A stretch of DNA of 64,000 bases from Myxococcota bacterium (GCA_036156175.1 JAYZVA010000027.1:10490-74489); one strand, 5' to 3'; shown: positions 1 through 64,000, counted from the first letter of the stretch. Program-made: numbers and translations. The notes: generated by a model not told the origin, from the sequence alone.

Positions 1-1822
1 CATCCAACCCCAAGACGTCCAGCACCAAATCAAGATCGGTCTCGCGACCCGCCACGCTGAGCACATCAACCAAGTCGCGTTGCACGGCGGTGAGCGGCTG
101 AAGCCGATTGCGAATCATGACCCGGACGCTGGGGGGAATGGCCAACTGACCGCCGGCCAGATCCACGGCGTTGACGGTCAACCGATGCCCGCCCCCTGGC
201 GCCTCCGCGATCACACCCTGCTGGATCAACGAGCGCATGAACTCGGCCACGAAGAAGGCATTTCCTTCGGTCTCGGCATGCAGTGCTTCCGCCAATTCCT
301 TGGCGGCACCGCCGGTGCCCAGCATCGTGGAGACCACCGAGCCCACCTCGGCGGGCGTCAGCGGCGGCAAGGGCACCACCGTCGGATGCATCGACAACGC
401 CGTGCCGTCTCGAACCCGATCCATCGAACGGAAGGGCCGATCCGACCGCCCACAGAGGATCAGCAACAGCGGCCGGCCGTCGCGGGCCACCAGGCTGCGA
501 ACCACGTACCCGAGCATCTCGACCACGGGCCACGGTGCCCGATGAAAGTCGTCCAAGGCCAAAATTCGGGGCCCCTCTTCGAGGAGGCTGTTGATCGCGC
601 TGCGCGTGCCGTCAAACAGCCGGTAGCGGGCGTCGCCTTCCAAGCGTCCTTCCTCTCGGACAAACGCCTCCATCTCGTCTTGAAGGCCGTCGGCAACCGC
701 TCCCTCGAGGGCTGCTCGAATCTCCCCACCGATGGAAATCACCGACTCGTACGCACTCGACCCCGGGCTCAGGCGGGCCTGATGAACGGGGATGCCCATC
801 AACCGAGCATGGTGAAGCGCGACCCGAAGCATGCGGGACTTTCCGCTGCCCTCGCCGCCTTCAATGAGCAAGACACCGCCTTCCGAGCGGGTCAGGCGAC
901 CGACCGCGTTCCGAACACTCTCCACTTGCGCGTCTCGACCGGCAAAGGCGGGCTCCCAGTCGTCCCGATGGGATTCGGGCGCCGAGTCGGAGTCGATTTG
1001 CTCGAGTTGGTAGAGGATCTCGGCGGCGCTCTGAAACCGGTTCCGGGGCGACTTTTGAAGCAGGCGCAGCGTGATTTCATTGAGTTTCGTCGGGGTCGAC
1101 GGCACCAAGTCAATGGGGGGAATCGGCTCGTGGTTCTTGTGCTGCTCAAGGTAACCCGCCATGTCCTGGGCTTGGAACGGCCGGCGGCCCGTCAGCATGG
1201 TGTAGAGGATGACACCCAACGAATACAGGTCCGAGCGATGGTCCAGCGCTCGGCCGGAGATCTGCTCAGGGCTCGCGTAAGCCCAGGTGCCCACAAGCGT
1301 GGTGGACAATTGCACGTCGGTCTCTGGGTCCAGCTCCTTGACGATGCCAAAGTCGGTGAGCTTGCACACGCCATCGAGCGAAATCAAGACATTGCTCGGC
1401 TTCAAATCCCGATGAATCAAGCCCCGCTGATGGATGTAGGCGAGGGCCCGACACAGATCGATGAGCACTTCTTCCACCCGCGCCCACCGCTTCGGCAGGT
1501 CGTCGCGCGGCAGCCCGCGGATTTCTTGGTACAGATCCGACCCTTCGACGCACTCCATGGCGATGTAGGGATGCCCGTGAATGTCGCCGTAGCTCTCGAC
1601 CCGAATCACGTTGGGGTGCTTGAGGCGAGCCAGCGCCCGAAACTCCCGACGAAATCGCGCCAGACCGGTGCGAAAGCGGTTGGCCTTGAGAATCTTGAGG
1701 GCCACGTCGAGCCCCCCGGGATCGCGCCCCAGAATGACGTGAGACATGCCGCCGCGTCCCAAGGGCCGTTGGTATCGGTAGGGCCCAATGGTGTCGCCGG
1801 GACGCAGCGTAATGCCTCCCAT
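1..1822 (-). CDS. Ser/Thr protein kinase fused to a P-loop NTPase (AAA_16/STAND-like). The N-terminus is complete; the C-terminal part lies beyond the left window edge
   Basis: Manual reverse-strand translation starts at ATG (CAT at 1820-1822): MGGITLRPGDTIGPYRYQRPLGRGGMSHV. Kinase motifs present: VALKILK, HRDLKPSNVLI, DFG, ASPEQ. These are followed by Walker A GGEGSGKSRML and GNAFFVAEFMRSL. The frame stays open to position 2. It is absent from the ORF track because it has no stop inside the window. Confidence 0.85.
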   Translation of the reverse strand, partial: MGGITLRPGDTIGPYRYQRPLGRGGMSHVILGRDPGGLDVALKILKANRFRTGLARFRREFRALARLKHPNVIRVESYGDIHGHPYIAMECVEGSDLYQEIRGLPRDDLPKRWARVEEVLIDLCRALAYIHQRGLIHRDLKPSNVLISLDGVCKLTDFGIVKELDPETDVQLSTTLVGTWAYASPEQISGRALDHRSDLYSLGVILYTMLTGRRPFQAQDMAGYLEQHKNHEPIPPIDLVPSTPTKLNEITLRLLQKSPRNRFQSAAEILYQLEQIDSDSAPESHRDDWEPAFAGRDAQVESVRNAVGRLTRSEGGVLLIEGGEGSGKSRMLRVALHHARLMGIPVHQARLSPGSSAYESVISIGGEIRAALEGAVADGLQDEMEAFVREEGRLEGDARYRLFDGTRSAINSLLEEGPRILALDDFHRAPWPVVEMLGYVVRSLVARDGRPLLLILCGRSDRPFRSMDRVRDGTALSMHPTVVPLPPLTPAEVGSVVSTMLGTGGAAKELAEALHAETEGNAFFVAEFMRSLIQQGVIAEAPGGGHRLTVNAVDLAGGQLAIPPSVRVMIRNRLQPLTAVQRDLVDVLSVAGRETDLDLVLDVLGLD

Positions 1823-1921
1823 CACGATCTCTAATGGGAGCGAATTGGCTCCTTCGGTACCCGATTGGCTCACCCGGCGGCCGTAACCCACTTGGCGCTT
1901 CGGATGCCGCTTGCACGGCGC

Positions 1922-1941
1922 AAAAAAATCGCCCTTTGGGC
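1922..1941 (-). terminator. Weak hairpin plus U-run directly after the stop of the 1104-aa kinase gene
   Basis: Minus strand reads GCCC-AAA-GGGC followed by GATTTTTTT. The stem is only 4 bp, so this is tentative. Confidence 0.3.
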
Positions 1942-4900
1942 CTATTTTTCGAGCCACCTCGACCGAAACCCTTCCGGGGACCCCAAGTCGTGGTCCAGGT
2001 CGCCGACAATGCGATGCGCTTCCTGCTCGAAGCTCGAATCGAGGCCCACCCGCGCGGCCAACAAGCCGGCTTCCATGGTGATCAGTCGGAACGGGGAACC
2101 CGCCCCCAGCGCGACGGCCGCTTGGACCGCTTCCTTGGCGCGCTCGTCGTTCGCGGCAATCAGGGTGCGGGCCGCATCCATCAGGTGGCGTCCGCGCGAC
2201 CACACCAGTGGCGCTCCCGCGCGATCGATGACGCTGCGCGCCAGGGCCACAGCGACGGTTGGATTGCGGGCATGGGCGATGCGGCTCTTCACGGCCAGCA
2301 GTCCCCCGATGGGATCGTCGATGCCCAACGTGCCGTCCCCATGACCCGGTGGGGCCGCCGGGAGAATGTTCGCTGCATCCTCGACGGCGCCCAGCTCCAA
2401 AAAGACCCTCGCGATGGGCAGGATGCACCCCACGGCCATGGTGGACTCGACGGGGCCAAGGGTTCGGGCCAAGGTGGAGGCGTCGTGGGCAATCAACCGC
2501 GCTTCGTGGGGAACACCGATGTCCAGCAGGCAGCGGGCCACCATTCCAAGGGCAGCCACGCACACCGGCAGGCGGCCCAAGTCTCGCGCCACCGACTCCG
2601 CCTCCAGCGCCTTCTCCCGTGCCGTCTCCAGTTGTCCTTGGGCGTGCGCAAGCTCGGAGAGCCGCAGCAGGATCTCGGGCAACACCCGGGGATTCGATTG
2701 TTCCCGCATCCGAAACGCGGCGTTCTCCAGCAGATCTTGCCCTTCGGTCAACCGACCGCCGACCAAAGCAATCAGGCCCAGACCGCCCATCGCTCGCGCG
2801 TGCACGGACCCTTCACCCATCTCCCGACCCAACTCGAGCAGCTCCGCCCACAGCCGCCGGGCGCCATCCACATCCAACCGACTGAGCCGGGCACGGGCCA
2901 GTGCATCCGCGGCCCGGGCCCACATGGGGTCGCCTTGGGGCAAGCGCCCCAGCGCTTGCTCCAACCCGCTGCTGGCGGCCACCACATCGCCCATGGCGGC
3001 CCGGGCAAGGCCAACTCCGGCTTGGGCGCGAGCCACCGCTTCCGCATCGCCGCGCAAGCGGGCAACTTCCAGGCTCTGTTGCCACGATTCCATCGCTTCT
3101 CGATGGGTGCCGAGGCGGGATCGGACGCTGCCCCAGAGGGCATGCAATCGCTGGTCGTACCGTTGCTCCGCTTCCCGTTCGAGATCGCCCGATGCCGTGG
3201 TGCGGGCCCGTTCGGCTTTCTCCAGCAGCTTGATGGTCTGTCGATTTCGACCCGCACGCAGGGTGGTCTCAGCGGCAATGAGGAGCATGGGAAACGCTTC
3301 GCCCACTTGGCCGCCACTCAGCAAATGGCTGGCGATCACCTCGGCAAACGTGCCCGATCGGCGCCGGGAGCGGCGGCGGAGCGCAGCCGCGACGGACCGA
3401 TGCAGCTGCGTTCGTTTGTCCTTCGCGATCAACTGGTACGCCACGTCCCGATTTCGATCCCCGCGGAGCGCCACAACTCGGTGCACGCCCTCGCTCCGCT
3501 CCTGGATGAGCCCGAGCTGGAGCAGCTCGTGCAGCGACCGGGTGATGGGCGTCATCTCCATGGCGGCGATTTCACCCACCAACTCGACGGTGGCTTCCAG
3601 GTCCAACACCACCAACACATCAAACAGGTGACGCGCCGGCGCGCTCAACCGATTGATGCGGTCGGCCTCGCGCTTGCGCAGCCGTTCGGGCATCGGCAGT
3701 GGATCGTTCCGGAGGGCCTCCATGGTGCATCCGGCACGAAGGCCCCCATCGTGGGTTGGAATCAACCATCCGCTCTGAACCAGGGCATTGACTTGCTCCA
3801 CGACGGCCCCGGGGATGCCCCCAAGATCGGCCGCCAACCGGCGCCCAAGGGCGGCGCCAAACGCCCCCGAGACGCCCAGGTCCCGCACCAGTGAAATTAC
3901 CGCGGTTCGATGCAGACCTGGCAACGGAAGCACGTCGGGCGTGAGGCCGGTCGCGGTGCCGTTGAGGAGCGGCGCCATCGGGCCCTCCACACCGCGGATC
4001 GACCCCACAAGCAGAATGGGACTGCCCTCGATCGCCACTTGCTGCCGCAGCAAGGACGTCATGCCATCGACGGCATCCGGACTCAACTCATCGAGGTCGT
4101 CAACCACCAAGACCGTGGGCTGCAAAGCGGCGGCGGTGGCCAGCCCGAGCCACGTCGCCGAACCGGCGGCCTGCGCCGGGAGCTGCCGGGCAAGCTGGCC
4201 GACGAGTTCGGTGCGCGCACCGCTGGCAGCAGCCCACGCCACGTTGCGCGTCTCGATCGCCTGAATGAAGCCCTCGAGCAACGCGGTCCGACCACTGCCC
4301 ACATCGCCGGAGACCAAGGCCACGCCACCGGCACCGCGCGCAATGGCATCGAGTCGCTCCATCAACCAGTCCATTTCGGCGTCCCGCCCGTGCACCGTTC
4401 GAGCGGGTGCATCCACGGTTCCATCGAGCATTGCCAGCACGTCTCCAGCAGTGGCCGGGCGCTGATTCGGCTCCTTCTTGAGCAGACTCATGCACACCCG
4501 CTCAAGATGCGGTGGAACGTTGCTGTCGACCTCCGATGGAAGCCTCGGAGTCTCCGTGATGTGGCGCGCCAGGTACCCCGCGACGTTGTCGGCCTCGATC
4601 GGTCGCCGCAGGGTGAGCAGCACATACAGGACGGCACCCAAGCTGTAGAGGTCGGACGACGGGGTGACCGGATCGCCGGTAATTTGCTCCGGCGACATGA
4701 ACGCGACTGTCCCCACCAACTTGCCCGCGACGGTCAGCTGCGTGGTGAACGCCCCAGGGGCTTTGACGACCCCAAAGTCGGTCAGCTTGGCTTCCCCATT
4801 TGAGGTCACCAACACGTTGCTGGGCTTCAAGTCGCGATGAATCAAGCCCTTGGAGTGGATCAACTGCAGGCCCTCGCACAGACCGCGAAGAATGCGCTCT

Positions 4901-5256
4901 GCTTGCGCAAACCGATCCGACGGCGGGTTGGCAGTCCAGCGATCCACCAACGAACCCAAGTCCGAACCATCGACGTACTCCATGGCAATCCACGGGTACT
5001 CGCCCGCCACGCCCGCTTCGTACACCTGCACCACCGACGGGTGCCGGAGGTCCCGCAGCGCGAGAAACTCGCGCTCAAACCGCTTCACTTCGTCGGTCTG
5101 AGCCTTGCCGGGGTGGAGGATCTTCACGGCCGCCACATTGTTGGACTGGTCGACACCCCGGTAGACCGTCGCCATGCCGCCCACGCCGAGCAACTCGCCG
5201 AGCACATAGGGCCCGACCGAGTCACCGGGGGTTGGTGGCGGCGTCACAATGGTCAT
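1942..5256 (-). CDS. Ser/Thr protein kinase / P-loop NTPase / TPR-repeat protein (1104 aa)
   Basis: Track ORF with ATG confirmed at 5256. Kinase motifs: GVGGMATVY, AAVKIL, HRDLKPSNVLV, TDFG, FMSPEQ. NTPase segment VSGDVGSGRTALLE (Walker A with Arg instead of Lys) and DDLDE Walker B-like. The C-terminal half is TPR/alpha-solenoid-like. Confidence 0.9.
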   Translation of the reverse strand: MTIVTPPPTPGDSVGPYVLGELLGVGGMATVYRGVDQSNNVAAVKILHPGKAQTDEVKRFEREFLALRDLRHPSVVQVYEAGVAGEYPWIAMEYVDGSDLGSLVDRWTANPPSDRFAQAERILRGLCEGLQLIHSKGLIHRDLKPSNVLVTSNGEAKLTDFGVVKAPGAFTTQLTVAGKLVGTVAFMSPEQITGDPVTPSSDLYSLGAVLYVLLTLRRPIEADNVAGYLARHITETPRLPSEVDSNVPPHLERVCMSLLKKEPNQRPATAGDVLAMLDGTVDAPARTVHGRDAEMDWLMERLDAIARGAGGVALVSGDVGSGRTALLEGFIQAIETRNVAWAAASGARTELVGQLARQLPAQAAGSATWLGLATAAALQPTVLVVDDLDELSPDAVDGMTSLLRQQVAIEGSPILLVGSIRGVEGPMAPLLNGTATGLTPDVLPLPGLHRTAVISLVRDLGVSGAFGAALGRRLAADLGGIPGAVVEQVNALVQSGWLIPTHDGGLRAGCTMEALRNDPLPMPERLRKREADRINRLSAPARHLFDVLVVLDLEATVELVGEIAAMEMTPITRSLHELLQLGLIQERSEGVHRVVALRGDRNRDVAYQLIAKDKRTQLHRSVAAALRRRSRRRSGTFAEVIASHLLSGGQVGEAFPMLLIAAETTLRAGRNRQTIKLLEKAERARTTASGDLEREAEQRYDQRLHALWGSVRSRLGTHREAMESWQQSLEVARLRGDAEAVARAQAGVGLARAAMGDVVAASSGLEQALGRLPQGDPMWARAADALARARLSRLDVDGARRLWAELLELGREMGEGSVHARAMGGLGLIALVGGRLTEGQDLLENAAFRMREQSNPRVLPEILLRLSELAHAQGQLETAREKALEAESVARDLGRLPVCVAALGMVARCLLDIGVPHEARLIAHDASTLARTLGPVESTMAVGCILPIARVFLELGAVEDAANILPAAPPGHGDGTLGIDDPIGGLLAVKSRIAHARNPTVAVALARSVIDRAGAPLVWSRGRHLMDAARTLIAANDERAKEAVQAAVALGAGSPFRLITMEAGLLAARVGLDSSFEQEAHRIVGDLDHDLGSPEGFRSRWLEK

Positions 5257-5314
5257 CAGCCGCAGTGTAGCGAGATCTGGACCGGGCGGGGGAGAGAAAG
5301 CCTCGGGGTGCCGG

Positions 5315-8300
5315 TCAGATGAGGCTCACCCGTGGCTTGATTCCATGCATGGCGAGGAACGACGTGGCATCCTCCCGCGACAAGTTGGCCGCGAGAGACC
5401 GGGCCAATGCTTCCGCGACCCGACGGTGCCGCGCAATCGCCACCTCGTCATCGGTGCACTCGATGATCAACCGACGGGCGCGCATGGCGTAGTGCCGATA
5501 CCCGCTGGCATCCGCCAGCCGGAGGGCTTCTTCCGCGAGCGTGAAGGCTTCATCGCGGGCATCGAGCAACCGATAGACCCGCGCCAGGTTGAGGCTGGCG
5601 CGCACCCGTTGACCCGGCCACGCCCGAACTTCACTCTGACCGGCCAGCTCGATGGCATCGCACGCTTCGCTCAATCGCCCCTGCAGCGCGTACACCCGGG
5701 CGCGCCACGCGTGAACCACCGGCGCAAATCCTTCGGTGTCGTACCCGGTCAACAACTCTGTCGCAGCATCCAGCATGGGCTCCAGGTCGCCCACCACCCC
5801 CTGAGCCAACCCCGCCCGACAGGCCACGACAAGCGACGCAAGCTCGTCTTCTTTCGTGTCCAGTTCGCGGTGCAGCCGAAGGCTGGCCATGGCGTTTTCC
5901 ATGGCCTCGCCGTACCGCCCGATGTCGGTCAACAGGATGGTGCGGTACCGCATGCCCAGTGCCTCTCCGGCTCGGTAGGCGACTTCGCGGGACTGGTTCA
6001 CGGTGTCATCGGAGATCTGCAGCCCTTTGCGAAAGTTCCCGGTGAAGTGGTACAGCTCGATCAGGTTGATCCGCGCCACCGTCAACCGCTCCATCAGGCC
6101 GTGGCGTTCGCAGACCTCGATGGCTTGCTCCAACTTCCGCCGCGCTTCCGCGCTCTGGCCTTTGCACATCGCGAGCAGGCCGAGCCCACCGTAGCCCCAC
6201 GCGAGCTTGGTTTCGTCGCTGAACTGCTCCGAGCGCGCCAGGCCCTCCACCCACCAATTTCGGGCCGAATCGAGGTCCCCGCGCGACCATGCAACGCCGC
6301 CCATTTCGTACAGTGGCAGGATCTCCATCTGCCGTTCGCCATGCTCCCTCGCCAACTCGACCGCTCTGAGCAAGTGCTGCTCCGCTTCATCCAGCAAGCG
6401 GACCCGACGGTTCTGAAATCCAATCTCGGTCGCCACCCCAATCCGAAGGCGGGGTTCACCGAGCTCGTCCGCGAGCGCGTTCGCCGCGGCCAGTTCGGTG
6501 CTCGAATCCGCAAGTGCCCCCAGGTGATATAGGGCGCGCGCCCGCTTCAACCGGAGGTCGGCCAGCCGCAGATCGGCGTCCTCGAGGGTCATGTATTCTC
6601 GGGCATCGGCCTCGATCCGAAGCGCGCGCTCCAGGTACTCGAGCGCTTCGCGTACGAACGTCCGCTGCATCAGCTTGTCCGACGCCTGAATCAGATACGG
6701 GTAGGCCTTGGACGCCACTTCGCCCTGCTCAAAATGATGGGCGAGTGACTCCACGACGGAGTCGATGCGCCGTCGATGGATGCGCTCCAGGCCCTCCCCG
6801 ATGCGGCGGTGGATCTGTTGACGTACCGGAGGTGCAAGGTCCTCCATCACCACATCGCGCAGGCGGTTCTGTGCCAATTCAAACCGCTCCGTCTCGCCGA
6901 CCTGCCGTTCGCGAACCAAGCCCGAGTCAATCAATTCCTCAATGCTGGCCATGATGGTGTCGGGGTCCAACAACGCCGCGTAGGACAGCAAACTCTCATC
7001 CACCTCGACCCGCGCAACAGCCAAGACGCCCATGAGGCGTTTCGCACTCGCGCTCAGGGGCGCAACCCGCTTCTGAATCGCCTCGCGGATGGAGCTGGGA
7101 ACCGGAAGGGTCGACTCCGCAATTGCCTTGCGATCAAGCGTGATTCGCCCCCGGCGACCATCGGGTTGGCGTTCGATGACCCCCTGTTCCATCAACACGC
7201 GCAACATCTCTCGAATGAAAAACGGCACGCCTTCGCCTTCCCGATGCAGCCGCTTGGCCATGTCGCCGACCCGGGGGTCGTCGTGCACCAAGCTCAAGAG
7301 CAATTCTTCGACGGCACCCACATCGAGGGGCCCGAGTCGAATTTGCTCGGCATCCACCGCGACGCTCTGGGAATTCAGCAAGTCCCGCAAGGGATCCATC
7401 CCCATCGGTGGTTCGCGCGTCACCAAAATCAACAGCGGCCCATTGGCCTCGCCAACCAGGTTTCGGGCCAGGTATTCGGTCATCTCTATTGACCCGCGGT
7501 CCGCGCAGTCGAGGTCGTCCAAAATCAACAAGTGCGGGCCTTGTTGCTCCATCAACGCCTTGAACGCCGAGAACACCCGCCACTTTTCCAACGTCGCATC
7601 GCCGGCTTGCCGCTCTCCGAAGGCCACCGCGAGGGCCGTGGGGCCCGTGGATTCATCGACGAGCGCCCGGTAGGTCTCTCGATACGTCTCGAATGCCCGT
7701 TGGTCGGGCGCGGTGCTGCGGCCGATTGAATGCGGAATGCCGAACCGTTCGGCCTGCGATGCGGCATCCGCGGCCAGCGCCGAGCGGCCCATGCCGTACG
7801 TGGCCTCGATCACGAGGAGCCCGCCTTGCCCCGCCGCAAGCCGAGCCATCGCCTCCCGAACTTGCGCCAGCTCCCCGGCACGGCCCACCACGCCCGGATC
7901 CCAGCTCCCCGCGTCCAATGCTGCGTCCGAAGCCGACGACTCGTTGAGGGCATGCAGCAGGTGACTGGCTGAGCCAAAGCGCCGCGTCGGATCTTTTTCG
8001 AGCAACCGCACGCACACATCGTTGAGGCGCTTGGGAATGGTGGGCACGATCTCTCGAGGCGGTCGAACCGGTCGGTGGAGGTGCTTCTCGAGGTATCCGG
8101 CAAGGGTGCGGGCGCTGAACGGACGCCGGCCGGTCAGCATGAGGTACAGGACCGCGCCCAAGGCATACAAGTCGGTTCGAGAGTCCACGCGCGCGCCGTT
8201 GATCTGTTCGGGTGCAATGTAGGCCGCCGTGCCCACCACCTCACCCACCGTGGTCAGGTCGGCGCCGGGCTCTTTCACCACACCGAAGTCCATCAGCCGA

Positions 8301-8776
8301 ATGCTTCCATCGCTCAACACCATCACGTTGGACGGGGTGACGTCGCGGTGAACCAGCCCCTGACTGTGGACATACTCCAGCGCCTTGGCGACCGAAACCA
8401 ATACACGCTGCGCCGAAGCAAAGCGATCGGATGGAGCGTGCTCTTTCCACGATTCCACCGCCGCACCCAACTCAATGCCGTCGATGAACTCCATCACAAT
8501 GTACGGGCGGCCGTCGTGAATCCCCGTTTCGAAGACCCGCAGCACCCCCGCGTGATCCATCCGAGCCAGCGTGTCGTACTCGAGGTGGAATCGCCGAACC
8601 ACCTCGTCGTGGTGGCTTCCGGGCAACACAAGCTTGATCGCCCGGCGTTCCCCGGTATCGGCATGGCGGGCGGACAAGATCACCGCCATGCCCCCGCGAC
8701 CAACCTCTTCGATCACCTCGTAGTCCCCGATTCGGGTGCCCGGGGACGGAACCAGACACGGCGCACTGATGGTCAT
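5315..8776 (-). CDS. Ser/Thr protein kinase / P-loop NTPase / TPR-repeat protein (1153 aa after start trimming)
   Basis: Track ORF 5315..8986 trimmed to internal Met MTISAPCLVPSPGTRIGDYEV (CAT at 8774-8776). The 70 upstream codons are Arg/Pro-rich and overlap the divergent PP2C gene. Motifs: GRGGMAVIL, RAIKLV, HRDVTPSNVMV, MDFG, IAPEQ, then EATYGMGRSALA and DDLDCAD. The C-terminus carries TPR-like repeats. Confidence 0.9.
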   Translation of the reverse strand: MTISAPCLVPSPGTRIGDYEVIEEVGRGGMAVILSARHADTGERRAIKLVLPGSHHDEVVRRFHLEYDTLARMDHAGVLRVFETGIHDGRPYIVMEFIDGIELGAAVESWKEHAPSDRFASAQRVLVSVAKALEYVHSQGLVHRDVTPSNVMVLSDGSIRLMDFGVVKEPGADLTTVGEVVGTAAYIAPEQINGARVDSRTDLYALGAVLYLMLTGRRPFSARTLAGYLEKHLHRPVRPPREIVPTIPKRLNDVCVRLLEKDPTRRFGSASHLLHALNESSASDAALDAGSWDPGVVGRAGELAQVREAMARLAAGQGGLLVIEATYGMGRSALAADAASQAERFGIPHSIGRSTAPDQRAFETYRETYRALVDESTGPTALAVAFGERQAGDATLEKWRVFSAFKALMEQQGPHLLILDDLDCADRGSIEMTEYLARNLVGEANGPLLILVTREPPMGMDPLRDLLNSQSVAVDAEQIRLGPLDVGAVEELLLSLVHDDPRVGDMAKRLHREGEGVPFFIREMLRVLMEQGVIERQPDGRRGRITLDRKAIAESTLPVPSSIREAIQKRVAPLSASAKRLMGVLAVARVEVDESLLSYAALLDPDTIMASIEELIDSGLVRERQVGETERFELAQNRLRDVVMEDLAPPVRQQIHRRIGEGLERIHRRRIDSVVESLAHHFEQGEVASKAYPYLIQASDKLMQRTFVREALEYLERALRIEADAREYMTLEDADLRLADLRLKRARALYHLGALADSSTELAAANALADELGEPRLRIGVATEIGFQNRRVRLLDEAEQHLLRAVELAREHGERQMEILPLYEMGGVAWSRGDLDSARNWWVEGLARSEQFSDETKLAWGYGGLGLLAMCKGQSAEARRKLEQAIEVCERHGLMERLTVARINLIELYHFTGNFRKGLQISDDTVNQSREVAYRAGEALGMRYRTILLTDIGRYGEAMENAMASLRLHRELDTKEDELASLVVACRAGLAQGVVGDLEPMLDAATELLTGYDTEGFAPVVHAWRARVYALQGRLSEACDAIELAGQSEVRAWPGQRVRASLNLARVYRLLDARDEAFTLAEEALRLADASGYRHYAMRARRLIIECTDDEVAIARHRRVAEALARSLAANLSREDATSFLAMHGIKPRVSLI

Positions 8777-8847
8777 GCGGCGCCCCGGGAGTTTTTGTAT
8801 CGGGCAAAATCGTCTACAATCGGATCCGTCCACGACCGAGGAGCCCC
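8777..8847 (+). promoter_or_regulatory. 71-bp divergent spacer between kinase 3 and the PP2C gene, with a possible -10 element and RBS for PP2C
   Basis: TACAAT lies at 8815-8820. GGAG sits 4 nt before the ATG at 8848. No convincing -35 element was seen. Confidence 0.3.
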
Positions 8848-9603
8848 ATGACCATCGACGCCGTCGCCCGAACCGACCCCGGACCCGTTCGCGAGAGCAA
8901 CGAGGATTGCTTCTTGGTGGACGTCGAGTCGGGGCTGTTTGTCGTCGCGGACGGAATGGGGGGCCACGCCTCCGGCGAGATCGCAAGCGCCATTGCCGTT
9001 GAAGCGGTCCAGTCGGTGTTGCTCGGCGAGGTCAACCCGGACGAAACCCGCCTCGACCGCTCCAGCATGGACCAAGAGGAAGAGATTCGCGAGCGGCTGC
9101 GGTACGCCATGAATCAAGCGTCCATTTCGATCCGCCAAGCGGCGATGGCCAACCCGGTTCACGCGGGCATGGGCACCACGCTGGCCGTGCTGTTGATCGA
9201 GGACGACGAAGCGCACCTTGGTCACGTCGGCGACAGTCGCATCTACCTCTTTCGGGACGACCGGCTGCACCGGCTGACCCGGGACCACACCGTGGTTCAA
9301 CAAGAAATCGATGCCGGAACCCTCACGCCTGAACTCGCACGAATCGTGCCTCACAAGAACATCCTTACGCAGTCCGTAGGGTATCACGGGCCCGTGGAGC
9401 CCGATACATGCACCCGCCCCATTGACAGCGGCGACGTGTTCATTCTGTGTTCAGATGGCCTGACGGACCCCCTCGACGACGACGCGCTTGCCGACATCTG
9501 CCGAAGCCATCCGCCCGAGGACTTGGCCGAGGTGCTGGTGCAGAAAGCCATCGCCAACGGAACCGAAGACAACGTGACGGTGGTGGCGGTGCACATCGAG
9601 TAG
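8848..9603 (+). CDS. PP2C-family Ser/Thr protein phosphatase
   Basis: RTDPGPVRESNEDCF, VVADGMGGHASGEIAS, VGDSRIYL and CSDGLTD are classic PPM/PP2C motifs. Confidence 0.93.
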   Translation: MTIDAVARTDPGPVRESNEDCFLVDVESGLFVVADGMGGHASGEIASAIAVEAVQSVLLGEVNPDETRLDRSSMDQEEEIRERLRYAMNQASISIRQAAMANPVHAGMGTTLAVLLIEDDEAHLGHVGDSRIYLFRDDRLHRLTRDHTVVQQEIDAGTLTPELARIVPHKNILTQSVGYHGPVEPDTCTRPIDSGDVFILCSDGLTDPLDDDALADICRSHPPEDLAEVLVQKAIANGTEDNVTVVAVHIE

Positions 9604-9607
9604 CCGC

Positions 9608-10618
9608 CTACTCGCCGAGCACCCCATCCATGTCCTCCGCCAGCCCGCTCGCGGTGCTGCGGACCAGCTTGACCAATCCGCGGGTGTGTTCCGAAGACGC
9701 GTACCAGTCGCCGTCGGTTCCCACCTGCTGCACCGCGATCGTGGTGACCGCGTCCCCGACCGTCAAGGCGACCTCAAACCGGTCTTCGAGCGCCTCCGGT
9801 GGTGCCTCCGGATCCGCGTATCGGGTGCCCTTCAAACCCAAAAACTTGTCGACCCAAGTCGTCGGCTGCGCCAAGGCAACATCCGCCGCGTCAACCGATG
9901 CCCAAGCGGCTTTGGCGGGGTCGTCCGCATTGATTTGAACCAGCGAGAGGCCGCGCGCTGCAGCCGAAATTTGGACCGCAGAGATGTCCGCCCGCTCGGC
10001 GTCAAACAAGCTTCGGTCCGGCAACCGCGTTCGCGCATACTTCAGCGGCTGAATCAGGTCTCGATCGACCAAGTAGACTTTGGCGGTTTCATCGTGCCGC
10101 ACGTAGTAATCCCGCGTCCCATACGCCTCGCCGCCGACGGCCAACTTCTGAGTGCGCCCGCTGCGATCGATCTCGATGTAGGCCGACGGTTCGTCGAGTC
10201 CGATTTCTGCAAGCTTGCCCTCATCGGTGACGTCCAGGGAGCGCTGGGCCGCCATGGGGCTCAACGACGCCATGAGATCGATGGACTTCTTCGCCGATTT
10301 GAAGGCACTTCGGGTTGCCGTGCGCTCCGGCTCATCCGCCTCACCGGTGTCACTCTCCGCCCGTGCTGCGGGCAGGGGAGCCGTCGACCAACGGGTATAG
10401 TCCACCCAAAAGTATTCACCGCGGGCGTCGGACTTGCGGGTGATGGTGGCTTCCGAATCGTCGCTGATCCACCGCACCGCCGAGATGGCGTCGGCCTCGC
10501 CCTGCAGCAACACCACCTTGCCATCCAAGTCCACCGGCTCATCGGCGGTCCACTCAACCCAAGCACCGACCAGTGCAATGGCCAACGCCGCCCCGCTGAT
10601 TCCTGCTGCACGCTTCAT
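9608..10618 (-). CDS. DUF4340-like periplasmic protein, the last gene of the ABC operon
   Basis: Track ORF trimmed to MKRAAGISGAALAIALVGAW (signal/anchor). The ATG at 10618 overlaps the upstream stop as ATGA. The family call rests on remembered co-occurrence of DUF4340 with GldG-type operons. Confidence 0.7.
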   Translation of the reverse strand: MKRAAGISGAALAIALVGAWVEWTADEPVDLDGKVVLLQGEADAISAVRWISDDSEATITRKSDARGEYFWVDYTRWSTAPLPAARAESDTGEADEPERTATRSAFKSAKKSIDLMASLSPMAAQRSLDVTDEGKLAEIGLDEPSAYIEIDRSGRTQKLAVGGEAYGTRDYYVRHDETAKVYLVDRDLIQPLKYARTRLPDRSLFDAERADISAVQISAAARGLSLVQINADDPAKAAWASVDAADVALAQPTTWVDKFLGLKGTRYADPEAPPEALEDRFEVALTVGDAVTTIAVQQVGTDGDWYASSEHTRGLVKLVRSTASGLAEDMDGVLGE

Positions 10619-12426
10619 GAGCGGCCTCCCTTGCGCCGGGAACGAACCCGCACCAGACCAACCCCCAACAGGACTGCGGGGACCAGCAGCGTGGAGCCGT
10701 AGAACATCCACGCTTCATCCGACTTGGTGTGTCGAATCTTCACATCTTCCTCGTCGTTCACACTGCCGCTCTGGCTGGGCTCATCAACCAACCACGCAAT
10801 GCCGTCTCGCAGAAACTCTTGGTTGCCCTTGGAGAGCGGCAACACGAGATCCGATGCCCAGGTCGCATCGCCCATCACGAGCATTCGGAACTCCGCGCCC
10901 TCGTCTCCACCCGAGACCGCTGCGGCCAATGGCCAGCCCTTGCGCTCCTCCACGGTCGCGTCGAACCGCAGGTTGGGCCGGGTGTCCACCCACACCGTCT
11001 CGAGGCTTCGAACGGTGATCTCCACCTTGTATGGCGGGCTCTCCGACTGCATGATGGGCGCCGCCAGCGGCGTGAGCAGGGCAGTGGTCCGACTGTTTCG
11101 AGACAGTGTGGTCACGCTGGGGTGGGTCGATGCTTTGTTGGTGAAGATGTTGTACCGGTCCGTGATGCGGCGGGTTGCGCCCCAAAAGTTGCTGTCGCCC
11201 ACGAGCATGCTCTCGCCGGAGTAGGCCAACCCCACCGGCTCCAGCAGCCCGGAGGCATCGGCCTTGGTGCCCGGGTCGAGGGCCACGAGCAGCGCTCCGC
11301 CTTGGGCCCGGTACGCGTTCAGTGCGTCCACCTCTTCGTCCAAAAAGGCTTCGGTGGGGCCCATCACCATGATGAGGTCCGCATCCTCGGGCACCTCGGT
11401 GGCGAGCCCCTGGACCGCCCCCAACTCGGAGACGGTGAAGTTCAACCGCCGGAGTTCCGCCTTGACCCCCTCGATGGTTCGTGCCGGCAGCACCGAACCG
11501 CTCTTCTTCCAATGCATCTCGCCATGCCCAACGGTCACGTAGGCTTGCTTCGGATCCGCCGCGAGCTTCAGCAGTGCCTTTGACACTTCTTCATCGAGCT
11601 TCTTCAGCTTGCGTTCGGCCTTCGCCAACTCATCGCCCAAGCGAATGCGCTGCACCTGTTGATCGGCCCCGGTTCCACGCACCAAGGCAATCGTGCCGTT
11701 CTTCTGCACCCGCAATTCCTTGGCGAGCTCTGTCTCGAGGGCTTGGTCGACGTAGGCCACCTCCAGCATGGGGTGGACCAACTGGTCAAAGTACGTCCGG
11801 ACTTCTTCGGTGACGTCGGACTGGGCGGGAAAGAACAACCAGGCCTGAACCGGCTCATCGAGGTTCTCGATCGTACCGATCGTGACGTCTCCCGGACTGG
11901 CCGTCTTGAAGTAGCTGTAGTCCCAGCGAACGTTGTTCTCGCTGGCCAGAAAGTTCACGGGAAACAGCAAGCAAAGCGAGAATGCGACGCTCAATCCGGC
12001 GTAGGCCGCGGTGTGGACCCGAGCAGCCGGCAACATCACGGGACTCGCGTTCCGCAAGCGATCAACGCACACGAGCACGGCGGAAGAGACCACCAAAAGA
12101 ATCGCATTGATGGAGGCCAGCACCGCCTGCGCCCGCAGCCGTCCGTCATCGTCCAGCGAGAGGGCATCGAGCCGGTCGAGCGACAACGCCGTGACCCCAA
12201 CGAGTCCGACAATGCCCAGTCCCTGTCCCAACAGCGTCCACCGTCGGGCCGCTCCGGCGCCCCCGTCCCGACCGTCGCTCCGAACCGTCAGAACCAAGCC
12301 GGCCAACACCAGCAACCAGCCGATGACCTGCGATTGAAAGAGCGGATCGGTGGGCCCGCCGCCGAGGCGACCCAGCAAGAGCACGATGCCAAGGCCCACA
12401 ACATGCAACACAACGGACAGGCTCAT
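10615..12426 (-). CDS. GldG-like ABC-transporter auxiliary component (ABC-type uncharacterized transport system)
   Basis: Track ORF trimmed to MSLSVVLHVVGLGIVLLL, with an ATGA overlap at 12423-12426. N-terminal TM helices are followed by YVTVGHGEM and DLIMVMGP segments typical of GldG-family proteins. There is a C-terminal TM anchor. Confidence 0.8.
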   Translation of the reverse strand: MSLSVVLHVVGLGIVLLLGRLGGGPTDPLFQSQVIGWLLVLAGLVLTVRSDGRDGGAGAARRWTLLGQGLGIVGLVGVTALSLDRLDALSLDDDGRLRAQAVLASINAILLVVSSAVLVCVDRLRNASPVMLPAARVHTAAYAGLSVAFSLCLLFPVNFLASENNVRWDYSYFKTASPGDVTIGTIENLDEPVQAWLFFPAQSDVTEEVRTYFDQLVHPMLEVAYVDQALETELAKELRVQKNGTIALVRGTGADQQVQRIRLGDELAKAERKLKKLDEEVSKALLKLAADPKQAYVTVGHGEMHWKKSGSVLPARTIEGVKAELRRLNFTVSELGAVQGLATEVPEDADLIMVMGPTEAFLDEEVDALNAYRAQGGALLVALDPGTKADASGLLEPVGLAYSGESMLVGDSNFWGATRRITDRYNIFTNKASTHPSVTTLSRNSRTTALLTPLAAPIMQSESPPYKVEITVRSLETVWVDTRPNLRFDATVEERKGWPLAAAVSGGDEGAEFRMLVMGDATWASDLVLPLSKGNQEFLRDGIAWLVDEPSQSGSVNDEEDVKIRHTKSDEAWMFYGSTLLVPAVLLGVGLVRVRSRRKGGRS

Positions 12427-13148
12427 GTCAGCCTCCGAAGCTGCAGGCTCCGCGTGGCCAGCAGCAAGAACCCGAAGCACACGCTGCCATAGAACACCAA
12501 GCCCTCGGTGTTGAGGCGGCCCTTCATGAACGGCTGAAAGTGCCGGTCAAAGATGGCCATGTAGGAAAAGATGCCGTTGAGCGGAGGCTCGGTCATCTGC
12601 CCCAACATCCAGCCAAGCAACAGAAACACGAGCATCCCGGCGCCAAGCACCGCGGCAAGCAGTTGGTTTCGCGCAATCGCCGAGGCGAAGGTGCCGATCG
12701 CGATCACCGCAGCGCCAAGGCTCAGGAGACCGGTGTACCCGACCAGAATCTGGCCCAGACTCAGCTTGCCGTGAACAAACACCAGCGCCGGCATGTACGC
12801 CGTCAGCGCCGTGATGATGGCCAGAAATGAAAATGCACCCAAGAATTTGCCCAGCACAATTTGGTGGGCTGAGATCGGCGCAGTCTCCAGCAATGCAAAC
12901 GTGCCGGTCTGCCGCTCCTCTGCAATCAGGCGCATCGTGAGCAAAATGCCCGCGATCATGGTCGTCCCCGACGAAAAGTAGAAGAAGTCCGACAAGACGT
13001 TCGCCGAGTACCGCTCGCGCGTGCCCAACGCAAAAGCATTGAACAGCAGTCCGTCGAGCACCAGCACCAAGGCCAGGATGATCCAGCCCCAGGACGTGTC
13101 AAAGTACGAGCGCAGCTCGCGCCGCACCAGCAAGGAAACGGTGTTCAC
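12423..13148 (-). CDS. ABC-2 type transporter permease (GldF-like)
   Basis: 241-aa polytopic membrane protein beginning MNTVSLLVRRELRSYFDTSWGWI. It has 4-nt overlaps with both neighbours. Confidence 0.85.
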   Translation of the reverse strand: MNTVSLLVRRELRSYFDTSWGWIILALVLVLDGLLFNAFALGTRERYSANVLSDFFYFSSGTTMIAGILLTMRLIAEERQTGTFALLETAPISAHQIVLGKFLGAFSFLAIITALTAYMPALVFVHGKLSLGQILVGYTGLLSLGAAVIAIGTFASAIARNQLLAAVLGAGMLVFLLLGWMLGQMTEPPLNGIFSYMAIFDRHFQPFMKGRLNTEGLVFYGSVCFGFLLLATRSLQLRRLT

Positions 13149-14086
13149 GACTCACCTCCAGCGTCCGATTCGGTCAGCTCCAGGAAAATGCCCTCGAGTT
13201 CGTCGTGGGCCTCGGTGATGGACCGCACCCCCAGCCCCGCTTGAACCAGTGCGTGCACCAACGTTTCCCGAACATCGGTGGCCATTGAGACGCGGATCGC
13301 AACCACGCCGTCTCGTTCGCCCAGCACGATGAGCTTCTTGACGCCATCCACACCCGCCAGGGCGGTGCGCACCGCGGATTCATCGCCCCGCACCGAGGCG
13401 TCGATCGACCCTCCAATGTGAAAGCGACCGGCCAACTCTGTCTCGGTGCCCTGCGCCACCAGCCGGCCGCCGTTGAGGACCAGAATCCGATCGCACGTCT
13501 GGGAGATCTCGGAGAGGATGTGCGAGCTCACCAGCACCGTGCACTCGTCCTTGAGCCCTCGAATCACCGCCCGCATTTCCACGATCTGAACCGGGTCGAG
13601 ACCGCTGATGGGCTCGTCCAAGATGACCAGCTTCGGCGAGTGAATGATCGCCGAGGCAATCCCCACACGCTTGCGGTAGCCGTGGCTGAGTTCGCCAATG
13701 ACGCGGTCGGCCACATCGCCGAGGTTGGTTCGCGCCAGCACGACGGGCAGGCGATCCCGAAGGTCGCCTTCGCTCATGCCGCGAAGCTTCCCCACGAAGC
13801 GGAGGCTATCCGAGACCGTCATCTCGGTGTACAAGGGCGGATCTTCCGGCAGAAACCCGATGCGAGCCCGCACGGCCGTTGGGCTCGACGACATGTCCAC
13901 GCCGTCCACCGACACCGTGCCACCCGATGGCAAAATCAATCCGGCCAGCACTTTGAGGGTGGTCGTCTTTCCCGCTCCGTTCAGCCCCAAAAATCCCACG
14001 ACCTCACGAGCAGAGATCGAAAAACTGACCTGGTCCACCGCGCATCGGGAGCCGTAGTATCGGCTCAACGACTGTACCTCGATCAT
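13145..14086 (-). CDS. ABC transporter ATP-binding protein (GldA-like)
   Basis: Track ORF trimmed to MIEVQSLSRYYG. Walker A GLNGAGKTTT, signature LSHGYRKR, Walker B LVILDEP, H-loop SSH. Confidence 0.92.
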   Translation of the reverse strand: MIEVQSLSRYYGSRCAVDQVSFSISAREVVGFLGLNGAGKTTTLKVLAGLILPSGGTVSVDGVDMSSSPTAVRARIGFLPEDPPLYTEMTVSDSLRFVGKLRGMSEGDLRDRLPVVLARTNLGDVADRVIGELSHGYRKRVGIASAIIHSPKLVILDEPISGLDPVQIVEMRAVIRGLKDECTVLVSSHILSEISQTCDRILVLNGGRLVAQGTETELAGRFHIGGSIDASVRGDESAVRTALAGVDGVKKLIVLGERDGVVAIRVSMATDVRETLVHALVQAGLGVRSITEAHDELEGIFLELTESDAGGES

Positions 14087-14183
14087 GATGAAACACTCCG
14101 ACAAAATAGGGTCGGTTGCCGTATCGATGGGGCTGCCCAGCGTCAAGCGCCTCGTCGCCCGCAATCGCCGCATTTTGGGCCGC

Positions 14184-15290
14184 TCATGGGGCGGCTTTTG
14201 GGCGGCTTTTGGGCGGCCGTGCTCCCGCGATCACGGCGGACCGCGCCTCCCAATCCAGCGTGTGCACCAGGGACCGCAGCGCGCGGACCGTCCGCAGCGT
14301 GTGGCGCTCGGGATTGGGCGGGTTGTACCACTGGAAATACTCCCGCATGCTCCGTGGGCGAAATGGCGTGACGCCGGAGCGCGTGATTTCAACCAAGAAC
14401 GCGAGCGTGCCGTACCGACCGTAGATGTGGTCGATCTCGGAACCGTGGGCCCGGAAGAAGAACCCCCACCGGGCCAGCTGCCGCACCTTGTACGCATGGG
14501 AGCCCTGCGCTTCGCTCATCACCGTGCCCAGTCGGTGCAGTTCCGACCAGTCCTCCGGACGTTTCCACAATCCCGACCACGGCGTGTAGAAGAACCCGCC
14601 GAACGCGTGCAGGCTGATGGCGACGTCGAACTGCTCGGCGGCGAGCAGCGCATCCAGCGCCTGCGATTCCGGCTGCGATAACGGGGACTGAGATCGGCCG
14701 TAGTAGGCCGGTATGATCGCCTTCCAGACCGCCTTTGCCTCGGTGTTGACCGCAAAATCGCGGTTGAGATCGACGCCCCGAGCGTTGGCTCGACGGTAGC
14801 GATTTTCACCGGCCAAGCGGTCGTCCTGCGCGCGCTCCCGGCCGTCGGGGTTGAGCAGCGGAACCACCACCACCTCCACCCCCTTGGGCGGCTGACGGAC
14901 CGTGTCTTGGATGAACTCCACGGCCGTCTCGGAGGTGATCCACTCGAGCGCATGGATGCCCGCAAACACCAGCACCTTGGTGTGGGCCGGCTGTCCGGGG
15001 CGACGAATGCGGAACCCCCAGATGGGCCGCCGTTCCACCGAGCGGCCGATGATCATGGGCTGGATCACTCCGGGTCTGGTCCGCGCGAGGGGTGCAATCG
15101 ATTGATGCAGAGCGGGCACAAACCGGTACGCCTCGTCGTGCTCGGGTTCGGACTGGCGGGCGACCCACGATTGATACCGCTGCTCGACCGAGCGTTCGCT
15201 GAGCCGCGGCGGTCGTTCGCTGAGCCGCGCCGGTGATGTGGCCCACGCGGACGCGCACGCAAGCGCCCACACATGCAACACAGAGACCAT
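14184..15290 (-). CDS. Secreted M14-family zinc carboxypeptidase
   Basis: Signal peptide MVSVLHVWALACASAWA. Also GIHALEWI (HxxE zinc site), PLLNPDGRE and RGVDLNRDF. Confidence 0.85.
   Translation of the reverse strand: MVSVLHVWALACASAWATSPARLSERPPRLSERSVEQRYQSWVARQSEPEHDEAYRFVPALHQSIAPLARTRPGVIQPMIIGRSVERRPIWGFRIRRPGQPAHTKVLVFAGIHALEWITSETAVEFIQDTVRQPPKGVEVVVVPLLNPDGRERAQDDRLAGENRYRRANARGVDLNRDFAVNTEAKAVWKAIIPAYYGRSQSPLSQPESQALDALLAAEQFDVAISLHAFGGFFYTPWSGLWKRPEDWSELHRLGTVMSEAQGSHAYKVRQLARWGFFFRAHGSEIDHIYGRYGTLAFLVEITRSGVTPFRPRSMREYFQWYNPPNPERHTLRTVRALRSLVHTLDWEARSAVIAGARPPKSRPKAAP
15194..15230. repeat. Two direct copies of a 16-bp unit with 21-bp period inside the peptidase gene
   Basis: CGTTCGCTGAGCCGCG occurs at 15194-15209 and 15215-15230. 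It encodes the RLSERPP-RLSER duplication just after the signal peptide. Confidence 0.85.
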
Positions 15291-15668
15291 CCTGATTTCC
15301 TCGCCGTCGACCGATGTTCGGTTGATTTTTAACCCGGCTTGGGTACTTTAGGGTCTCCAGCCCCCGAAGTGGAGCAGTGCAGTGCGAACGGATTGGTACA
15401 CACCCGTGATAGCGGCCGCCGGCGCATCGCACCGAACCGAGGCCGCCGACGGCACCCTTCCACGGGGAGGGCTTGGGCGGGGTGGAGCGTGCATGCACAC
15501 GATGGCCGGGGGTGTGGATGTTACGGGCGGCCCCAAGGGTTCACCGATGGGCGGCGGGGAACCCGTCTTGGCGTTCAGCCCCCGTGCGGTCGCCCCCCGT
15601 CTGCATCCGTGCCGACCCGCCCTCACCGCCAACGGCGTTCCACACACCACCTGACCCCGGAGTCCACC

Positions 15669-16712
15669 ATGCCTGTCCTCGACCCACACGCACTCATCGA
15701 CCACCGCGTCCAGGCAATCCAGCAGTACCATGCCGCAACGGGTCTCGACCGAGCCGAGTTGGACCTCAGCGGCGGAATCGATTCGGCGGTGATGGCGGGC
15801 CTGCTCCGACTCGCGCTCGGACCGGACCGACTCACGCTGGTTTATTCGAGCATCAACAGCGGCTCCGAGACCCGAGACCGGGCCCAAGCCCTCGCGGACG
15901 GCATTGGCGTCCCGCTGGTGGTTCATGACCTGACCGACACCTATCAAGCGTTGATCGAGGCCATGATTTCAAACCTGGAATCCGCGGGCTTTGAACGCGC
16001 CGAGGTCGAAGCGGGAATCCGAGCGGACAACACGGTTCTCGGCTCGATTCGAAGCTGCATCCGCGCGCCGCTGGGTCGGGGATACCTGCGGATGACGGGC
16101 AACGGCCTTCGTCACGGCACGGGCAATGAGTGCGAAGACCGATGGCTGAGGTTCTACCAAAAGGGCGGCGATGGCGAGGTCGACTCGAATCCGATCGCGA
16201 TGCTCGCCAAGGGCGAAGTGTTTCAACTCGCAAAGGCCCTGGGCGAGCGCCTGAACGCGGAAGCGGCGTACCGCCGCATCATCGACGCGGCGCCCACGCC
16301 CGAGCTGTGGGGCGCCGGCGTCGCGCACACCGACGAGGATGAGATCGGTTCGTACCTGGGCATCGAGCACAGCGGCGAGTCGTTCTACAGCTACATCGAC
16401 GCCGAGTCGGGCGCGTACACGTCCGTCGGGCTGATCGAGCGGGTCGCGCGTTTCGTCGACACGCCGGAGGGTCAAGGCCTGTTCCGGGACGATGCGAATG
16501 CGGCCGCCATCGACGCGGTCATCCAAGCCGCCCAGACCAGTCCTGTCTTTGCGGGCGTCGCCCCGGACACCGTCGAGCGCATCCTCCAAGCCGCCCGCCG
16601 AACCGAGCGCGTCACGCGGCACAAAGAGAACCCAAACTGCCCCACATTGGGGACCCGAGGGGCCCTCGTGGCTGCGGGAATCTTGACCGACAGTCTCCCT
16701 GCTGTTCAGTGA
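15669..16712 (+). CDS. nadE: NAD+ synthetase family PP-loop ATPase (NadE-like, 347 aa)
   Basis: Track ORF 15339..16712 trimmed to MPVLDPHALIDHR (ATG 15669). PP-loop DLSGGIDSAV is present. The 110 upstream codons are low-complexity Arg/Gly/Pro. Confidence 0.8.
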   Translation: MPVLDPHALIDHRVQAIQQYHAATGLDRAELDLSGGIDSAVMAGLLRLALGPDRLTLVYSSINSGSETRDRAQALADGIGVPLVVHDLTDTYQALIEAMISNLESAGFERAEVEAGIRADNTVLGSIRSCIRAPLGRGYLRMTGNGLRHGTGNECEDRWLRFYQKGGDGEVDSNPIAMLAKGEVFQLAKALGERLNAEAAYRRIIDAAPTPELWGAGVAHTDEDEIGSYLGIEHSGESFYSYIDAESGAYTSVGLIERVARFVDTPEGQGLFRDDANAAAIDAVIQAAQTSPVFAGVAPDTVERILQAARRTERVTRHKENPNCPTLGTRGALVAAGILTDSLPAVQ

Positions 16713-17428
16713 GGGGAGACGGTGACACCCCGCCAATGGCGCCCGGAGCCTTCGCGAACGGGCGACCGGTGGTCACGGTCGAACTGGTGATCGCGACGGT
16801 GTTCGATGCCCGGCTTCGGGTGTTGTTGCACCGGCGTGCGGAACCACCATTTCAGCGAACATGGGCCCTGCCGGTGGGCGTGATCGACGTCCATACCGGA
16901 TGGCAAGGGGAGGCCATCGAAGAGACCGTTCGGCGGACCCTCTTGGCGCACACGGGGCTCGCCGCCGATGCGTTCCGGATTGAACCACTGGCCACGTTCG
17001 GACGGGTCGGTCGGGACCCGCGCACGCGGGTCATTGCAATTGCCTGGCTCGCCGTGCTGCCCCCCGATCGAGCCCGCGCGATGGACGAGCGAGCGGGTTC
17101 GTGGAGTGCGATCGCGGACGACGTTCCCTGGATGCGGCTGGCGTTCGACCATGCCGAGATCATTGCCACCGGCGAAACCCGCCTTCAACAAGCGGTTCGG
17201 GGGGACCGTGCCGCGCTCGCCTTGGTCACCGAACCGTTCACTGTTGCGGACCTTCGGACCGTGTACGATGCGGTGCTGGGGCGCCGTCACGACGCCCGAA
17301 ACTTTCGCCGCCGTTTCCAGCGGATGATCGACGATGGGTGGGTCGTCCAGGCGCCCGGAACCCGCCACCAAGGAAAATCTCGGCCTGCCCACTTGTGGCG
17401 CGCTGCAAAGCCCCGCCCGGACGCGTGA
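16709..17428 (+). CDS. nrtR: NrtR-type regulator: degenerate Nudix domain plus C-terminal winged helix
   Basis: The GTG start overlaps the nadE stop (GTGA). The Nudix fold lacks the REUXEE glutamates (RRTLLAHTGL). The C-terminus reads FTVADLRTVYDAVLGRRHDARNFRRRFQ...GKSRPAHLWR, which matches the NrtR wHTH signature as I remember it. Adjacency to nadE fits. Confidence 0.72.
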   Translation: MRGDGDTPPMAPGAFANGRPVVTVELVIATVFDARLRVLLHRRAEPPFQRTWALPVGVIDVHTGWQGEAIEETVRRTLLAHTGLAADAFRIEPLATFGRVGRDPRTRVIAIAWLAVLPPDRARAMDERAGSWSAIADDVPWMRLAFDHAEIIATGETRLQQAVRGDRAALALVTEPFTVADLRTVYDAVLGRRHDARNFRRRFQRMIDDGWVVQAPGTRHQGKSRPAHLWRAAKPRPDA

Positions 17429-17448
17429 CACCCGGTTAGGGTCTGCCC

Positions 17449-18810
17449 ATGTGGACCATTTCCTTTCACGACGGGACCTTGGTGGTGAAGGGCGGCGATC
17501 TTGAGCGGCTGCCCCCCGGTTTTCGCATGGATGACCGCATTGGACACCCCCGCGGACCCGCCTGGACCTACCCGCAGGTGGTGACCGCCGCTCGGGCGTT
17601 CAACATACCGTACACGGATGATGCACAGATTTATACACGGCTCACGGGGCTTGCGCCGTGCACGGCCCGCGAACCCCGAACGTACCAACGCGAAGCCGTG
17701 GATGCCTGGCACCGCGCGGGACGCCGCGGGGCGGTTTTGCTCCCCACGGGCTCGGGCAAGACCTTCGTTGCCGAGCTGGCCATGCTCGAAACCGAGCGGG
17801 CCACCCTGGTCGTGGCGCCAACCCTTGACCTCGTGGGCCAATGGCACGACCGCCTGAAGACCGCATTTGGACGCACCATTGGGATGCTCGGAGGCGGTCA
17901 ACACGACGTGCAAGACATCACCGTATCCACCTACGACTCGGCGGCGATTCACATGGGCCGGTACGGCAACCGATTCGGCCTCGTGATCTTCGACGAGGTG
18001 CATCACCTTGGTGCACCCGGCTACCTATCGGGTGCCGCCGCGTGCATCGCACCGTACCGCCTGGGACTCACCGCGACGTGGGATGCCGACGCCGAACGCG
18101 AAGACGCCCTCACCGAGGTGCTCGGCGACATCGTGTACGAGAAGAGCATCACGGAGCTCTCGGGGAACTTTCTGGCCGACTACGAGACGATTCGCATTGC
18201 GGTTCACCTGAGCCCCGAAGAGCAAGCCGCGTACGAAGCGGCGCGGGGCGAGTTCAAAGCCTTCGTCGCATCGAAGCGAATTCCACTCGGTGCGCCCCGA
18301 GGCTGGGCCACATTCCTGCGGCATGCTGCGCAGTCCAAGGCGGGCCGTTCCGCATTTCAAGCCTACCAAGAGTCCCGCCGCATCGCCCACGGGACCGGCC
18401 AGAAGATGGCAACGTTGGCCCAACTGTTGGCCGATGAACACGGACGTCGTACAATTGTGTTCACCCACGACAACGACACCGCCTACCGAATTTCCAAGCG
18501 GTTCTTGGTGCCCTGCATCAGCCACCAAACCGACGTGAAAGAGCGCCGCACCATCCTCGATGCCTTCGAAGCCGGCACCCTCCCAGTGATCGCCACCAGC
18601 CGCGTGCTCAACGAAGGGGTGGATATGCCCTCCGCCGAAGTGGCCATCGTGCTGAGCGGCACGGGCACCGTTCGCGAGCACGTCCAACGCTTGGGACGCA
18701 TTCTGCGACCGCAGGCCGGAAAGCAAGCCGTGCTGTACGAAGTTGTGGCCGCCGATACGGCCGAGATCAACACCAGTCGCCGCAGGAGGCGTCACGATGC
18801 TTACCGGTGA
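17449..18810 (+). CDS. XPB/Ssl2(RAD25)-type SF2 DNA helicase
   Basis: N-terminal damage-recognition-like domain (ISFHDGTLVV). Also YQREAV, motif I PTGSGKT, motif II FDEVHH, a RED motif (AEREDAL), motif VI HVQRLGRILR. Confidence 0.85.
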   Translation: MWTISFHDGTLVVKGGDLERLPPGFRMDDRIGHPRGPAWTYPQVVTAARAFNIPYTDDAQIYTRLTGLAPCTAREPRTYQREAVDAWHRAGRRGAVLLPTGSGKTFVAELAMLETERATLVVAPTLDLVGQWHDRLKTAFGRTIGMLGGGQHDVQDITVSTYDSAAIHMGRYGNRFGLVIFDEVHHLGAPGYLSGAAACIAPYRLGLTATWDADAEREDALTEVLGDIVYEKSITELSGNFLADYETIRIAVHLSPEEQAAYEAARGEFKAFVASKRIPLGAPRGWATFLRHAAQSKAGRSAFQAYQESRRIAHGTGQKMATLAQLLADEHGRRTIVFTHDNDTAYRISKRFLVPCISHQTDVKERRTILDAFEAGTLPVIATSRVLNEGVDMPSAEVAIVLSGTGTVREHVQRLGRILRPQAGKQAVLYEVVAADTAEINTSRRRRRHDAYR

Positions 18811-20008
18811 GCTGGTGCGGGTGCGGGTCGTCAAGAAAATGCTGGTCCCGTCCCTCATCGACCCAACGAGCCCGCGACACCTCGATCGGGCGGCTTCGCT
18901 CATCGCGTGCATGACCGATGCCCTGCAAGCCGGGTCCACGCGGGGCGACATCGACGACGCGGTCAAAGACATCGCCGGAATGGATGTCGACCACAAAATT
19001 ACGAAGGGGCTTGCGAAGCTGTTGCTGGACAAAGGCGATTTCGAGACCCAGTCGCCGCTGGAACCGCAGGCGTTGCGATGGCACGTGTTCTGCGAAGCGG
19101 CCAAGCGGGGACCGCTGGCCCTGGACAAAAACGCATCGGGGCGACCGATCGCCGACGACATCTTTGCCGCGGTAGCGGCGGACTTGGGCACGGATGCCGC
19201 CGCCGTATCCCGGGGACTGTACGCCGACCTCAAGCAAGAACAGACCCTGGCGGCGATGCCGCTGCCCGAACCAACGGCCCTGCTTCACCGCTACAACACC
19301 GCGCTGATCCAAGCCGTGCTGCTGAAGGCCAGCAGCCTGACCGTGGATCTTGCACATCCGAAACCCAAATATGTACGGCAACTGATGCGCCACCTCAAAT
19401 TTCATCAGTTGATGTACCGGGTGCGCCAGACGCCGGATGGAATTCGCATTGAAGTCGATGGACCCCAAAGCCTGCTGAAGCTGTCGACCCGGTACGGGCT
19501 GCAGTTGGCCAACTTCTTCCCGGCAGTCGTGCTTCAACCCGGCGACTGGTCGATGCGGGCCGAACTGTTGTGGGGAAAAAAACGCAAAGTGCGCAAGGTG
19601 CTCGAGCTGACCAACGATGCCGGCCTGGTCAGCCATTACCGGGACACCGGGACCTGGACATCCCGAACCGAGCAGTGGTTTTTGGAGCGGTTCGAGGGCG
19701 CCGATACCGATTGGACCGTCCATCCGGGCGAGCCCATCGACTTGGGCGACCAGTCCCTGGTTGTGCCCGACCTGACGTTCAAACGCGGCGGCCGAACGGG
19801 CCACCTGGAAATCTGCGGTTTTTGGCGGGCGAACCACCTCCAAGACCGTCTCAAGCGATTGCCAGACCACGTCATTTTGGCGGTTAGCTCCAAGCTGCGG
19901 GGCGAGGCGGGCCGCCTCAGTCCCGAACTCGAAGCCAAGGTGATTCGCTTTGCGGAAGTCATCCCGCCAGCCAGAGTGATCGAACGGCTCGAGATTGTTG
20001 CGCGATGA
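18797..20008 (+). CDS. DUF790 / Bax1-like nuclease partner of XPB
   Basis: Track ORF trimmed to MLTGELVRVRVVKKMLVPSLID (ATG 18797, preceded by AGGAGG at 18784-18789). It overlaps the helicase by 14 nt. The N-terminus and the pairing with XPB match the archaeal Bax1/DUF790 family as I remember it. Confidence 0.72.
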   Translation: MLTGELVRVRVVKKMLVPSLIDPTSPRHLDRAASLIACMTDALQAGSTRGDIDDAVKDIAGMDVDHKITKGLAKLLLDKGDFETQSPLEPQALRWHVFCEAAKRGPLALDKNASGRPIADDIFAAVAADLGTDAAAVSRGLYADLKQEQTLAAMPLPEPTALLHRYNTALIQAVLLKASSLTVDLAHPKPKYVRQLMRHLKFHQLMYRVRQTPDGIRIEVDGPQSLLKLSTRYGLQLANFFPAVVLQPGDWSMRAELLWGKKRKVRKVLELTNDAGLVSHYRDTGTWTSRTEQWFLERFEGADTDWTVHPGEPIDLGDQSLVVPDLTFKRGGRTGHLEICGFWRANHLQDRLKRLPDHVILAVSSKLRGEAGRLSPELEAKVIRFAEVIPPARVIERLEIVAR

Positions 20009-20829
20009 CCGCTATACTCAGCGGTATGTTGACCGTCACCGCATTCCTGCTGCTTCCGTTTGCATGCTCCACTTCGGAGCCGCCACCCGAGCCCGAGGTC
20101 GAGGCCGCGGATGAGCCCGCGCCCACGCCGAAAAAACGACCGCGCAGCGCCTCGCAGGTGAGCGACACCGGAGCGGACATGACCGACCTGATCGAGGCCA
20201 TTCGGTACCGTCCCGAGAAGCCGCTCCCCAATGAAAACGTGTCGGTCATTGTCGAGTTGGGGGACACCGAAGGCTTCGTGGATGTGGACTACGAGTGGGA
20301 AGTCAACGGCCGACGACTGCTGAGCGAACGGTCCGAAGAACTGGCCCATCGTCGGTACAGCAAGGGCGACACAGTTCAGGCATTCTTGAGCATTCGCATT
20401 GGCGACGAGACCATCACAAGGGAGGCCGCACGCATCGTTGTGGGCAACACCCCTCCGCGCATCTTGACCAATCCGAAGAGCCTCTCGACCCTCGATGGAT
20501 TCCGAATCCGAGGCGAAGATCCCGACGGTGGAGCGGTCACCTACCACGTCACCGGTGGCCCACCCGGAATGACCATCGGCGAGCAGACGGGGGTCGTGCG
20601 GTACAAGCCAAGCAAAACCGCGGAAGGCGGAGAGTACCCCATGACCTTCATCGTGCGGGACGAAGACAAGGCCGAGAGCGAGTGGCGCCTGACCGTGAAC
20701 GTGAGCCCGGGTTCACAGAGCGCATCCGCCAAGGCCGCGCGCGCGCAGCGCAAGGCCGACTGGGAAGCCGAGCAAGCCGCCAAGCGCGCGCAGCGGGAAG
20801 CAGCGGCGGCTTCAGAGGGGCAAGACTGA
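20005..20829 (+). CDS. Lipoprotein with an Ig-like (cadherin/dystroglycan-type) domain and a Lys/Ala-rich tail
   Basis: ATGA overlap with the upstream gene. Lipobox LLLPFAC. Also GEDPDGGAVTYHVTGGPPGMTIGEQTGVVRYKP. Confidence 0.65.
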   Translation: MTAILSGMLTVTAFLLLPFACSTSEPPPEPEVEAADEPAPTPKKRPRSASQVSDTGADMTDLIEAIRYRPEKPLPNENVSVIVELGDTEGFVDVDYEWEVNGRRLLSERSEELAHRRYSKGDTVQAFLSIRIGDETITREAARIVVGNTPPRILTNPKSLSTLDGFRIRGEDPDGGAVTYHVTGGPPGMTIGEQTGVVRYKPSKTAEGGEYPMTFIVRDEDKAESEWRLTVNVSPGSQSASAKAARAQRKADWEAEQAAKRAQREAAAASEGQD

Positions 20830-21402
20830 GAGCAGGGCATCGACCGAGTCGTCGACAGAACCTGTGCCGTCCAACACCACCGATGCCCGTCCCTTGCAGG
20901 GTTCAACGAAGCGTTCGTGATTGGGCTTGACTGTGGCGGCGTATTGCGCCCTCACGCTCGCCTCGGTGCGCCCGCGCTCATCGATGTCCCGGCGCAGCCG
21001 CCGCGCGAAGCGGATGGGCTCCGGGGCGTCGACAAACACCGTGAGGTCCGCCAACGCGGCAACCCGGCGGTCCGCAAGAACCAAGATGCCCTCCACAACG
21101 ATCAGGGACCGCGGCTGCATGCGTTCGACCGCCGATGAACGGGAATGGGATGCGAATTCATACACTGGCAGATCCGCTGGTTGCCCATCCTTGAGGCGGG
21201 CGACGTCCTCGACCAGGCGATCCGTGTCCAGCGCCGACGGATGATCGAAGTCGTGGCCCCGGGGATTTGGCGCATCAAAGTAATACCGGTCGTGGCTGAT
21301 GTGAGCCGCGCCCGTCCGGTCCACGAGTCGGCGAACGATGGTGGTCTTGCCGCTGGCCGTACCGCCCGCAATCACCACAATGAACGGGGAATCAGTACTC
21401 AT
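20812..21402 (-). CDS. udk: Uridine kinase family protein
   Basis: Track ORF trimmed to MSTDSPFIVVIAGGTASGKTT (ATG 21402). Also HDRYY, DHPSALD and VVEGIL. It overlaps the bactofilin stop by 11 nt. Confidence 0.78.
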   Translation of the reverse strand: MSTDSPFIVVIAGGTASGKTTIVRRLVDRTGAAHISHDRYYFDAPNPRGHDFDHPSALDTDRLVEDVARLKDGQPADLPVYEFASHSRSSAVERMQPRSLIVVEGILVLADRRVAALADLTVFVDAPEPIRFARRLRRDIDERGRTEASVRAQYAATVKPNHERFVEPCKGRASVVLDGTGSVDDSVDALLSVLPL

Positions 21403-21742
21403 CCATGACACCGGCAATTCGGACGACTGCATCCATGGATGCGCCGGGATGCATCTCAACCACGGCCGCATCCAGGTGCCCTCGTATCCGACCGGTTTCT
21501 TCCACGATCAAGGTATCCCGCACCCGAATTTTGCCGTCAATGGTGCCCGACACAATTGCCCGAGCGACGTCCAGTTCGCCGCGCATGCGGCCTTCTGCAC
21601 CCACTTCCAGGACGTCTTCGGTGTACAAGCGACCATCAAACTGGCCATCCACCCGAACCCGCCCCTCAAACGTGAGGTCGCCTTCCCAGTGGGTTCCGGG
21701 GCCCATCACGGTGAGGGGCGGGTCGGGCTTCTGTCCCTTCAT
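21392..21742 (-). CDS. Bactofilin (DUF583 polymer-forming cytoskeletal protein)
   Basis: 116 aa. Repetitive beta-helix pattern: GDLTFEGRVRVDGQFDGRLYTEDVLEVGAEGRMRGELDVARAIVSGTIDGKI. Confidence 0.85.
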   Translation of the reverse strand: MKGQKPDPPLTVMGPGTHWEGDLTFEGRVRVDGQFDGRLYTEDVLEVGAEGRMRGELDVARAIVSGTIDGKIRVRDTLIVEETGRIRGHLDAAVVEMHPGASMDAVVRIAGVMDEY

Positions 21743-21745
21743 CGT

Positions 21746-22645
21746 CTATCCCATCGGCGAGTCGGTTCGCGCCAGCCAATCGACCAGGCGAGTCAGGTCT
21801 TCCTTGGAATGAAAATCAATCGTGATCTGACCCCGGTCGCCTCGGGCTTTGGTCTGGATCCGGACCTTTGTGCCCAACGTTGAGGTCAGGAGCGCAGCGG
21901 CATGGCGATGCGCGGCCGGCTTGGGGGTGCTGGGCCGACGGTCCGACATCATGCGCTGCACGAGCCGCTCCGCCCCGCGCACCGACAGCCCATTCTTCAC
22001 GATGTCGGTGAGGGCCTTGCGCATCAGCGAATCGTCGGAGAGCGACAACAACGCCTTGGCATGGCCCGCGGAGATCGTGCCCGCTCGAAGTTCGGCCAGC
22101 GCAAACTCCGGCAACCGCAGCAATCGGATGGCATTCGCCACCGTTGTGCGGTCTTTGCCGACCCGCCGTGCCACATCGCCCTGGGTCAGGTTGAAGTCTT
22201 CGATGAGCCGTTGGTACGCGAGTGCCGTCTCCAATGCGTCGAGATCTTCGCGTTGAATGTTTTCGACCAAAGCCAACAACAACTGCGCGCTGCTCGATAC
22301 CGAGTCATGCACCCACACCGGCACCTCATCGAGGCCGGCCAAGCCGGAGGCGCGAAGGCGACGCTCGCCGGCAATCAAGATGTAGCCGCCGCGCTCTTCG
22401 TCCGCCCGCACCAGCAGCGGCGTGATCACGCCGTGCTCCGAGATGGACGACGCCAAGCTCTCCAGCTCGTTGGCGTTGAACCGCATGCGGGGCTGCTCTG
22501 GGTTGGGCCGGACTTGATCGAGCGGCACCATGCGGAGCGCGCCCCGCTCGCCCGTAGCCGCCAGCTTGGCGGGTCGTCCGGGCGACTCCAGAATGTCGGA
22601 TGGAATCAACGCGGCCAGACCGCGTCCCAAGCGTGATTGAGTCAT
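21746..22645 (-). CDS. parB: Chromosome partitioning protein ParB
   Basis: MTQSRLGRGLAALIP, GVITPLLVR, ILIAGERRLRA, and the HTH segment LTQGDVARRVGKDRTTVANAIRLL. Confidence 0.93.
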   Translation of the reverse strand: MTQSRLGRGLAALIPSDILESPGRPAKLAATGERGALRMVPLDQVRPNPEQPRMRFNANELESLASSISEHGVITPLLVRADEERGGYILIAGERRLRASGLAGLDEVPVWVHDSVSSSAQLLLALVENIQREDLDALETALAYQRLIEDFNLTQGDVARRVGKDRTTVANAIRLLRLPEFALAELRAGTISAGHAKALLSLSDDSLMRKALTDIVKNGLSVRGAERLVQRMMSDRRPSTPKPAAHRHAAALLTSTLGTKVRIQTKARGDRGQITIDFHSKEDLTRLVDWLARTDSPMG

Positions 22646-23469
22646 GAGGCCTCCACAGCGTGCAGGGGAACCACGGTTGAGTCGGCCTCATCCGACCCAT
22701 CGTTGGCGATCCGTTCGAGAAATTCCAGGGCCAGGTTGGTGTAGGCCACTGCACCCCGACACAGGGGGTCGTATGCATGAACGGGCTTGCCGAAACTCGG
22801 CGCTTCTCCAAGCCGAATGTTTCGGGGAATCTCGGTGGTGAACACCTCGTCACCGAACACTTCTCGCAGCTGGTCGGCGACATCGCGGCACAACCGCGTG
22901 CGTCGATCCACCATCGTGAGCACAATGCCTTCCCGAACCAACTGACGGTTCAATCCGCCCTTCTGGATTTGGTTCATCGCGCGCAGCAACTCCGACAGGC
23001 CCTCCATGGCGTAGTACTCGGCCTGAACCGGAATCAGCACGCCGTTGGAAGCCGCCAGTCCGTTGATGGTGAGCATGTTCAGCGCGGGCGGACAGTCGAT
23101 GATCACGAAGTCATAGCCGTCCGCGTTCGCATCGAGGGCACGCTTCAAGCGATACTCGCGGCGACTGGCCTCCACCAATTCGATCTCTAGGCCGATGAGT
23201 TCGCGCGTGGCGGGCAGCAGGTGGAGCCCATCGATGCACGTGGGAACCACCGCGTCGGGGAGTTCCCGAAATCCAAGGAGCACATCCGCCACGCCAATGG
23301 TGACCTCGGACTTGGGGACGGACAGTCCGGATGAAGCGTTGCCTTGCGGGTCCAGATCCACCAGCAAGACCGTGTGGTCTTCGAGAGCGAGGGCAGTCGC
23401 AAGGTTGACGGCAGTGGTGGTCTTTCCGACCCCACCTTTTTGATTGGAGACGGCGATGATGCGCGGCAT
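22642..23469 (-). CDS. parA: Chromosome partitioning ATPase ParA (Soj)
   Basis: Track ORF 22642..24252 trimmed to MPRIIAVSNQKGGVGKTTTAVNLA (CAT at 23467-23469), giving 275 aa. The upstream 261 codons overlap a well-supported plus-strand gene and are low-complexity. Confidence 0.93.
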   Translation of the reverse strand: MPRIIAVSNQKGGVGKTTTAVNLATALALEDHTVLLVDLDPQGNASSGLSVPKSEVTIGVADVLLGFRELPDAVVPTCIDGLHLLPATRELIGLEIELVEASRREYRLKRALDANADGYDFVIIDCPPALNMLTINGLAASNGVLIPVQAEYYAMEGLSELLRAMNQIQKGGLNRQLVREGIVLTMVDRRTRLCRDVADQLREVFGDEVFTTEIPRNIRLGEAPSFGKPVHAYDPLCRGAVAYTNLALEFLERIANDGSDEADSTVVPLHAVEAS

Positions 23470-23497
23470 GATGTCCCGGGGAGTGAAGATGGAGGCG

Positions 23498-23689
23498 TGT
23501 TCCACGGAGTGTGGAACGGCGGGGAACACTCTGTGCGGTGCGGGTGAGGAACCCGTGCAGAGCGACCCGATGATATCGATAAACTCTTGACCATGCAAGT
23601 GCCATGCACGGCTTTTTCGGCATCGTTCCACGGTTTGAGCGGTGCCCGTGGAACGGATGGGGAACAGTGACGGGCATGCGCGGGGAACA
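23498..23689. promoter_or_regulatory. Cluster of parS-like half-sites (GTTCCAC / GTGGAAC / GGGGAACA) in the parA upstream spacer
   Basis: First pair: TGTTCCAC (23498-23505), 5 nt, GTGGAAC (23511-23517). Second pair: CGTTCCACGG (23624-23633), 12 nt, CCGTGGAACG (23646-23655). GGGGAACA occurs at 23521, 23659 and 23682, and GAGGAACC at 23546. Confidence 0.4.
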
Positions 23690-23770
23690 CCCCCAACCAA
23701 ACCGGGCCCGCGCGCGGCCCGCCAGCAAACCGAAAAGGCGGTTAAACGGCGAGCGCTCTGTGGAGTGATC

Positions 23771-26287
23771 ATGCGACCATACCTGTGGACCAGTGCGCTG
23801 CTCTTGGCTTCCTGCACCAGCAAAGAGACCCGCAACGACCCCCTCTCTGTGGACACCGACCAACCCGGTGATCCGCCTGAAGACTCCGGCAACGCCAGCG
23901 TGCCCGAGGATTCCGGAGCGCCCGAGGATTCTGGAGCCCCCGAGGATTCCGGCGAACCCGACTCGCCGATCGACGACACGGGTGCTGCGCCGGCTGCCGC
24001 GTCCGAGTGGACCGCTGGGCCGGAACTGCCCGACTGCACGCCGCAGTCCAGCGACACCGCCATGGTGGCGCTGTCCGGCGTGGTGCTGATGCCGGACGGG
24101 CCCGTCGCAGGCGAGGTCGTGTACGACCAGAGCACGGGCCTGATCGTCTGTGCGGGCGATGAGGATTGCGCGGTCACCGACGTCACACGCATCTGCACCG
24201 AGGGCATCATCTCCCCCGGCCTGATCGATGCCCACAACCACATGCAGTACAACGTGCTGGTCCCGTGGGTCCACGATGAGTTGTTCTCGGACCGATACGA
24301 CTGGCGGAGCGACGGCGACTATTGGGACTACCGAACCGCCTATGACGACGTGAAAGATGCCTACAAGTGCGAGATCATGAAGTGGGCAGAGTTGCGCAGC
24401 TTGGTCAGCGGCACCACGGCCGTGGTGGGCTCGTCGGGTGGCGCATGCATCAATCCGCTCGCCCGCAACTTGGACGAAGGCGAAGGGGCCAGCGGCATCG
24501 CTGACTACGAGCTGTACTACTCGGCGAGCACCGTCACCGACCGCTTTGATGCCGACTCCACAGTGGACCCGGGCAGCCGCTACGATGCGGTCGAGAACCA
24601 CGTGGGAGAAGGGATCGGCGGCAGCGTCACCGCCGAGATCACGCACATGATGAACATCGGCATGGAAGGCCCCGGACACATCTACGTGCACGCGACCGAT
24701 GCGACCACGGAACAACTGGCACGCATGGCCGATGAAGGGACGGCCATCGCGTGGTCACCGCGCTCCAACCTCGACCTCTACGCGGCCACCACACCGGCCG
24801 ATGTGGCCCACCGCATTGGGGTCCCCATTGCCCTCAGCCCCGACTGGACCTGGTCCGGCTCGATGAGCCCGGCGCGCGAACTCACCTGCGCCAAGGAGTG
24901 GCTCGACACCCGCAACAGCACCATCTCGGACCGCACCCTGTGGTCTTGGGTGACCGCCGACGCCGCCCGCATCCTCAATCTGGATGGCGCCCTGGGCGCC
25001 CTGATGGTTGGGATGAAGGCCGACATCGCGGTGTTCGATTGGTCCGATCAACCGTATCGACCCATCGTGGAAGCCGATCCCCGCGCGGTGCGGCTGGTCA
25101 CGGTGAACGGGAACGCGCTGGTGGGCCGGCCCGACCTCGTCGTGCCGCTGACGGCCGAGCCCGAGTGGTGCGAGACGATCCCGGCCTGCGAAGGAGAAAC
25201 CATGGTCTGTGCGCAAGCCGGGTGGTCGGGCGACGACGCCCAACGGGCGGCAGACCTCGAGGCAACGCTCGCCAGCGCACTGGGCGCGGTCAGCATGCCC
25301 ACGGGATTCGAGTACGCCAACGCCTTGCTGGGCCTGTTTTCGTGCGAGGAGTCGCGCGACTCCTGCAACATCGCCCAGCCCGAATTGGGAGACACCGACG
25401 GGGACGGCATCGCGGATGACGTCGACGACTGCCCCGACGCCTACAACCCGCTCCAGCGAGACGAAGACCGCGATGGCGTGGGAGACGCATGCGATCCCTG
25501 CCCGATTGCGGCCGATCGGTTGGAGTGCGTCCATGCCCCCGGCGATGTCGATGGCGATGGAATCGCCTCCAACGAGGACGGGTGCCCGTACGCCTACGAT
25601 CCCGACCAAGGCGACCGCGACGGCGATGGGCACGGCGATGCATGCGACCTGTGCCCCGATGAAGCCAATCCGGGCGAGGAGGCCTGCTCCTACACAATCG
25701 AAGACATCCGAAACCCGTCGAGCCCGCGTCACCCGCCCGAGGGGACGTCGGTCCGCCTCAACAACGTCGCGGTGACGGGCGTGTACCGCGGTCGGGGCTT
25801 CTACATTCAAGACCCGGACGCGGTGGCGCTGGGGGGATTGTTCGTCTACGGCGACGGCGTCATCACCGACGACGACGGGGTGGCCGCAGGTGATCGGATT
25901 CGGGTCACCGGTGTGTACACCGAATACTACGGAATGTCTCAGATCAGCACTCCCACGGTGGCGGTCATCGACGCCCTCCCCGTTCCCGACACCATCGATG
26001 TGGCCGACCCCTGCGACATCGGGACCGACGGTTCGCTCGCGGAGTCGCTCGAGGGGATGCTCGTGCGCGTCACCGACATCACGGTGACCAACGCCAACCC
26101 GGACGCCCCGAGCGACTACGGCGAATTCGAGGTCAATGGCTGCCTCCGCGTGGACGATCAGCTGTCCGATGTCTTGATTCCACAACCTCCGGAAGGCTCG
26201 ACCTATTCGGCATTGAGCGGTGTGTTGACCTACACTTATGGCAACACCAAGCTTGTGCCGCGAGGAGCGGAGGATGTTGCTGAATAA
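23771..26287 (+). CDS. Lipoprotein: metal-dependent amidohydrolase domain, thrombospondin type-3 (Ca-binding) repeats, and a C-terminal OB-like domain
   Basis: Track ORF trimmed to MRPYLWTSALLLASC (lipobox; GGAG 5 nt upstream of ATG 23771). Amidohydrolase motif PGLIDAHNH. Repeats DTDGDGIADDVDDCPDAYNP, DEDRDGVGDACDPCP and DRDGDGHGDACDLCP. The C-terminus reads GFYIQD...GDRIRVTG. Confidence 0.85.
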   Translation: MRPYLWTSALLLASCTSKETRNDPLSVDTDQPGDPPEDSGNASVPEDSGAPEDSGAPEDSGEPDSPIDDTGAAPAAASEWTAGPELPDCTPQSSDTAMVALSGVVLMPDGPVAGEVVYDQSTGLIVCAGDEDCAVTDVTRICTEGIISPGLIDAHNHMQYNVLVPWVHDELFSDRYDWRSDGDYWDYRTAYDDVKDAYKCEIMKWAELRSLVSGTTAVVGSSGGACINPLARNLDEGEGASGIADYELYYSASTVTDRFDADSTVDPGSRYDAVENHVGEGIGGSVTAEITHMMNIGMEGPGHIYVHATDATTEQLARMADEGTAIAWSPRSNLDLYAATTPADVAHRIGVPIALSPDWTWSGSMSPARELTCAKEWLDTRNSTISDRTLWSWVTADAARILNLDGALGALMVGMKADIAVFDWSDQPYRPIVEADPRAVRLVTVNGNALVGRPDLVVPLTAEPEWCETIPACEGETMVCAQAGWSGDDAQRAADLEATLASALGAVSMPTGFEYANALLGLFSCEESRDSCNIAQPELGDTDGDGIADDVDDCPDAYNPLQRDEDRDGVGDACDPCPIAADRLECVHAPGDVDGDGIASNEDGCPYAYDPDQGDRDGDGHGDACDLCPDEANPGEEACSYTIEDIRNPSSPRHPPEGTSVRLNNVAVTGVYRGRGFYIQDPDAVALGGLFVYGDGVITDDDGVAAGDRIRVTGVYTEYYGMSQISTPTVAVIDALPVPDTIDVADPCDIGTDGSLAESLEGMLVRVTDITVTNANPDAPSDYGEFEVNGCLRVDDQLSDVLIPQPPEGSTYSALSGVLTYTYGNTKLVPRGAEDVAE
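23903..23956 (+). repeat. 3 x 18-bp in-frame tandem repeat (PEDSGA)n in the lipoprotein linker
   Basis: CCCGAGGATTCYGGAGCN units lie at 23903, 23921 and 23939. A degenerate copy precedes them at about 23875. Confidence 0.8.
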
Positions 26288-27830
26288 GCGCGCATTTCAG
26301 GAAGCCCCCTGGTTGGTCGGGGTCGCCGCCGGCCTCGTCGGGCTGTGGTGGCGGGGCCACGCGTTTGTTCCCCTGCCGTATTTGTCGTCCTACGATTGGA
26401 TGGAGTACGTCCCCAGCGCATACATGGTGACCCACGGCGTCGACCTCGGCGGCTACGCCACCTGGCGGAACCCGCTGTACCCCGCGATTTTGGGCACCGT
26501 TGGCGAGGCGGTTGGCTACAACGAAGCCGCGTGGCTGATCGCGAGCATCAGCATGGCCATGGTGGTCGTTGCCGCGGGACTGGGGGCCCGAGCGATGGCC
26601 AATCCGTGGGCCGGGTTCACAGCAGCCATCACCGTTCCGCTGATCAATCCCTGGGCCGAGGCCAGTCGGTGGGCCACCCTGTACCCAATGCTGACCGCAT
26701 CGACGGCCATGACTTTGGGCCTCGGTGCGGCCTACATGCGCTGGAGAACCCCGGTGTGGGGGGTTGGCGCCGCTGCCTTTGCCGGCCTCGCATTCGGCAT
26801 CGACTTTCGGGGAATCTCTCTGCTTGTCGCCGTGGCGGCCTTCGCCGTGGCCGCCACCGAACGACGCCTCTGGATGCTGGCGCTGATCGCCGCTGTGGCC
26901 GCGGCGGGTCCGGTGGCCAACGGGATGGTGGGAATCAGCCAGCAGAAGGAGACGGCCACGGCCGTGGGAACGCAGCGCGCCCTTGAAGTCCGCCTCGCAT
27001 TGGAGAGCGGCGATCCGGCGCTGGTTCGCGCCTGCCAGAACGAGCCCACAACAGAAGCCTATCCTTCGGTCGCGGCGCTGATGCGCCCGTGCGCGTGGGC
27101 GTTCGTCCGCGACAACCTCGATCGCTTCAAGGACCAAGCACCCTTTGGCGTCGCAGCCACGCTGTGGGCGCTCCCGCTGTGCGTGCTGGGGGGTCGGGGC
27201 CGCCGCCGCGCCAGCGTGCAGTCGCTGCTGGTGTTTGGCGCCGGATTTGGAGCGATGTTCCTGATGGCGGTCTGGGCCCGACTCAACGTCCATCATTTCG
27301 TGCAGTTTGCGGGTCCCATCGCCATGCTCGTGCCGGTCGCGGTGTCGCGGGTCGTGGACTCCATGCCAATGCCGCGCATGCGCGCGGCGGTCATGGCGGC
27401 CGTCGGTGTGGCGTCCTCTGCATGGCTGTGGTCGTTCAATCCGTGGGCTGGAAAACCCGTCGACGACCTGGCCACTGCGGAGCAGCATCAACTCCTCGGA
27501 TGGCTGTTGGACGGCGTTGAACTGCACCTCGACCAAACCAACGGCGACCAACTCCTCGACTGCACGGGGTTGGGTGTGGAGGCCGCCCTGCTTCCGCGCT
27601 TGCTCCATGACGGACACCCAAACTTCCAACCATCGGCCGCATCCAGCCGGTGCCAGCAGTGGATTTTCTCGCCGCCCCAAGCAACCGGACGCGTGTTCCT
27701 GATGACCCGAGAGGAACCGGACTTTTCCGGTCCGCCGCGGCCCCCGTGGGTGGTCGTGCAGGGCTGGCAAGATGGCCCGCGCAAGGTGTGGCTGTGGATG
27801 CTGGTTGACAGTGCTGCGGGCCGACCGTAG
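26274..27830 (+). CDS. Polytopic membrane protein, GT-C (ArnT/PMT-like) glycosyltransferase candidate
   Basis: Start chosen at MLLNKRAF (GGAGG immediately before ATG 26274). It has more than 10 predicted TM segments and an early loop YDWMEY...RNPLYPAILG resembling the GT-C DxD/PPLY region. Confidence 0.62.
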   Translation: MLLNKRAFQEAPWLVGVAAGLVGLWWRGHAFVPLPYLSSYDWMEYVPSAYMVTHGVDLGGYATWRNPLYPAILGTVGEAVGYNEAAWLIASISMAMVVVAAGLGARAMANPWAGFTAAITVPLINPWAEASRWATLYPMLTASTAMTLGLGAAYMRWRTPVWGVGAAAFAGLAFGIDFRGISLLVAVAAFAVAATERRLWMLALIAAVAAAGPVANGMVGISQQKETATAVGTQRALEVRLALESGDPALVRACQNEPTTEAYPSVAALMRPCAWAFVRDNLDRFKDQAPFGVAATLWALPLCVLGGRGRRRASVQSLLVFGAGFGAMFLMAVWARLNVHHFVQFAGPIAMLVPVAVSRVVDSMPMPRMRAAVMAAVGVASSAWLWSFNPWAGKPVDDLATAEQHQLLGWLLDGVELHLDQTNGDQLLDCTGLGVEAALLPRLLHDGHPNFQPSAASSRCQQWIFSPPQATGRVFLMTREEPDFSGPPRPPWVVVQGWQDGPRKVWLWMLVDSAAGRP

Positions 27831-27838
27831 GGTCGATC

Positions 27839-28948
27839 ATGGTTCAGGGCACAATCTCCGTCATCATTCCGGCGCACAACGCCGCCGGCACACTGGTGCG
27901 GTGCCTCCGAGCCGTGACGGGACAAGACGATGACGACTACGAAGTGATCGTCATCGACGACGGCTCAACCGACGCCACGTCTGCCGTGATCGGCAAGTTC
28001 GATGTGGTCCACATCACCAACCCCAGCCAAGCCGGTCCCGCCATCAGTCGGAACCGAGGGGCGGATGCAGCGACCGGGGCGTTCTTGGTCTTCACCGACG
28101 CGGACTGCGTTCCACCCACGCACTGGCTGAGCGACATTCGGAAGTGGTTGGAGGTCGCCCCGGTCGTGGCGGGCACCTACTACCCCGCACCCTGGCAAGG
28201 TCCGTTGGGCCGCTTCGCGAACCTCGACTGGTATCTGTACTGGTTCCGGCACATCCCAGCGGAGACCGACTCCTTCTCCATGGGCAACGTCGCGTTTCAT
28301 CGGGAGGTGTACTTCGACCGCGACCGCCTCGAGGAACACTTCTTCCATCGCCTGGCGGCGGCCGAGGACACGATCGTCGCCATGACCATTGCGGAGCGCT
28401 ACCGGATCCTGAGCACCGAGCAGATTTGGGTGCTGCACATGCATCGGGAGCACCTGCTTCCCTACATCCGAAAGCACATCACCACGGGATACTCCCGCAC
28501 CTTGCTGTCGCTGGCCTTCCCGCAGCGGAAGGTGTTCGCTGCACGGGACATTCGGCTGAGTTTTGTGTTCGTCCAGCTGCTGTCGACCGTCGCCATGACC
28601 ATTGGATGGGCGCTGTCGCTGCTGGGCATGAGCCCCGGTTTCGCCGCCGTCGGAACCATCGCCTTTGGCATGGTGCAAGCGTCATCGTTGGTGCTGATCA
28701 GCCGCCGAGAACGCAGCCCACTGTTCTGGCTCATGAGCCTGGCCCTGTTCTACGTGCGGAACGTGGCGTGGATCATGGGAATGATCAAAGCGCTTGTGTA
28801 CGTGGTTCAATCACCGCCCGAGATGGACGCTGCCGCCCGATGGCGGGCCCAACACGACCTTAAAAGCGGCGAATTTGAAGTCAAAGAAGCGCAAACGGCG
28901 GAGCCAGCGAGCCAAATCGAGCGCGCCAACGCCGAAACAGTGCATTAG
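27839..28948 (+). CDS. Family 2 glycosyltransferase with C-terminal TM helices
   Basis: ISVIIPAHNAA, VIVIDDGSTD, FTDADCVP, AAEDT. Confidence 0.88.
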   Translation: MVQGTISVIIPAHNAAGTLVRCLRAVTGQDDDDYEVIVIDDGSTDATSAVIGKFDVVHITNPSQAGPAISRNRGADAATGAFLVFTDADCVPPTHWLSDIRKWLEVAPVVAGTYYPAPWQGPLGRFANLDWYLYWFRHIPAETDSFSMGNVAFHREVYFDRDRLEEHFFHRLAAAEDTIVAMTIAERYRILSTEQIWVLHMHREHLLPYIRKHITTGYSRTLLSLAFPQRKVFAARDIRLSFVFVQLLSTVAMTIGWALSLLGMSPGFAAVGTIAFGMVQASSLVLISRRERSPLFWLMSLALFYVRNVAWIMGMIKALVYVVQSPPEMDAAARWRAQHDLKSGEFEVKEAQTAEPASQIERANAETVH

Positions 28949-28976
28949 CCTGTGGGGATTGAGGTCAGGAGGCCCC

Positions 28977-29948
28977 GTGGAAGACGAGTACGTTCCCAGC
29001 AATCAGGTTCAGATCAAAAAGGCGCACATCGCCCTCATCATTGCCATTGCGGCGATCGTGGGCGTGGTGGGCGGGACCGTCAGCAACGAGATGTTCTCCG
29101 AGCCCGTTGTCATCATGCCGCCGCCCGAAGTGATCAAAGAGGAACTGACGGAATCTGAGCTGCGAATGCTGGCGGAAGACCTGCTGGCCACCGAGAACCA
29201 AAAAGCCGCTGCGGCCATGGAACGGGTCGAGAACCTGCAGAGCGAGCTTGCTGCGAAAGAGGCCGAGCTCGCCAAACTGCGGGGAGACAAGGCCAAGGCA
29301 TCGGAACGGCGCAGTCGGCTCTCCGAAGAGATCTCGTTCTTGCGGGTCCAACTCGCGTCCGCGGAGGAGGAACGGGACACCCTCCGAGCAGAACTCAAGC
29401 AGACCATCAAAGAGCTCGACTTCCAGGTCGCCCAGTCGCAGAAGTTCAAGCGAAAAGCCAAGCGGTACAAGATGGAGTCGACGACCAACCTCTGGAGCGC
29501 CTTCCTGGCAAACGCGAAGGTCAACATTTGCGACCGCGGATCGCGCAAGCGGCACGAGAAGTGCCATGCGGCGGTGGAGGATGCGCTGGGCAGTCAGATG
29601 CGCAGTCGGTTCACGGTGTGCGTGGACACCTACCAATCCGTTCCGGTCTTGAAGCAGTTCGGCAAGTCGGACGCGATTCCAAAGTACTCGGCGCGACTGA
29701 GCGAAGACAACAAGTTCACCCGGAAAGGGTGGCACGTGCTGTTCTGCGACCCGACCCTTCCGGAAGCGGGCGACGACGACTTGAAGGGCGACGACGTCCC
29801 CACATGGAAGTCGACCTACGGGGTGAATGAGGAACTGGGACTCGACCAAGACGAGGCCAGCGCACCGGTCGAAGACCGGCAAGCCATCGAGGAACCGCTC
29901 GAAGACGAGCTGGACTTGGACGCGATTGACCTGGACTTTGGCGACTGA
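28977..29948 (+). CDS. Membrane-anchored coiled-coil protein with a Cys-containing C-terminal domain and an acidic tail
   Basis: Track ORF 28794..29948 trimmed to GTG 28977 (AGGAGG at 28967-28972), so that it no longer overlaps the GT2 gene. TM segment IALIIAIAAIVGVVGG, then heptad-rich ELAAKEAELAKLRGDKAKASERRSRLSEEISFLRVQLASAEEERDTLRAELKQ. Confidence 0.6.
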   Translation: MEDEYVPSNQVQIKKAHIALIIAIAAIVGVVGGTVSNEMFSEPVVIMPPPEVIKEELTESELRMLAEDLLATENQKAAAAMERVENLQSELAAKEAELAKLRGDKAKASERRSRLSEEISFLRVQLASAEEERDTLRAELKQTIKELDFQVAQSQKFKRKAKRYKMESTTNLWSAFLANAKVNICDRGSRKRHEKCHAAVEDALGSQMRSRFTVCVDTYQSVPVLKQFGKSDAIPKYSARLSEDNKFTRKGWHVLFCDPTLPEAGDDDLKGDDVPTWKSTYGVNEELGLDQDEASAPVEDRQAIEEPLEDELDLDAIDLDFGD

Positions 29949-29951
29949 GCC

Positions 29952-30482
29952 CTACCGCGGGGTCAGCACCGTGCACACCCGCGATTGCGCACCCACTGCA
30001 TAGGTGTGCGATCGCACCACCGACCAGCCGGCAAACGGCGGCGGGACTTCCCCGGAAAGCAGCACAGCGGTGCCCCCCGGTCGCAGCAACCGCGCCGCGT
30101 CGGCGAGGTAGCTCTCCGGCGGCTTGTAGGCCCGGCTGATCGCGCCATCAAAGCCGGACTCCATGGCCTCCGTGCGGCAGTGATGAATGCACAGATTGGG
30201 AAGTCCGGTTTCTTGGAGAACGGCGCGCAAGAACGCGACCCGCTTCGCGCGGCTCTCGACCAAGTGGATCTCCGCCTGAGGGTGGCGGGCCGCGAGCGCA
30301 ATGCCCGGAAATCCCGCCCCGCTTCCCAGGTCGATCCAGCGTCCCTCTACGGTCAATCCCTGGACCGCCCCGGCAGCGTCGTGAAAGTGATGCAATGCGT
30401 CTCCGGGCCCGACCAGGTTCATGGCGCCGCGCCACTTCTCGAGCAGCCGCCGGTGAACGGTTTCGGCTTCCGTCAAGTTCAT
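29952..30482 (-). CDS. rsmG: 16S rRNA (guanine527-N7)-methyltransferase RsmG (GidB)
   Basis: 176 aa with the SAM motif [15 protein letters not shown]. There is a 4-nt overlap with mnmG. Confidence 0.9.
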
Positions 30483-32332
30483 CCGGCGGATCGCCGGGCC
30501 AGCAACACGGCCAGCATGTCGATGGCAGCGGGCGTGATTCCCGGCAGCCGCGCCGCCGCGCCCAGCGTCGCGGGCCGAGCGGCACGCAAGCGCTCCGCCA
30601 CTTCGTTGGAGATGCCTGGAGCATCAAAGTCCATGTCCGCCGGAATGGCGACCGCGGCCATCTTGCGCGTGCGCTCGGCCCGCTGCGCTTCCCGCGTCAG
30701 GTACCCGGCGTACTTGATGTCCGTCTCGACCTGCTCGGCGGTGGACGGATCCACTGACGGTGCATCGGAAACGATGGCCGACACCGTCTGCCACGTCACC
30801 GTGGGCCGCCGCAAGAACTCCGCGACGGTGACCGGCTTGCGCGGCACGGCCACGCCATTGGCTGCGCACCGCTCCGCGACCGCCGCATTGGGGCGCACCA
30901 TGGTGGCGTCGCACCACGTCCGCACCCGCTCGATTGCATCCAACTTTCGTTGCAGGCGTTCCCACGCGGCGTCGCCGACCAGCCCGACGGCCCGACCCTT
31001 CGGCATGAGCCGGCGGTCCGCGTTGTCTTCGCGCAAAAGCAGCCGGTGCTCCGCTCGACTGGAGAACATTCGGTAGGGCTCGCCGCCCACGCCGCGGGTG
31101 ACCAAATCGTCGATCAGAACGCCGATGTATGCCTCATCCCGACCCAGCACAAACGGCTCGCCGAGCACCGCCGAGGTCCCGGCGATCAATCCTTGCGCGG
31201 CCGCCTCCTCGTATCCGCTCGTTCCGTTCACTTGACCGGCCAAATACAGACCGGGAATCCGGGTGTGCTGAAGCCCGTGGTCGAGGTCCCGAGGATCCGC
31301 AAAATCGTACTCCACCGCGTAGCCGTCTTGAAGAATCTCGGCCGACTCCAACCCCTTGATGGACCGCACCATTTGATGCTGAACATCCGCCGGAAGGCTG
31401 GTGGACAACCCGTTGACGTAGACCCGATGGGTGTTCAACCCCTCGGGTTCCAAGAACAGCTGGTGCCGCGCTTTGTCGGCGAACCGCACGATTTTGTCTT
31501 CGATGCTGGGGCAATACCGAGGACCGCGTCCTTCGATCTGGCCCGAGAACAACGGCGACCGATCCAGCGCATTGCGGATCAGATCGTGGGTGGCTTCATT
31601 GGTGTACGCGATGTGGCAATCGATCTGCGGAAGGTCCGAGGTCGACGGCTCAAACGAAAACTGGCCTTCGGGGAGCGTCTCGGTCTGAACCTCAATCGCG
31701 CCCCAGTCGATCGTTCGCCCGTCGAGTCGGGGCGTGGTCCCGGTCTTCAATCGACCCAATCGCAGCCCAAGTCCCCGCAGCCGGACCGACAATCGACTCG
31801 AGTCCGCCTCGCCGACGCGCCCTCCCCGAGTCTGCCGGTCGCCGCAGTGCATGACGGCGGACAAAAACGTACCGGTGGTGAGCACCACCGCATTCGCCAC
31901 GACCCGCGTTCCGTTCCCCAGCTCAATGCCGGTCACGCGCTGACCGTCCACCAACAGGTCGACCGCCTCGCCTTCCATGACGGCGATCCGCGGCTCGGCC
32001 TCGATCACCCGGCGCATCGCCGCCGGGTACAGGTCGATGTCCACCTGAGCGCGACTGGCCTGCACGGCGAGCCCTTTTCGCGTGTTCAAGCGACGGAACT
32101 GAATGGTGCACTCATCGGCCACCCGACCCATGGCGCCACCGAGGGCATCGATCTCCCGAACCAGGTTGCCCTTGGCCAACCCACCCACCGCGGGATTGCA
32201 GGACAACCGACCAATGTGCGCGAGCTTCATGGTGACCATCGCCACCGATGCGCCCAGTCGGGCCGCCGCCAAGGCCGCCTCGCATCCGGCATGACCGGCC
32301 CCCACAACAACGATGTCAACGGTCGTGTCCAT
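30479..32332 (-). CDS. mnmG: tRNA uridine-5-carboxymethylaminomethyl modification enzyme MnmG (GidA)
   Basis: Trimmed to [20 protein letters not shown] (AGGAG 5 nt upstream of ATG 32332). Also [19 protein letters not shown] and [16 protein letters not shown]. Confidence 0.95.
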
Positions 32333-32388
32333 GTGTGCTCCTGGGGGCATCTAACCCGCTCTACGCCTGCACCGGGTACGATGGCCTC

Positions 32389-33906
32389 ATGCGCGATCAT
32401 TTGCACCTGCTGTTGTTGGTGGGCCTGTTCATGCTCTTTGTGGACAAGCCCCCAAACGTTGACGATGCAAACTTCATCGCACTGGCCCGCTCCGCCGCCG
32501 CCAACCCCTGGTCTCCGCACGATGCACTGATCAACTGGGGGGGCACCACCGAGCGCGCGTTCGACGTGCTGTCGAACCCCCCCGGCATTGCGTGGTGGCT
32601 GGCGCCAGTGGTCGAGCACGGGGTGTTCTGGATGCACCTGTGGATGGTGCCCTGGTTGATCATGGCCGCGATCGGTTGCCGACGCTTGGGGCACCGAATC
32701 GCCGGGCAGGGGCAGTTGGCTTCGCTGCTGATCTGCGGCGCTCCGATTGGCATGCTGGCTTCCCATTCGCTCACGCCCGACCTGCCATTGCTGGCGTGCA
32801 CGGTCTGGGGAATGGACGCGGTCATGGACGACAAGCGGCGACATCGTGGGGCGTTGATTGTGGGCCTCGGGGCGTGTTTTCGGTACAGCGCACTGGCTCT
32901 GATTCCCCTGGTGGTGGCCTGGGTCTGGATGACCAATGGGCGAAGAAGGGCCTCGATTGTGGGCGCCGTGGCTGCGGTGCCATTTGCCCTGCTCGCGGTC
33001 CACGATGCGCTCGCATACGGCGCCGTGCATGCCGTTGCCATGACCGGCTTTCAATCCGTGTCGAACGGTCCAGAGGCCCTGTTCCACAAGGCTGCCGCAT
33101 CCCTTGCTGCTTTTGGCGGGGCGGCCGTCTTGCCCTTCCTGGGTTGGTCCGCGCCGCGACGGACCGTCACGGGGTCAGTCGTGGGGGCGGCGATTGGGTG
33201 GGTTGGTGCGGAATGGGCCGGACACAGCGGAACCGCATGGTTCGCGACGGTGCTCAGCTGCGCCGCCGGCGGCGCCAGCTATGCCGGCGCCACCTTGGTT
33301 CGCGACCGCACGGACCGTTGGTTGTTGGCGTGGATGGCCACGGGCGCGGTGTTCCTGTTGGGCCTCCGATTCGCGGCGGCACGGTACTGGATTCCGTTCT
33401 TCGCGCCGGCGGTCTTGATCGGCCTGCGGCGTTGCCCGCCGGTGGTGGCGCGTGCCGCAGCCGTGACCACGGTGGGGCTCTCGTTGCTCTTGGCTTCGGA
33501 CGATCTCGACCTGGCCCTCACCCAAGCCGATGCCGCCGACGTGGCTGCGACGGTCGGAACCGGACACATCGCCGGTCACTGGGGGTTCCAACATCACCTG
33601 ACCGAGCGGGGCTGGGTCAGCGTGGAAGACGACCGACCGCTCCCGCCAGGAGCGTGGCTGGCCGAATCGCGCATCGCATGGCCGCAAGAGCCATCCAACG
33701 ATTGCTTCGACGTCAGCCACATCGTACCGATGATGGACCCCAACCCTGGGCTGCGGGTGCATTCTGCGGAAGGCGGCGCCAACATCCACGGCCACAGCAT
33801 CGCTGGACAACCGCCGCTCGCGGTGTTCGCGCCGTGGAGCGTCGGAACCGATCCCATGGACATGCTCACTCTTCGGAGGACGTGTCCGGCACCGACTGCT
33901 GAATGA
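32389..33906 (+). CDS. Polytopic membrane protein, GT-C (ArnT/PMT_2-like) glycosyltransferase candidate
   Basis: Track ORF trimmed to MRDHLHLLLLVGLFMLF. Contains DDANFIALA and NPPGIAWWLAP loops and more than 10 TM segments. Confidence 0.68.
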   Translation: MRDHLHLLLLVGLFMLFVDKPPNVDDANFIALARSAAANPWSPHDALINWGGTTERAFDVLSNPPGIAWWLAPVVEHGVFWMHLWMVPWLIMAAIGCRRLGHRIAGQGQLASLLICGAPIGMLASHSLTPDLPLLACTVWGMDAVMDDKRRHRGALIVGLGACFRYSALALIPLVVAWVWMTNGRRRASIVGAVAAVPFALLAVHDALAYGAVHAVAMTGFQSVSNGPEALFHKAAASLAAFGGAAVLPFLGWSAPRRTVTGSVVGAAIGWVGAEWAGHSGTAWFATVLSCAAGGASYAGATLVRDRTDRWLLAWMATGAVFLLGLRFAAARYWIPFFAPAVLIGLRRCPPVVARAAAVTTVGLSLLLASDDLDLALTQADAADVAATVGTGHIAGHWGFQHHLTERGWVSVEDDRPLPPGAWLAESRIAWPQEPSNDCFDVSHIVPMMDPNPGLRVHSAEGGANIHGHSIAGQPPLAVFAPWSVGTDPMDMLTLRRTCPAPTAE

Positions 33907-34081
33907 GCCAAGCCCGACGGATCTCCCATCCGCATCCGATCACGCACAGCACATTGTGGAACCCCAACCACATCAAGCCCCGCGCTCCCAGGCTCGGCGC
34001 CAGCAACATGGAGAGCACCACTGCGGCCAACAGCCAGGTGAACGCCAAAACCAGAGCGGGTCGAAGGGGGGGCCGGGTCAT
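33866..34081 (-). CDS. Possible small two-TM membrane protein (71 aa)
   Basis: Third-position G/C is high when read by hand, and there are two hydrophobic helices. It fills the gap between flanking genes but overlaps the 3' end of the upstream gene by 41 nt. No recognisable family. Confidence 0.35.
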   Translation of the reverse strand: MTRPPLRPALVLAFTWLLAAVVLSMLLAPSLGARGLMWLGFHNVLCVIGCGWEIRRAWLIQQSVPDTSSEE

Positions 34082-34141
34082 CGCTTAAAGTGTACCCAAG
34101 ATGCGGCTTTTCCGGTACGATGCGCCCCAAACGGGGCCCCC

Positions 34142-34720
34142 ATGGATCACATCAAAGCCGCCTTCGACGCGTTCAAACGCCATCCGCTGCAGTGGTTCTT
34201 GCTGGGCCTGTTGTTCGGCGCGATGTCGAACCTGGTGGTGGGCATTTTTCTGCTGCCCAACTTCATCCGGATCGTCCGCGTGTCCGCGCCGGTGGGCGGA
34301 CCCCCACCGGAGATTGGAGACCTGTTCAACCTCGATCACATCGGCGATGACATCGTGACCGTGGTCCTCTGGAACCTCGCCTTGTTCACAGGCGCTTGCT
34401 TCTGCGGCGTTGGCACCGCCGTTGTCGCGGTCTTGGGCGTGTGGACCCAGCACCTGTGTGCGGACCGGCTGTACGCACCGATCGACTGCCTTCGGGCATC
34501 GTTTCATCATGCCAAGTCGAATGCGGGCACGATCATTCCGACCTTGATCATCTTCTTCGTGGTGTTCGCCACGTTTGTGGTGTTGACCTGTTTCGTGGGG
34601 GCGCTGGTGGTCGCCCCCATCGCCATCATCGCACTCGAGCGCTTTTATGCCGAACACCGCGATGCGATCGTGGCGGCTGCGGACGCAGCAGGCGTGCCGC
34701 GCTTGGTCGAATCCCATTAG
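34142..34720 (+). CDS. Hypothetical integral membrane protein (192 aa)
   Basis: Track ORF 33956..34720 trimmed to MDHIKAAFDAFKRHPLQWFLLGLLFG. It has four hydrophobic helices. Confidence 0.7.
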   Translation: MDHIKAAFDAFKRHPLQWFLLGLLFGAMSNLVVGIFLLPNFIRIVRVSAPVGGPPPEIGDLFNLDHIGDDIVTVVLWNLALFTGACFCGVGTAVVAVLGVWTQHLCADRLYAPIDCLRASFHHAKSNAGTIIPTLIIFFVVFATFVVLTCFVGALVVAPIAIIALERFYAEHRDAIVAAADAAGVPRLVESH

Positions 34721-34729
34721 AACTTCCTG

Positions 34730-35716
34730 GTGACGACCCGCCCCACCGAAGAAGCCGTTCGCTCCGTTGTGGTCCGTTCCGACGGGGACGGCCGCCGGGT
34801 CGACCAGTACTTAGCACTTCGGTTTCCCCGCTTCTCCCGAAGCCGCATCCAGCGGATGATCCAGGTGGGTGAAATCTGGCGCTCCGACGGTCCACTCAAG
34901 CCCTCGACTACGATCGCAGCGGGGGAAGAACTTCTGGTCAACGCACCCGAACTGGCGCCCCCCGGACCGCCGCCGCCGCTGCCCACCGTGCTGTTTGAGG
35001 ACGAACGAATATTGGCCGTTTCCAAGCCCGCCGGCATGCTGGCTCACCCGGCAGGCTTGACCTTCACCTATGGACTCGTCGGAATCGCGCGAGCCGCCCG
35101 ACCGGACCACGTGGTTGATTTGGCCCATCGCCTCGATCGGGAAACCAGTGGCGTCAATGTGTTGACCAAAGACAAAGCGGCCAACGCGTTCCTCAAGGCC
35201 GCGTTCTTCGACAAAAAACCGTCCAAGACCTACCACGCCATCGTCCACGGAAGGCCAAGCTGGGACCGCACTGTCGTGGACGGTCCGATTGGACGAGCCA
35301 GCGGGTCTCGAATTCGAATTCGGCGCGGCGTTCACGCCGATGGCCTTCCCGCAAGGACCGATGTCACGGTCCTCAAGCGCATGGGATCGTACAGCCTGGT
35401 CAGCGCCCAACCCCTGACGGGACGAACGCACCAGATCCGCGTGCACCTGGAGCACCTGGGTTTTCCAATCCTGGGGGACAAAATGTACGGCCAGCCCGAC
35501 CGCATTTTTCTCCACACCCTCGACCATGGAATCGACCACAGCATTCGCGCAGCCACCGGCTTTCCCCGACACGCACTGCACGCCGCGGCCATCTCAATTC
35601 CGCATCCCGATGGCGGATCGATCACGATTGAGGCACCTTTAGAGAACGACATGGCGGCCATCGTCGCCGGCGAGACGCCGTGCTGGCCCGACCCCGAACC
35701 GGAGAACACCCCATGA
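34730..35716 (+). CDS. RluA-family (RluD-like) rRNA pseudouridine synthase
   Basis: GTG start. S4-like N-terminus (RVDQYLA), then HRLDRETSGV (catalytic Asp), YHAIVHG and GRTHQIRVHL. Confidence 0.9.
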   Translation: MTTRPTEEAVRSVVVRSDGDGRRVDQYLALRFPRFSRSRIQRMIQVGEIWRSDGPLKPSTTIAAGEELLVNAPELAPPGPPPPLPTVLFEDERILAVSKPAGMLAHPAGLTFTYGLVGIARAARPDHVVDLAHRLDRETSGVNVLTKDKAANAFLKAAFFDKKPSKTYHAIVHGRPSWDRTVVDGPIGRASGSRIRIRRGVHADGLPARTDVTVLKRMGSYSLVSAQPLTGRTHQIRVHLEHLGFPILGDKMYGQPDRIFLHTLDHGIDHSIRAATGFPRHALHAAAISIPHPDGGSITIEAPLENDMAAIVAGETPCWPDPEPENTP

Positions 35717-36471
35717 CTTTTTCCCTGTTGATCATCGGCATCGCATCCCCCGCATGGGCGCAGTCCAGCCCCGAAGCAGCCGCCGAGGAAGCCACCACCA
35801 CCGAATCGGCGGAAGCGGAAATCGAGAAGCTTCCACCGCCGCCGCAAAGCCTTGGGCAGCTGACCCCCGAGCGGCTGATGGCGCTGCGCACCTACAAATC
35901 CAAGCGGTTGCAGGTGCGCGCCGAGACGGAGTACCGGGGTTCCTCCGTCGCCACGTTCACCTCGATGTCCTACGGCCACCCGCACGGGCTCGGCACCGGT
36001 GTGGTCGTCTCCGACAACATCTCGACGTTTCGGACCTGGGGCGTGTACCGGGGGCCCCAGCGGTTGTCGACGCCGGACTTCTTGGCCTTGGCGGGCGCGG
36101 ATGCCGAACGCGAGGCCTTGGTGACCGACATTCGCCGCCTGCGGAGCAACGCACGGCGGTGGTACATCGGGGCCGGAGTGGGGGTTGCGGGCGTCGTGGC
36201 GGGCTTGATTGGCATGGCGACCGCCGACGACATCAACACCTACAACCAGTTCAACCGGGTGTCGCTGGGCGGCACCATGCTGACGATCGGCGGGCTGTTC
36301 GGTGCGAGCTTCCCCGGCTCAAAGGCCGAGCGCTTGTACAAATACCCCGGCGCCACCCTGAGCTCGGACCAAGCCAACGACCTGGCGCACGCGGCGAATG
36401 AATCGCTGCGCCAGGAACTGGACATCGCCCCCAATGAGGCGTGGCTCCTGGACCTCGGCGCCACCGAGTGA
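35713..36471 (+). CDS. Hypothetical secreted/membrane protein
   Basis: Trimmed to MTFSLLIIGIASPAWAQ (signal peptide). ATGA overlap with the synthase gene. There is an internal TM segment WYIGAGVGVAGVVAGLIGMA. Confidence 0.68.
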   Translation: MTFSLLIIGIASPAWAQSSPEAAAEEATTTESAEAEIEKLPPPPQSLGQLTPERLMALRTYKSKRLQVRAETEYRGSSVATFTSMSYGHPHGLGTGVVVSDNISTFRTWGVYRGPQRLSTPDFLALAGADAEREALVTDIRRLRSNARRWYIGAGVGVAGVVAGLIGMATADDINTYNQFNRVSLGGTMLTIGGLFGASFPGSKAERLYKYPGATLSSDQANDLAHAANESLRQELDIAPNEAWLLDLGATE

Positions 36472-36478
36472 GTTCGGC

Positions 36479-37411
36479 TCACCAGGGGCGTTCCCCGCCG
36501 TTCATGAACTCCAACCACAGCCACTCCATGCAGCTTCGATAGAGCACCTCGCTTCGTTCTCGGAGGGTGTCTTCGATGGACAGCCGCCGCTCGCGGCGGC
36601 GAAGCCGCAGCCATTCAAGCCGCAACCGTCGCACAATGACGTCCGACGGCGGGCGGCGAATCAACGGAATCGCGGCGGCGAAATGGAGCCCGTCTTCGGT
36701 GGCGACCAGGCGCCCAATCACGGTGGACACGGGCGGCACGTTGCGCACCGGACCCGTGTGCTGAAACGCGCGACCCAACGGAAGGAGTGGCGTGGCCCGG
36801 TCGCCGTCGATGGCCCACAGACACGGAGCCGTTCGGGCCATGACCCGCAGGCTCTGCCGAACCGCGGTTTCCGGACGGGGCCGCCGCTTGATGGCCCGAG
36901 CCCACGGCGGGACTCCAGGGTCGAGCTCGGGGACAAACGCCATCACCGCGCCCACTTGAACCCGCAGCCACTGCGGGATCGGTTCATCGGCCCATGGGCC
37001 GAGGATTCGGTCCGGCCCCACAAGACCCACTTCCGGCAGCTGATTCTCTGCGATGTCGGCCAAGCGGTCGTCGTCCATGCACATCATGGCGCGCCCCGGT
37101 GGCCGGCGATCGTGCACCATCTCTCCACCCAACAACAAGGGCTCGATGAATGCGTCAATCGCGGAGTGGGGCGCATCTCCATCAAGAATGGCGCGATGGA
37201 CCCGCTCAAATTCCAGGTCGATGACCGCGTATTCGTCGGCCTCCAGCGCCGGGGCGATGCCCATTCGATGGGAGTGCGCAACGTAGTCGCTGTAGGCCCC
37301 CGGCCACAGCAAGGCTTCGTCGCCGCAGTAGGGGTCCCGCAGCGACAGCCATTCCGGGGAAGCCGTATCGGCACCCGGATCCCGTCCCACGATGCTCTGA
37401 ACCCGCTTCAT
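36479..37411 (-). CDS. Hypothetical protein (310 aa), with no domain I can recognise; translationally coupled to the WYL regulator
   Basis: Track ORF 36479..37675 trimmed to MKRVQSIVGRDPG (ATG 37411, 4-nt overlap with the upstream stop). Amino-acid composition looks normal, whereas the overlapping plus-strand 393-aa ORF is Arg/Pro/Gly junk. Confidence 0.68.
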   Translation of the reverse strand: MKRVQSIVGRDPGADTASPEWLSLRDPYCGDEALLWPGAYSDYVAHSHRMGIAPALEADEYAVIDLEFERVHRAILDGDAPHSAIDAFIEPLLLGGEMVHDRRPPGRAMMCMDDDRLADIAENQLPEVGLVGPDRILGPWADEPIPQWLRVQVGAVMAFVPELDPGVPPWARAIKRRPRPETAVRQSLRVMARTAPCLWAIDGDRATPLLPLGRAFQHTGPVRNVPPVSTVIGRLVATEDGLHFAAAIPLIRRPPSDVIVRRLRLEWLRLRRRERRLSIEDTLRERSEVLYRSCMEWLWLEFMNGGERPW

Positions 37412-38382
37412 GCCCGGGACGCCTCTGCATGGAGACGGCGAATTCGCTCCCGGAGGCGCTCGGGCTCGAGCACCCGCATGTTGGGACCAAAGCCGAGCAG
37501 CCAGGCCTCCAGCTCTGGACTGATTCCCACCCGCATGGTCAGCTCGATCGAGCCATCGCCTTGCGGTTCCACCCGCTGACTGCGGTGCCAGATGCGCTCC
37601 CGGACATAGGGTGCGATTTGCCGGGTGAAGGCGAGGCGAATGTCCGTGATTTGACCGCCGATGATCCCGAAGCAATCGGCCACCAATGACTGCGGATCGT
37701 AGTCTTCCGGATACGCAAATGTCTCGCCCCTCGCACGCGAGAAGGCTCGAAATCGGTCAACGGCATAGGTCTTGACCCGCCCCTCATCGGCATCCAGCGC
37801 AAAGAGGTACAAGCCCTGCCTCCAGTGCGCGAGTGTGTACGGGTGAAGTCGGTACGTCCGCACCGGGCCGCCCACGCGGGCATAGAGCGCTTCCACCGGA
37901 TTCTGACGAAGGAGCGCCGTCAAGATGTCGTCCAGAATGTCGGCATCTTGGGTGTGATCTTTGGCGTGTTCGGGCACGGCCATGAACTTTCGGTCCATGT
38001 CGTCCACCAGTTCTGCGCCGCCGGCATCCGCTCCGCCCGACCAAGCACTGATCCGCTCCAAAGCATCGTCCATGTCCTCGGCAAAGCCCGTGCCTTCGAG
38101 GAAGTCAAACAGGGTGCGCCCAAAGTGCAGGCTCACCAGCTCGAGCAAGGACAACTGCACGCCTTTCCGACCGAAGCTTGGGCGCAGCGAGAGGGTTCGC
38201 TCCGATCCCCGGCCTTCGTCGATGACGGGAACCTGAATGCCCCGAAGATCCGCCAGGTAGCGACGAAGCGTTCGGTCGTCGAGATCGAACGCATCGATGG
38301 CTTCCTCGGCCGGTATGCCGCCCGGCTCGGCCATGCGTTGAAGCAAGCACACCAACTTCTGAGACTTGTTGAGTTCGGTCAC
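37408..38382 (-). CDS. WYL-domain transcriptional regulator (HTH / WYL / C-terminal extension, YafY/PafBC-like)
   Basis: GTG start overlaps the upstream stop (GTGA). N-terminal HTH LDDRTLRRYLADL. WYL region YRLHPYTLAHWRQGLYLFALDADEGRVKTYAVDRF. C-terminus RIWHRSQRVEPQGDGSIELTMRV. Confidence 0.85.
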   Translation of the reverse strand: MTELNKSQKLVCLLQRMAEPGGIPAEEAIDAFDLDDRTLRRYLADLRGIQVPVIDEGRGSERTLSLRPSFGRKGVQLSLLELVSLHFGRTLFDFLEGTGFAEDMDDALERISAWSGGADAGGAELVDDMDRKFMAVPEHAKDHTQDADILDDILTALLRQNPVEALYARVGGPVRTYRLHPYTLAHWRQGLYLFALDADEGRVKTYAVDRFRAFSRARGETFAYPEDYDPQSLVADCFGIIGGQITDIRLAFTRQIAPYVRERIWHRSQRVEPQGDGSIELTMRVGISPELEAWLLGFGPNMRVLEPERLRERIRRLHAEASRA

Positions 38383-39305
38383 AAGAGGACTCCATGGTTC
38401 AAGGGCTTCGCGGCAAGCCCGCGGATGAGATCGTCGGCCACCATCATGCCCATTCGACGTCGGGTGTCCAGGGTTGCGCTGCCGAGGTGGGGCAACAACA
38501 GCGCCTTCGGCGACGCCACCAACCCGGGATGGACCGCGGGTTCATCCTCGAAGACGTCGAGCCCCGCACCCGCAATCTCCCCGCTCTCGAGGGCGCGCAC
38601 CAAGGCCGCTTCATCGACGACCGCGCCCCGAGCGGTATTGATGAGCACCGCTGTGGACTTCATGCGCGCGAGCGCGGCGGCATCGATCAGGTGCCGGGTG
38701 GCGTCGGTGAGGGGGCAATGCAGGCTGACGGCATCGCTGCGGGTCAGCAGTTCTCCGAGGGGCACCCCGCTGCTCCGGTTGCTGTGGATCACGGTCATTC
38801 CAAAAGCGCGGGCTCGCTCAGCCACCGCAGTCCCGATGCGTCCCAAGCCAACGATCCCCAGCGTGGCCCCCCGAAGCTCCATTCCGCGGAGAAGCGTTGG
38901 GCTCCATCCCTTCCACCGGCCGCTGCGAACCAACGCGTCTCCCTCGGGGATCCTCCGGGCTGCCCCCAGCAGCAGGGCCATGGCGAGGTCGGCGGTGGCA
39001 TCGGTGAGCACGCCGGGCGTGTGGGCCACCGGGATGCCCCGCGCGCGCGCCGCGGCCAAGTCGATGTTGTTCACCCCGACGGCGTGCTGCGCGATCGCCT
39101 TCAACGGGCCCGCATCCATCACGGCGGAATCCACCCGATCCGTCAGCATCGAGATCAGCCCCTGGCACCCGCGGACCCGCTCGATCAGCCGCGTTGGACC
39201 CATGGGTTCCGGCTCGGTCCACACATCAACGGCGAGGCCGCTCGACCGCAGCCGTTCCTCCGCTGCCGCATCAATGGGCTGGGTGATCAGTACTTTTGGG
39301 CGCAT
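38379..39305 (-). CDS. D-isomer-specific 2-hydroxyacid dehydrogenase (glyoxylate/hydroxypyruvate reductase-like)
   Basis: MRPKVLITQPI. NAD motif GIVGLGRIGTAVA. Also HCPLT, INTARG and PHLGSAT. The track start at 39314 is a GTG three codons upstream and remains an alternative. Confidence 0.9.
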   Translation of the reverse strand: MRPKVLITQPIDAAAEERLRSSGLAVDVWTEPEPMGPTRLIERVRGCQGLISMLTDRVDSAVMDAGPLKAIAQHAVGVNNIDLAAARARGIPVAHTPGVLTDATADLAMALLLGAARRIPEGDALVRSGRWKGWSPTLLRGMELRGATLGIVGLGRIGTAVAERARAFGMTVIHSNRSSGVPLGELLTRSDAVSLHCPLTDATRHLIDAAALARMKSTAVLINTARGAVVDEAALVRALESGEIAGAGLDVFEDEPAVHPGLVASPKALLLPHLGSATLDTRRRMGMMVADDLIRGLAAKPLNHGVLL

Positions 39306-39374
39306 TTTTCTCACTTTGCATGAATAAAATCAAAAAAAAGACGTATTTCGGACATAAACTGTCCGCAAGTAGGG

Positions 39375-39404
39375 TTGTAAAACTGAACGAGCGTACAGTA
39401 TATT
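39375..39404 (+). promoter_or_regulatory. Candidate sigma70-type promoter for the small ORF and leuS
   Basis: TTGTAA (39375-39380), an 18-nt spacer, then TATATT (39399-39404), all within a locally AT-rich island. Confidence 0.35.
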
Positions 39405-39421
39405 CTGTACAGATGTTCAGG
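39383..39421. promoter_or_regulatory. 38-bp composite palindrome: two mirror-image LexA-box-like 17-mers flanking the -10 element
   Basis: Reads CTGAAC-GAGC-GTACAG-TATATT-CTGTAC-AGAT-GTTCAG. Both the outer and the inner 6-bp arms are perfect inverted repeats. Confidence 0.4.
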
Positions 39422-39428
39422 AGTTCTC

Positions 39429-39623
39429 ATGCTGTTTCCGATCGACCCCGCGACCGCCGACCTCGTTTTCACCTTTGCCGTGTCCGCAGTGCTGCTCGGC
39501 GCTTCGGCGTTGTCGATTTGGATGATGCCGTGGACCGATGCGGAGATCGCAGCCACGGAGTCGGCCGCGGATCGGCTGCTGGCCGCGTCGTGGAACCCCG
39601 CTCGCGTCCGCACCACCCGTTAG
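39429..39623 (+). CDS. Possible small single-TM protein (64 aa) upstream of leuS
   Basis: AGGAG lies 5 nt before the ATG. Hydrophobic helix LVFTFAVSAVLLGASALSIWMM. No recognisable family. Confidence 0.45.
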   Translation: MLFPIDPATADLVFTFAVSAVLLGASALSIWMMPWTDAEIAATESAADRLLAASWNPARVRTTR

Positions 39624-39676
39624 GCGAGACACCTTCCCCGCTGGCCGGTTAACTGAGCGTCCCTGAGAGGCGCTCC

Positions 39677-42202
39677 ATGACGGACATCCACCGATACGAC
39701 CCGGCGACCATCGAACCCAAGTGGCAAGACCACTGGGCCAATCACAACACCTTCGATGCCGTTCACGACCCATCGAAACCGAAGTACTACGTGCTGTCGA
39801 TGTTTCCCTACCCGTCCGGAGCGGGCCTGCACGTGGGACACCCGTTGAGCTACACGGCCGTCGACATCATCGCTCGGTACAAGCGGATGACGGGGCATTC
39901 GGTCCTCAATCCAATGGGATGGGACGCGTTTGGGCTTCCCGCCGAGCGAGCGGCGATGCGCGACAACCGTCACCCCGCCGAAATCACCGCAGAACGGATC
40001 GCGTACTTCAAGCAACAGTTGATGCGTCTGGGCTTTTCGTTTTCATGGGATCGAGAGGTCTCCACAACCGACCCCGACTACTACAAATGGACCCAGTGGA
40101 TCTTCCTGAAGCTCCACGAGCGCGGCCTCGCCTACCTCGAAGAAGTGCCCGTCAACTGGTGCCCCGCTCAGGGGACCGTGTTGGCCAACGAAGAGGTGCA
40201 AGACGGCAAGTACGTCGAGACCGGCGATCCGGTCGAACGGCGCCTCATGCGCCAGTGGATGCTCAAGATCACCGCGTACGCCGAGCGATTGCTCGCCGAC
40301 CTGGACGGCCTGGACTGGCCCGAAGGCGTCTTGGAGATGCAGCGAAAGTGGATCGGAAAGTCCGTTGGCGCCGAGGTGAATTTTGCCATCGCCGATGGTG
40401 ACGACTCCTTCACCGTCTTCACAACGCGTCCGGACACCCTCTTCGGAGCCACGTACTGCGTACTGGCGCCCGAACATCCGCTCGTGGCGACCGTCACGAC
40501 CGCGGAGCAACGGGCGGCCGTTGATGCCTACGTGTCCCAGGCCAAAAATCGCTCCGACATGGATCGGCAGCTGGCCGCAGAGAAAGAAAAAACCGGCGTG
40601 TTCACTGGTGCATACGCCATCAATCCCGTCAACGGCGAGCGGGTGCCGGTGTGGACTGCGGACTACGTTTTGATGACGTACGGCACCGGAGCGATCATGG
40701 CCGTTCCGGCCCACGATGAACGGGACCATGCCTTTGCCACCGCCTTCGATCTCCCCATCGTCGAGGTGATCAAGAGCCCCGAAGGCCACGACGTCACGGC
40801 CGCCGCCTACACCGGCGATGGCCCAGCCATCAACTCCGGTGACTACAACGGATTGGGCATCGAGGCCTTCAAGGAACGGATCATTGATTGGCTCGAGGAA
40901 CACCAACTCGGGAATCGCAAGGTCAACTACAAACTCCGCGACTGGCTGTTCAGCCGGCAGCGGTACTGGGGCGAACCCTTTCCGATCGTTCACACCGCCG
41001 ATGGGGGCGTGCACGCCATCGATCCGTCCGAACTCCCGCTGACCTTGCCCCACATCGATGCCTACAAGCCGACCGCCGATGGCCGTCCCCCCTTGGCCCG
41101 AGCCGACGAATGGCTGAACACCGAACACGATGGTCAGCCGGCCGTTCGAGAGACGAACACGATGCCCCAGTGGGCCGGAAGCTGCTGGTACTACCTCCGG
41201 TACATGGATCCCACCAACGCCGAAGCCCCCTTCAGCCCCGAAGCCGAGCGATACTGGGGTCCGGTCGACATGTACATTGGTGGCGTGGAGCACGCAGTGC
41301 TCCACCTGCTGTACGCCCGGTTCTGGCACAAAGTGCTCTACGACTGCGGGTTGGTGCACACCAAGGAGCCCTTCAAGGCGCTGTTCAACCAAGGAATGAT
41401 CCTCGCCTACAGCTACCAAGACGCTCGAGGAAAGTACTACCTCCCCACCGAGGTCGAACAGCGGGGCGACGACTGGTTCGTGACGGGAACCGACACCCCG
41501 GTGACCACCCAAATCGAGAAGATGAGCAAGTCCAAGAAGAACGTGGAGGACCCCCTCGACATCGTGGCCCGATACGGCGCAGATGCGCTTCGAACCTACG
41601 AAATGTTCATGGGACCTCTCGACCAGGTGAAACCCTGGCAAACCTCCGGTTGCGAAGGGGTGTACCGGTTCTTGGGGCGTGTCTGGCGGCTGTTCATCGA
41701 TCAAAACACCGGCGCCTTGCACCCGTTCGGGGCGCAGCGAAAGGAGGTGACGAAAGCCCTCCACATCGCCATCAAAGAAGCCACCGATGGCATCGAAGCG
41801 CTCAAATTCAACACGCCCGTCTCGCGCATGATGGAATTTGTGAATGCAGCGGGTGGCCGCTTGCCCACCAAAGAAGAGGCCACCGACTTCGTGAAAATCT
41901 TGAGCCCCTATGCGCCGCATCTTGCGGAAGAGCTGTGGAGCCGGATGGGGTGCACCGAGTCCCTCGCGGTGGCCTCTTGGCCATCCTACGACGAAGCCGC
42001 ACTCCAAGACGACACGGTCGAACTGGCCATTCAAGTCATGGGCAAGTTGCGCGGAACCATCGAAGTCGATGCCAGCGCCACCAAAGACGAAGTGCTTCAA
42101 AAAGCGCGGCAGCAGCCCAACGTTGCCCGCCACCTGGAAGGAAAAACCGTCATCAAGGAGATTGTCGTTCCGGGGCGGTTGGTCAACTTTGTTGCAAAAT
42201 AG
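39677..42202 (+). CDS. leuS: Leucyl-tRNA synthetase
   Basis: 841 aa. [13 protein letters not shown] (HIGH motif), KMSKSKKN (KMSKS motif), and a CP1 editing region. Confidence 0.97.
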
Positions 42203-42328
42203 GTAGTTTTTTCAGTTATTTAGAAAAACTTTTAATAGTTTCTTCTGCACCCTACCCTTGGCATGTCAAGTCTGGTATGCTGGAGTCCCAAGTTTCCCCT
42301 GGATCTCCCGCCTTCCCCGAGTTGAATC

Positions 42329-45247
42329 ATGCAGACTGCCGCCGCTGATCCGTTTCAGTCCCTCCTCGCCGTTGTCGACCGATACCGCAACGACGTCCAC
42401 AACCTTCGCGCGCCGGCAACCGAAGAGGCCGTGGCTTCCGCGCGGTCGAACCTGACCCAGCCGATTCCGCGCTCATTGATGCGGTTTCTCCACCGCTGGA
42501 ACGGGGCGGTGCTCTTCCGCGGTGTGTTGCAGATCCGGTCGGTCAACGAACTGGCGTCGGCGGCGGAGCACGTGCCCGATGTCATCGTCTTCGCCGATGG
42601 CCCACTGGAGACCGACCACTGGGCCTACGCGCCCGACGCGCACGGCGACGCCGTCTTTGGGCGATGGACGGGTGAGCTGTTCGAGCCACTGCACGAAGAC
42701 TTCCAGTCGTGGTTGGCGGCAACCATTCAGATTCTGGACAACAACATTCGCGATCCGGAAGCGCGCTTCCAGACCCGACTCGACGCCGATCCCAACTCGG
42801 GATTCTTGCTCCTGCAGTTGGCGGAGCGCCTGCTGACCAACGGCAAGACCGACGCCGCGATCGAGCGACTTCGCCAAGCAACTGCGGCTCATCCGGGCAT
42901 GATGGGCGCGTGGGAGCGGCTCGGAGTGGCCTTGTTGAACTCCGATCAAGGCCAGGCCCGATGGGCGCTCTTGAAAGCCTTTCGCGGCGCCCGCCTCCCG
43001 CAGAGCGTGCCCACGGTGTTTCAGCCGTCGGCCGCGTTGGTCACGACGCTCGCCGGCCTGTTTCCGAAGGGCGATGACGCCTGGGAACGGGAACTGATCC
43101 ACTTTTTGACCGAAGCCGTCACCGATGTCGTGTCCTACGAGGAGTTGAGCACGGTGGAGCTGGCCGGCGTCGCACTGGCTCAGGTTCACCTGGATCGCCA
43201 AGACCGAACCGAAGCGCACAGTGTCCTGGTCGACCTGCTCGAGCGCGCACGGGGATTTCAGCTGCGCGGCCCGATGCCCGAGGCCACGCTCATGCTCGCC
43301 AGGATCGAAGTCGACTTGGGGCACCACGACGATGCCGAACGGCGCCTTCGCGCCCTGCGGTACGATCCCCGCCCGACGTCCGACCGCGCACGCTTGTTGC
43401 TGGGCACAATCGCCGCCTCCCGGCAAGAGCCCTGGTGTGAAGCGATTCTCTTGGAGTGTCTGGCCCACATGACGCGGCCGGCCGATCGCAGCGAAGCCCT
43501 GCTGATGCTGGGCGAACGCCACCTGCTTCGCGAACACTACGACGAAGCGAAAACGGCGTTTTCCGAGGCGCAGACGCTCGCCAAGGCAGCGAACCTCGAC
43601 AGCCTCGAAGCCCAGGCCGTTCTCGGATTGGGCGACGTGTTGCGGCTCACTGGCGAATACGGGAGAGCGGCGGAGACCTACCAACAGGCCCGTGGACTGG
43701 CGGGCGACAACGCCGAGCTGCTGCAGCGCGTCTTGATCCGACGCGGCGACCTCTTTCGGTTGCAAGGCGATGCCGAGCGGGCCGTGCAAGACTACGAGCG
43801 GGCCGCCGACGAGTACGGCCGACTCGGTTTGCCGATTCGCGAAGCGTGGGCGCGGCTTCGCATGGCCCAGACCGGCACCCCCGGCGCCGCCGAGGACGCC
43901 CACGCCCTGTTCAAGTCCGTCGACCATGCCGCTGGCGTTGCGGCATCCGATGCGATTGCCGGCCACCCCGCGCGTTCACTGGACTGGCACCTCAACCGCT
44001 CGGCGGATCACTCAAGGGACCGGTGGAATGCCCAACGGGCCCGCCCACCCCTGACTCGAGCGGATGCCGAGCGGCCCGAGCGGCGCATCGGTGCCCACCG
44101 GATGGCCATCGCGGCATGCACCACGGAGGTGGTCGCGGTCTTGCGGTCGGAAATCGATGCGTTGTCGAAAACGATCGATCTCAACAGCCCCCGGAGCACC
44201 GATCCGAACCTCGCACGCTTCGTGGCCGCGACGGACTTGCTGAGCGCCCACCGCTCGTATGAAGCGGCCGAAGCGCTGTTGAACCACCTGCTGGTCGTGA
44301 AGCCCGGCGGCATCGCGAAGCGCGCCTTGGTGGGCGCGATGGCCCGGTCGCCAAATGCCGCACTTGTGGACGGCTTGCTCGACGCATTGGAAGGATCGTC
44401 TGACCCACAAGCGCTGGGCAACGCCATCGAAGTGCTGGGCCTGCGGCGGGAGCCGCTGGCCATTGAACCGCTCAAGGCCATGGTCGGACCCGGCAACAAC
44501 CCCACCAGTCGGAAAGCCGCCATCGTATCGCTGGGTCGGATCGGCGACATCTCATCCATCGATTGCCTGCTTCCCTCTCTGGAGGAGCCCGAGTTGGCCG
44601 AAGAGACGTCGGTCGCGCTGCTGCTGCTCGGCGAGTGGCAAGGGGTCGACTACCAGGCTCAATCGCTGGCGTCCCACCGCCCCGGCATGAACCGCTCGCT
44701 GGGCGAAATCGTCGGACGTTACGGCGGTCCCAACTACCTGCTGCTGTTGTTCCGCAGCGCGGAACTCGAGGGTCCGGCCGGACTCGGCGCCCTCCAAGGT
44801 CTGGGGTACCTGGGCGATCCCCGGGCCATTCCGAGGCTCATCGAAGCCACCGCCAGCCGGGACCCCGCGCGGGTTCGGGTCGCTTCTGGCGCCCTCGAGT
44901 TGATCACGGGCCACCACGAAGACCCCGAAGAGAGCTTGCTCCGCAACCGGTGGACCAACTGGTGGGCAGAGCACGAGAGCCACTTCGAAGACGGGTTCCG
45001 GTACCGGCACGGACGGCTGATGGATCCGGGGCTCCTCATCGACCGGTTGTCGCACGACGATCCCATGGTGCGGCGGTCGACCTATGACGAGCTTGTGATC
45101 GCGACGGGCCAGCGCCTGCCCTTCGACGCCGAAGGCCCCTACCGCGTCCAGACCATGCACATCGCCAACTGGCGGCAGTGGTGGATGAACAACAACGAGG
45201 CGTTCCCCGCGGGTCGGTGGACCTTCCACGGGGAACAAATCGGCTGA
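42329..45247 (+). CDS. SUKH (SMI1/KNR4) / TPR / HEAT-repeat protein (972 aa)
   Basis: N-terminus ATEEAVASARSNLTQPIPRSLMRFLHRWNGAVLF is SUKH-like. The centre carries TPR-like repeats. The C-terminus carries PBS-lyase/HEAT-like repeats (AIEPLKAMV...KAAIVSLGRIGD, AIPRLIEATASRDPARVRVASGALELI). Confidence 0.78.
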   Translation: MQTAAADPFQSLLAVVDRYRNDVHNLRAPATEEAVASARSNLTQPIPRSLMRFLHRWNGAVLFRGVLQIRSVNELASAAEHVPDVIVFADGPLETDHWAYAPDAHGDAVFGRWTGELFEPLHEDFQSWLAATIQILDNNIRDPEARFQTRLDADPNSGFLLLQLAERLLTNGKTDAAIERLRQATAAHPGMMGAWERLGVALLNSDQGQARWALLKAFRGARLPQSVPTVFQPSAALVTTLAGLFPKGDDAWERELIHFLTEAVTDVVSYEELSTVELAGVALAQVHLDRQDRTEAHSVLVDLLERARGFQLRGPMPEATLMLARIEVDLGHHDDAERRLRALRYDPRPTSDRARLLLGTIAASRQEPWCEAILLECLAHMTRPADRSEALLMLGERHLLREHYDEAKTAFSEAQTLAKAANLDSLEAQAVLGLGDVLRLTGEYGRAAETYQQARGLAGDNAELLQRVLIRRGDLFRLQGDAERAVQDYERAADEYGRLGLPIREAWARLRMAQTGTPGAAEDAHALFKSVDHAAGVAASDAIAGHPARSLDWHLNRSADHSRDRWNAQRARPPLTRADAERPERRIGAHRMAIAACTTEVVAVLRSEIDALSKTIDLNSPRSTDPNLARFVAATDLLSAHRSYEAAEALLNHLLVVKPGGIAKRALVGAMARSPNAALVDGLLDALEGSSDPQALGNAIEVLGLRREPLAIEPLKAMVGPGNNPTSRKAAIVSLGRIGDISSIDCLLPSLEEPELAEETSVALLLLGEWQGVDYQAQSLASHRPGMNRSLGEIVGRYGGPNYLLLLFRSAELEGPAGLGALQGLGYLGDPRAIPRLIEATASRDPARVRVASGALELITGHHEDPEESLLRNRWTNWWAEHESHFEDGFRYRHGRLMDPGLLIDRLSHDDPMVRRSTYDELVIATGQRLPFDAEGPYRVQTMHIANWRQWWMNNNEAFPAGRWTFHGEQIG

Positions 45248-45410
45248 AGCCACAGCGGTGCCCAGCCGCGCAGACCGGGACTCAGCGGGGCGTCAGGATG
45301 GCCTTCGGTTCGGGTCGGCGTTGAACGTTCCGTCCCCGTCACGCGCGTGACCGCCCCACCGAATGGACCGGTGGCAGAACACGGACGTTCGGCAGCGATT
45401 CAGCGTGTCG

Positions 45411-46673
45411 TCAAATGCCAACCGTCTTCGACATGTTGGCCCAGTGGTCCGCCATCGCTTCTTTGTGGGGCCCGATCACGCCCAGCTCGACGCCCACACG
45501 CTCAAAGATGTCCAACGCTTCTTGCAGCTCGCTGCGGTCGTGAGTGGCCATGTAGGACGTGCGCACCAAACACGCGTTGGTGGGCACGGCGGGTGGCAAC
45601 ACGGGGTTCGCAAACACGCCTTCTTCAAAGATGCGTTGGTTGAACCACAGCATCTGCTCCACCGAACCGATGACGATGGGCACGACCGCCGTCTCCGAGG
45701 CCAAACAGTTGAAGCCCATGCGCTCGAGCTCGGTGCGCATCCACAGCGCGTTTTCCTTGCACTGATCGACCAGTTCGGGCTGCTCGCGCATCAGACGGAG
45801 CGCCGTGAGCACGGTGGCGGCGATCGAGGGTGTGAAGCTGGCGGTGTACATGAACTGCCGGCTGTTGTGCATCAGGTAGTCCTTGACGTCTTGGGGGCAG
45901 CCCACAAATCCACCCATGGACGCGAAGGTCTTCGAAAACGTGCCCGTGATCAAGTCGACGTGGTCCGTCATGCCGAAGTGCGCGACCGAGCCGCGGCCTT
46001 GCGGCCCGATGGTCCCAATGGCGTGGGCTTCATCCACCAGAATGCGGCATCCGTGCTTCTTGCCGAGCGCCACGATTCGGTCCACGGGAGCCACCTCACC
46101 GGTCATGGAGTACACGCCATCCACAGCGAGCAGTTTGCCGCCGGTGAAGTCCTTGTGAAGCTCCAGCTTGCGCTCGAGGTCTTGCATGTCGTTGTGCTTG
46201 AAGCGAACCAGCTTGGCTTGGCTCAAGATGAAGCCGTCAATGAGGCTTGCGTGGTCTTCCCGGTCGGCGAAGATGATGTCTTTTCGGTTGCACAGCGAAC
46301 CCACGGCACCCGAGTTGGACATGAACCCGGTCGACCAAAGCAGCACGGCTTCCTTCCCAAGAAAGGTTGCCAGCTCTTCTTCGAGTTGGTTGTGCAAGTT
46401 CAGGGTTCCGTTGAGCATCCGCGAACCGGTGCACCCCGTACCGAACCGATCCAGCGCCTCTTTGGCAGCGGCAATCACCTCGGGATGGTGGGTCAGTCCA
46501 AGGTAGTTGTTCGAGCCCAGCATGATGCGGGCTTTGCCCTCGATTTGGACCCGCGACCCTTCCGAATCGTCCAATGCGCGGAAGAAGGGATAGACGCCGT
46601 ATTCTTTCGCGATTTTGTGGCGTTTGAAGGATGCGCAGCGCGCGAACAGGTCTCGGTTCTCGGTGATGGCCAT
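45411..46673 (-). CDS. PLP-dependent alpha-oxoamine synthase, serine-palmitoyltransferase-like
   Basis: Trimmed to MAITENRDLF (GGAG 5 nt upstream of ATG 46673). SNNYLGL, GTGCTGSRMLNGT (the SPT-type variant of this motif as I recall it), DEAH, and TFSKTFASMGG (PLP lysine). Confidence 0.85.
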   Translation of the reverse strand: MAITENRDLFARCASFKRHKIAKEYGVYPFFRALDDSEGSRVQIEGKARIMLGSNNYLGLTHHPEVIAAAKEALDRFGTGCTGSRMLNGTLNLHNQLEEELATFLGKEAVLLWSTGFMSNSGAVGSLCNRKDIIFADREDHASLIDGFILSQAKLVRFKHNDMQDLERKLELHKDFTGGKLLAVDGVYSMTGEVAPVDRIVALGKKHGCRILVDEAHAIGTIGPQGRGSVAHFGMTDHVDLITGTFSKTFASMGGFVGCPQDVKDYLMHNSRQFMYTASFTPSIAATVLTALRLMREQPELVDQCKENALWMRTELERMGFNCLASETAVVPIVIGSVEQMLWFNQRIFEEGVFANPVLPPAVPTNACLVRTSYMATHDRSELQEALDIFERVGVELGVIGPHKEAMADHWANMSKTVGI

Positions 46674-46718
46674 GATGACTCCAAAATGCTCGGAATTCCC
46701 CCTATGGAGAATGCCCCC

Positions 46719-46737
46719 AAAAAGCAACTAAGTTGCT
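46719..46737 (-). terminator. Weak hairpin plus short U-run between metG and the oxoamine synthase gene
   Basis: Minus strand reads AGCAAC-TTA-GTTGCT followed by TTTTGGGGG. Confidence 0.3.
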
Positions 46738-46844
46738 GATATTGCTCAATAATGACCGACCAGTCAGTTTGAATTTATGACAATTCGATAACAGCAGTTC
46801 GACCGTCCGAAGTCGGGCCGGGCGGAAATCAATGGACGCCGCGG

Positions 46845-48827
46845 CTATCCGACCGTGCTGCCGAAATTCACGCCCGGGTCAACGGTGACCAAGCCCTCGA
46901 GTTCCGACCCCGTCGCGGCGAGCAACATGCCTTCGCTCAGAACGCCTCGAAGCTTGCGAGGCTTGAGGTTCGCGACGATCACGATTTTCTTCCCGACCAG
47001 ATCGTCGGGCGAGTACTTCGCCGCTATGCCCGCCACGATGGAACGGGGCCGATCTTCGCCGACCTCCACCTTCAGCGCCAGCAGGCGATCGGCGTTTGGG
47101 TGCTTCTCTGCTTCAACAATTTCGCCAACTTTGAGCTGGACCTTCAGGAAGTCTTCGAACTGAATGTACGGATTGGATTGTTCGGCTTCTTCTGCCACGG
47201 GGGCCTCCTGTTTCTGTTTCTTGGCCACCGCTTTCGCAGCAGCTTGTTCGGCCTTTTCGGGCAACGCCCCGGCCAGCACGGTTTGAATGCGTTCGGGCAG
47301 CTCGGCCATGCGTGGAAAGAGCGGTTCACCCGCATCGACTGCAGCATGGGTCGTCAGCTGGTCCAGCGACTGAACGCCGCTCACGGTCAGGTCGACCATG
47401 CCCAACTTCGAGGCCAATTCCCGCCCTTTGTTGGGGGCAACTGGGCTCAACAACACGGCCGCCACTCGGCAGATCTCCAGACACCGACGCATGACGCCAG
47501 CCAGACGGTCGGATGCACCCTCTCGATTGAGCTTCCACGGCTCCATGTCGTCGATGTACTTGTTGCCGGCTTGAACCAAGGTCCACAGCGACTCCAGCGC
47601 GGCGGCGATCTGCATGCCTTCGATGCGGCGGCAGAACCCCTCGACCGCCTCATCGGCAACCCGCTGCAGCGCGTTGTCGGCGTCGGTGTTGTCGTCCAAG
47701 GGCGGCACCGCGCCGCCCAGCCACTTGGTGGTCATCGACAGCGCGCGGTGGGCCAGGTTTCCCAGGTCATTCGCCAAGTCCGCGTTGTAGCGGGTCATGA
47801 ATCCCGTGTGGGAAAAATCGCCGTCGGCACCAAATGCGATCTCCCGCATCAGGAAATAACGGACCGCGTCGGATCCGTAGCAGTCGATGAGCAGGTGTGG
47901 ATCCACCACATTGCCGATGGACTTGCTCATCTTGTTGCCCTCGATGGTCCACCACCCGTGCGCATACAGGCACTTCGCTGGACTCAACCCCATCGCAAAC
48001 AACATGGTCGACCAGTACACCGAGTGAGTGGTGAGGATGTCCTTGCCCACGAGGTGGTAGCTTGCCGGCCACCAACGTTCGAAGTCCGGAGTGGAGCCGC
48101 CGGGGTGGTACCCGATCGCCGAGATGTAGTTGAGCAGCGCATCAAACCACACGTAGGTCACGTATTCGGGATCCATGGGAAACGGAATGCCCCAGGGAAG
48201 ACGGGTCTTGGGGCGGCTGATGCAGAGATCGCCCACGTCTTTCTTCAGGTAGCCCAGCACCTCGTTCTTTCGCGAGGCGGGTCGCAGAAAATCGGGGTGC
48301 TCGGCGATGTACGCGCGGAGCCGATCGGCGTACTTCGACATCCGAAAAAAGTAGTTCTTTTCCTTGATCCACTCGACCTTGGTGCCGGTGTCCGGGCACT
48401 TGCCGTCCACCAGGTCCTTCTCCGTCCAGAACCGCTCGGCGCTGGTGCTGTACCAGCCTTCGTAGTCCGCCGTGTAGATGTCGCCGTTGTCGACCAACGT
48501 CTGCAGGACGTCCTGAACCACCCGGGTGTGCCGCGGTTCTGTGGTTCGGATGAAGTCGTCGTGCTGGATGTCCATGCGCGCCCACAGCGCCTTGAACGGC
48601 TCGCACAGTTCATCCACGTGCTGCTGGGGACTGATGCCCCGCTTGGCGGCGGCCTCAAAGACCTTCTGGCCGTGTTCGTCGGTTCCCGTGAGGAAGTACG
48701 CCGGCCGACCGTTCAGCCGGTGCCATCGCGTGACCACATCGGCGGCAATCGTGGTGTATGCATGGCCCAAGTGCGGCTTGTCGTTCACGTAATAGATGGG
48801 CGTGGTGATGTAGAAATTGTCGGTCAC
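46845..48827 (-). CDS. metG: Methionyl-tRNA synthetase with a C-terminal tRNA-binding (Trbp111/EMAPII-like) domain
   Basis: Start moved to GTG 48827 (AAGGAG 6 nt upstream), giving VTDNFYITTPIYYVNDKPHLGHAYT (HIGH-class motif). Also KMSKSIGN. The C-terminus reads VGEIVEAEKHPNADRLLALKV. Confidence 0.94.
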   Translation of the reverse strand: MTDNFYITTPIYYVNDKPHLGHAYTTIAADVVTRWHRLNGRPAYFLTGTDEHGQKVFEAAAKRGISPQQHVDELCEPFKALWARMDIQHDDFIRTTEPRHTRVVQDVLQTLVDNGDIYTADYEGWYSTSAERFWTEKDLVDGKCPDTGTKVEWIKEKNYFFRMSKYADRLRAYIAEHPDFLRPASRKNEVLGYLKKDVGDLCISRPKTRLPWGIPFPMDPEYVTYVWFDALLNYISAIGYHPGGSTPDFERWWPASYHLVGKDILTTHSVYWSTMLFAMGLSPAKCLYAHGWWTIEGNKMSKSIGNVVDPHLLIDCYGSDAVRYFLMREIAFGADGDFSHTGFMTRYNADLANDLGNLAHRALSMTTKWLGGAVPPLDDNTDADNALQRVADEAVEGFCRRIEGMQIAAALESLWTLVQAGNKYIDDMEPWKLNREGASDRLAGVMRRCLEICRVAAVLLSPVAPNKGRELASKLGMVDLTVSGVQSLDQLTTHAAVDAGEPLFPRMAELPERIQTVLAGALPEKAEQAAAKAVAKKQKQEAPVAEEAEQSNPYIQFEDFLKVQLKVGEIVEAEKHPNADRLLALKVEVGEDRPRSIVAGIAAKYSPDDLVGKKIVIVANLKPRKLRGVLSEGMLLAATGSELEGLVTVDPGVNFGSTVG

Positions 48828-48942
48828 CCCAATCTCCTTGGTCGCAGGCCCGAAGGGATAGCACGCGGGCATGGCGTCGCAAGCAAGACCGATCGGCTGT
48901 CACCCGCTTGTGGCTGTCTTTGCGGCTGGATAAACCCCCGCC

Positions 48943-49917
48943 ATGGTCTCTGCACTTGGGTACATCACCGAATCCTTCGACCCCGCTTCGCCCGGGCGGC
49001 TGTGCCGTGGTCGGGAACGGTGGATTGAGTACGAGACCATGGAAGAAGACCTCGCCGAGGGCTCCATTCATCGGATCGTGTTGTCCGGTGCCACCTTCAG
49101 CGACGACCGTGCCCGAGACGCCCAGCGGGGCATCGGTTTTGGGCCCATTGACCATTACGGGTTGATGCGGCAGCTGATGGGCGAGGGCATGCTGGTGGCG
49201 TACTGCGAAGAGGGCCACCCCCACGAGATCCCCGAGGGGGCCGCGGGCGTGGAACACCACACCGTTGCACGGCCGGGCGGAAGCCTGCGAGAGTGGCGCG
49301 TGCGCTGGCACCTGCACGTGGAAACGCGCGACCAGCTGGAGCGCGCGCTGAGCACGGGGGCTGACGTGTTTGTCACCATCACCGAACCCGCGAAAACGCC
49401 CGCCCAAACCGTTCCCGAGTCGCCGCTCATTCCGCAGCTGGCCGACGAGGCGTCCTCGCTGCCCAGCTTGTTCGACGACGGCTTCGCCAGCGCGCTGTTC
49501 CTGCTCACCGGATTCCGTTCGGAGGGGCGCCCAAACCGGTACTTCCAGCCGTGGGGCGTCCCCGCGGTTCTGGAGCACGTCCCGGCAGTCGCGCTGATTC
49601 ACAGAGACAAGCACGGACCCGCCCTGGGAATCTACGGACGCGAGCCGTTCAGCGTCGATGGGCTCCACTCCTCGCCAAGCGATGAGTCCGGGTCGCACCC
49701 GCTGCTGGTCCCGTTTGCCATTCCGCCCATGCTCGCCCGGTGGGACCGGGCGCTCTCCGAACTGCGCGAGGTGTGGGACGAGTCCTCCTTGGGACCGTTC
49801 CCGGTTCCCGCGGCCGAGCCGAGGCTCAGCCCCGCCGATGAGGAGGCGACGACCGAGCCGGTCGACGCGGAAGACGCCCCTGCGCTCGCAGAAAACGCGG
49901 CACCCATCGAAGAATAG
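48943..49917 (+). CDS. Hypothetical protein (324 aa), acidic C-terminus
   Basis: Third-position G/C is high on manual codon reading and the composition looks normal. The antisense 436-aa ORF is Arg/Gly-rich. No recognisable family. Confidence 0.6.
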   Translation: MVSALGYITESFDPASPGRLCRGRERWIEYETMEEDLAEGSIHRIVLSGATFSDDRARDAQRGIGFGPIDHYGLMRQLMGEGMLVAYCEEGHPHEIPEGAAGVEHHTVARPGGSLREWRVRWHLHVETRDQLERALSTGADVFVTITEPAKTPAQTVPESPLIPQLADEASSLPSLFDDGFASALFLLTGFRSEGRPNRYFQPWGVPAVLEHVPAVALIHRDKHGPALGIYGREPFSVDGLHSSPSDESGSHPLLVPFAIPPMLARWDRALSELREVWDESSLGPFPVPAAEPRLSPADEEATTEPVDAEDAPALAENAAPIEE

Positions 49918-49927
49918 GCGCCCGCCG

Positions 49928-50602
49928 TCAGGTGCTGGTACCGAACCGCTCCGGGGTTCCATCATCGGTCGTGAGCGCGCTCTTTCGACGGCTCAGCAAC
50001 TTCGACATGAAGAGGCGCCGGTCGGTGCTGACCCGTCCGTCGGTTCGACGCGAGTGAACTTCTGTGTACACACCAATGTCGTCAAAGCCCATGTCCATGT
50101 ACATGTCGTACGACCGGTTTCTCACTGCGCTGACCCGCAGAACGACGTGGGTGTATTTTTGATGGTCGATGAGGTCGAGTCGCTGGGTCACGAGGGTCTT
50201 GCCCAGCCCAGCCCCGCGGGCAGACTCGAGGACGCCGAGCTCTGCCAAGTAATAGGAGTGGGGAACCGGAAGCAGCCCGCGCAGGTCTCGGGCAATGTCG
50301 GGTTTGCTGCTCGCGGGCACGCCGATGCCAAACCCAACCACCTTGGCGCGGCCCCGAACGGCGAGCATGCAGATGTTCTCGGGCGTCGACAGGTACCGAC
50401 GCAGGATGGCCTGGGCCTCCGACGGGAAGTACCGCTCGTTGTACGGGGGCTCCGAGAAAATGTCTTGATACGCACCGGCAAAGCTTGCCCGGTAGGGCAA
50501 AGCCTCGTCCGGCGACGCAATTCGGACAATTCGGATGCCATCTGGGCGTTCGAGGAGGATCACACCCCGATGTTTACGCGCGCGACAAGAACGCGCAAAC
50601 AA
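49928..50602 (-). CDS. GNAT-family N-acyltransferase, immediately downstream of the megasynthase
   Basis: Acyl-CoA pocket LAELGVLESARGAGLGKTLV, in a 224-aa alpha/beta-sized protein. The track start is TTG, 8 nt after the PKS stop. An alternative GTG start lies at 50563. Confidence 0.78.
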   Translation of the reverse strand: MFARSCRARKHRGVILLERPDGIRIVRIASPDEALPYRASFAGAYQDIFSEPPYNERYFPSEAQAILRRYLSTPENICMLAVRGRAKVVGFGIGVPASSKPDIARDLRGLLPVPHSYYLAELGVLESARGAGLGKTLVTQRLDLIDHQKYTHVVLRVSAVRNRSYDMYMDMGFDDIGVYTEVHSRRTDGRVSTDRRLFMSKLLSRRKSALTTDDGTPERFGTST

Positions 50603-50610
50603 TCAAGTGA

Positions 50611-53600
50611 TCACGAGGCCAACCAAGCGACCGCAATCACCATCGATTGGTCATCCTGAATGTCGACCGACAGCTCGCCACCGCCCAGCGCAGCGTGCCG
50701 CTGACTGGCTTGACCGTACAAGCGAACTTCGGCCCGCCCATCGGCGATGTTCAACACTTCTACGTCCCGAGGGTCAAGCTGCAAGCCGGTCCCCAATGCC
50801 TTCAACACGGCCTCTTTGATCGCCCATACTTGACTCTCGCGCCGGGGATCGCCCTGGCACATCGCGCGCTCGCTGACCCGAAACCAGGTTTCCGAAAACG
50901 ACGGTGCCCGGGCCTCGATTCGTTCCAGGTCCACGCCTGCCCGCCCGGCGGACGTCGCGATGGCGATCGCTTCGCCATCGCGGTGCGAAATCGAGACGTG
51001 GGGAAGCTCCACGCCCTCCAGCGTCACGGCATACGGCTCGCCGGATGCCCGATTTTCAATGCGAAAGGTCTGCGGGTCCATTCCGGTCAACTGAACCAAA
51101 GCGCGCTTTGCCGCCACCCGTCCCAGGGTTCGATCCGACTGGCGCTTCTCGGTTCCCCGTTCGGCAATGACGGCCCGCTCGCGGTCGGTCAAGAGCGCGG
51201 AAGCGTCCGCTTCCGCGTCCTCTGCCTTGACCCGAGCAATGACCGCGGGAGACCAGCCGCCTGCTGGGGGTTCAAACCCGCCGTCGGGCGGAAGCGGTCC
51301 GGCTTGAACCATCTCAAACCCGCGAAGACGCAGCACCCGACCCCGTTCGGTGGACACGTCCACGTCGTAGGCGCTGCCCTGCGCGCGAACGGTGAGGTGC
51401 AGTGCTTCGTCATCGCGCACCGAGCCGCACACATCCACGCTGCCAATGGCGCGGGGGAGCGCCATGATGCCGTCGAGCATCATGCCGTGCAGTCCCGCCG
51501 CCTGAAACGCGGCCTCGAGGACCAACGGGGCGGTGGCCATCCCGCCCGCAATTCCCAGGTGCCGAACTGCGCCTTCGGCCAGCAGCCCATCCGACGTGAC
51601 CCCCGTGACCCGGTTCAACACTTGAAATGCGGGCCCGTGGAAGAAGCGAGCGTAGATCTCGTCCCCGCTCACGGGGTGGTCGGGCATGCCCATCGGGGGA
51701 AGGTCCGCAGCATCAGTGGGCACCCAGACCACCGTTGCCGAGAAGTGTTTGGTCTCGATCACGCGTCCCGTTCGTGCGGTTCGAGACGACGACACGGTGC
51801 ACTGCACGCCCCCGTCTGCAGGGGTGGCCGTCACCACAACCGTGGTCGGGGCATCGCCGTGGAGCTTGATCGGAGCCTCGTACACCACGTTCCGAGCGCC
51901 GGCATACCGGTGACCCGGGTCGGCCATCGCCGCGACGGCCGCCATCATCTCCAACCCCACCACGCCGGGCAACACCGGCTTTCCATCAATGGCGTGATCG
52001 GCAATCCACGGATCCGAAACGAGGCTCAACGAACGGGTTCCGATGATCGATTCGCCATCCATCTCCACCCCATCGATCAGGGGGTGAGCGGGAGCAATGC
52101 CGAAGTCGCCGAGGCGCCCCGACACGACCACCTCTCCCACAAGCTTTGCAGCTACCATGTCCACCAACAGCTCGGAGCCCGGTCCCGCAGGCAGCATTTC
52201 CACGCCCCGGTCGCCAAGCAGCTTGTCCATCCCCCCGCGCACGGCCATTCCCACATCCGCCCAGGCCGTCCAGTCGACATGGAGGGAAGCGGGTCGGGCA
52301 AAACAAACCTGCGCCATGGCTTCGTTTGCAGCCGAATAGTCGACTTGTCCCGGGTTTCCGAAGCGACCGGCGACCGATCCCATCGAAACGAAGAATGCCT
52401 CCGGTTCCAACGCCTCGGCCAGGGCCAGTCCGCCGACCGCCTTCCCGTCGTACACGCGGTGGAATCCGCCCGCATCTTTGTCTTCGATCAAGCGGCTCTC
52501 TTCCACACCGGCGCCGTGGACCAACACATCGATGGGCCCAAACGACGTCCGGACCCGGTCAAGGCAGGACCGAACGGCTTCCGGGTCGGCCAAATCGACC
52601 TGGAAGAATTCAACCTCGGCGCCCATGGCGCGCATGGCTTCCACATTCCTGCGGGCTTCCTCGGCGCGCTTCAGGGGTGCCACGATGTCGCGAACCGCCG
52701 CGGGCGTCGCCCGCATCCCCGATTCCTCCAGCGAAGCCTTCGCGCTGGCTTTGGCCGCCGCTTCGTCGAGGGGTTCGGTGCCCGGCGCCGTGCGCGCGAG
52801 GAGCGCGAGTTTGGACACACCGCGGCCGGCAAACGCTTTGGCGACCTGAGCGGTGATGCCCCGGGTTCCGCCCGTCAACGCCACAACCGATGCGGTCAGC
52901 GCAGCGCCTTGCTCCGGAAAGTCCATCAACTGCAATTCCACCGCCGTGCGACCGTCGCTGCCCCACGCGATTTCGATGGAGCCGTCGTTGGTGCCAAGCT
53001 CTTCAATCACGAGGGCCGCCGCGGTCTCCACATCCATGGATCGATCGACGTTCACCACGCGAGCCGCGGTGCCGTCCCACTCTCGACCAACCGCTTTGGC
53101 AAACCCAGCGGTGGACCCGAAATCTCGGCCCGTGACGGGATCGACCGCAACCCGTCCCACGTGGGCCGCGCACACCCAGTCGCGGGGACGGGCCTCGGCC
53201 ACGCTCTGGGCCTGTTCGAAGCTCTCAAACACATCCGTGCCAGCATCAATGATGGCATCGGGTGGGCCGTCGAGCCGGCCGCCCTTGGCGACCACCGCCG
53301 TCCGAATTGCATCCGCGAGCGGTGTGGTGCCCAAGACGGTGACGATGCGCCCTTTGATGGTGCCCATCTGCCACGGCGGACGCGCCACCCCGATTGGCCT
53401 CCGCAATCGGAAGCTGGCCGGCAGCGCGCCGCGGTCGGACTGCACCGTCGCCGCTAAGGGAGCCGGCGGAGCGGCATCGGCGTTTGGTGGCGGAGCCGAT
53501 TCCACCACCGGATCGACGTTGGGTGCGCTGTTTTGACTGGCCGCTTGGGCCTGCAACCAGCCGGCCAACGCTTCGATCGTGGGGTAGTCCGACAGCCGGA

Positions 53601-56600
53601 AGCTCTCGTCGGCGGCGAGGCCGTACTGCTCCCGCACCTGTCCAAAGATCTCCGCTTGCTTCACCGTGTCGATGCCCAGGTCGGCTTCGAGTTCGTAGTC
53701 CGGCTCCAACTCATCGGGGCCGTAGCCGGTCTTCTCCGAAATGACGGCCAGCAGCTCGCTCAGCACATCGCTGGCCGAACCGAGCTGCGGCGCGGCCTCG
53801 GGCGGCTCGACAACGGCCGGCTCGATGCCCGCATCGGCCGCCGCCGCCTCGGTGACCCTCAAGTGCCGCTGGTGCTCCGCCAACGTCGGCTCGGCCAATC
53901 CGCTGACCCGCTTGAGCCACTCGCGGTGCGTGGCCGCGTCGGCGATTCGGTGTTCCGCGTGGGCCAAGCCTTCCCATGCCAGCAATGCCAGCTGGGAGCC
54001 GAATCCCGCCGCCAGGCGAATTCCGTACCGCACCGGCACCGCACCTCCGCGGGACAGTCGAAGATCGCCAAGGTCCGGGTCGGGCTGCTTCAGGTGGGGA
54101 ATGGGCGGAACCCGGCCATACTGCAGGGCTTTCAAGACGACCGTGTCTTCGATGCCCGCACCCATTGGGTGACCGGTGAATCCTTTGGTGTTCGTCACCA
54201 CAACGTTGGAGGCAGCGGCACCGAATGCGCGGCGCAGGCTCTCGATCTCCGCAGCCGCCGAGCCGCCTTTGGCGGGCGTGTAGGTCTCGTGACTCATGAA
54301 CACGGCCGATGCCGCGAACTCGTCGCGGGACACGCCAGCCCGCTCCACCGCCTCGGCGACCAGGGCGTCCATTTCCGTCGCGATGTGCTCGGGATTCAAG
54401 CGCGTTCCATGAAAGGCCGAGTTGGCGAATCGAGCCGCCAACAAGCGCCCCAGAGGCACAATGCCCCGGGCGGATGTGGACGCCTCGGATTCCACCACAA
54501 GCCCCGCGGCTCCCATGCCCAGGATCATGCCGTGGCGGCGGGCATCGAACGGGAGTGCGGCATCCTCGACCACGTCCTTGGTCGTGGCGGCACCGGTGGC
54601 CAAAAATCCGGTTCCAATCCATTCCATCAAGGCGTCCGAGGTCACATCGTCCGCACCCACCACAATCACGCGTTCGCACCGGCCCACGCGAATCCAGTCC
54701 GATGCCATCGCCACCGCCTGGGTGGTGCTCGCACAGGCAGCGTTGGTGGTGGCATTGGGGCCCTGTGCGCCGATGTATTGCGCAAACTGAGAGTGCCCCA
54801 TGGCGAGCACTTGAAACAGGAATCGCCGATCAAAGTTGCCTTCGTCATCGCGACCGTCTGCCCGCATGTGCTTGGCAAACTCGTCGTATCCCGGGAATGC
54901 GGACGCAAAAATCACCCCTGTGGAGCGGCGCATCTCCTCGGGCAGCTTCCATCCCGTCGACACCTTCTTGCCGCTTCGCGTGGTGTGAAAGGTCTGCACC
55001 AGGGGAATCTGGGCATCCTTGAGCGCCTCGATCCCCGCCGCAAACGACAACTGAGTGGTGATGTCGAGTGCGCGAACCCATTGGGGGTCAATGCCGTACT
55101 GTTCCGCCAGGTCGAAGGCCGCCTTCACGCCGGCCAATCGAATGACTTCCTCGCGTTGCTCGACGGACTTGAAGGTGCCCTGGCCGGTCTTGGGGTCTTT
55201 GTGAACCCGAACGACCTGTTTGGCCAAAAAGCCGTCCTGTGTGGCCTCGCTGAGCCGCGAGATTCGAACTTCACCGTCCAAGATGCGCGCCACATTGTCG
55301 GGAGCGAACACCTCTTCGCCGCCGGGCAGCCCGACCGATGCGCCGGAGCAGACCACGCTGATGGAGGCGGGAACGACTGCCGGTGCAGAGCGGGGAGCCG
55401 CCGGGACCGGTGCAGGGGCGGACGGCTCAAGCGGCGCCGGCACGGGGGCGGGCGGCGTCAACGGTGCCGGTCGCGCTTCGAGCATGGTCTGAACCAATCC
55501 CCGAACGGCGGGCAAGATGGACGCCGCGAACTGATTGGCGTCGCCATCGCTCAAACCGGCGCGCGCCGCCCCTTCGGCCAATGCAGACAAAGCGTCGTGG
55601 GGAAGCTCCCCTCCGACCGTCGGCCGCTCGGACCCAACCGCAACCCGGCCGCGGGTATCCACCAACACCTGCTCAATGGCGGCGGGTTGCGTGGACCCCA
55701 ATCGACGGGCGGCGTAGTTGGCGAGATCCCGCAGCGTCCGATGCTGACTCAATCGAAAGCCGGGATCGTGGTCCAGGCGGAACCGATCCCGAACGTGGGC
55801 GATGACCTCGGCCTGCTTGACGGTATCGATCCCCAAGTCCGCTTCCAGCTCATCGTCCAAATTCAGTTCTTCCGGTGAGTAGCCGGTGGCCATCGCCACA
55901 ACGTCAAGCACCGCGCGCAGGATGAATGGGGTCGCCTGAGGCTGCGTCGGCCGGCCTTCGTCCACGGGTGCTGGGGTCCACTTGCGCATCGCCGCAGACG
56001 TGGCCAAACGCGGCGGCGGAGGGGCGAAGATGTCGGGGATGGCGGCGCCCGGATGGGCGGAGACATCAAACCCGAGCGTGGTCAGCGACGCCAGCGCGTC
56101 TTGAAAGCTCGCCACACCGCCACGCTTGGGGTGATTGGTGTAGATGGCGCGGTGGGGCCGGCGCTTCAAGATGGATGCAACAAACCCCGTGAGCGCCCGT
56201 TTCGGGCCGCACTCGATGAAGATGCGAGCGCCGTCGGCGTACATCCGCTCCACCTGAGCGATCCATTCCACGGGGGCGGCGACCTGCTTCGCCAGGATGT
56301 CGATGATCTCGGCGCGCGCGTCCGCGCCATCGGGGTAATAGCGGCTGGTCACGTTGGTGGTGATCGGCCGCTGCGGAGGCCGGATGTCGAGACGCTCAAG
56401 CACCGTCTTCAGCGGCGCCGAGGCCGGGGCCACAATGCTGGAGTGAAACGCGTGACTCACGGGCAGCGGGTACACGGTGATGCCCCGCGAGACGAATGCC
56501 TCAATCGCCGCCTCGACCGGCTCCGACGCACCGGCGATGACGGTTTGCGTGGCGCAGTTTTTGTTGGCCGGCACAACGTACCCGGGGATCTCCGCCAGCA

Positions 56601-59568
56601 CCTCCTGGACCTTGTCCACGCTGGCTGCGATCCCCGCCATCCGGCCCTTGTCGTCGATCTGAACCCCGGCCATCTCCCGACCCCGGGCACTGACCGCCAC
56701 CAACGCATCACGGAAGCTCAAAATGCCCGCCGCGACCGCCGCCGCGTACTCGCCCAGGGAGTGCCCCGCCACCATGTCCGGAAGAATCCCGTGCGCGGCC
56801 AACAGCCGCAGGATCGCCACGTCGACGGTCAGCGTGGCCGGCTGCGAGATCTCCGTGTCCCGAAGCCGCTCGAACTGCTCTTCTTCGGGAATTTCGGGGT
56901 TGCGTCGGATGAAATCACGAAGGGGTCGCCCAAGTTCGGGCGTCATCACTTCGTCCGCTTCATCAAACGTCGCCGCGACAACCGGGTACATTTCGGCCAA
57001 GTCCAGACCCATGTCGATGTACTGCGATCCTTGGCCGGTGAACAAAAACGCCACTTTGCCGTCGTAGGGCGATTCCTCGACGTGAATGCCCCGCCCGCGC
57101 AGCAGCTCCGTAGAACCGTTCTTTCGCAGCACCTTCAACGCCCGCTCAACCTGATCCCGACGGCTCGCTGAATCCGGAGCAGCAGCAGCCAACCGAATTG
57201 GTGCGGAGGGATCGAAGGGCGCGCTGGTCGACGATTCAAGCGCGCGAATCAGCCCGGGGCGATCCGTGGCACTCACACCCCAGACCCACGCCGGCAGGGG
57301 CCGGTCTTCCAACGCCGGAAGCGGCGACCGACCCGGCGAAGCGGCCGCGGTCGCTGGACCGCGATCCTCTTCCAAGACAACGTGAAAGTTGGTGCCCCCG
57401 AACCCGAACGCGCTCACGCCCACCCGACGCGTCGGGCCATCGGGCCATGCCTCTGTCGACGTCTGGACCGCAAGAGGAACCGCGTCAAATGGTACATCTG
57501 AACGGGCATTATTGAAATTGATGGTCGGAGGGAAGGTCTTGTTATGGAGGGCCAATGCGGCCTTGATGCAACTCGCGGCACCGGCGGCAGACTTCAGGTG
57601 GCCGATGTTTGACTTCACGGAACCAATGCGAATGGGGCCCCGATCGCCGCGACGGCCGGCGCCAATCACCGCGGAAATGCTCTCCACCTCCACCTTGTCG
57701 CCGACCACAGTCGACGTCCCGTGGCATTCGATCAGATCCACATCGACGGGATCAATGCCCGCGGCCGCGTAGGCCCGCTCGAGCGCCAGCCGTTGCCCTC
57801 GAGGGTTGGGCGCCGTGATGCCCTTGCCCTTGCCATCACTCGACGCACCGATGCCCTTGATCACCGCGTAGACACGGTCGCCATCACGGTGGGCGTCTCG
57901 GAGTCGCTTGAGCACAAGAACGCCCGCTCCCTCGCCCATGACAAAGCCGTTTGCATCCCGATCAAAGGGCGCCGAATGATTGGGGGACAACGCGCCGATC
58001 TTGCAGAACTTCGTGTACGTCGGAACGCCCATCGATCGGTCTGCACCACCGGTTACGCACATGTCAATATCGTTGCTCTGAAGTGCCTTTACAGCTGCCT
58101 GTATCGCTGCCATTGAGCTGGCACATGCGGCGTCGACCGTGAAGTTGGGGCCGCACAGGTCAAAGGCATTGGCCACCCGGCCCGCGATCACATTGGACAG
58201 CTCACCCGGCATCGAGTCTTCATTGATGATCGGCAAGTCGCCCTTCACACCGGCTTCGAACCCATCCAGGATGGCGGTCTGTGTGTCGGGGTCGAGTTCG
58301 GCGAACTCCGGCAGCGACTTCAGGGCCTCTTTGAATGCTGGAACTCGGGTTCGGACCACGTAGTCATCCGTCACCTCACCACCCATCGAGTTCCCAAGGA
58401 TGACGCCGACCCGGGTCCGGTCGAATTGCCGATCCTTCCCGTATCCGGCGTCTTCGAGGGCCTCGCCCACGCTCTCGAGCGTGATCTGCTGAACGACCGC
58501 CACTTGCTTCGCGACGTTCGGAGGAATCCGAAACCGCCGGGAGTCAAAGGTGAATCCCTGAAGAAAGCCACCGATTTTCGCGTAGGTCTTGTCCGGCGCG
58601 GTTTTGTCTTCGTCCCAAAACAGTTCCGGGTCCCACCGCTCCTCCGGGACGTCGATGATCGCGCTCTTTCCGTTCACCAAGTTGTCCCAGTACGCGGCGA
58701 CGCTCAACGCACCGGGCAGACGGCAACCGAGACCGATGATCGCCACGGGTTCCTCGCGCTCGCCCGCCAAATCTGCGGCGGCGGGGCTCCGGGTCGGCCG
58801 CCGCACGGGAGCCGTCTGGGGCGTTTCCGATGCGACGGTGTAGGCCCCCAATAAGCCCGTGATTGTGCGGTGCTCCTTGGCCAAATCGATGGCTTGACGG
58901 ACCCCGGGACCCACCGGCCACGCCACCCGGCCCAGGTCGCCGTCCGCAAACCAGTTGGTTGCCAGATCCCAGTATCCCTCGCCATCGAGAAGCCGTCGAA
59001 GAACCGGGGACAACGGCGATGCGGCAATTTGGAAGCCATTGACCACGTGAAACGAACCGCCATCGAGTCGGCCCAATCGCTCCATCATCTGTTTCGGAAG
59101 ACCAATTTCATCGAGCCCAAGCAGGACTTCGGACAACACGACGCCTTCGGCACCGGAGGCCAAGGCGACCGCCGCGTCGCTCGGGCTGAGCCCGGCATCC
59201 AAGATCACGCGCTGGTCGCGTGCGACCCGACTCAGCATCTCCAAACCGCTCAATGCGCCACACGGACCGCCCACCTCTGCGCCCCGCAACACCGCTCCGG
59301 CGAAGCCCGCGGGAAGCGGACCGGGCTCGGTCACTTCCAACCAGGTCTCGCGGTTTCGCACCGGTGCTTTGTGGTTCCCAGCCAAGATGACCGGACCGAC
59401 TCCCGGGACGCTTCGGCGCGTCCGGACGCGGACCCATGCCCCTTCGGGCACGCTGGTCGTCGGGCTGCAGGTAAAGTCCAAAACGGGAATTGCTCCCACG
59501 CTCTGGACGGCCTCAGCAAGCGATGCTCGCTCACCAGGAAGTACGCAGAAAAACGCGCGCTTTGGCAT
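50611..59568 (-). CDS. Multidomain Pfa/PKS-like megasynthase (2,985 aa): ER-like, KS, AT, ACP, KS, ACP, KR, DH, PPTase
   Basis: Track ORF 50611..60141 trimmed to MPKRAFFCVLPG (CAT at 59566-59568, GGAGG 4 nt upstream). The 191 upstream codons overlap the divergent response-regulator gene and are low-complexity. Domain motifs are listed in the sub-features below. Confidence 0.93.
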   Translation of the reverse strand: MPKRAFFCVLPGERASLAEAVQSVGAIPVLDFTCSPTTSVPEGAWVRVRTRRSVPGVGPVILAGNHKAPVRNRETWLEVTEPGPLPAGFAGAVLRGAEVGGPCGALSGLEMLSRVARDQRVILDAGLSPSDAAVALASGAEGVVLSEVLLGLDEIGLPKQMMERLGRLDGGSFHVVNGFQIAASPLSPVLRRLLDGEGYWDLATNWFADGDLGRVAWPVGPGVRQAIDLAKEHRTITGLLGAYTVASETPQTAPVRRPTRSPAAADLAGEREEPVAIIGLGCRLPGALSVAAYWDNLVNGKSAIIDVPEERWDPELFWDEDKTAPDKTYAKIGGFLQGFTFDSRRFRIPPNVAKQVAVVQQITLESVGEALEDAGYGKDRQFDRTRVGVILGNSMGGEVTDDYVVRTRVPAFKEALKSLPEFAELDPDTQTAILDGFEAGVKGDLPIINEDSMPGELSNVIAGRVANAFDLCGPNFTVDAACASSMAAIQAAVKALQSNDIDMCVTGGADRSMGVPTYTKFCKIGALSPNHSAPFDRDANGFVMGEGAGVLVLKRLRDAHRDGDRVYAVIKGIGASSDGKGKGITAPNPRGQRLALERAYAAAGIDPVDVDLIECHGTSTVVGDKVEVESISAVIGAGRRGDRGPIRIGSVKSNIGHLKSAAGAASCIKAALALHNKTFPPTINFNNARSDVPFDAVPLAVQTSTEAWPDGPTRRVGVSAFGFGGTNFHVVLEEDRGPATAAASPGRSPLPALEDRPLPAWVWGVSATDRPGLIRALESSTSAPFDPSAPIRLAAAAPDSASRRDQVERALKVLRKNGSTELLRGRGIHVEESPYDGKVAFLFTGQGSQYIDMGLDLAEMYPVVAATFDEADEVMTPELGRPLRDFIRRNPEIPEEEQFERLRDTEISQPATLTVDVAILRLLAAHGILPDMVAGHSLGEYAAAVAAGILSFRDALVAVSARGREMAGVQIDDKGRMAGIAASVDKVQEVLAEIPGYVVPANKNCATQTVIAGASEPVEAAIEAFVSRGITVYPLPVSHAFHSSIVAPASAPLKTVLERLDIRPPQRPITTNVTSRYYPDGADARAEIIDILAKQVAAPVEWIAQVERMYADGARIFIECGPKRALTGFVASILKRRPHRAIYTNHPKRGGVASFQDALASLTTLGFDVSAHPGAAIPDIFAPPPPRLATSAAMRKWTPAPVDEGRPTQPQATPFILRAVLDVVAMATGYSPEELNLDDELEADLGIDTVKQAEVIAHVRDRFRLDHDPGFRLSQHRTLRDLANYAARRLGSTQPAAIEQVLVDTRGRVAVGSERPTVGGELPHDALSALAEGAARAGLSDGDANQFAASILPAVRGLVQTMLEARPAPLTPPAPVPAPLEPSAPAPVPAAPRSAPAVVPASISVVCSGASVGLPGGEEVFAPDNVARILDGEVRISRLSEATQDGFLAKQVVRVHKDPKTGQGTFKSVEQREEVIRLAGVKAAFDLAEQYGIDPQWVRALDITTQLSFAAGIEALKDAQIPLVQTFHTTRSGKKVSTGWKLPEEMRRSTGVIFASAFPGYDEFAKHMRADGRDDEGNFDRRFLFQVLAMGHSQFAQYIGAQGPNATTNAACASTTQAVAMASDWIRVGRCERVIVVGADDVTSDALMEWIGTGFLATGAATTKDVVEDAALPFDARRHGMILGMGAAGLVVESEASTSARGIVPLGRLLAARFANSAFHGTRLNPEHIATEMDALVAEAVERAGVSRDEFAASAVFMSHETYTPAKGGSAAAEIESLRRAFGAAASNVVVTNTKGFTGHPMGAGIEDTVVLKALQYGRVPPIPHLKQPDPDLGDLRLSRGGAVPVRYGIRLAAGFGSQLALLAWEGLAHAEHRIADAATHREWLKRVSGLAEPTLAEHQRHLRVTEAAAADAGIEPAVVEPPEAAPQLGSASDVLSELLAVISEKTGYGPDELEPDYELEADLGIDTVKQAEIFGQVREQYGLAADESFRLSDYPTIEALAGWLQAQAASQNSAPNVDPVVESAPPPNADAAPPAPLAATVQSDRGALPASFRLRRPIGVARPPWQMGTIKGRIVTVLGTTPLADAIRTAVVAKGGRLDGPPDAIIDAGTDVFESFEQAQSVAEARPRDWVCAAHVGRVAVDPVTGRDFGSTAGFAKAVGREWDGTAARVVNVDRSMDVETAAALVIEELGTNDGSIEIAWGSDGRTAVELQLMDFPEQGAALTASVVALTGGTRGITAQVAKAFAGRGVSKLALLARTAPGTEPLDEAAAKASAKASLEESGMRATPAAVRDIVAPLKRAEEARRNVEAMRAMGAEVEFFQVDLADPEAVRSCLDRVRTSFGPIDVLVHGAGVEESRLIEDKDAGGFHRVYDGKAVGGLALAEALEPEAFFVSMGSVAGRFGNPGQVDYSAANEAMAQVCFARPASLHVDWTAWADVGMAVRGGMDKLLGDRGVEMLPAGPGSELLVDMVAAKLVGEVVVSGRLGDFGIAPAHPLIDGVEMDGESIIGTRSLSLVSDPWIADHAIDGKPVLPGVVGLEMMAAVAAMADPGHRYAGARNVVYEAPIKLHGDAPTTVVVTATPADGGVQCTVSSSRTARTGRVIETKHFSATVVWVPTDAADLPPMGMPDHPVSGDEIYARFFHGPAFQVLNRVTGVTSDGLLAEGAVRHLGIAGGMATAPLVLEAAFQAAGLHGMMLDGIMALPRAIGSVDVCGSVRDDEALHLTVRAQGSAYDVDVSTERGRVLRLRGFEMVQAGPLPPDGGFEPPAGGWSPAVIARVKAEDAEADASALLTDRERAVIAERGTEKRQSDRTLGRVAAKRALVQLTGMDPQTFRIENRASGEPYAVTLEGVELPHVSISHRDGEAIAIATSAGRAGVDLERIEARAPSFSETWFRVSERAMCQGDPRRESQVWAIKEAVLKALGTGLQLDPRDVEVLNIADGRAEVRLYGQASQRHAALGGGELSVDIQDDQSMVIAVAWLAS
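50614..51219 (-). other. C-terminal 4'-phosphopantetheinyl transferase domain
   Basis: LGRVAAKRAL, ISHRDG, GVDLERIE, WAIKEAVLKALG. Confidence 0.75.
51292..52095 (-). other. PKS-type dehydratase (double hot-dog)
   Basis: HPLIDG. ADHAIDGKPVLPG fits HxxxGxxxxP. Confidence 0.7.
52102..53409 (-). other. Ketoreductase (structural plus catalytic SDR subdomains)
   Basis: ALTGGTRGIT Rossmann motif and GQVDYSAAN catalytic Tyr. Confidence 0.8.
53548..53778 (-). other. Carrier-protein domain 2, with Thr at the expected phosphopantetheine Ser
   Basis: PDYELEADLGIDTVKQAEIFGQV. The Thr codon is ACG, at 53665-53667. Confidence 0.75.
53968..55362 (-). other. Ketosynthase domain 2 (Cys/His/His retained)
   Basis: NAACASTTQAVAMA, SHETYTPAKGG, GFTGHPMGAG. 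Confidence 0.8.
55696..55929 (-). other. Carrier-protein domain 1, with Thr at the expected phosphopantetheine Ser
   Basis: LDDELEADLGIDTVKQAEVIAHV. The Thr codon is ACC, at 55822-55824. Confidence 0.75.
56152..57060 (-). other. Acyltransferase domain (malonyl-type)
   Basis: FLFTGQGSQY, GHSLGEYAA, VSHAFHS (HAFH). Confidence 0.9.
57367..58752 (-). other. Ketosynthase domain 1
   Basis: EPVAIIGLGCRLPGA, DAACASS (Cys codon at 58123-58125), ECHGTSTVVGD, SNIGHLKSAAG. Confidence 0.9.
58807..59568 (-). other. N-terminal TIM-barrel-like domain resembling NMO/FabK/PfaD-type enoyl reductases, degenerate
   Basis: LAEAVQSVGAIPVLDF, AGAVLRGAEVGGPCG (compare GxEAGGHxG), and ALASGAEGVVLSEVLLGLDE (compare LGAdGVqmGT). 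The resemblance is at motif level only. Confidence 0.4.
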
Positions 59569-59630
59569 GTGGCCTCCGCGAAGTCGGGGGCGCCTTAACC
59601 CTAGAACCGAATAAAAGGAACCCCTTCCGC

Positions 59631-59651
59631 GCGCACTCGCGACCAGTGCGC
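59631..59651. promoter_or_regulatory. 7-bp perfect inverted repeat in the 96-bp megasynthase / response-regulator divergent spacer
   Basis: GCGCACT (59631-59637), 7 nt, AGTGCGC (59645-59651). It ends 14 nt before the GTG start at 59665. Confidence 0.25.
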
Positions 59652-59664
59652 TATTCTCAGCCAC

Positions 59665-60825
59665 GTGGACCGGCGACCAATTCAAGACTTGCTGACCGAA
59701 TTGAACCTCGACAAACCGCGGTGTCGTGGCGTCTTGTTGGTGGACGATGAATTCGAGGTTTTGGCCGTCCTGGAGGCGCTGCTGGACGACGATTGGGACG
59801 TCCACACCGCGCAAAGCGGCAAGGCGGCGCTGGAGTTGTTGGAGTCCGAGCCGACGATTCAGTTGGTGATCACCGATCAACGGATGCCCGAGATGACCGG
59901 CGTCGAGTTGCTGCAGACGGTCGCCGAGTCGCATCCGGATCTGTATCGGATGGTGCTCACGGCCTACTCCGATGTGGACCCGATCGTCGCCGCCATCAAC
60001 CAAGGGAAAGTGGACCAGTTCATCCTGAAGCCGTGGGACCCCGAGCGGATTCGCACGCTGGTAGAGGAGGGGTTGGCGGTGTGCGAGCGCCGAATCGCCA
60101 TGCGCACAATCGTCGCCGAACTCACCGAGCGATTCCAACACAAGAACGCGGAGTTGAGCTCACTGAAGACCGAAGCGGAACAAGACCAAGCCAGCGCGTG
60201 GCTGGACAGCCTCGAAACGCTGGGCGCCGATGTGCTCGATGCCCTTCAACCGATCCTGACCACGGTCCAGATGGCGTGTCCAGACTCCGAGGCCATTCGC
60301 GAGTCGGCAAAACGCACGCGGTGTCTCGCCGAGGACATTCGCCGGCTGAGCGCCACGGAGCAAAAACGGGATCGAACCACGATTCCCCCCCGCAAACTCG
60401 TGAGCGATGCCGTCCGGCTGCTGGTCGATGATGCCTTCGGTCAGCACAACCCGGTGCACGTGAACATCGAACCGTCGCTCGAGTCCCTGTCCATCATCGC
60501 GGAACCGACCCGACAGGCCCTGCTGAACATGCTTCGCAACGCAATTCGCGCGTCTGAAGAAGGAAGTCCCGTACAGGTGGGGCTCCGCTCGGAGGCGGAT
60601 GGCATGTTGGTGATCGAGGTCATCGACTCCGGGATCGGCATCGCCCCCGAGCGTTTGCAAGACGCGGCTGAGCCCTTCTTCAGCGCATTCGAACCGCCCG
60701 GAAATGGCCTTGGGCTGACGCTGGTTCGCTTGGTCGCAGAGCTGCATGGCGGGCGCCTTGCGATTCTCGAGAACGATCCGAACGGCACGATTTGCCAGGT
60801 CTGGCTTCCAGCGGGGGCGGCATGA
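59665..60825 (+). CDS. Receiver domain fused to a histidine-kinase-like ATPase; the DHp segment appears to lack the phospho-His
   Basis: GTG start. REC domain: VLLVDDE, LVITDQRMPEMTG, KPW. Where the H-box is expected, the sequence reads LGADVLDALQPILTTV. CA domain: LLNMLRNAIRAS, VIDSGIGI, GNGLGLTLV. Confidence 0.83.
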   Translation: MDRRPIQDLLTELNLDKPRCRGVLLVDDEFEVLAVLEALLDDDWDVHTAQSGKAALELLESEPTIQLVITDQRMPEMTGVELLQTVAESHPDLYRMVLTAYSDVDPIVAAINQGKVDQFILKPWDPERIRTLVEEGLAVCERRIAMRTIVAELTERFQHKNAELSSLKTEAEQDQASAWLDSLETLGADVLDALQPILTTVQMACPDSEAIRESAKRTRCLAEDIRRLSATEQKRDRTTIPPRKLVSDAVRLLVDDAFGQHNPVHVNIEPSLESLSIIAEPTRQALLNMLRNAIRASEEGSPVQVGLRSEADGMLVIEVIDSGIGIAPERLQDAAEPFFSAFEPPGNGLGLTLVRLVAELHGGRLAILENDPNGTICQVWLPAGAA

Positions 60826-61862
60826 GCACGCTGCACGAACTCCTCGCATCGTACGCCGTTCCCCTGCAACTGTGGTTGACACCGGAAGCGCGAAAGCGCG
60901 CCGCCGACCCGCTGATCGCGGCATTCGAGGACACGGCCCTCGTCAACACCCGGCCCCTCTCGGGTCTGGCGAACCTCGACGGACCCGCCGTCGTCGTGAT
61001 CGCGGCCAATGAACTTCAGGGCCGGCGAGAGGGAGACCTCCGCGAGTTGGTCCGCCGAGCCCACCCTGGACGAGCCGTGATGCTGGGCGGCACGTCGGAT
61101 CGGGACACGTTGATGACCGCAATCAATGAATGGGGGGTGATTCGGGTGGTTGGCGCAGACGACCCCCCGGAAGCCATCGTCAGCGCGGTCCGAGCCGCCA
61201 GCCAAAACCTCAAGCGCGAGGTGGCGCTTGAATCGGCCATCGATGACCTCGACATCGAGACCACGATGCTCGCCTCGGCAATCGATCACCTCGACGCGGG
61301 CCGCGCGGCGGCATTGGAGCGAACCGAAGGGCACGCATCGAACACGCTTTCAAATGGGTTGGCCCGCGCACTGAACCGCGAGGCAGGGGTGGTCCGCGAC
61401 CTCGCTCAGGCCGACGAGGGGCTTTCGGTTGCCATCGAAGCCATCGAAGCCTTGACCGCGATGGTCGAGCAGGCGGGGGTGCGCGCGATCGAACGCGCGG
61501 CAGAATTGCCGCATGCACCCGAGGACCTCGACGCCATCATCCGCGGCTTCTGTGCGATCTGGGCGGCGCAGCACGGCGAGCCTTTGGGCGGCCACGTCGG
61601 AACGGGTGCGCGCGCGTTCGTCGACCCCCTTGCCCTCACCGGCACGCTGCTGGCGGTGTGCACCCGCCAATCGGGCGCTCAGCCCACGCGAGTCGACGCC
61701 CATCGGTCCGGCGACCGCGCCATCGTTGACATTGAATTCTCCCTCCCGCTGGAATCCACCGACGCAACCATGCGCGCTGCCGAAGTGGATTTTCTCGATG
61801 TTTCCACCGAATCGAACCGCCTTCGAATCGCCATTTCGCTTCCGGATTCCGACCATGGATGA
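60822..61862 (+). CDS. Pseudo-receiver plus degenerate kinase-like protein (346 aa)
   Basis: Trimmed to MSTLHELL, with an ATGA overlap at 60822-60825. REC-like fold in which VVVIAANEL replaces the phospho-Asp segment. Also contains a coiled-coil segment. The C-terminus resembles a CA domain without G-boxes. Confidence 0.6.
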   Translation: MSTLHELLASYAVPLQLWLTPEARKRAADPLIAAFEDTALVNTRPLSGLANLDGPAVVVIAANELQGRREGDLRELVRRAHPGRAVMLGGTSDRDTLMTAINEWGVIRVVGADDPPEAIVSAVRAASQNLKREVALESAIDDLDIETTMLASAIDHLDAGRAAALERTEGHASNTLSNGLARALNREAGVVRDLAQADEGLSVAIEAIEALTAMVEQAGVRAIERAAELPHAPEDLDAIIRGFCAIWAAQHGEPLGGHVGTGARAFVDPLALTGTLLAVCTRQSGAQPTRVDAHRSGDRAIVDIEFSLPLESTDATMRAAEVDFLDVSTESNRLRIAISLPDSDHG

Positions 61863-64000
61863 AACCGAATACGACAATCCCCGCGGGTTGCTCGTCGTCG
61901 CCCAAGCCGCCCTGCTGATGGGACCCACGCTGTGGCTCACCGCGCCGTCATTGAACCAAACCGGCATCATCGCTGCGAGCGTTGCATCGGGCATGGGGGC
62001 GGTCGTGTGGCTCTTGGCTCGCGGACTGCCGCGGTGGTTCGACGGCCGTCGAGACGAGGTGGGGTTTGCGTTGTTGGCCACAATGGGCGGCCTGGGTGCC
62101 GTCGCGTTGCCCGGCGCGGGCTCGGCGCTGGTCGCGTTGTTGGCGATGCTGTGCTGGCTGGGCACGACCGCGTTGACCTGGTCTCGCATGCAGACCACTG
62201 GCTTCGTGGGTTGCTTGGCGCTCGTGCTCTTCGGCGCACACGGGGAAGTCACCGGCGCCGCTGCAGCGCTGGTCGGAATTGTCCTGTGGGTGTCGATTGA
62301 GGCGGTGCGAAGCCGAACGTCGGTGGCTGAAAACGCCGAGCAGGTGGTCGCAAGCGCCGTTGATGTGGTCGAGGCCGAGCGGGCCAGCGCCGGGGAGTTG
62401 AAGGATCTGGACCGCCTCAAGACCGGGTTTTACACCAGCATCGTCGAAGGCCTACGGGGTCCCCTCACGTTGATGCTGTCCCCGCTCGACAGCATGCTCT
62501 CCGGGGACGTGGGCAGCTTCCGGGCCAACCAAGTGGAGTACCTGCAAACCGTTCGGCGCAACGCGCTCAAAGTCTTGCGACTCAGCGACGACCTGGTGGA
62601 CCTCAGCCACTTGGAGAGCGGCTTGCTTCGACTGCAGACCGAAGACACCAACTTGGCGGGGCTGCTCCAAGGGATCGTGGACCACGCCACCGTTTCGGCC
62701 AACAGCAAAGGCATCGCCATCGGGTTGACGGTCGACGACGCAGTTCCGGCCATCGCGGTCGACGTCGAAAAACTGGAGCGCGCGCTGATTCACCTCGTGT
62801 CAACCGCCGTTCACTACACCAATCAAGGCGGCGCGATTGACCTGCACGTGGGCCAAGAGAGCGGCGGCGTCTCGATCGAGGTTCGGGACAACGGCGCCGG
62901 ATTGCCTCCCGACTGGATCGATGCCTTGGCATCCTCCGATGGTGAAACCAAGTGGCTGCCGCCGCGTTCAGCCGAGGGAGTGGGATTGGTGCTCGCCCGT
63001 GAAATCGTCACGCTCCACAACGGCACCTTTGGGGTCACCTCGCGACTCGAGACGGGGACCACGTTCCGGTTGTGGCTGCCAAAGGCCGAGCCGAGCGGCC
63101 CGACCGCGCGCCCCCATGCCGACGCGCAAACCGAGCGAATTCGCTCCGGCACCGCCTATCGATTCGGCGGCCTCGCGGACGTCGGCGCACCCGAGCCCGT
63201 CGAACACGCGCCCTCCGAGAGCAAAGCCACGAAGGTCCTGGTGGTCGATGACAACCCCGAGATTCTTCAGTTCACCAAGAGCCTGCTCAGCCAAGAGCAC
63301 GCGGTGTTTGTTGCAAGCAACGGCGAAGACGGACTGGCGGTCGCCACCGCAGAGCAACCGGACGTCATCATCACCGACACCCGCATGCCAAAACTGGACG
63401 GAACCGGACTGATTCGGGCACTGCGCGCCGACCCGAGACTGGCCACCGTCCCCACGATCATCTTGACCGCCCGAAACCAGGTGGCCGATCGCGAAGCGGC
63501 TCGGGAGAGCGGAGCCGACATGGTGATGGACAAGCCCTTCAACCCCCGCGAACTGCGCTCGGCCATCGCGGAGCTGTTTGCCAAACAACACCGCCAAGCC
63601 TCGACCTTCATGAATGAGCAGGCCCGCAGCTTCGAGATCATCTCCGCGGGGCTCGCGCACGAGATGCACAACCCATTGGCGTACATCAAGAATGCCTACT
63701 TTGTGATCGGTGAGAATTCCCGAAAGGTGATCGCGGCGTCCCAAAACGACGACCTGACGGTGGATGAGCGGACCAAGATTTTCGAGAAGTCAAAAGACAA
63801 GATCGACAAGATGCTCCCGGTTGCCGACCGCGGCATCAAGAAAGTGGAACAACTTGTCGCATTGATGCGACGGTACGCTCGCGAGGGCTACAGCTCCGAT
63901 GCCATTGAGCTGCCGATCGATCAGAGCATTGCCGACGTCCTCGCCATGATCGCCCCCAAGGACAACAAGGATGTCGCCATCGAGTCCGAACTGAACGCCC
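61855..64000 (+). CDS. Membrane-bound hybrid sensor kinase, partial: TM, DHp(H to E), CA, REC, then a second DHp with His. It continues beyond the right edge
   Basis: Manual translation from ATG 61855 (8-nt overlap with the upstream gene): MDETEYDNPRGLLVVAQAAL. About 4 TM helices. FYTSIVEGLRGPL has Glu (62446-62448) where SHELRTPL has His. CA domain: VRDNGAGLP, GVGLVLAREIV. REC domain: VLVVDDN, IITDTRMPKLDG, DKPF. Second H-box: AGLAHEMHNPLAYI. It is absent from the ORF track because it has no stop in the window. Confidence 0.85.
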   Translation, partial: MDETEYDNPRGLLVVAQAALLMGPTLWLTAPSLNQTGIIAASVASGMGAVVWLLARGLPRWFDGRRDEVGFALLATMGGLGAVALPGAGSALVALLAMLCWLGTTALTWSRMQTTGFVGCLALVLFGAHGEVTGAAAALVGIVLWVSIEAVRSRTSVAENAEQVVASAVDVVEAERASAGELKDLDRLKTGFYTSIVEGLRGPLTLMLSPLDSMLSGDVGSFRANQVEYLQTVRRNALKVLRLSDDLVDLSHLESGLLRLQTEDTNLAGLLQGIVDHATVSANSKGIAIGLTVDDAVPAIAVDVEKLERALIHLVSTAVHYTNQGGAIDLHVGQESGGVSIEVRDNGAGLPPDWIDALASSDGETKWLPPRSAEGVGLVLAREIVTLHNGTFGVTSRLETGTTFRLWLPKAEPSGPTARPHADAQTERIRSGTAYRFGGLADVGAPEPVEHAPSESKATKVLVVDDNPEILQFTKSLLSQEHAVFVASNGEDGLAVATAEQPDVIITDTRMPKLDGTGLIRALRADPRLATVPTIILTARNQVADREAARESGADMVMDKPFNPRELRSAIAELFAKQHRQASTFMNEQARSFEIISAGLAHEMHNPLAYIKNAYFVIGENSRKVIAASQNDDLTVDERTKIFEKSKDKIDKMLPVADRGIKKVEQLVALMRRYAREGYSSDAIELPIDQSIADVLAMIAPKDNKDVAIESELNA

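What the first reader, a model, noticed from the sequence alone, without database searches (positions are those of the whole stretch)
53548..55929. Both carrier domains encode Thr at the canonical phosphopantetheine-Ser position
Seen: ACP1 reads LEADLGIDTVKQAEV, with ACC at 55822-55824. ACP2 reads LEADLGIDTVKQAEI, with ACG at 53665-53667. Different Thr codons in two copies argue against a sequencing error and for selection at the protein level.

Established: carrier proteins carry the prosthetic arm on the Ser of the (D/G)xDS(L/I) motif, and Ser-to-Thr variants are normally poor PPTase substrates.

Inference: there are three possibilities. The fused C-terminal PPTase may have co-evolved to modify Thr. 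The domains may be loaded in another way. Or they may be non-canonical, unmodified docking or structural domains.
Basis: partly seen in the sequence, partly recalled or inferred. Interest (0 to 1): 0.7.

Follow-up and report, generated by a model that had tools for sequence, protein, structure and literature searches.

The report
Carrier domains with threonine attachment site
A giant fatty-acid/polyketide-type synthase carries threonine where every characterised acyl carrier protein has the serine that holds the prosthetic arm; this holds across a very large uncharacterised enzyme family that brings its own activating enzyme, so a threonine-linked arm not described in the literature I could search is the likely explanation.

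Summary
A minus-strand gene (50611-59568, 2985 aa) encodes FabK-like ER, KS, AT, ACP1, KS, ACP2, KR, DH and a PPTase domain. Both ACPs read LEADLGIDTVKQAE, with Thr codons ACC (55822-55824) and ACG (53665-53667) at the canonical Ser position, the first residue of helix II.

It is not an error or a dead domain. In 120 homologues the site is Thr 422 times, Ser 3 times and nothing else. All four Thr codons are used across loci. The peptide EADLG[IV]DTV occurs in more than 600 stretches of species-representative genomes from several bacterial phyla and Thermoplasmatota archaea. All catalytic residues are intact and no other carrier lies in the window. Of 44 complete loci, 40 carry a homologous PPTase, fused or adjacent. 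Rare sister loci have Ser in the same motif with the same PPTase family.

Best explanation (about 0.62): Thr is the phosphopantetheine acceptor, loaded by the dedicated PPTase. This is inferred, not shown. I found no paper describing it. Intact-mass MS of the ACP with and without the PPTase domain would settle it.

The parts
50611..59568 (-). Megasynthase gene, 2985 aa from the ATG at 59568 (the ORF is open up to a GTG at 60141). Domain order: ER-like, KS, AT, ACP1, KS, ACP2, KR, DH, PPTase.
   Evidence: ORF list, translation, Pfam and NCBIfam. The start matches the annotated 3099-aa protein P0001, which has one extra ACP.
58816..59568 (-). N-terminal domain, aa 1-251, with a FabK/NMO/PfaD-like TIM-barrel fold (enoyl-reductase-like). 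The usual GGH histidine is replaced (EVGGPCG).
   Evidence: No Pfam hit. Profile hit to FabK 9pl0, E=0.01. AF2 pLDDT 94.5. Foldseek top hits are FabK, NMO and PfaD, TMq about 0.7. Conserved in more than 100 homologues.
57325..58752 (-). KS1, aa 273-748, with active-site Cys482 and both His residues present.
   Evidence: Pfam PF00109, PF02801 and PF16197; motifs.
56167..57048 (-). Acyltransferase domain, aa 841-1134, with GHSLG Ser937.
   Evidence: Pfam PF00698; motif.
55687..55932 (-). ACP1, aa about 1213-1294, motif LEADLGIDTVKQAEV.
55822..55824 (-). Thr1249 codon ACC, at the canonical phosphopantetheine-Ser position of ACP1.
   Evidence: alignment to solved ACPs.
53884..55362 (-). KS2, aa about 1403-1895. 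It is a second, catalytically complete ketosynthase (Cys1612, His1760, His1800), not a chain-length factor.
   Evidence: Pfam second stretch. The Cys-His-His triad is invariant in 111 homologues.
53530..53775 (-). ACP2, aa about 1932-2013, motif LEADLGIDTVKQAEI. It sits in the tandem-array position, which holds 1-5 copies in homologues.
53665..53667 (-). Thr1968 codon ACG, at the canonical phosphopantetheine-Ser position of ACP2 and the first residue of helix II in the model.
52258..52884 (-). Ketoreductase domain, aa 2229-2437.
   Evidence: Pfam PF08659 and PF00106.
51319..52086 (-). PKS-type dehydratase domain, aa about 2495-2750, with HxxxGxxxxP His2525.
   Evidence: Pfam PF21089; motif.
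50614..51318 (-). C-terminal integrated PPTase domain, aa 2751-2985. Motifs: VSISHRD; GVDLERIEAR (Mg-binding Asp2880 and Glu2882, plus the subfamily Arg2887); WAIKEAVLK (Glu2919, Lys2923).
   Evidence: Pfam PF01648. PDB hits to the fungal FAS PPT domain, AcpS and Sfp. Alignment with Sfp. Subfamily statistics.
49928..50602 (-). GNAT-family acyltransferase gene directly downstream. It is a conserved partner of this synthase subfamily and a candidate off-loading enzyme (inference).
   Evidence: Pfam PF00583. An orthologue immediately follows the synthase in 13 loci.

Best explanation
The two domains are working acyl carrier domains of a self-contained iterative FAS/PKS-like megasynthase. The prosthetic arm is attached to Thr (Thr1249, Thr1968) instead of Ser. 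The synthase's own C-terminal PPTase domain transfers 4'-phosphopantetheine from CoA to the Thr hydroxyl at the N-terminus of helix II, giving O-(4'-phosphopantetheinyl)-threonine. The holo-ACPs then shuttle malonyl and acyl thioesters between the two KS domains, AT, KR, DH and possibly the FabK-like N-terminal domain. The adjacent GNAT may release the product. Thr is a fixed trait of a large clade of PUFA-synthase-like 'secondary lipid' synthases, and that clade always travels with one particular PPTase subfamily. Shown here: the sequence facts, the family-wide conservation, the ACP fold, the intact catalytic residues and the co-occurrence with the PPTase. Inferred: that Thr is actually modified, that the cognate PPTase does it, and that the GNAT has an off-loading role.
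For: (1) Thr aligns with the Ppant Ser of solved ACPs and is the first residue of helix II in a confident model.
(2) The site is Thr 422, Ser 3 and nothing else in 120 homologues, and 252 Thr to 3 Ser in 82 loci. Only hydroxyl-bearing residues are tolerated, while the Thr codon drifts (ACG 132, ACC 114, ACA 3, ACT 3).
(3) Rare sister loci have all-Ser ACPs with the same LEADLGIDSVKQAE signature and a homologous PPTase. Ser and Thr therefore interchange at the functional position.
(4) KS1, KS2 (Cys-His-His invariant in 111 of 111), AT, KR and DH all keep their catalytic motifs. There is no other ACP or PPTase in the 64 kb, so the enzyme needs these domains as carriers.
(5) ACP copy number varies from 1 to 5 in tandem, as in PUFA synthases.
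(6) A homologous PPTase is fused or lies within 10 kb in 40 of 44 complete T-ACP loci. Its Mg-binding Asp and Glu and its WxxKExxK motif are invariant.
(7) In the 145 nearest PPTase representatives, all 17 fused proteins with detectable ACPs carry only Thr (47 to 0).
(8) The trait spans several bacterial phyla and archaea in more than 600 genome stretches, so it is old and maintained.
Against: There is no biochemical evidence here or in any paper I could find. I know of no precedent for a Thr-linked phosphopantetheine. E. coli AcpP S36T is non-functional in vivo, so an ordinary PPTase or partner does not tolerate Thr. I could not identify a structural basis for Thr acceptance. The one sequence correlate is an Arg five residues after the DxE Glu. 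It is present in 98% of the 56 T-associated PPTases, in none of 5 S-associated ones, and not in Sfp. This correlate is phylogenetically confounded and may only contact the acidic ACP surface. One homologue (L004) ends just before the PPTase domain, so the fused domain is not strictly indispensable in cis.
Confidence: 0.62

Rival explanations
1. Thr is phosphopantetheinylated, but with no special co-evolution. Sfp-type PPTases in these organisms are loose enough to take Ser or Thr, and the Thr is a neutral, frozen family accident.
For: Ser and Thr ACPs coexist in the same polypeptide in P0005, P0043 and P0079 and in L088. S-type sister synthases use the same PPTase family. All PPTase catalytic residues are canonical.
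Against: A neutral Ser/Thr site should drift back and forth, yet Thr is held at 99% across phyla while its codon changes. The next residue is Val in 465 of 466 Thr sites. The PPTase is almost always carried along, which suggests that host PPTases do not suffice. E. coli S36T AcpP is inactive.
Confidence: 0.13
2. The domains are not modified. They are structural or docking modules, and the substrates are carried otherwise, for example as CoA thioesters or on a trans ACP encoded elsewhere.
For: The defining Ser is absent. No modification has been demonstrated. One homologue lacks the fused PPTase domain.
Against: Unmodified scaffolds would not restrict the site to Thr or Ser only (0 of 425 other). 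They would not keep the whole DLGIDTVKQAE recognition helix nearly invariant. They would not multiply in tandem arrays, and they would not keep an intact dedicated PPTase. There is no other carrier in the window.
Confidence: 0.08
3. The Thr hydroxyl carries something other than a standard Ppant arm. Examples are a direct O-acyl (oxoester) intermediate, or a different CoA-derived or nucleotide-derived group transferred by the PPTase-like domain.
For: The hydroxyl is clearly required, and nothing here defines what is attached.
Against: The PPTase domain keeps the canonical Mg and CoA catalytic motifs. KS, AT, KR and DH are standard thioester-dependent domains. There is no precedent that I know of.
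Confidence: 0.06
4. Sequencing or assembly artefact, or a pseudogene.
For: The window comes from an uncultured lineage and appears to have one ACP repeat fewer than a near-identical MAG.
Against: The two sites use independent codons. The same residue occurs in hundreds of independent assemblies, including cultured Amycolatopsis, Planobispora and Nonomuraea genomes. The 9-kb ORF is intact with all motifs.
Confidence: 0.01

Closest known systems
PUFA synthase PfaA and its tandem ACP array (TIGR02813; ACP motif LGIDSIKRVEI, recalled from established knowledge)
   Same: Best NCBIfam match. KS-AT...ACPn-KR-DH layout. Variable tandem ACP copies. The ACP signature is very similar (KTGY...LEADLGID-x-[IV]K..E). 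The system depends on a dedicated PPTase (PfaE).
   Different: Thr-Val instead of Ser-Ile at the attachment site. The score is below the family cutoff (826.5 against 1010.1). A second active KS and an extra ACP sit inside the same polypeptide. The DH is PKS-type rather than FabA-type. The ER-like and PPTase domains are fused. There are no pfaB, pfaC or pfaD genes nearby.
Shulse and Allen 2011 'Type R' (and the M-T group) uncharacterised secondary lipid synthases: KS-MAT-CLF-ACP(3-6)-KR plus PPTase in Acidobacteria, Elusimicrobia and Chloroflexi (PMC3098273)
   Same: An Elusimicrobiales locus with that layout (L055: KS-AT-...-ACP5-KR-DH, then PPTase, then carboxyltransferase) has five DTVKQAE ACPs. 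The phylum spread matches. The PPTase motif hShxH reported for Types M-T matches VSISHRD.
   Different: The window protein adds ACP1, a FabK-like N-terminal domain, a fused PPTase and a GNAT partner. The 'CLF' here has an invariant Cys-His-His triad. The paper does not mention Thr (0 occurrences).
Fungal type I FAS alpha-subunit C-terminal PPT domain (4v58, 2was) and enediyne PKSE (KS-AT-ACP-KR-DH-PPT; recalled from established knowledge)
   Same: An integrated C-terminal PPTase that activates the carrier of its own polypeptide. The fungal FAS PPT is the best solved-structure match to this domain (E=1.6e-7). The ...KR-DH-PPT tail resembles PKSE.
   Different: Those systems modify Ser. There is no second KS, no tandem T-ACPs and no FabK-like domain.
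E. coli AcpP S36T and canonical ACP/AcpS/Sfp chemistry
   Same: Same fold and same position.
   Different: In E. coli the Ser-to-Thr change gives a non-functional ACP (PMC9456370). Here Thr is the conserved wild-type state.

Membership tests
Carrier protein / PP-binding (PF00550) | Profile match above the curated cutoff | tested here: met
   56.4 bits against a cutoff of 20.8, two stretches.
Carrier protein / PP-binding (PF00550) | Four-helix ACP fold with the attachment residue at the N-terminus of helix II | tested here: met
   AF2 pLDDT 88.7, with helix II starting at residue 37, the Thr. Foldseek matches to ACPs at TM about 0.8.
Carrier protein / PP-binding (PF00550) | Ser in the (D/G)xDS(L/I) motif as Ppant acceptor | tested here: not met
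   Thr at both sites. Thr 422 to Ser 3 in the family.
Carrier protein / PP-binding (PF00550) | Actual 4'-phosphopantetheinylation | not testable with these tools
   Needs MS or radiolabelled or fluorescent CoA assays.
PUFA synthase PfaA (TIGR02813) | Score at or above the curated cutoff | tested here: not met
   826.5 against 1010.1, and only profile positions 5-902 covered in the best stretch.
PUFA synthase PfaA (TIGR02813) | Tandem ACP array between AT and KR | tested here: inconclusive
   Homologues have 1-5 tandem ACPs. The window has one in that position, and an active KS intervenes between AT and the array.
PUFA synthase PfaA (TIGR02813) | Partner genes pfaB, pfaC, pfaD and pfaE in the cluster | tested here: not met
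   Neighbours are a GNAT, MetRS, a BioF/Spt-like enzyme and two-component proteins. The ER-like and PPTase functions are fused instead.
4'-phosphopantetheinyl transferase superfamily (PF01648), Sfp-like or integrated type | Profile match above cutoff, with Mg-binding Asp and Glu and the W/FxxKE(A/S)xxK motif | tested here: met
   60 bits against a cutoff of 25. GVDLE and WAIKEAVLK align with Sfp D107, E109, E151 and K155.
4'-phosphopantetheinyl transferase superfamily (PF01648), Sfp-like or integrated type | Transfers Ppant to the cognate carrier (here to Thr) | not testable with these tools
   Only co-occurrence is shown.
Shulse-Allen Type R secondary lipid synthase | KS-MAT-CLF-ACP(3-6)-KR in one protein, followed by a PPTase gene | tested here: not met
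   The window has an extra ACP1, an active KS2 rather than a CLF, a DH, an ER-like domain and a fused PPT. A related locus, L055, does fit. The window is therefore a relative of Type R, not a member.
Enediyne PKSE | KS-AT-ACP-KR-DH-PPT single-module layout and a PKSE-clade KS | not tested
   The layout differs (two KS domains, an ER-like domain). No KS phylogeny was made.

The most novel reading that the evidence does not exclude
O-(4'-phosphopantetheinyl)-threonine is a natural post-translational modification not described in the literature I could search. It would be the standard carrier chemistry of a widespread clade of self-activating lipid or polyketide megasynthases found in Myxococcota, Actinomycetota, Elusimicrobiota, Acidobacteriota, Chloroflexota and Thermoplasmatota archaea, among others. 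A dedicated PPTase subfamily, marked by a DxE-x4-R signature, would install it, making these synthases orthogonal to host AcpS/Sfp and possibly resistant to Ser-specific holo-ACP hydrolases.
Probability: 0.45. Interest if true: 0.85.

Novelty: new variant of a known kind. Interest (0 to 1): 0.68.

Why it matters
The Ser acceptor is treated as a universal rule of carrier-protein biochemistry, and it underlies motif-based annotation and every 'S-to-A dead ACP' control. A large, phylogenetically broad enzyme family that fixes Thr instead would add a new modification and a new PPTase specificity. It could also explain why this family has no known products: routine Sfp or AcpS co-expression may not activate these enzymes, and the products of bacterial PKSs with C-terminal PPTase domains remain unidentified (PMC6042109). 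A Thr-specific PPTase and tag pair could be an orthogonal protein-labelling tool. The question can be tested directly with one small expression construct and a mass spectrometer.

Tried and rejected
- Artefact or pseudogene: rejected. The codons are independent and hundreds of assemblies agree.
- KS2 as a chain-length factor: rejected. The Cys-His-His triad is invariant in 111 of 111 homologues.
- Another conserved Ser in the ACP as the real acceptor: rejected. The alignment has no invariant or near-invariant Ser, and the conserved KTGY and PT(I/L) motifs are Thr-containing.
- A separate canonical ACP or PPTase in the window: none found.
- The BioF/Spt-like gene (45411-46727) as part of the system: rejected. 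It is conserved only in the two closest loci.
- Literature: six searches for the motif, for Thr-phosphopantetheinylation and for family names found nothing relevant.
- A structural reason for Thr acceptance: I only obtained a sequence correlate, Arg2887. No coordinates or complex modelling were available, so this stays a lead.
- RerA/RerB of Rhodococcus (PMC11563203): a characterised tandem-ACP iPKS with a dedicated PPTase. The part of the paper I read does not state the ACP acceptor residue and my residue search of it failed, so it says nothing either way about Thr.


Full report
**1. What is in the sequence**

The finding lies inside one long minus-strand ORF (50611-60141). Read from the ATG at 59568 it encodes 2985 aa. 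This start agrees with the annotated 3099-aa protein of a 99%-identical Myxococcota MAG (P0001, GCA_036131855.1).

Pfam finds KS (273-685), AT (841-1134), two PP-binding stretches, a second KS, KR (2229-2437), a PKS-type DH (from 2495) and a 4'-phosphopantetheinyl transferase domain (2878-2962). The best NCBIfam model is PfaA, but the score is below its cutoff (826.5 against 1010.1).

The two carrier stretches translate as ...LEADLGIDTVKQAEV... and ...LEADLGIDTVKQAEI.... The Thr codons are ACC at 55824..55822 and ACG at 53667..53665.

**2. Is the Thr really at the attachment position?**

phmmer against solved structures pairs the Thr with the Ser of DS(I/L) in the PigH ACPs, PksA ACP, Thermus ACP and mitochondrial ACP. 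An AlphaFold model of ACP2, built on 20 family sequences, has pLDDT 88.7, and helix II begins exactly at the Thr. The model superposes on many ACP structures at TM about 0.8 and rmsd 1.5-2.0 A.

No other residue of the domain is an invariant Ser. The domain is a canonical ACP in every respect except Ser to Thr.

**3. Family trait or accident?**

A search of 5.8 billion proteins returned 120 full-length relatives. They are 2.0-3.9 thousand aa long, come mostly from Myxococcota and 'Deltaproteobacteria' MAGs, and include one labelled Thermoplasmatota.
- They hold 1-5 ACP copies each.
- The acceptor position is Thr 422 times, Ser 3 times and never anything else.
- Thr is followed by Val in 465 of 466 cases.

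- The lineages include Myxococcota, Bradymonadia, Bdellovibrionales, many Actinomycetota, Elusimicrobiota, Acidobacteriota, Chloroflexia, Spirochaetota, Thermodesulfobacteriota and Thermoplasmatota archaea.
- The Actinomycetota include cultured Amycolatopsis sp. NPDC021455, Planobispora takensis and Nonomuraea rosea.
- Across the fetched loci the Thr codon is ACG 132, ACC 114, ACA 3 and ACT 3. The codon drifts while the amino acid is held.

The converse scan of 241 million metagenome records, for the Ser version (DLG[IV]DS[IV]KQAE, TCN codons only), found just 11 stretches. Several of these are all-Ser synthases with the layout AT-ACP2-3-KR-DH, followed by a PPTase of the same subfamily. The position therefore accepts only hydroxyl residues, and Thr is the dominant state of a large, old clade.

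**4. Is the enzyme alive, and does it need these carriers?**

The catalytic residues are all present:
- KS1 Cys482 and its His residues.
- KS2 Cys1612, His1760 and His1800, invariant in 111 of 111 homologues, so KS2 is a true KS and not a chain-length factor.
- AT Ser937, the KR Rossmann motif and DH His2525.

The N-terminal 251 aa have no Pfam hit but are conserved in more than 100 homologues. They model confidently (pLDDT 94.5) as a FabK/NMO/PfaD-like TIM barrel (Foldseek TMq about 0.7; weak profile hit to FabK). The usual GGH His is replaced, so activity as an enoyl reductase is uncertain.

HMM scans of all six frames of the 64-kb window find no other ACP and no other PPTase. The synthase thus has every domain of an iterative FAS/PKS cycle, and only the Thr-ACPs can carry substrates.

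**5. The PPTase link**

The C-terminal 235 aa match the integrated PPT domain of fungal FAS (E=1.6e-7), AcpS and Sfp. They keep the motifs G-x-D-x-E, (S/T)-x-S-H and W-x-x-K-E-A-x-x-K. These align with what I recall as Sfp's Mg-binding residues D107 and E109 and its catalytic residues E151 and K155.

An HMM of this domain finds a homologue in 55 of 82 T-ACP loci and in 40 of 44 loci with full 10-kb flanks. The domain is fused in the Myxococcota, Bradymonadia and archaeal forms. In Actinomycetota, Elusimicrobiota and Chloroflexia it is a separate 200-300 aa gene (for L055 and L033).

Searching 1.84 billion representatives with the domain gives 676 relatives at E<=1e-10. All 17 fused representatives that contain ACPs have only Thr (47 to 0).

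One residue separates the groups. An Arg five positions after the DxE Glu (GVDLERIEAR, Arg2887) is present in 98% of 56 T-associated PPTases and in 133 of 145 nearest representatives. In the five S-associated PPTases it is Phe, Val or Pro, and in Sfp it is Ile. This is only a lead. The Ser sample is tiny and phylogenetically confounded, and the Arg could simply contact the acidic ACP surface.

**6. Most likely mechanism**

The simplest reading is that the Thr hydroxyl is the phosphopantetheine acceptor and that the dedicated PPTase installs the arm, in cis in this protein. The synthase then works like a PUFA-synthase/FAS hybrid.

Steps that are shown:
- the position of the Thr and the ACP fold;
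- conservation restricted to Thr or Ser;
- intact catalytic machinery;
- obligate company of one PPTase subfamily.

Steps that are inferred:
- the modification itself;
- which enzyme performs it;
- any advantage of Thr.

I would guess at two advantages. One is orthogonality to host AcpS and Sfp-type enzymes, consistent with E. coli AcpP S36T being non-functional (PMC9456370). The other is greater resistance of a secondary-alcohol phosphodiester to beta-elimination or to holo-ACP hydrolases. Both are speculation.

Because Ser and Thr ACPs coexist in some polypeptides (P0005, P0043, P0079; L088), the PPTase probably accepts both rather than Thr alone.

**7. Context and likely product**

A GNAT acyltransferase gene (49928-50602) follows the synthase directly. 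It does so in 13 related loci as well. There is no thioesterase, so the GNAT is a candidate off-loading N-acyltransferase; this is inference only.

The surroundings are housekeeping genes: MetRS, LeuRS, MnmG, kinases and two-component proteins. This is a two-gene unit rather than a large secondary-metabolite cluster.

Actinobacterial relatives instead sit beside a giant acetyl-CoA carboxylase and an acyl-CoA dehydrogenase. The Elusimicrobia relative sits beside a carboxyltransferase. The product is unknown.

**8. Comparison with what is known**

The closest described systems are these:
- PUFA synthase PfaA: similar ACP signature and tandem arrays, but Ser.
- The uncharacterised 'Type R' and related Types M-T secondary lipid synthases of Shulse and Allen 2011. 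Their phyla, their layout KS-MAT-CLF-ACPn-KR plus PPTase, and their PPTase motif hShxH all match the relatives found here. That paper does not mention Thr.
- Integrated PPTases of fungal FAS and enediyne PKSE.

Kim et al. 2018 note that the products of bacterial PKSs with C-terminal PPTase domains are unidentified.

Six full-text searches, including the peptide motif itself, found no report of a Thr acceptor or of Thr phosphopantetheinylation. The library lacks many subscription papers, so prior mention cannot be excluded.

**9. Verdict**

It is the rule for a widespread enzyme clade, not a peculiarity of one gene. The interpretation 'a dedicated PPTase modifies Thr' is the best supported (about 0.6) but untested. 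I rate it a new variant of a known kind (carrier protein and PPTase chemistry), with interest 0.68.

Noticed in passing
window 53530-53775, compared with L002 15800-16400: The window gene is 99% identical to that of GCA_036131855.1 but lacks exactly one 342-bp (114-aa) ACP repeat unit, giving 2 ACPs instead of 3. This is either a collapsed tandem repeat in one assembly or a real recombination between ACP copies.
   Followed up: partly
window 58816-59568 (-): The N-terminal 251 aa have no Pfam hit but fold as a compact FabK/NMO/PfaD-like TIM barrel that is conserved in more than 100 homologues. The canonical GGH histidine is replaced (EVGGPCG), so whether it is an active enoyl reductase is open.
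   Followed up: partly
window 49928-50602 (-): A GNAT acyltransferase gene immediately follows the synthase here and in 13 related loci (L001-L009, L011, L015, L016, L039). There is no thioesterase anywhere, so it is a possible chain-release N-acyltransferase.
   Followed up: partly
window 45411-46727 (-): An alpha-oxoamine synthase whose best matches are serine palmitoyltransferase and BioF/Kbl models, all below their cutoffs. It lies three genes from the synthase and is conserved only in the two closest loci. An unrelated Ser-type synthase locus (L085) also has an Aminotran_1_2 gene directly upstream.
   Followed up: partly
window 50908-50937 (-), PPTase motif GVDLERIEAR: Arg2887 is 98% conserved in PPTases associated with Thr-ACPs. 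It is absent from five PPTases associated with Ser versions of the same ACP type, and from Sfp. It is a candidate specificity determinant, but phylogenetically confounded.
   Followed up: partly
L004 4037-13918: One Myxococcota homologue (MAG.533) ends about 20 residues into the PPTase region, with the GNAT gene following directly. This looks like natural loss of the fused PPTase, or an assembly or frameshift problem.
   Followed up: no
L025, L030, L036, L037, L072: Contigs binned as Thermoplasmatota or Methanobacteriota archaea carry synthases of about 3000 aa with Thr-ACPs and a fused PPTase. These could be horizontal transfers of a self-activating unit into archaea, or binning errors. I did not check the neighbouring genes.
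   Followed up: no
L033 3090-18882; L055 14600-16880: Actinobacterial Thr-ACP synthases are flanked by a 1817-aa multidomain acetyl-CoA carboxylase and an acyl-CoA dehydrogenase. The Elusimicrobia version is followed by a PPTase and a carboxyltransferase. The systems seem to carry their own malonyl-CoA supply.
   Followed up: no
window 48943-49917 (+) / 48655-49965 (-): An ORF of about 324 aa between the GNAT and MetRS has no Pfam or NCBIfam hit. It is annotated as a gene in L002 (324 aa, opposite strand to the synthase).
   Followed up: no
window 1942-9031 (-): Two adjacent large Ser/Thr protein kinases with AAA_16 and TPR regions, typical of Myxococcota. They are unrelated to the finding.
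   Followed up: no
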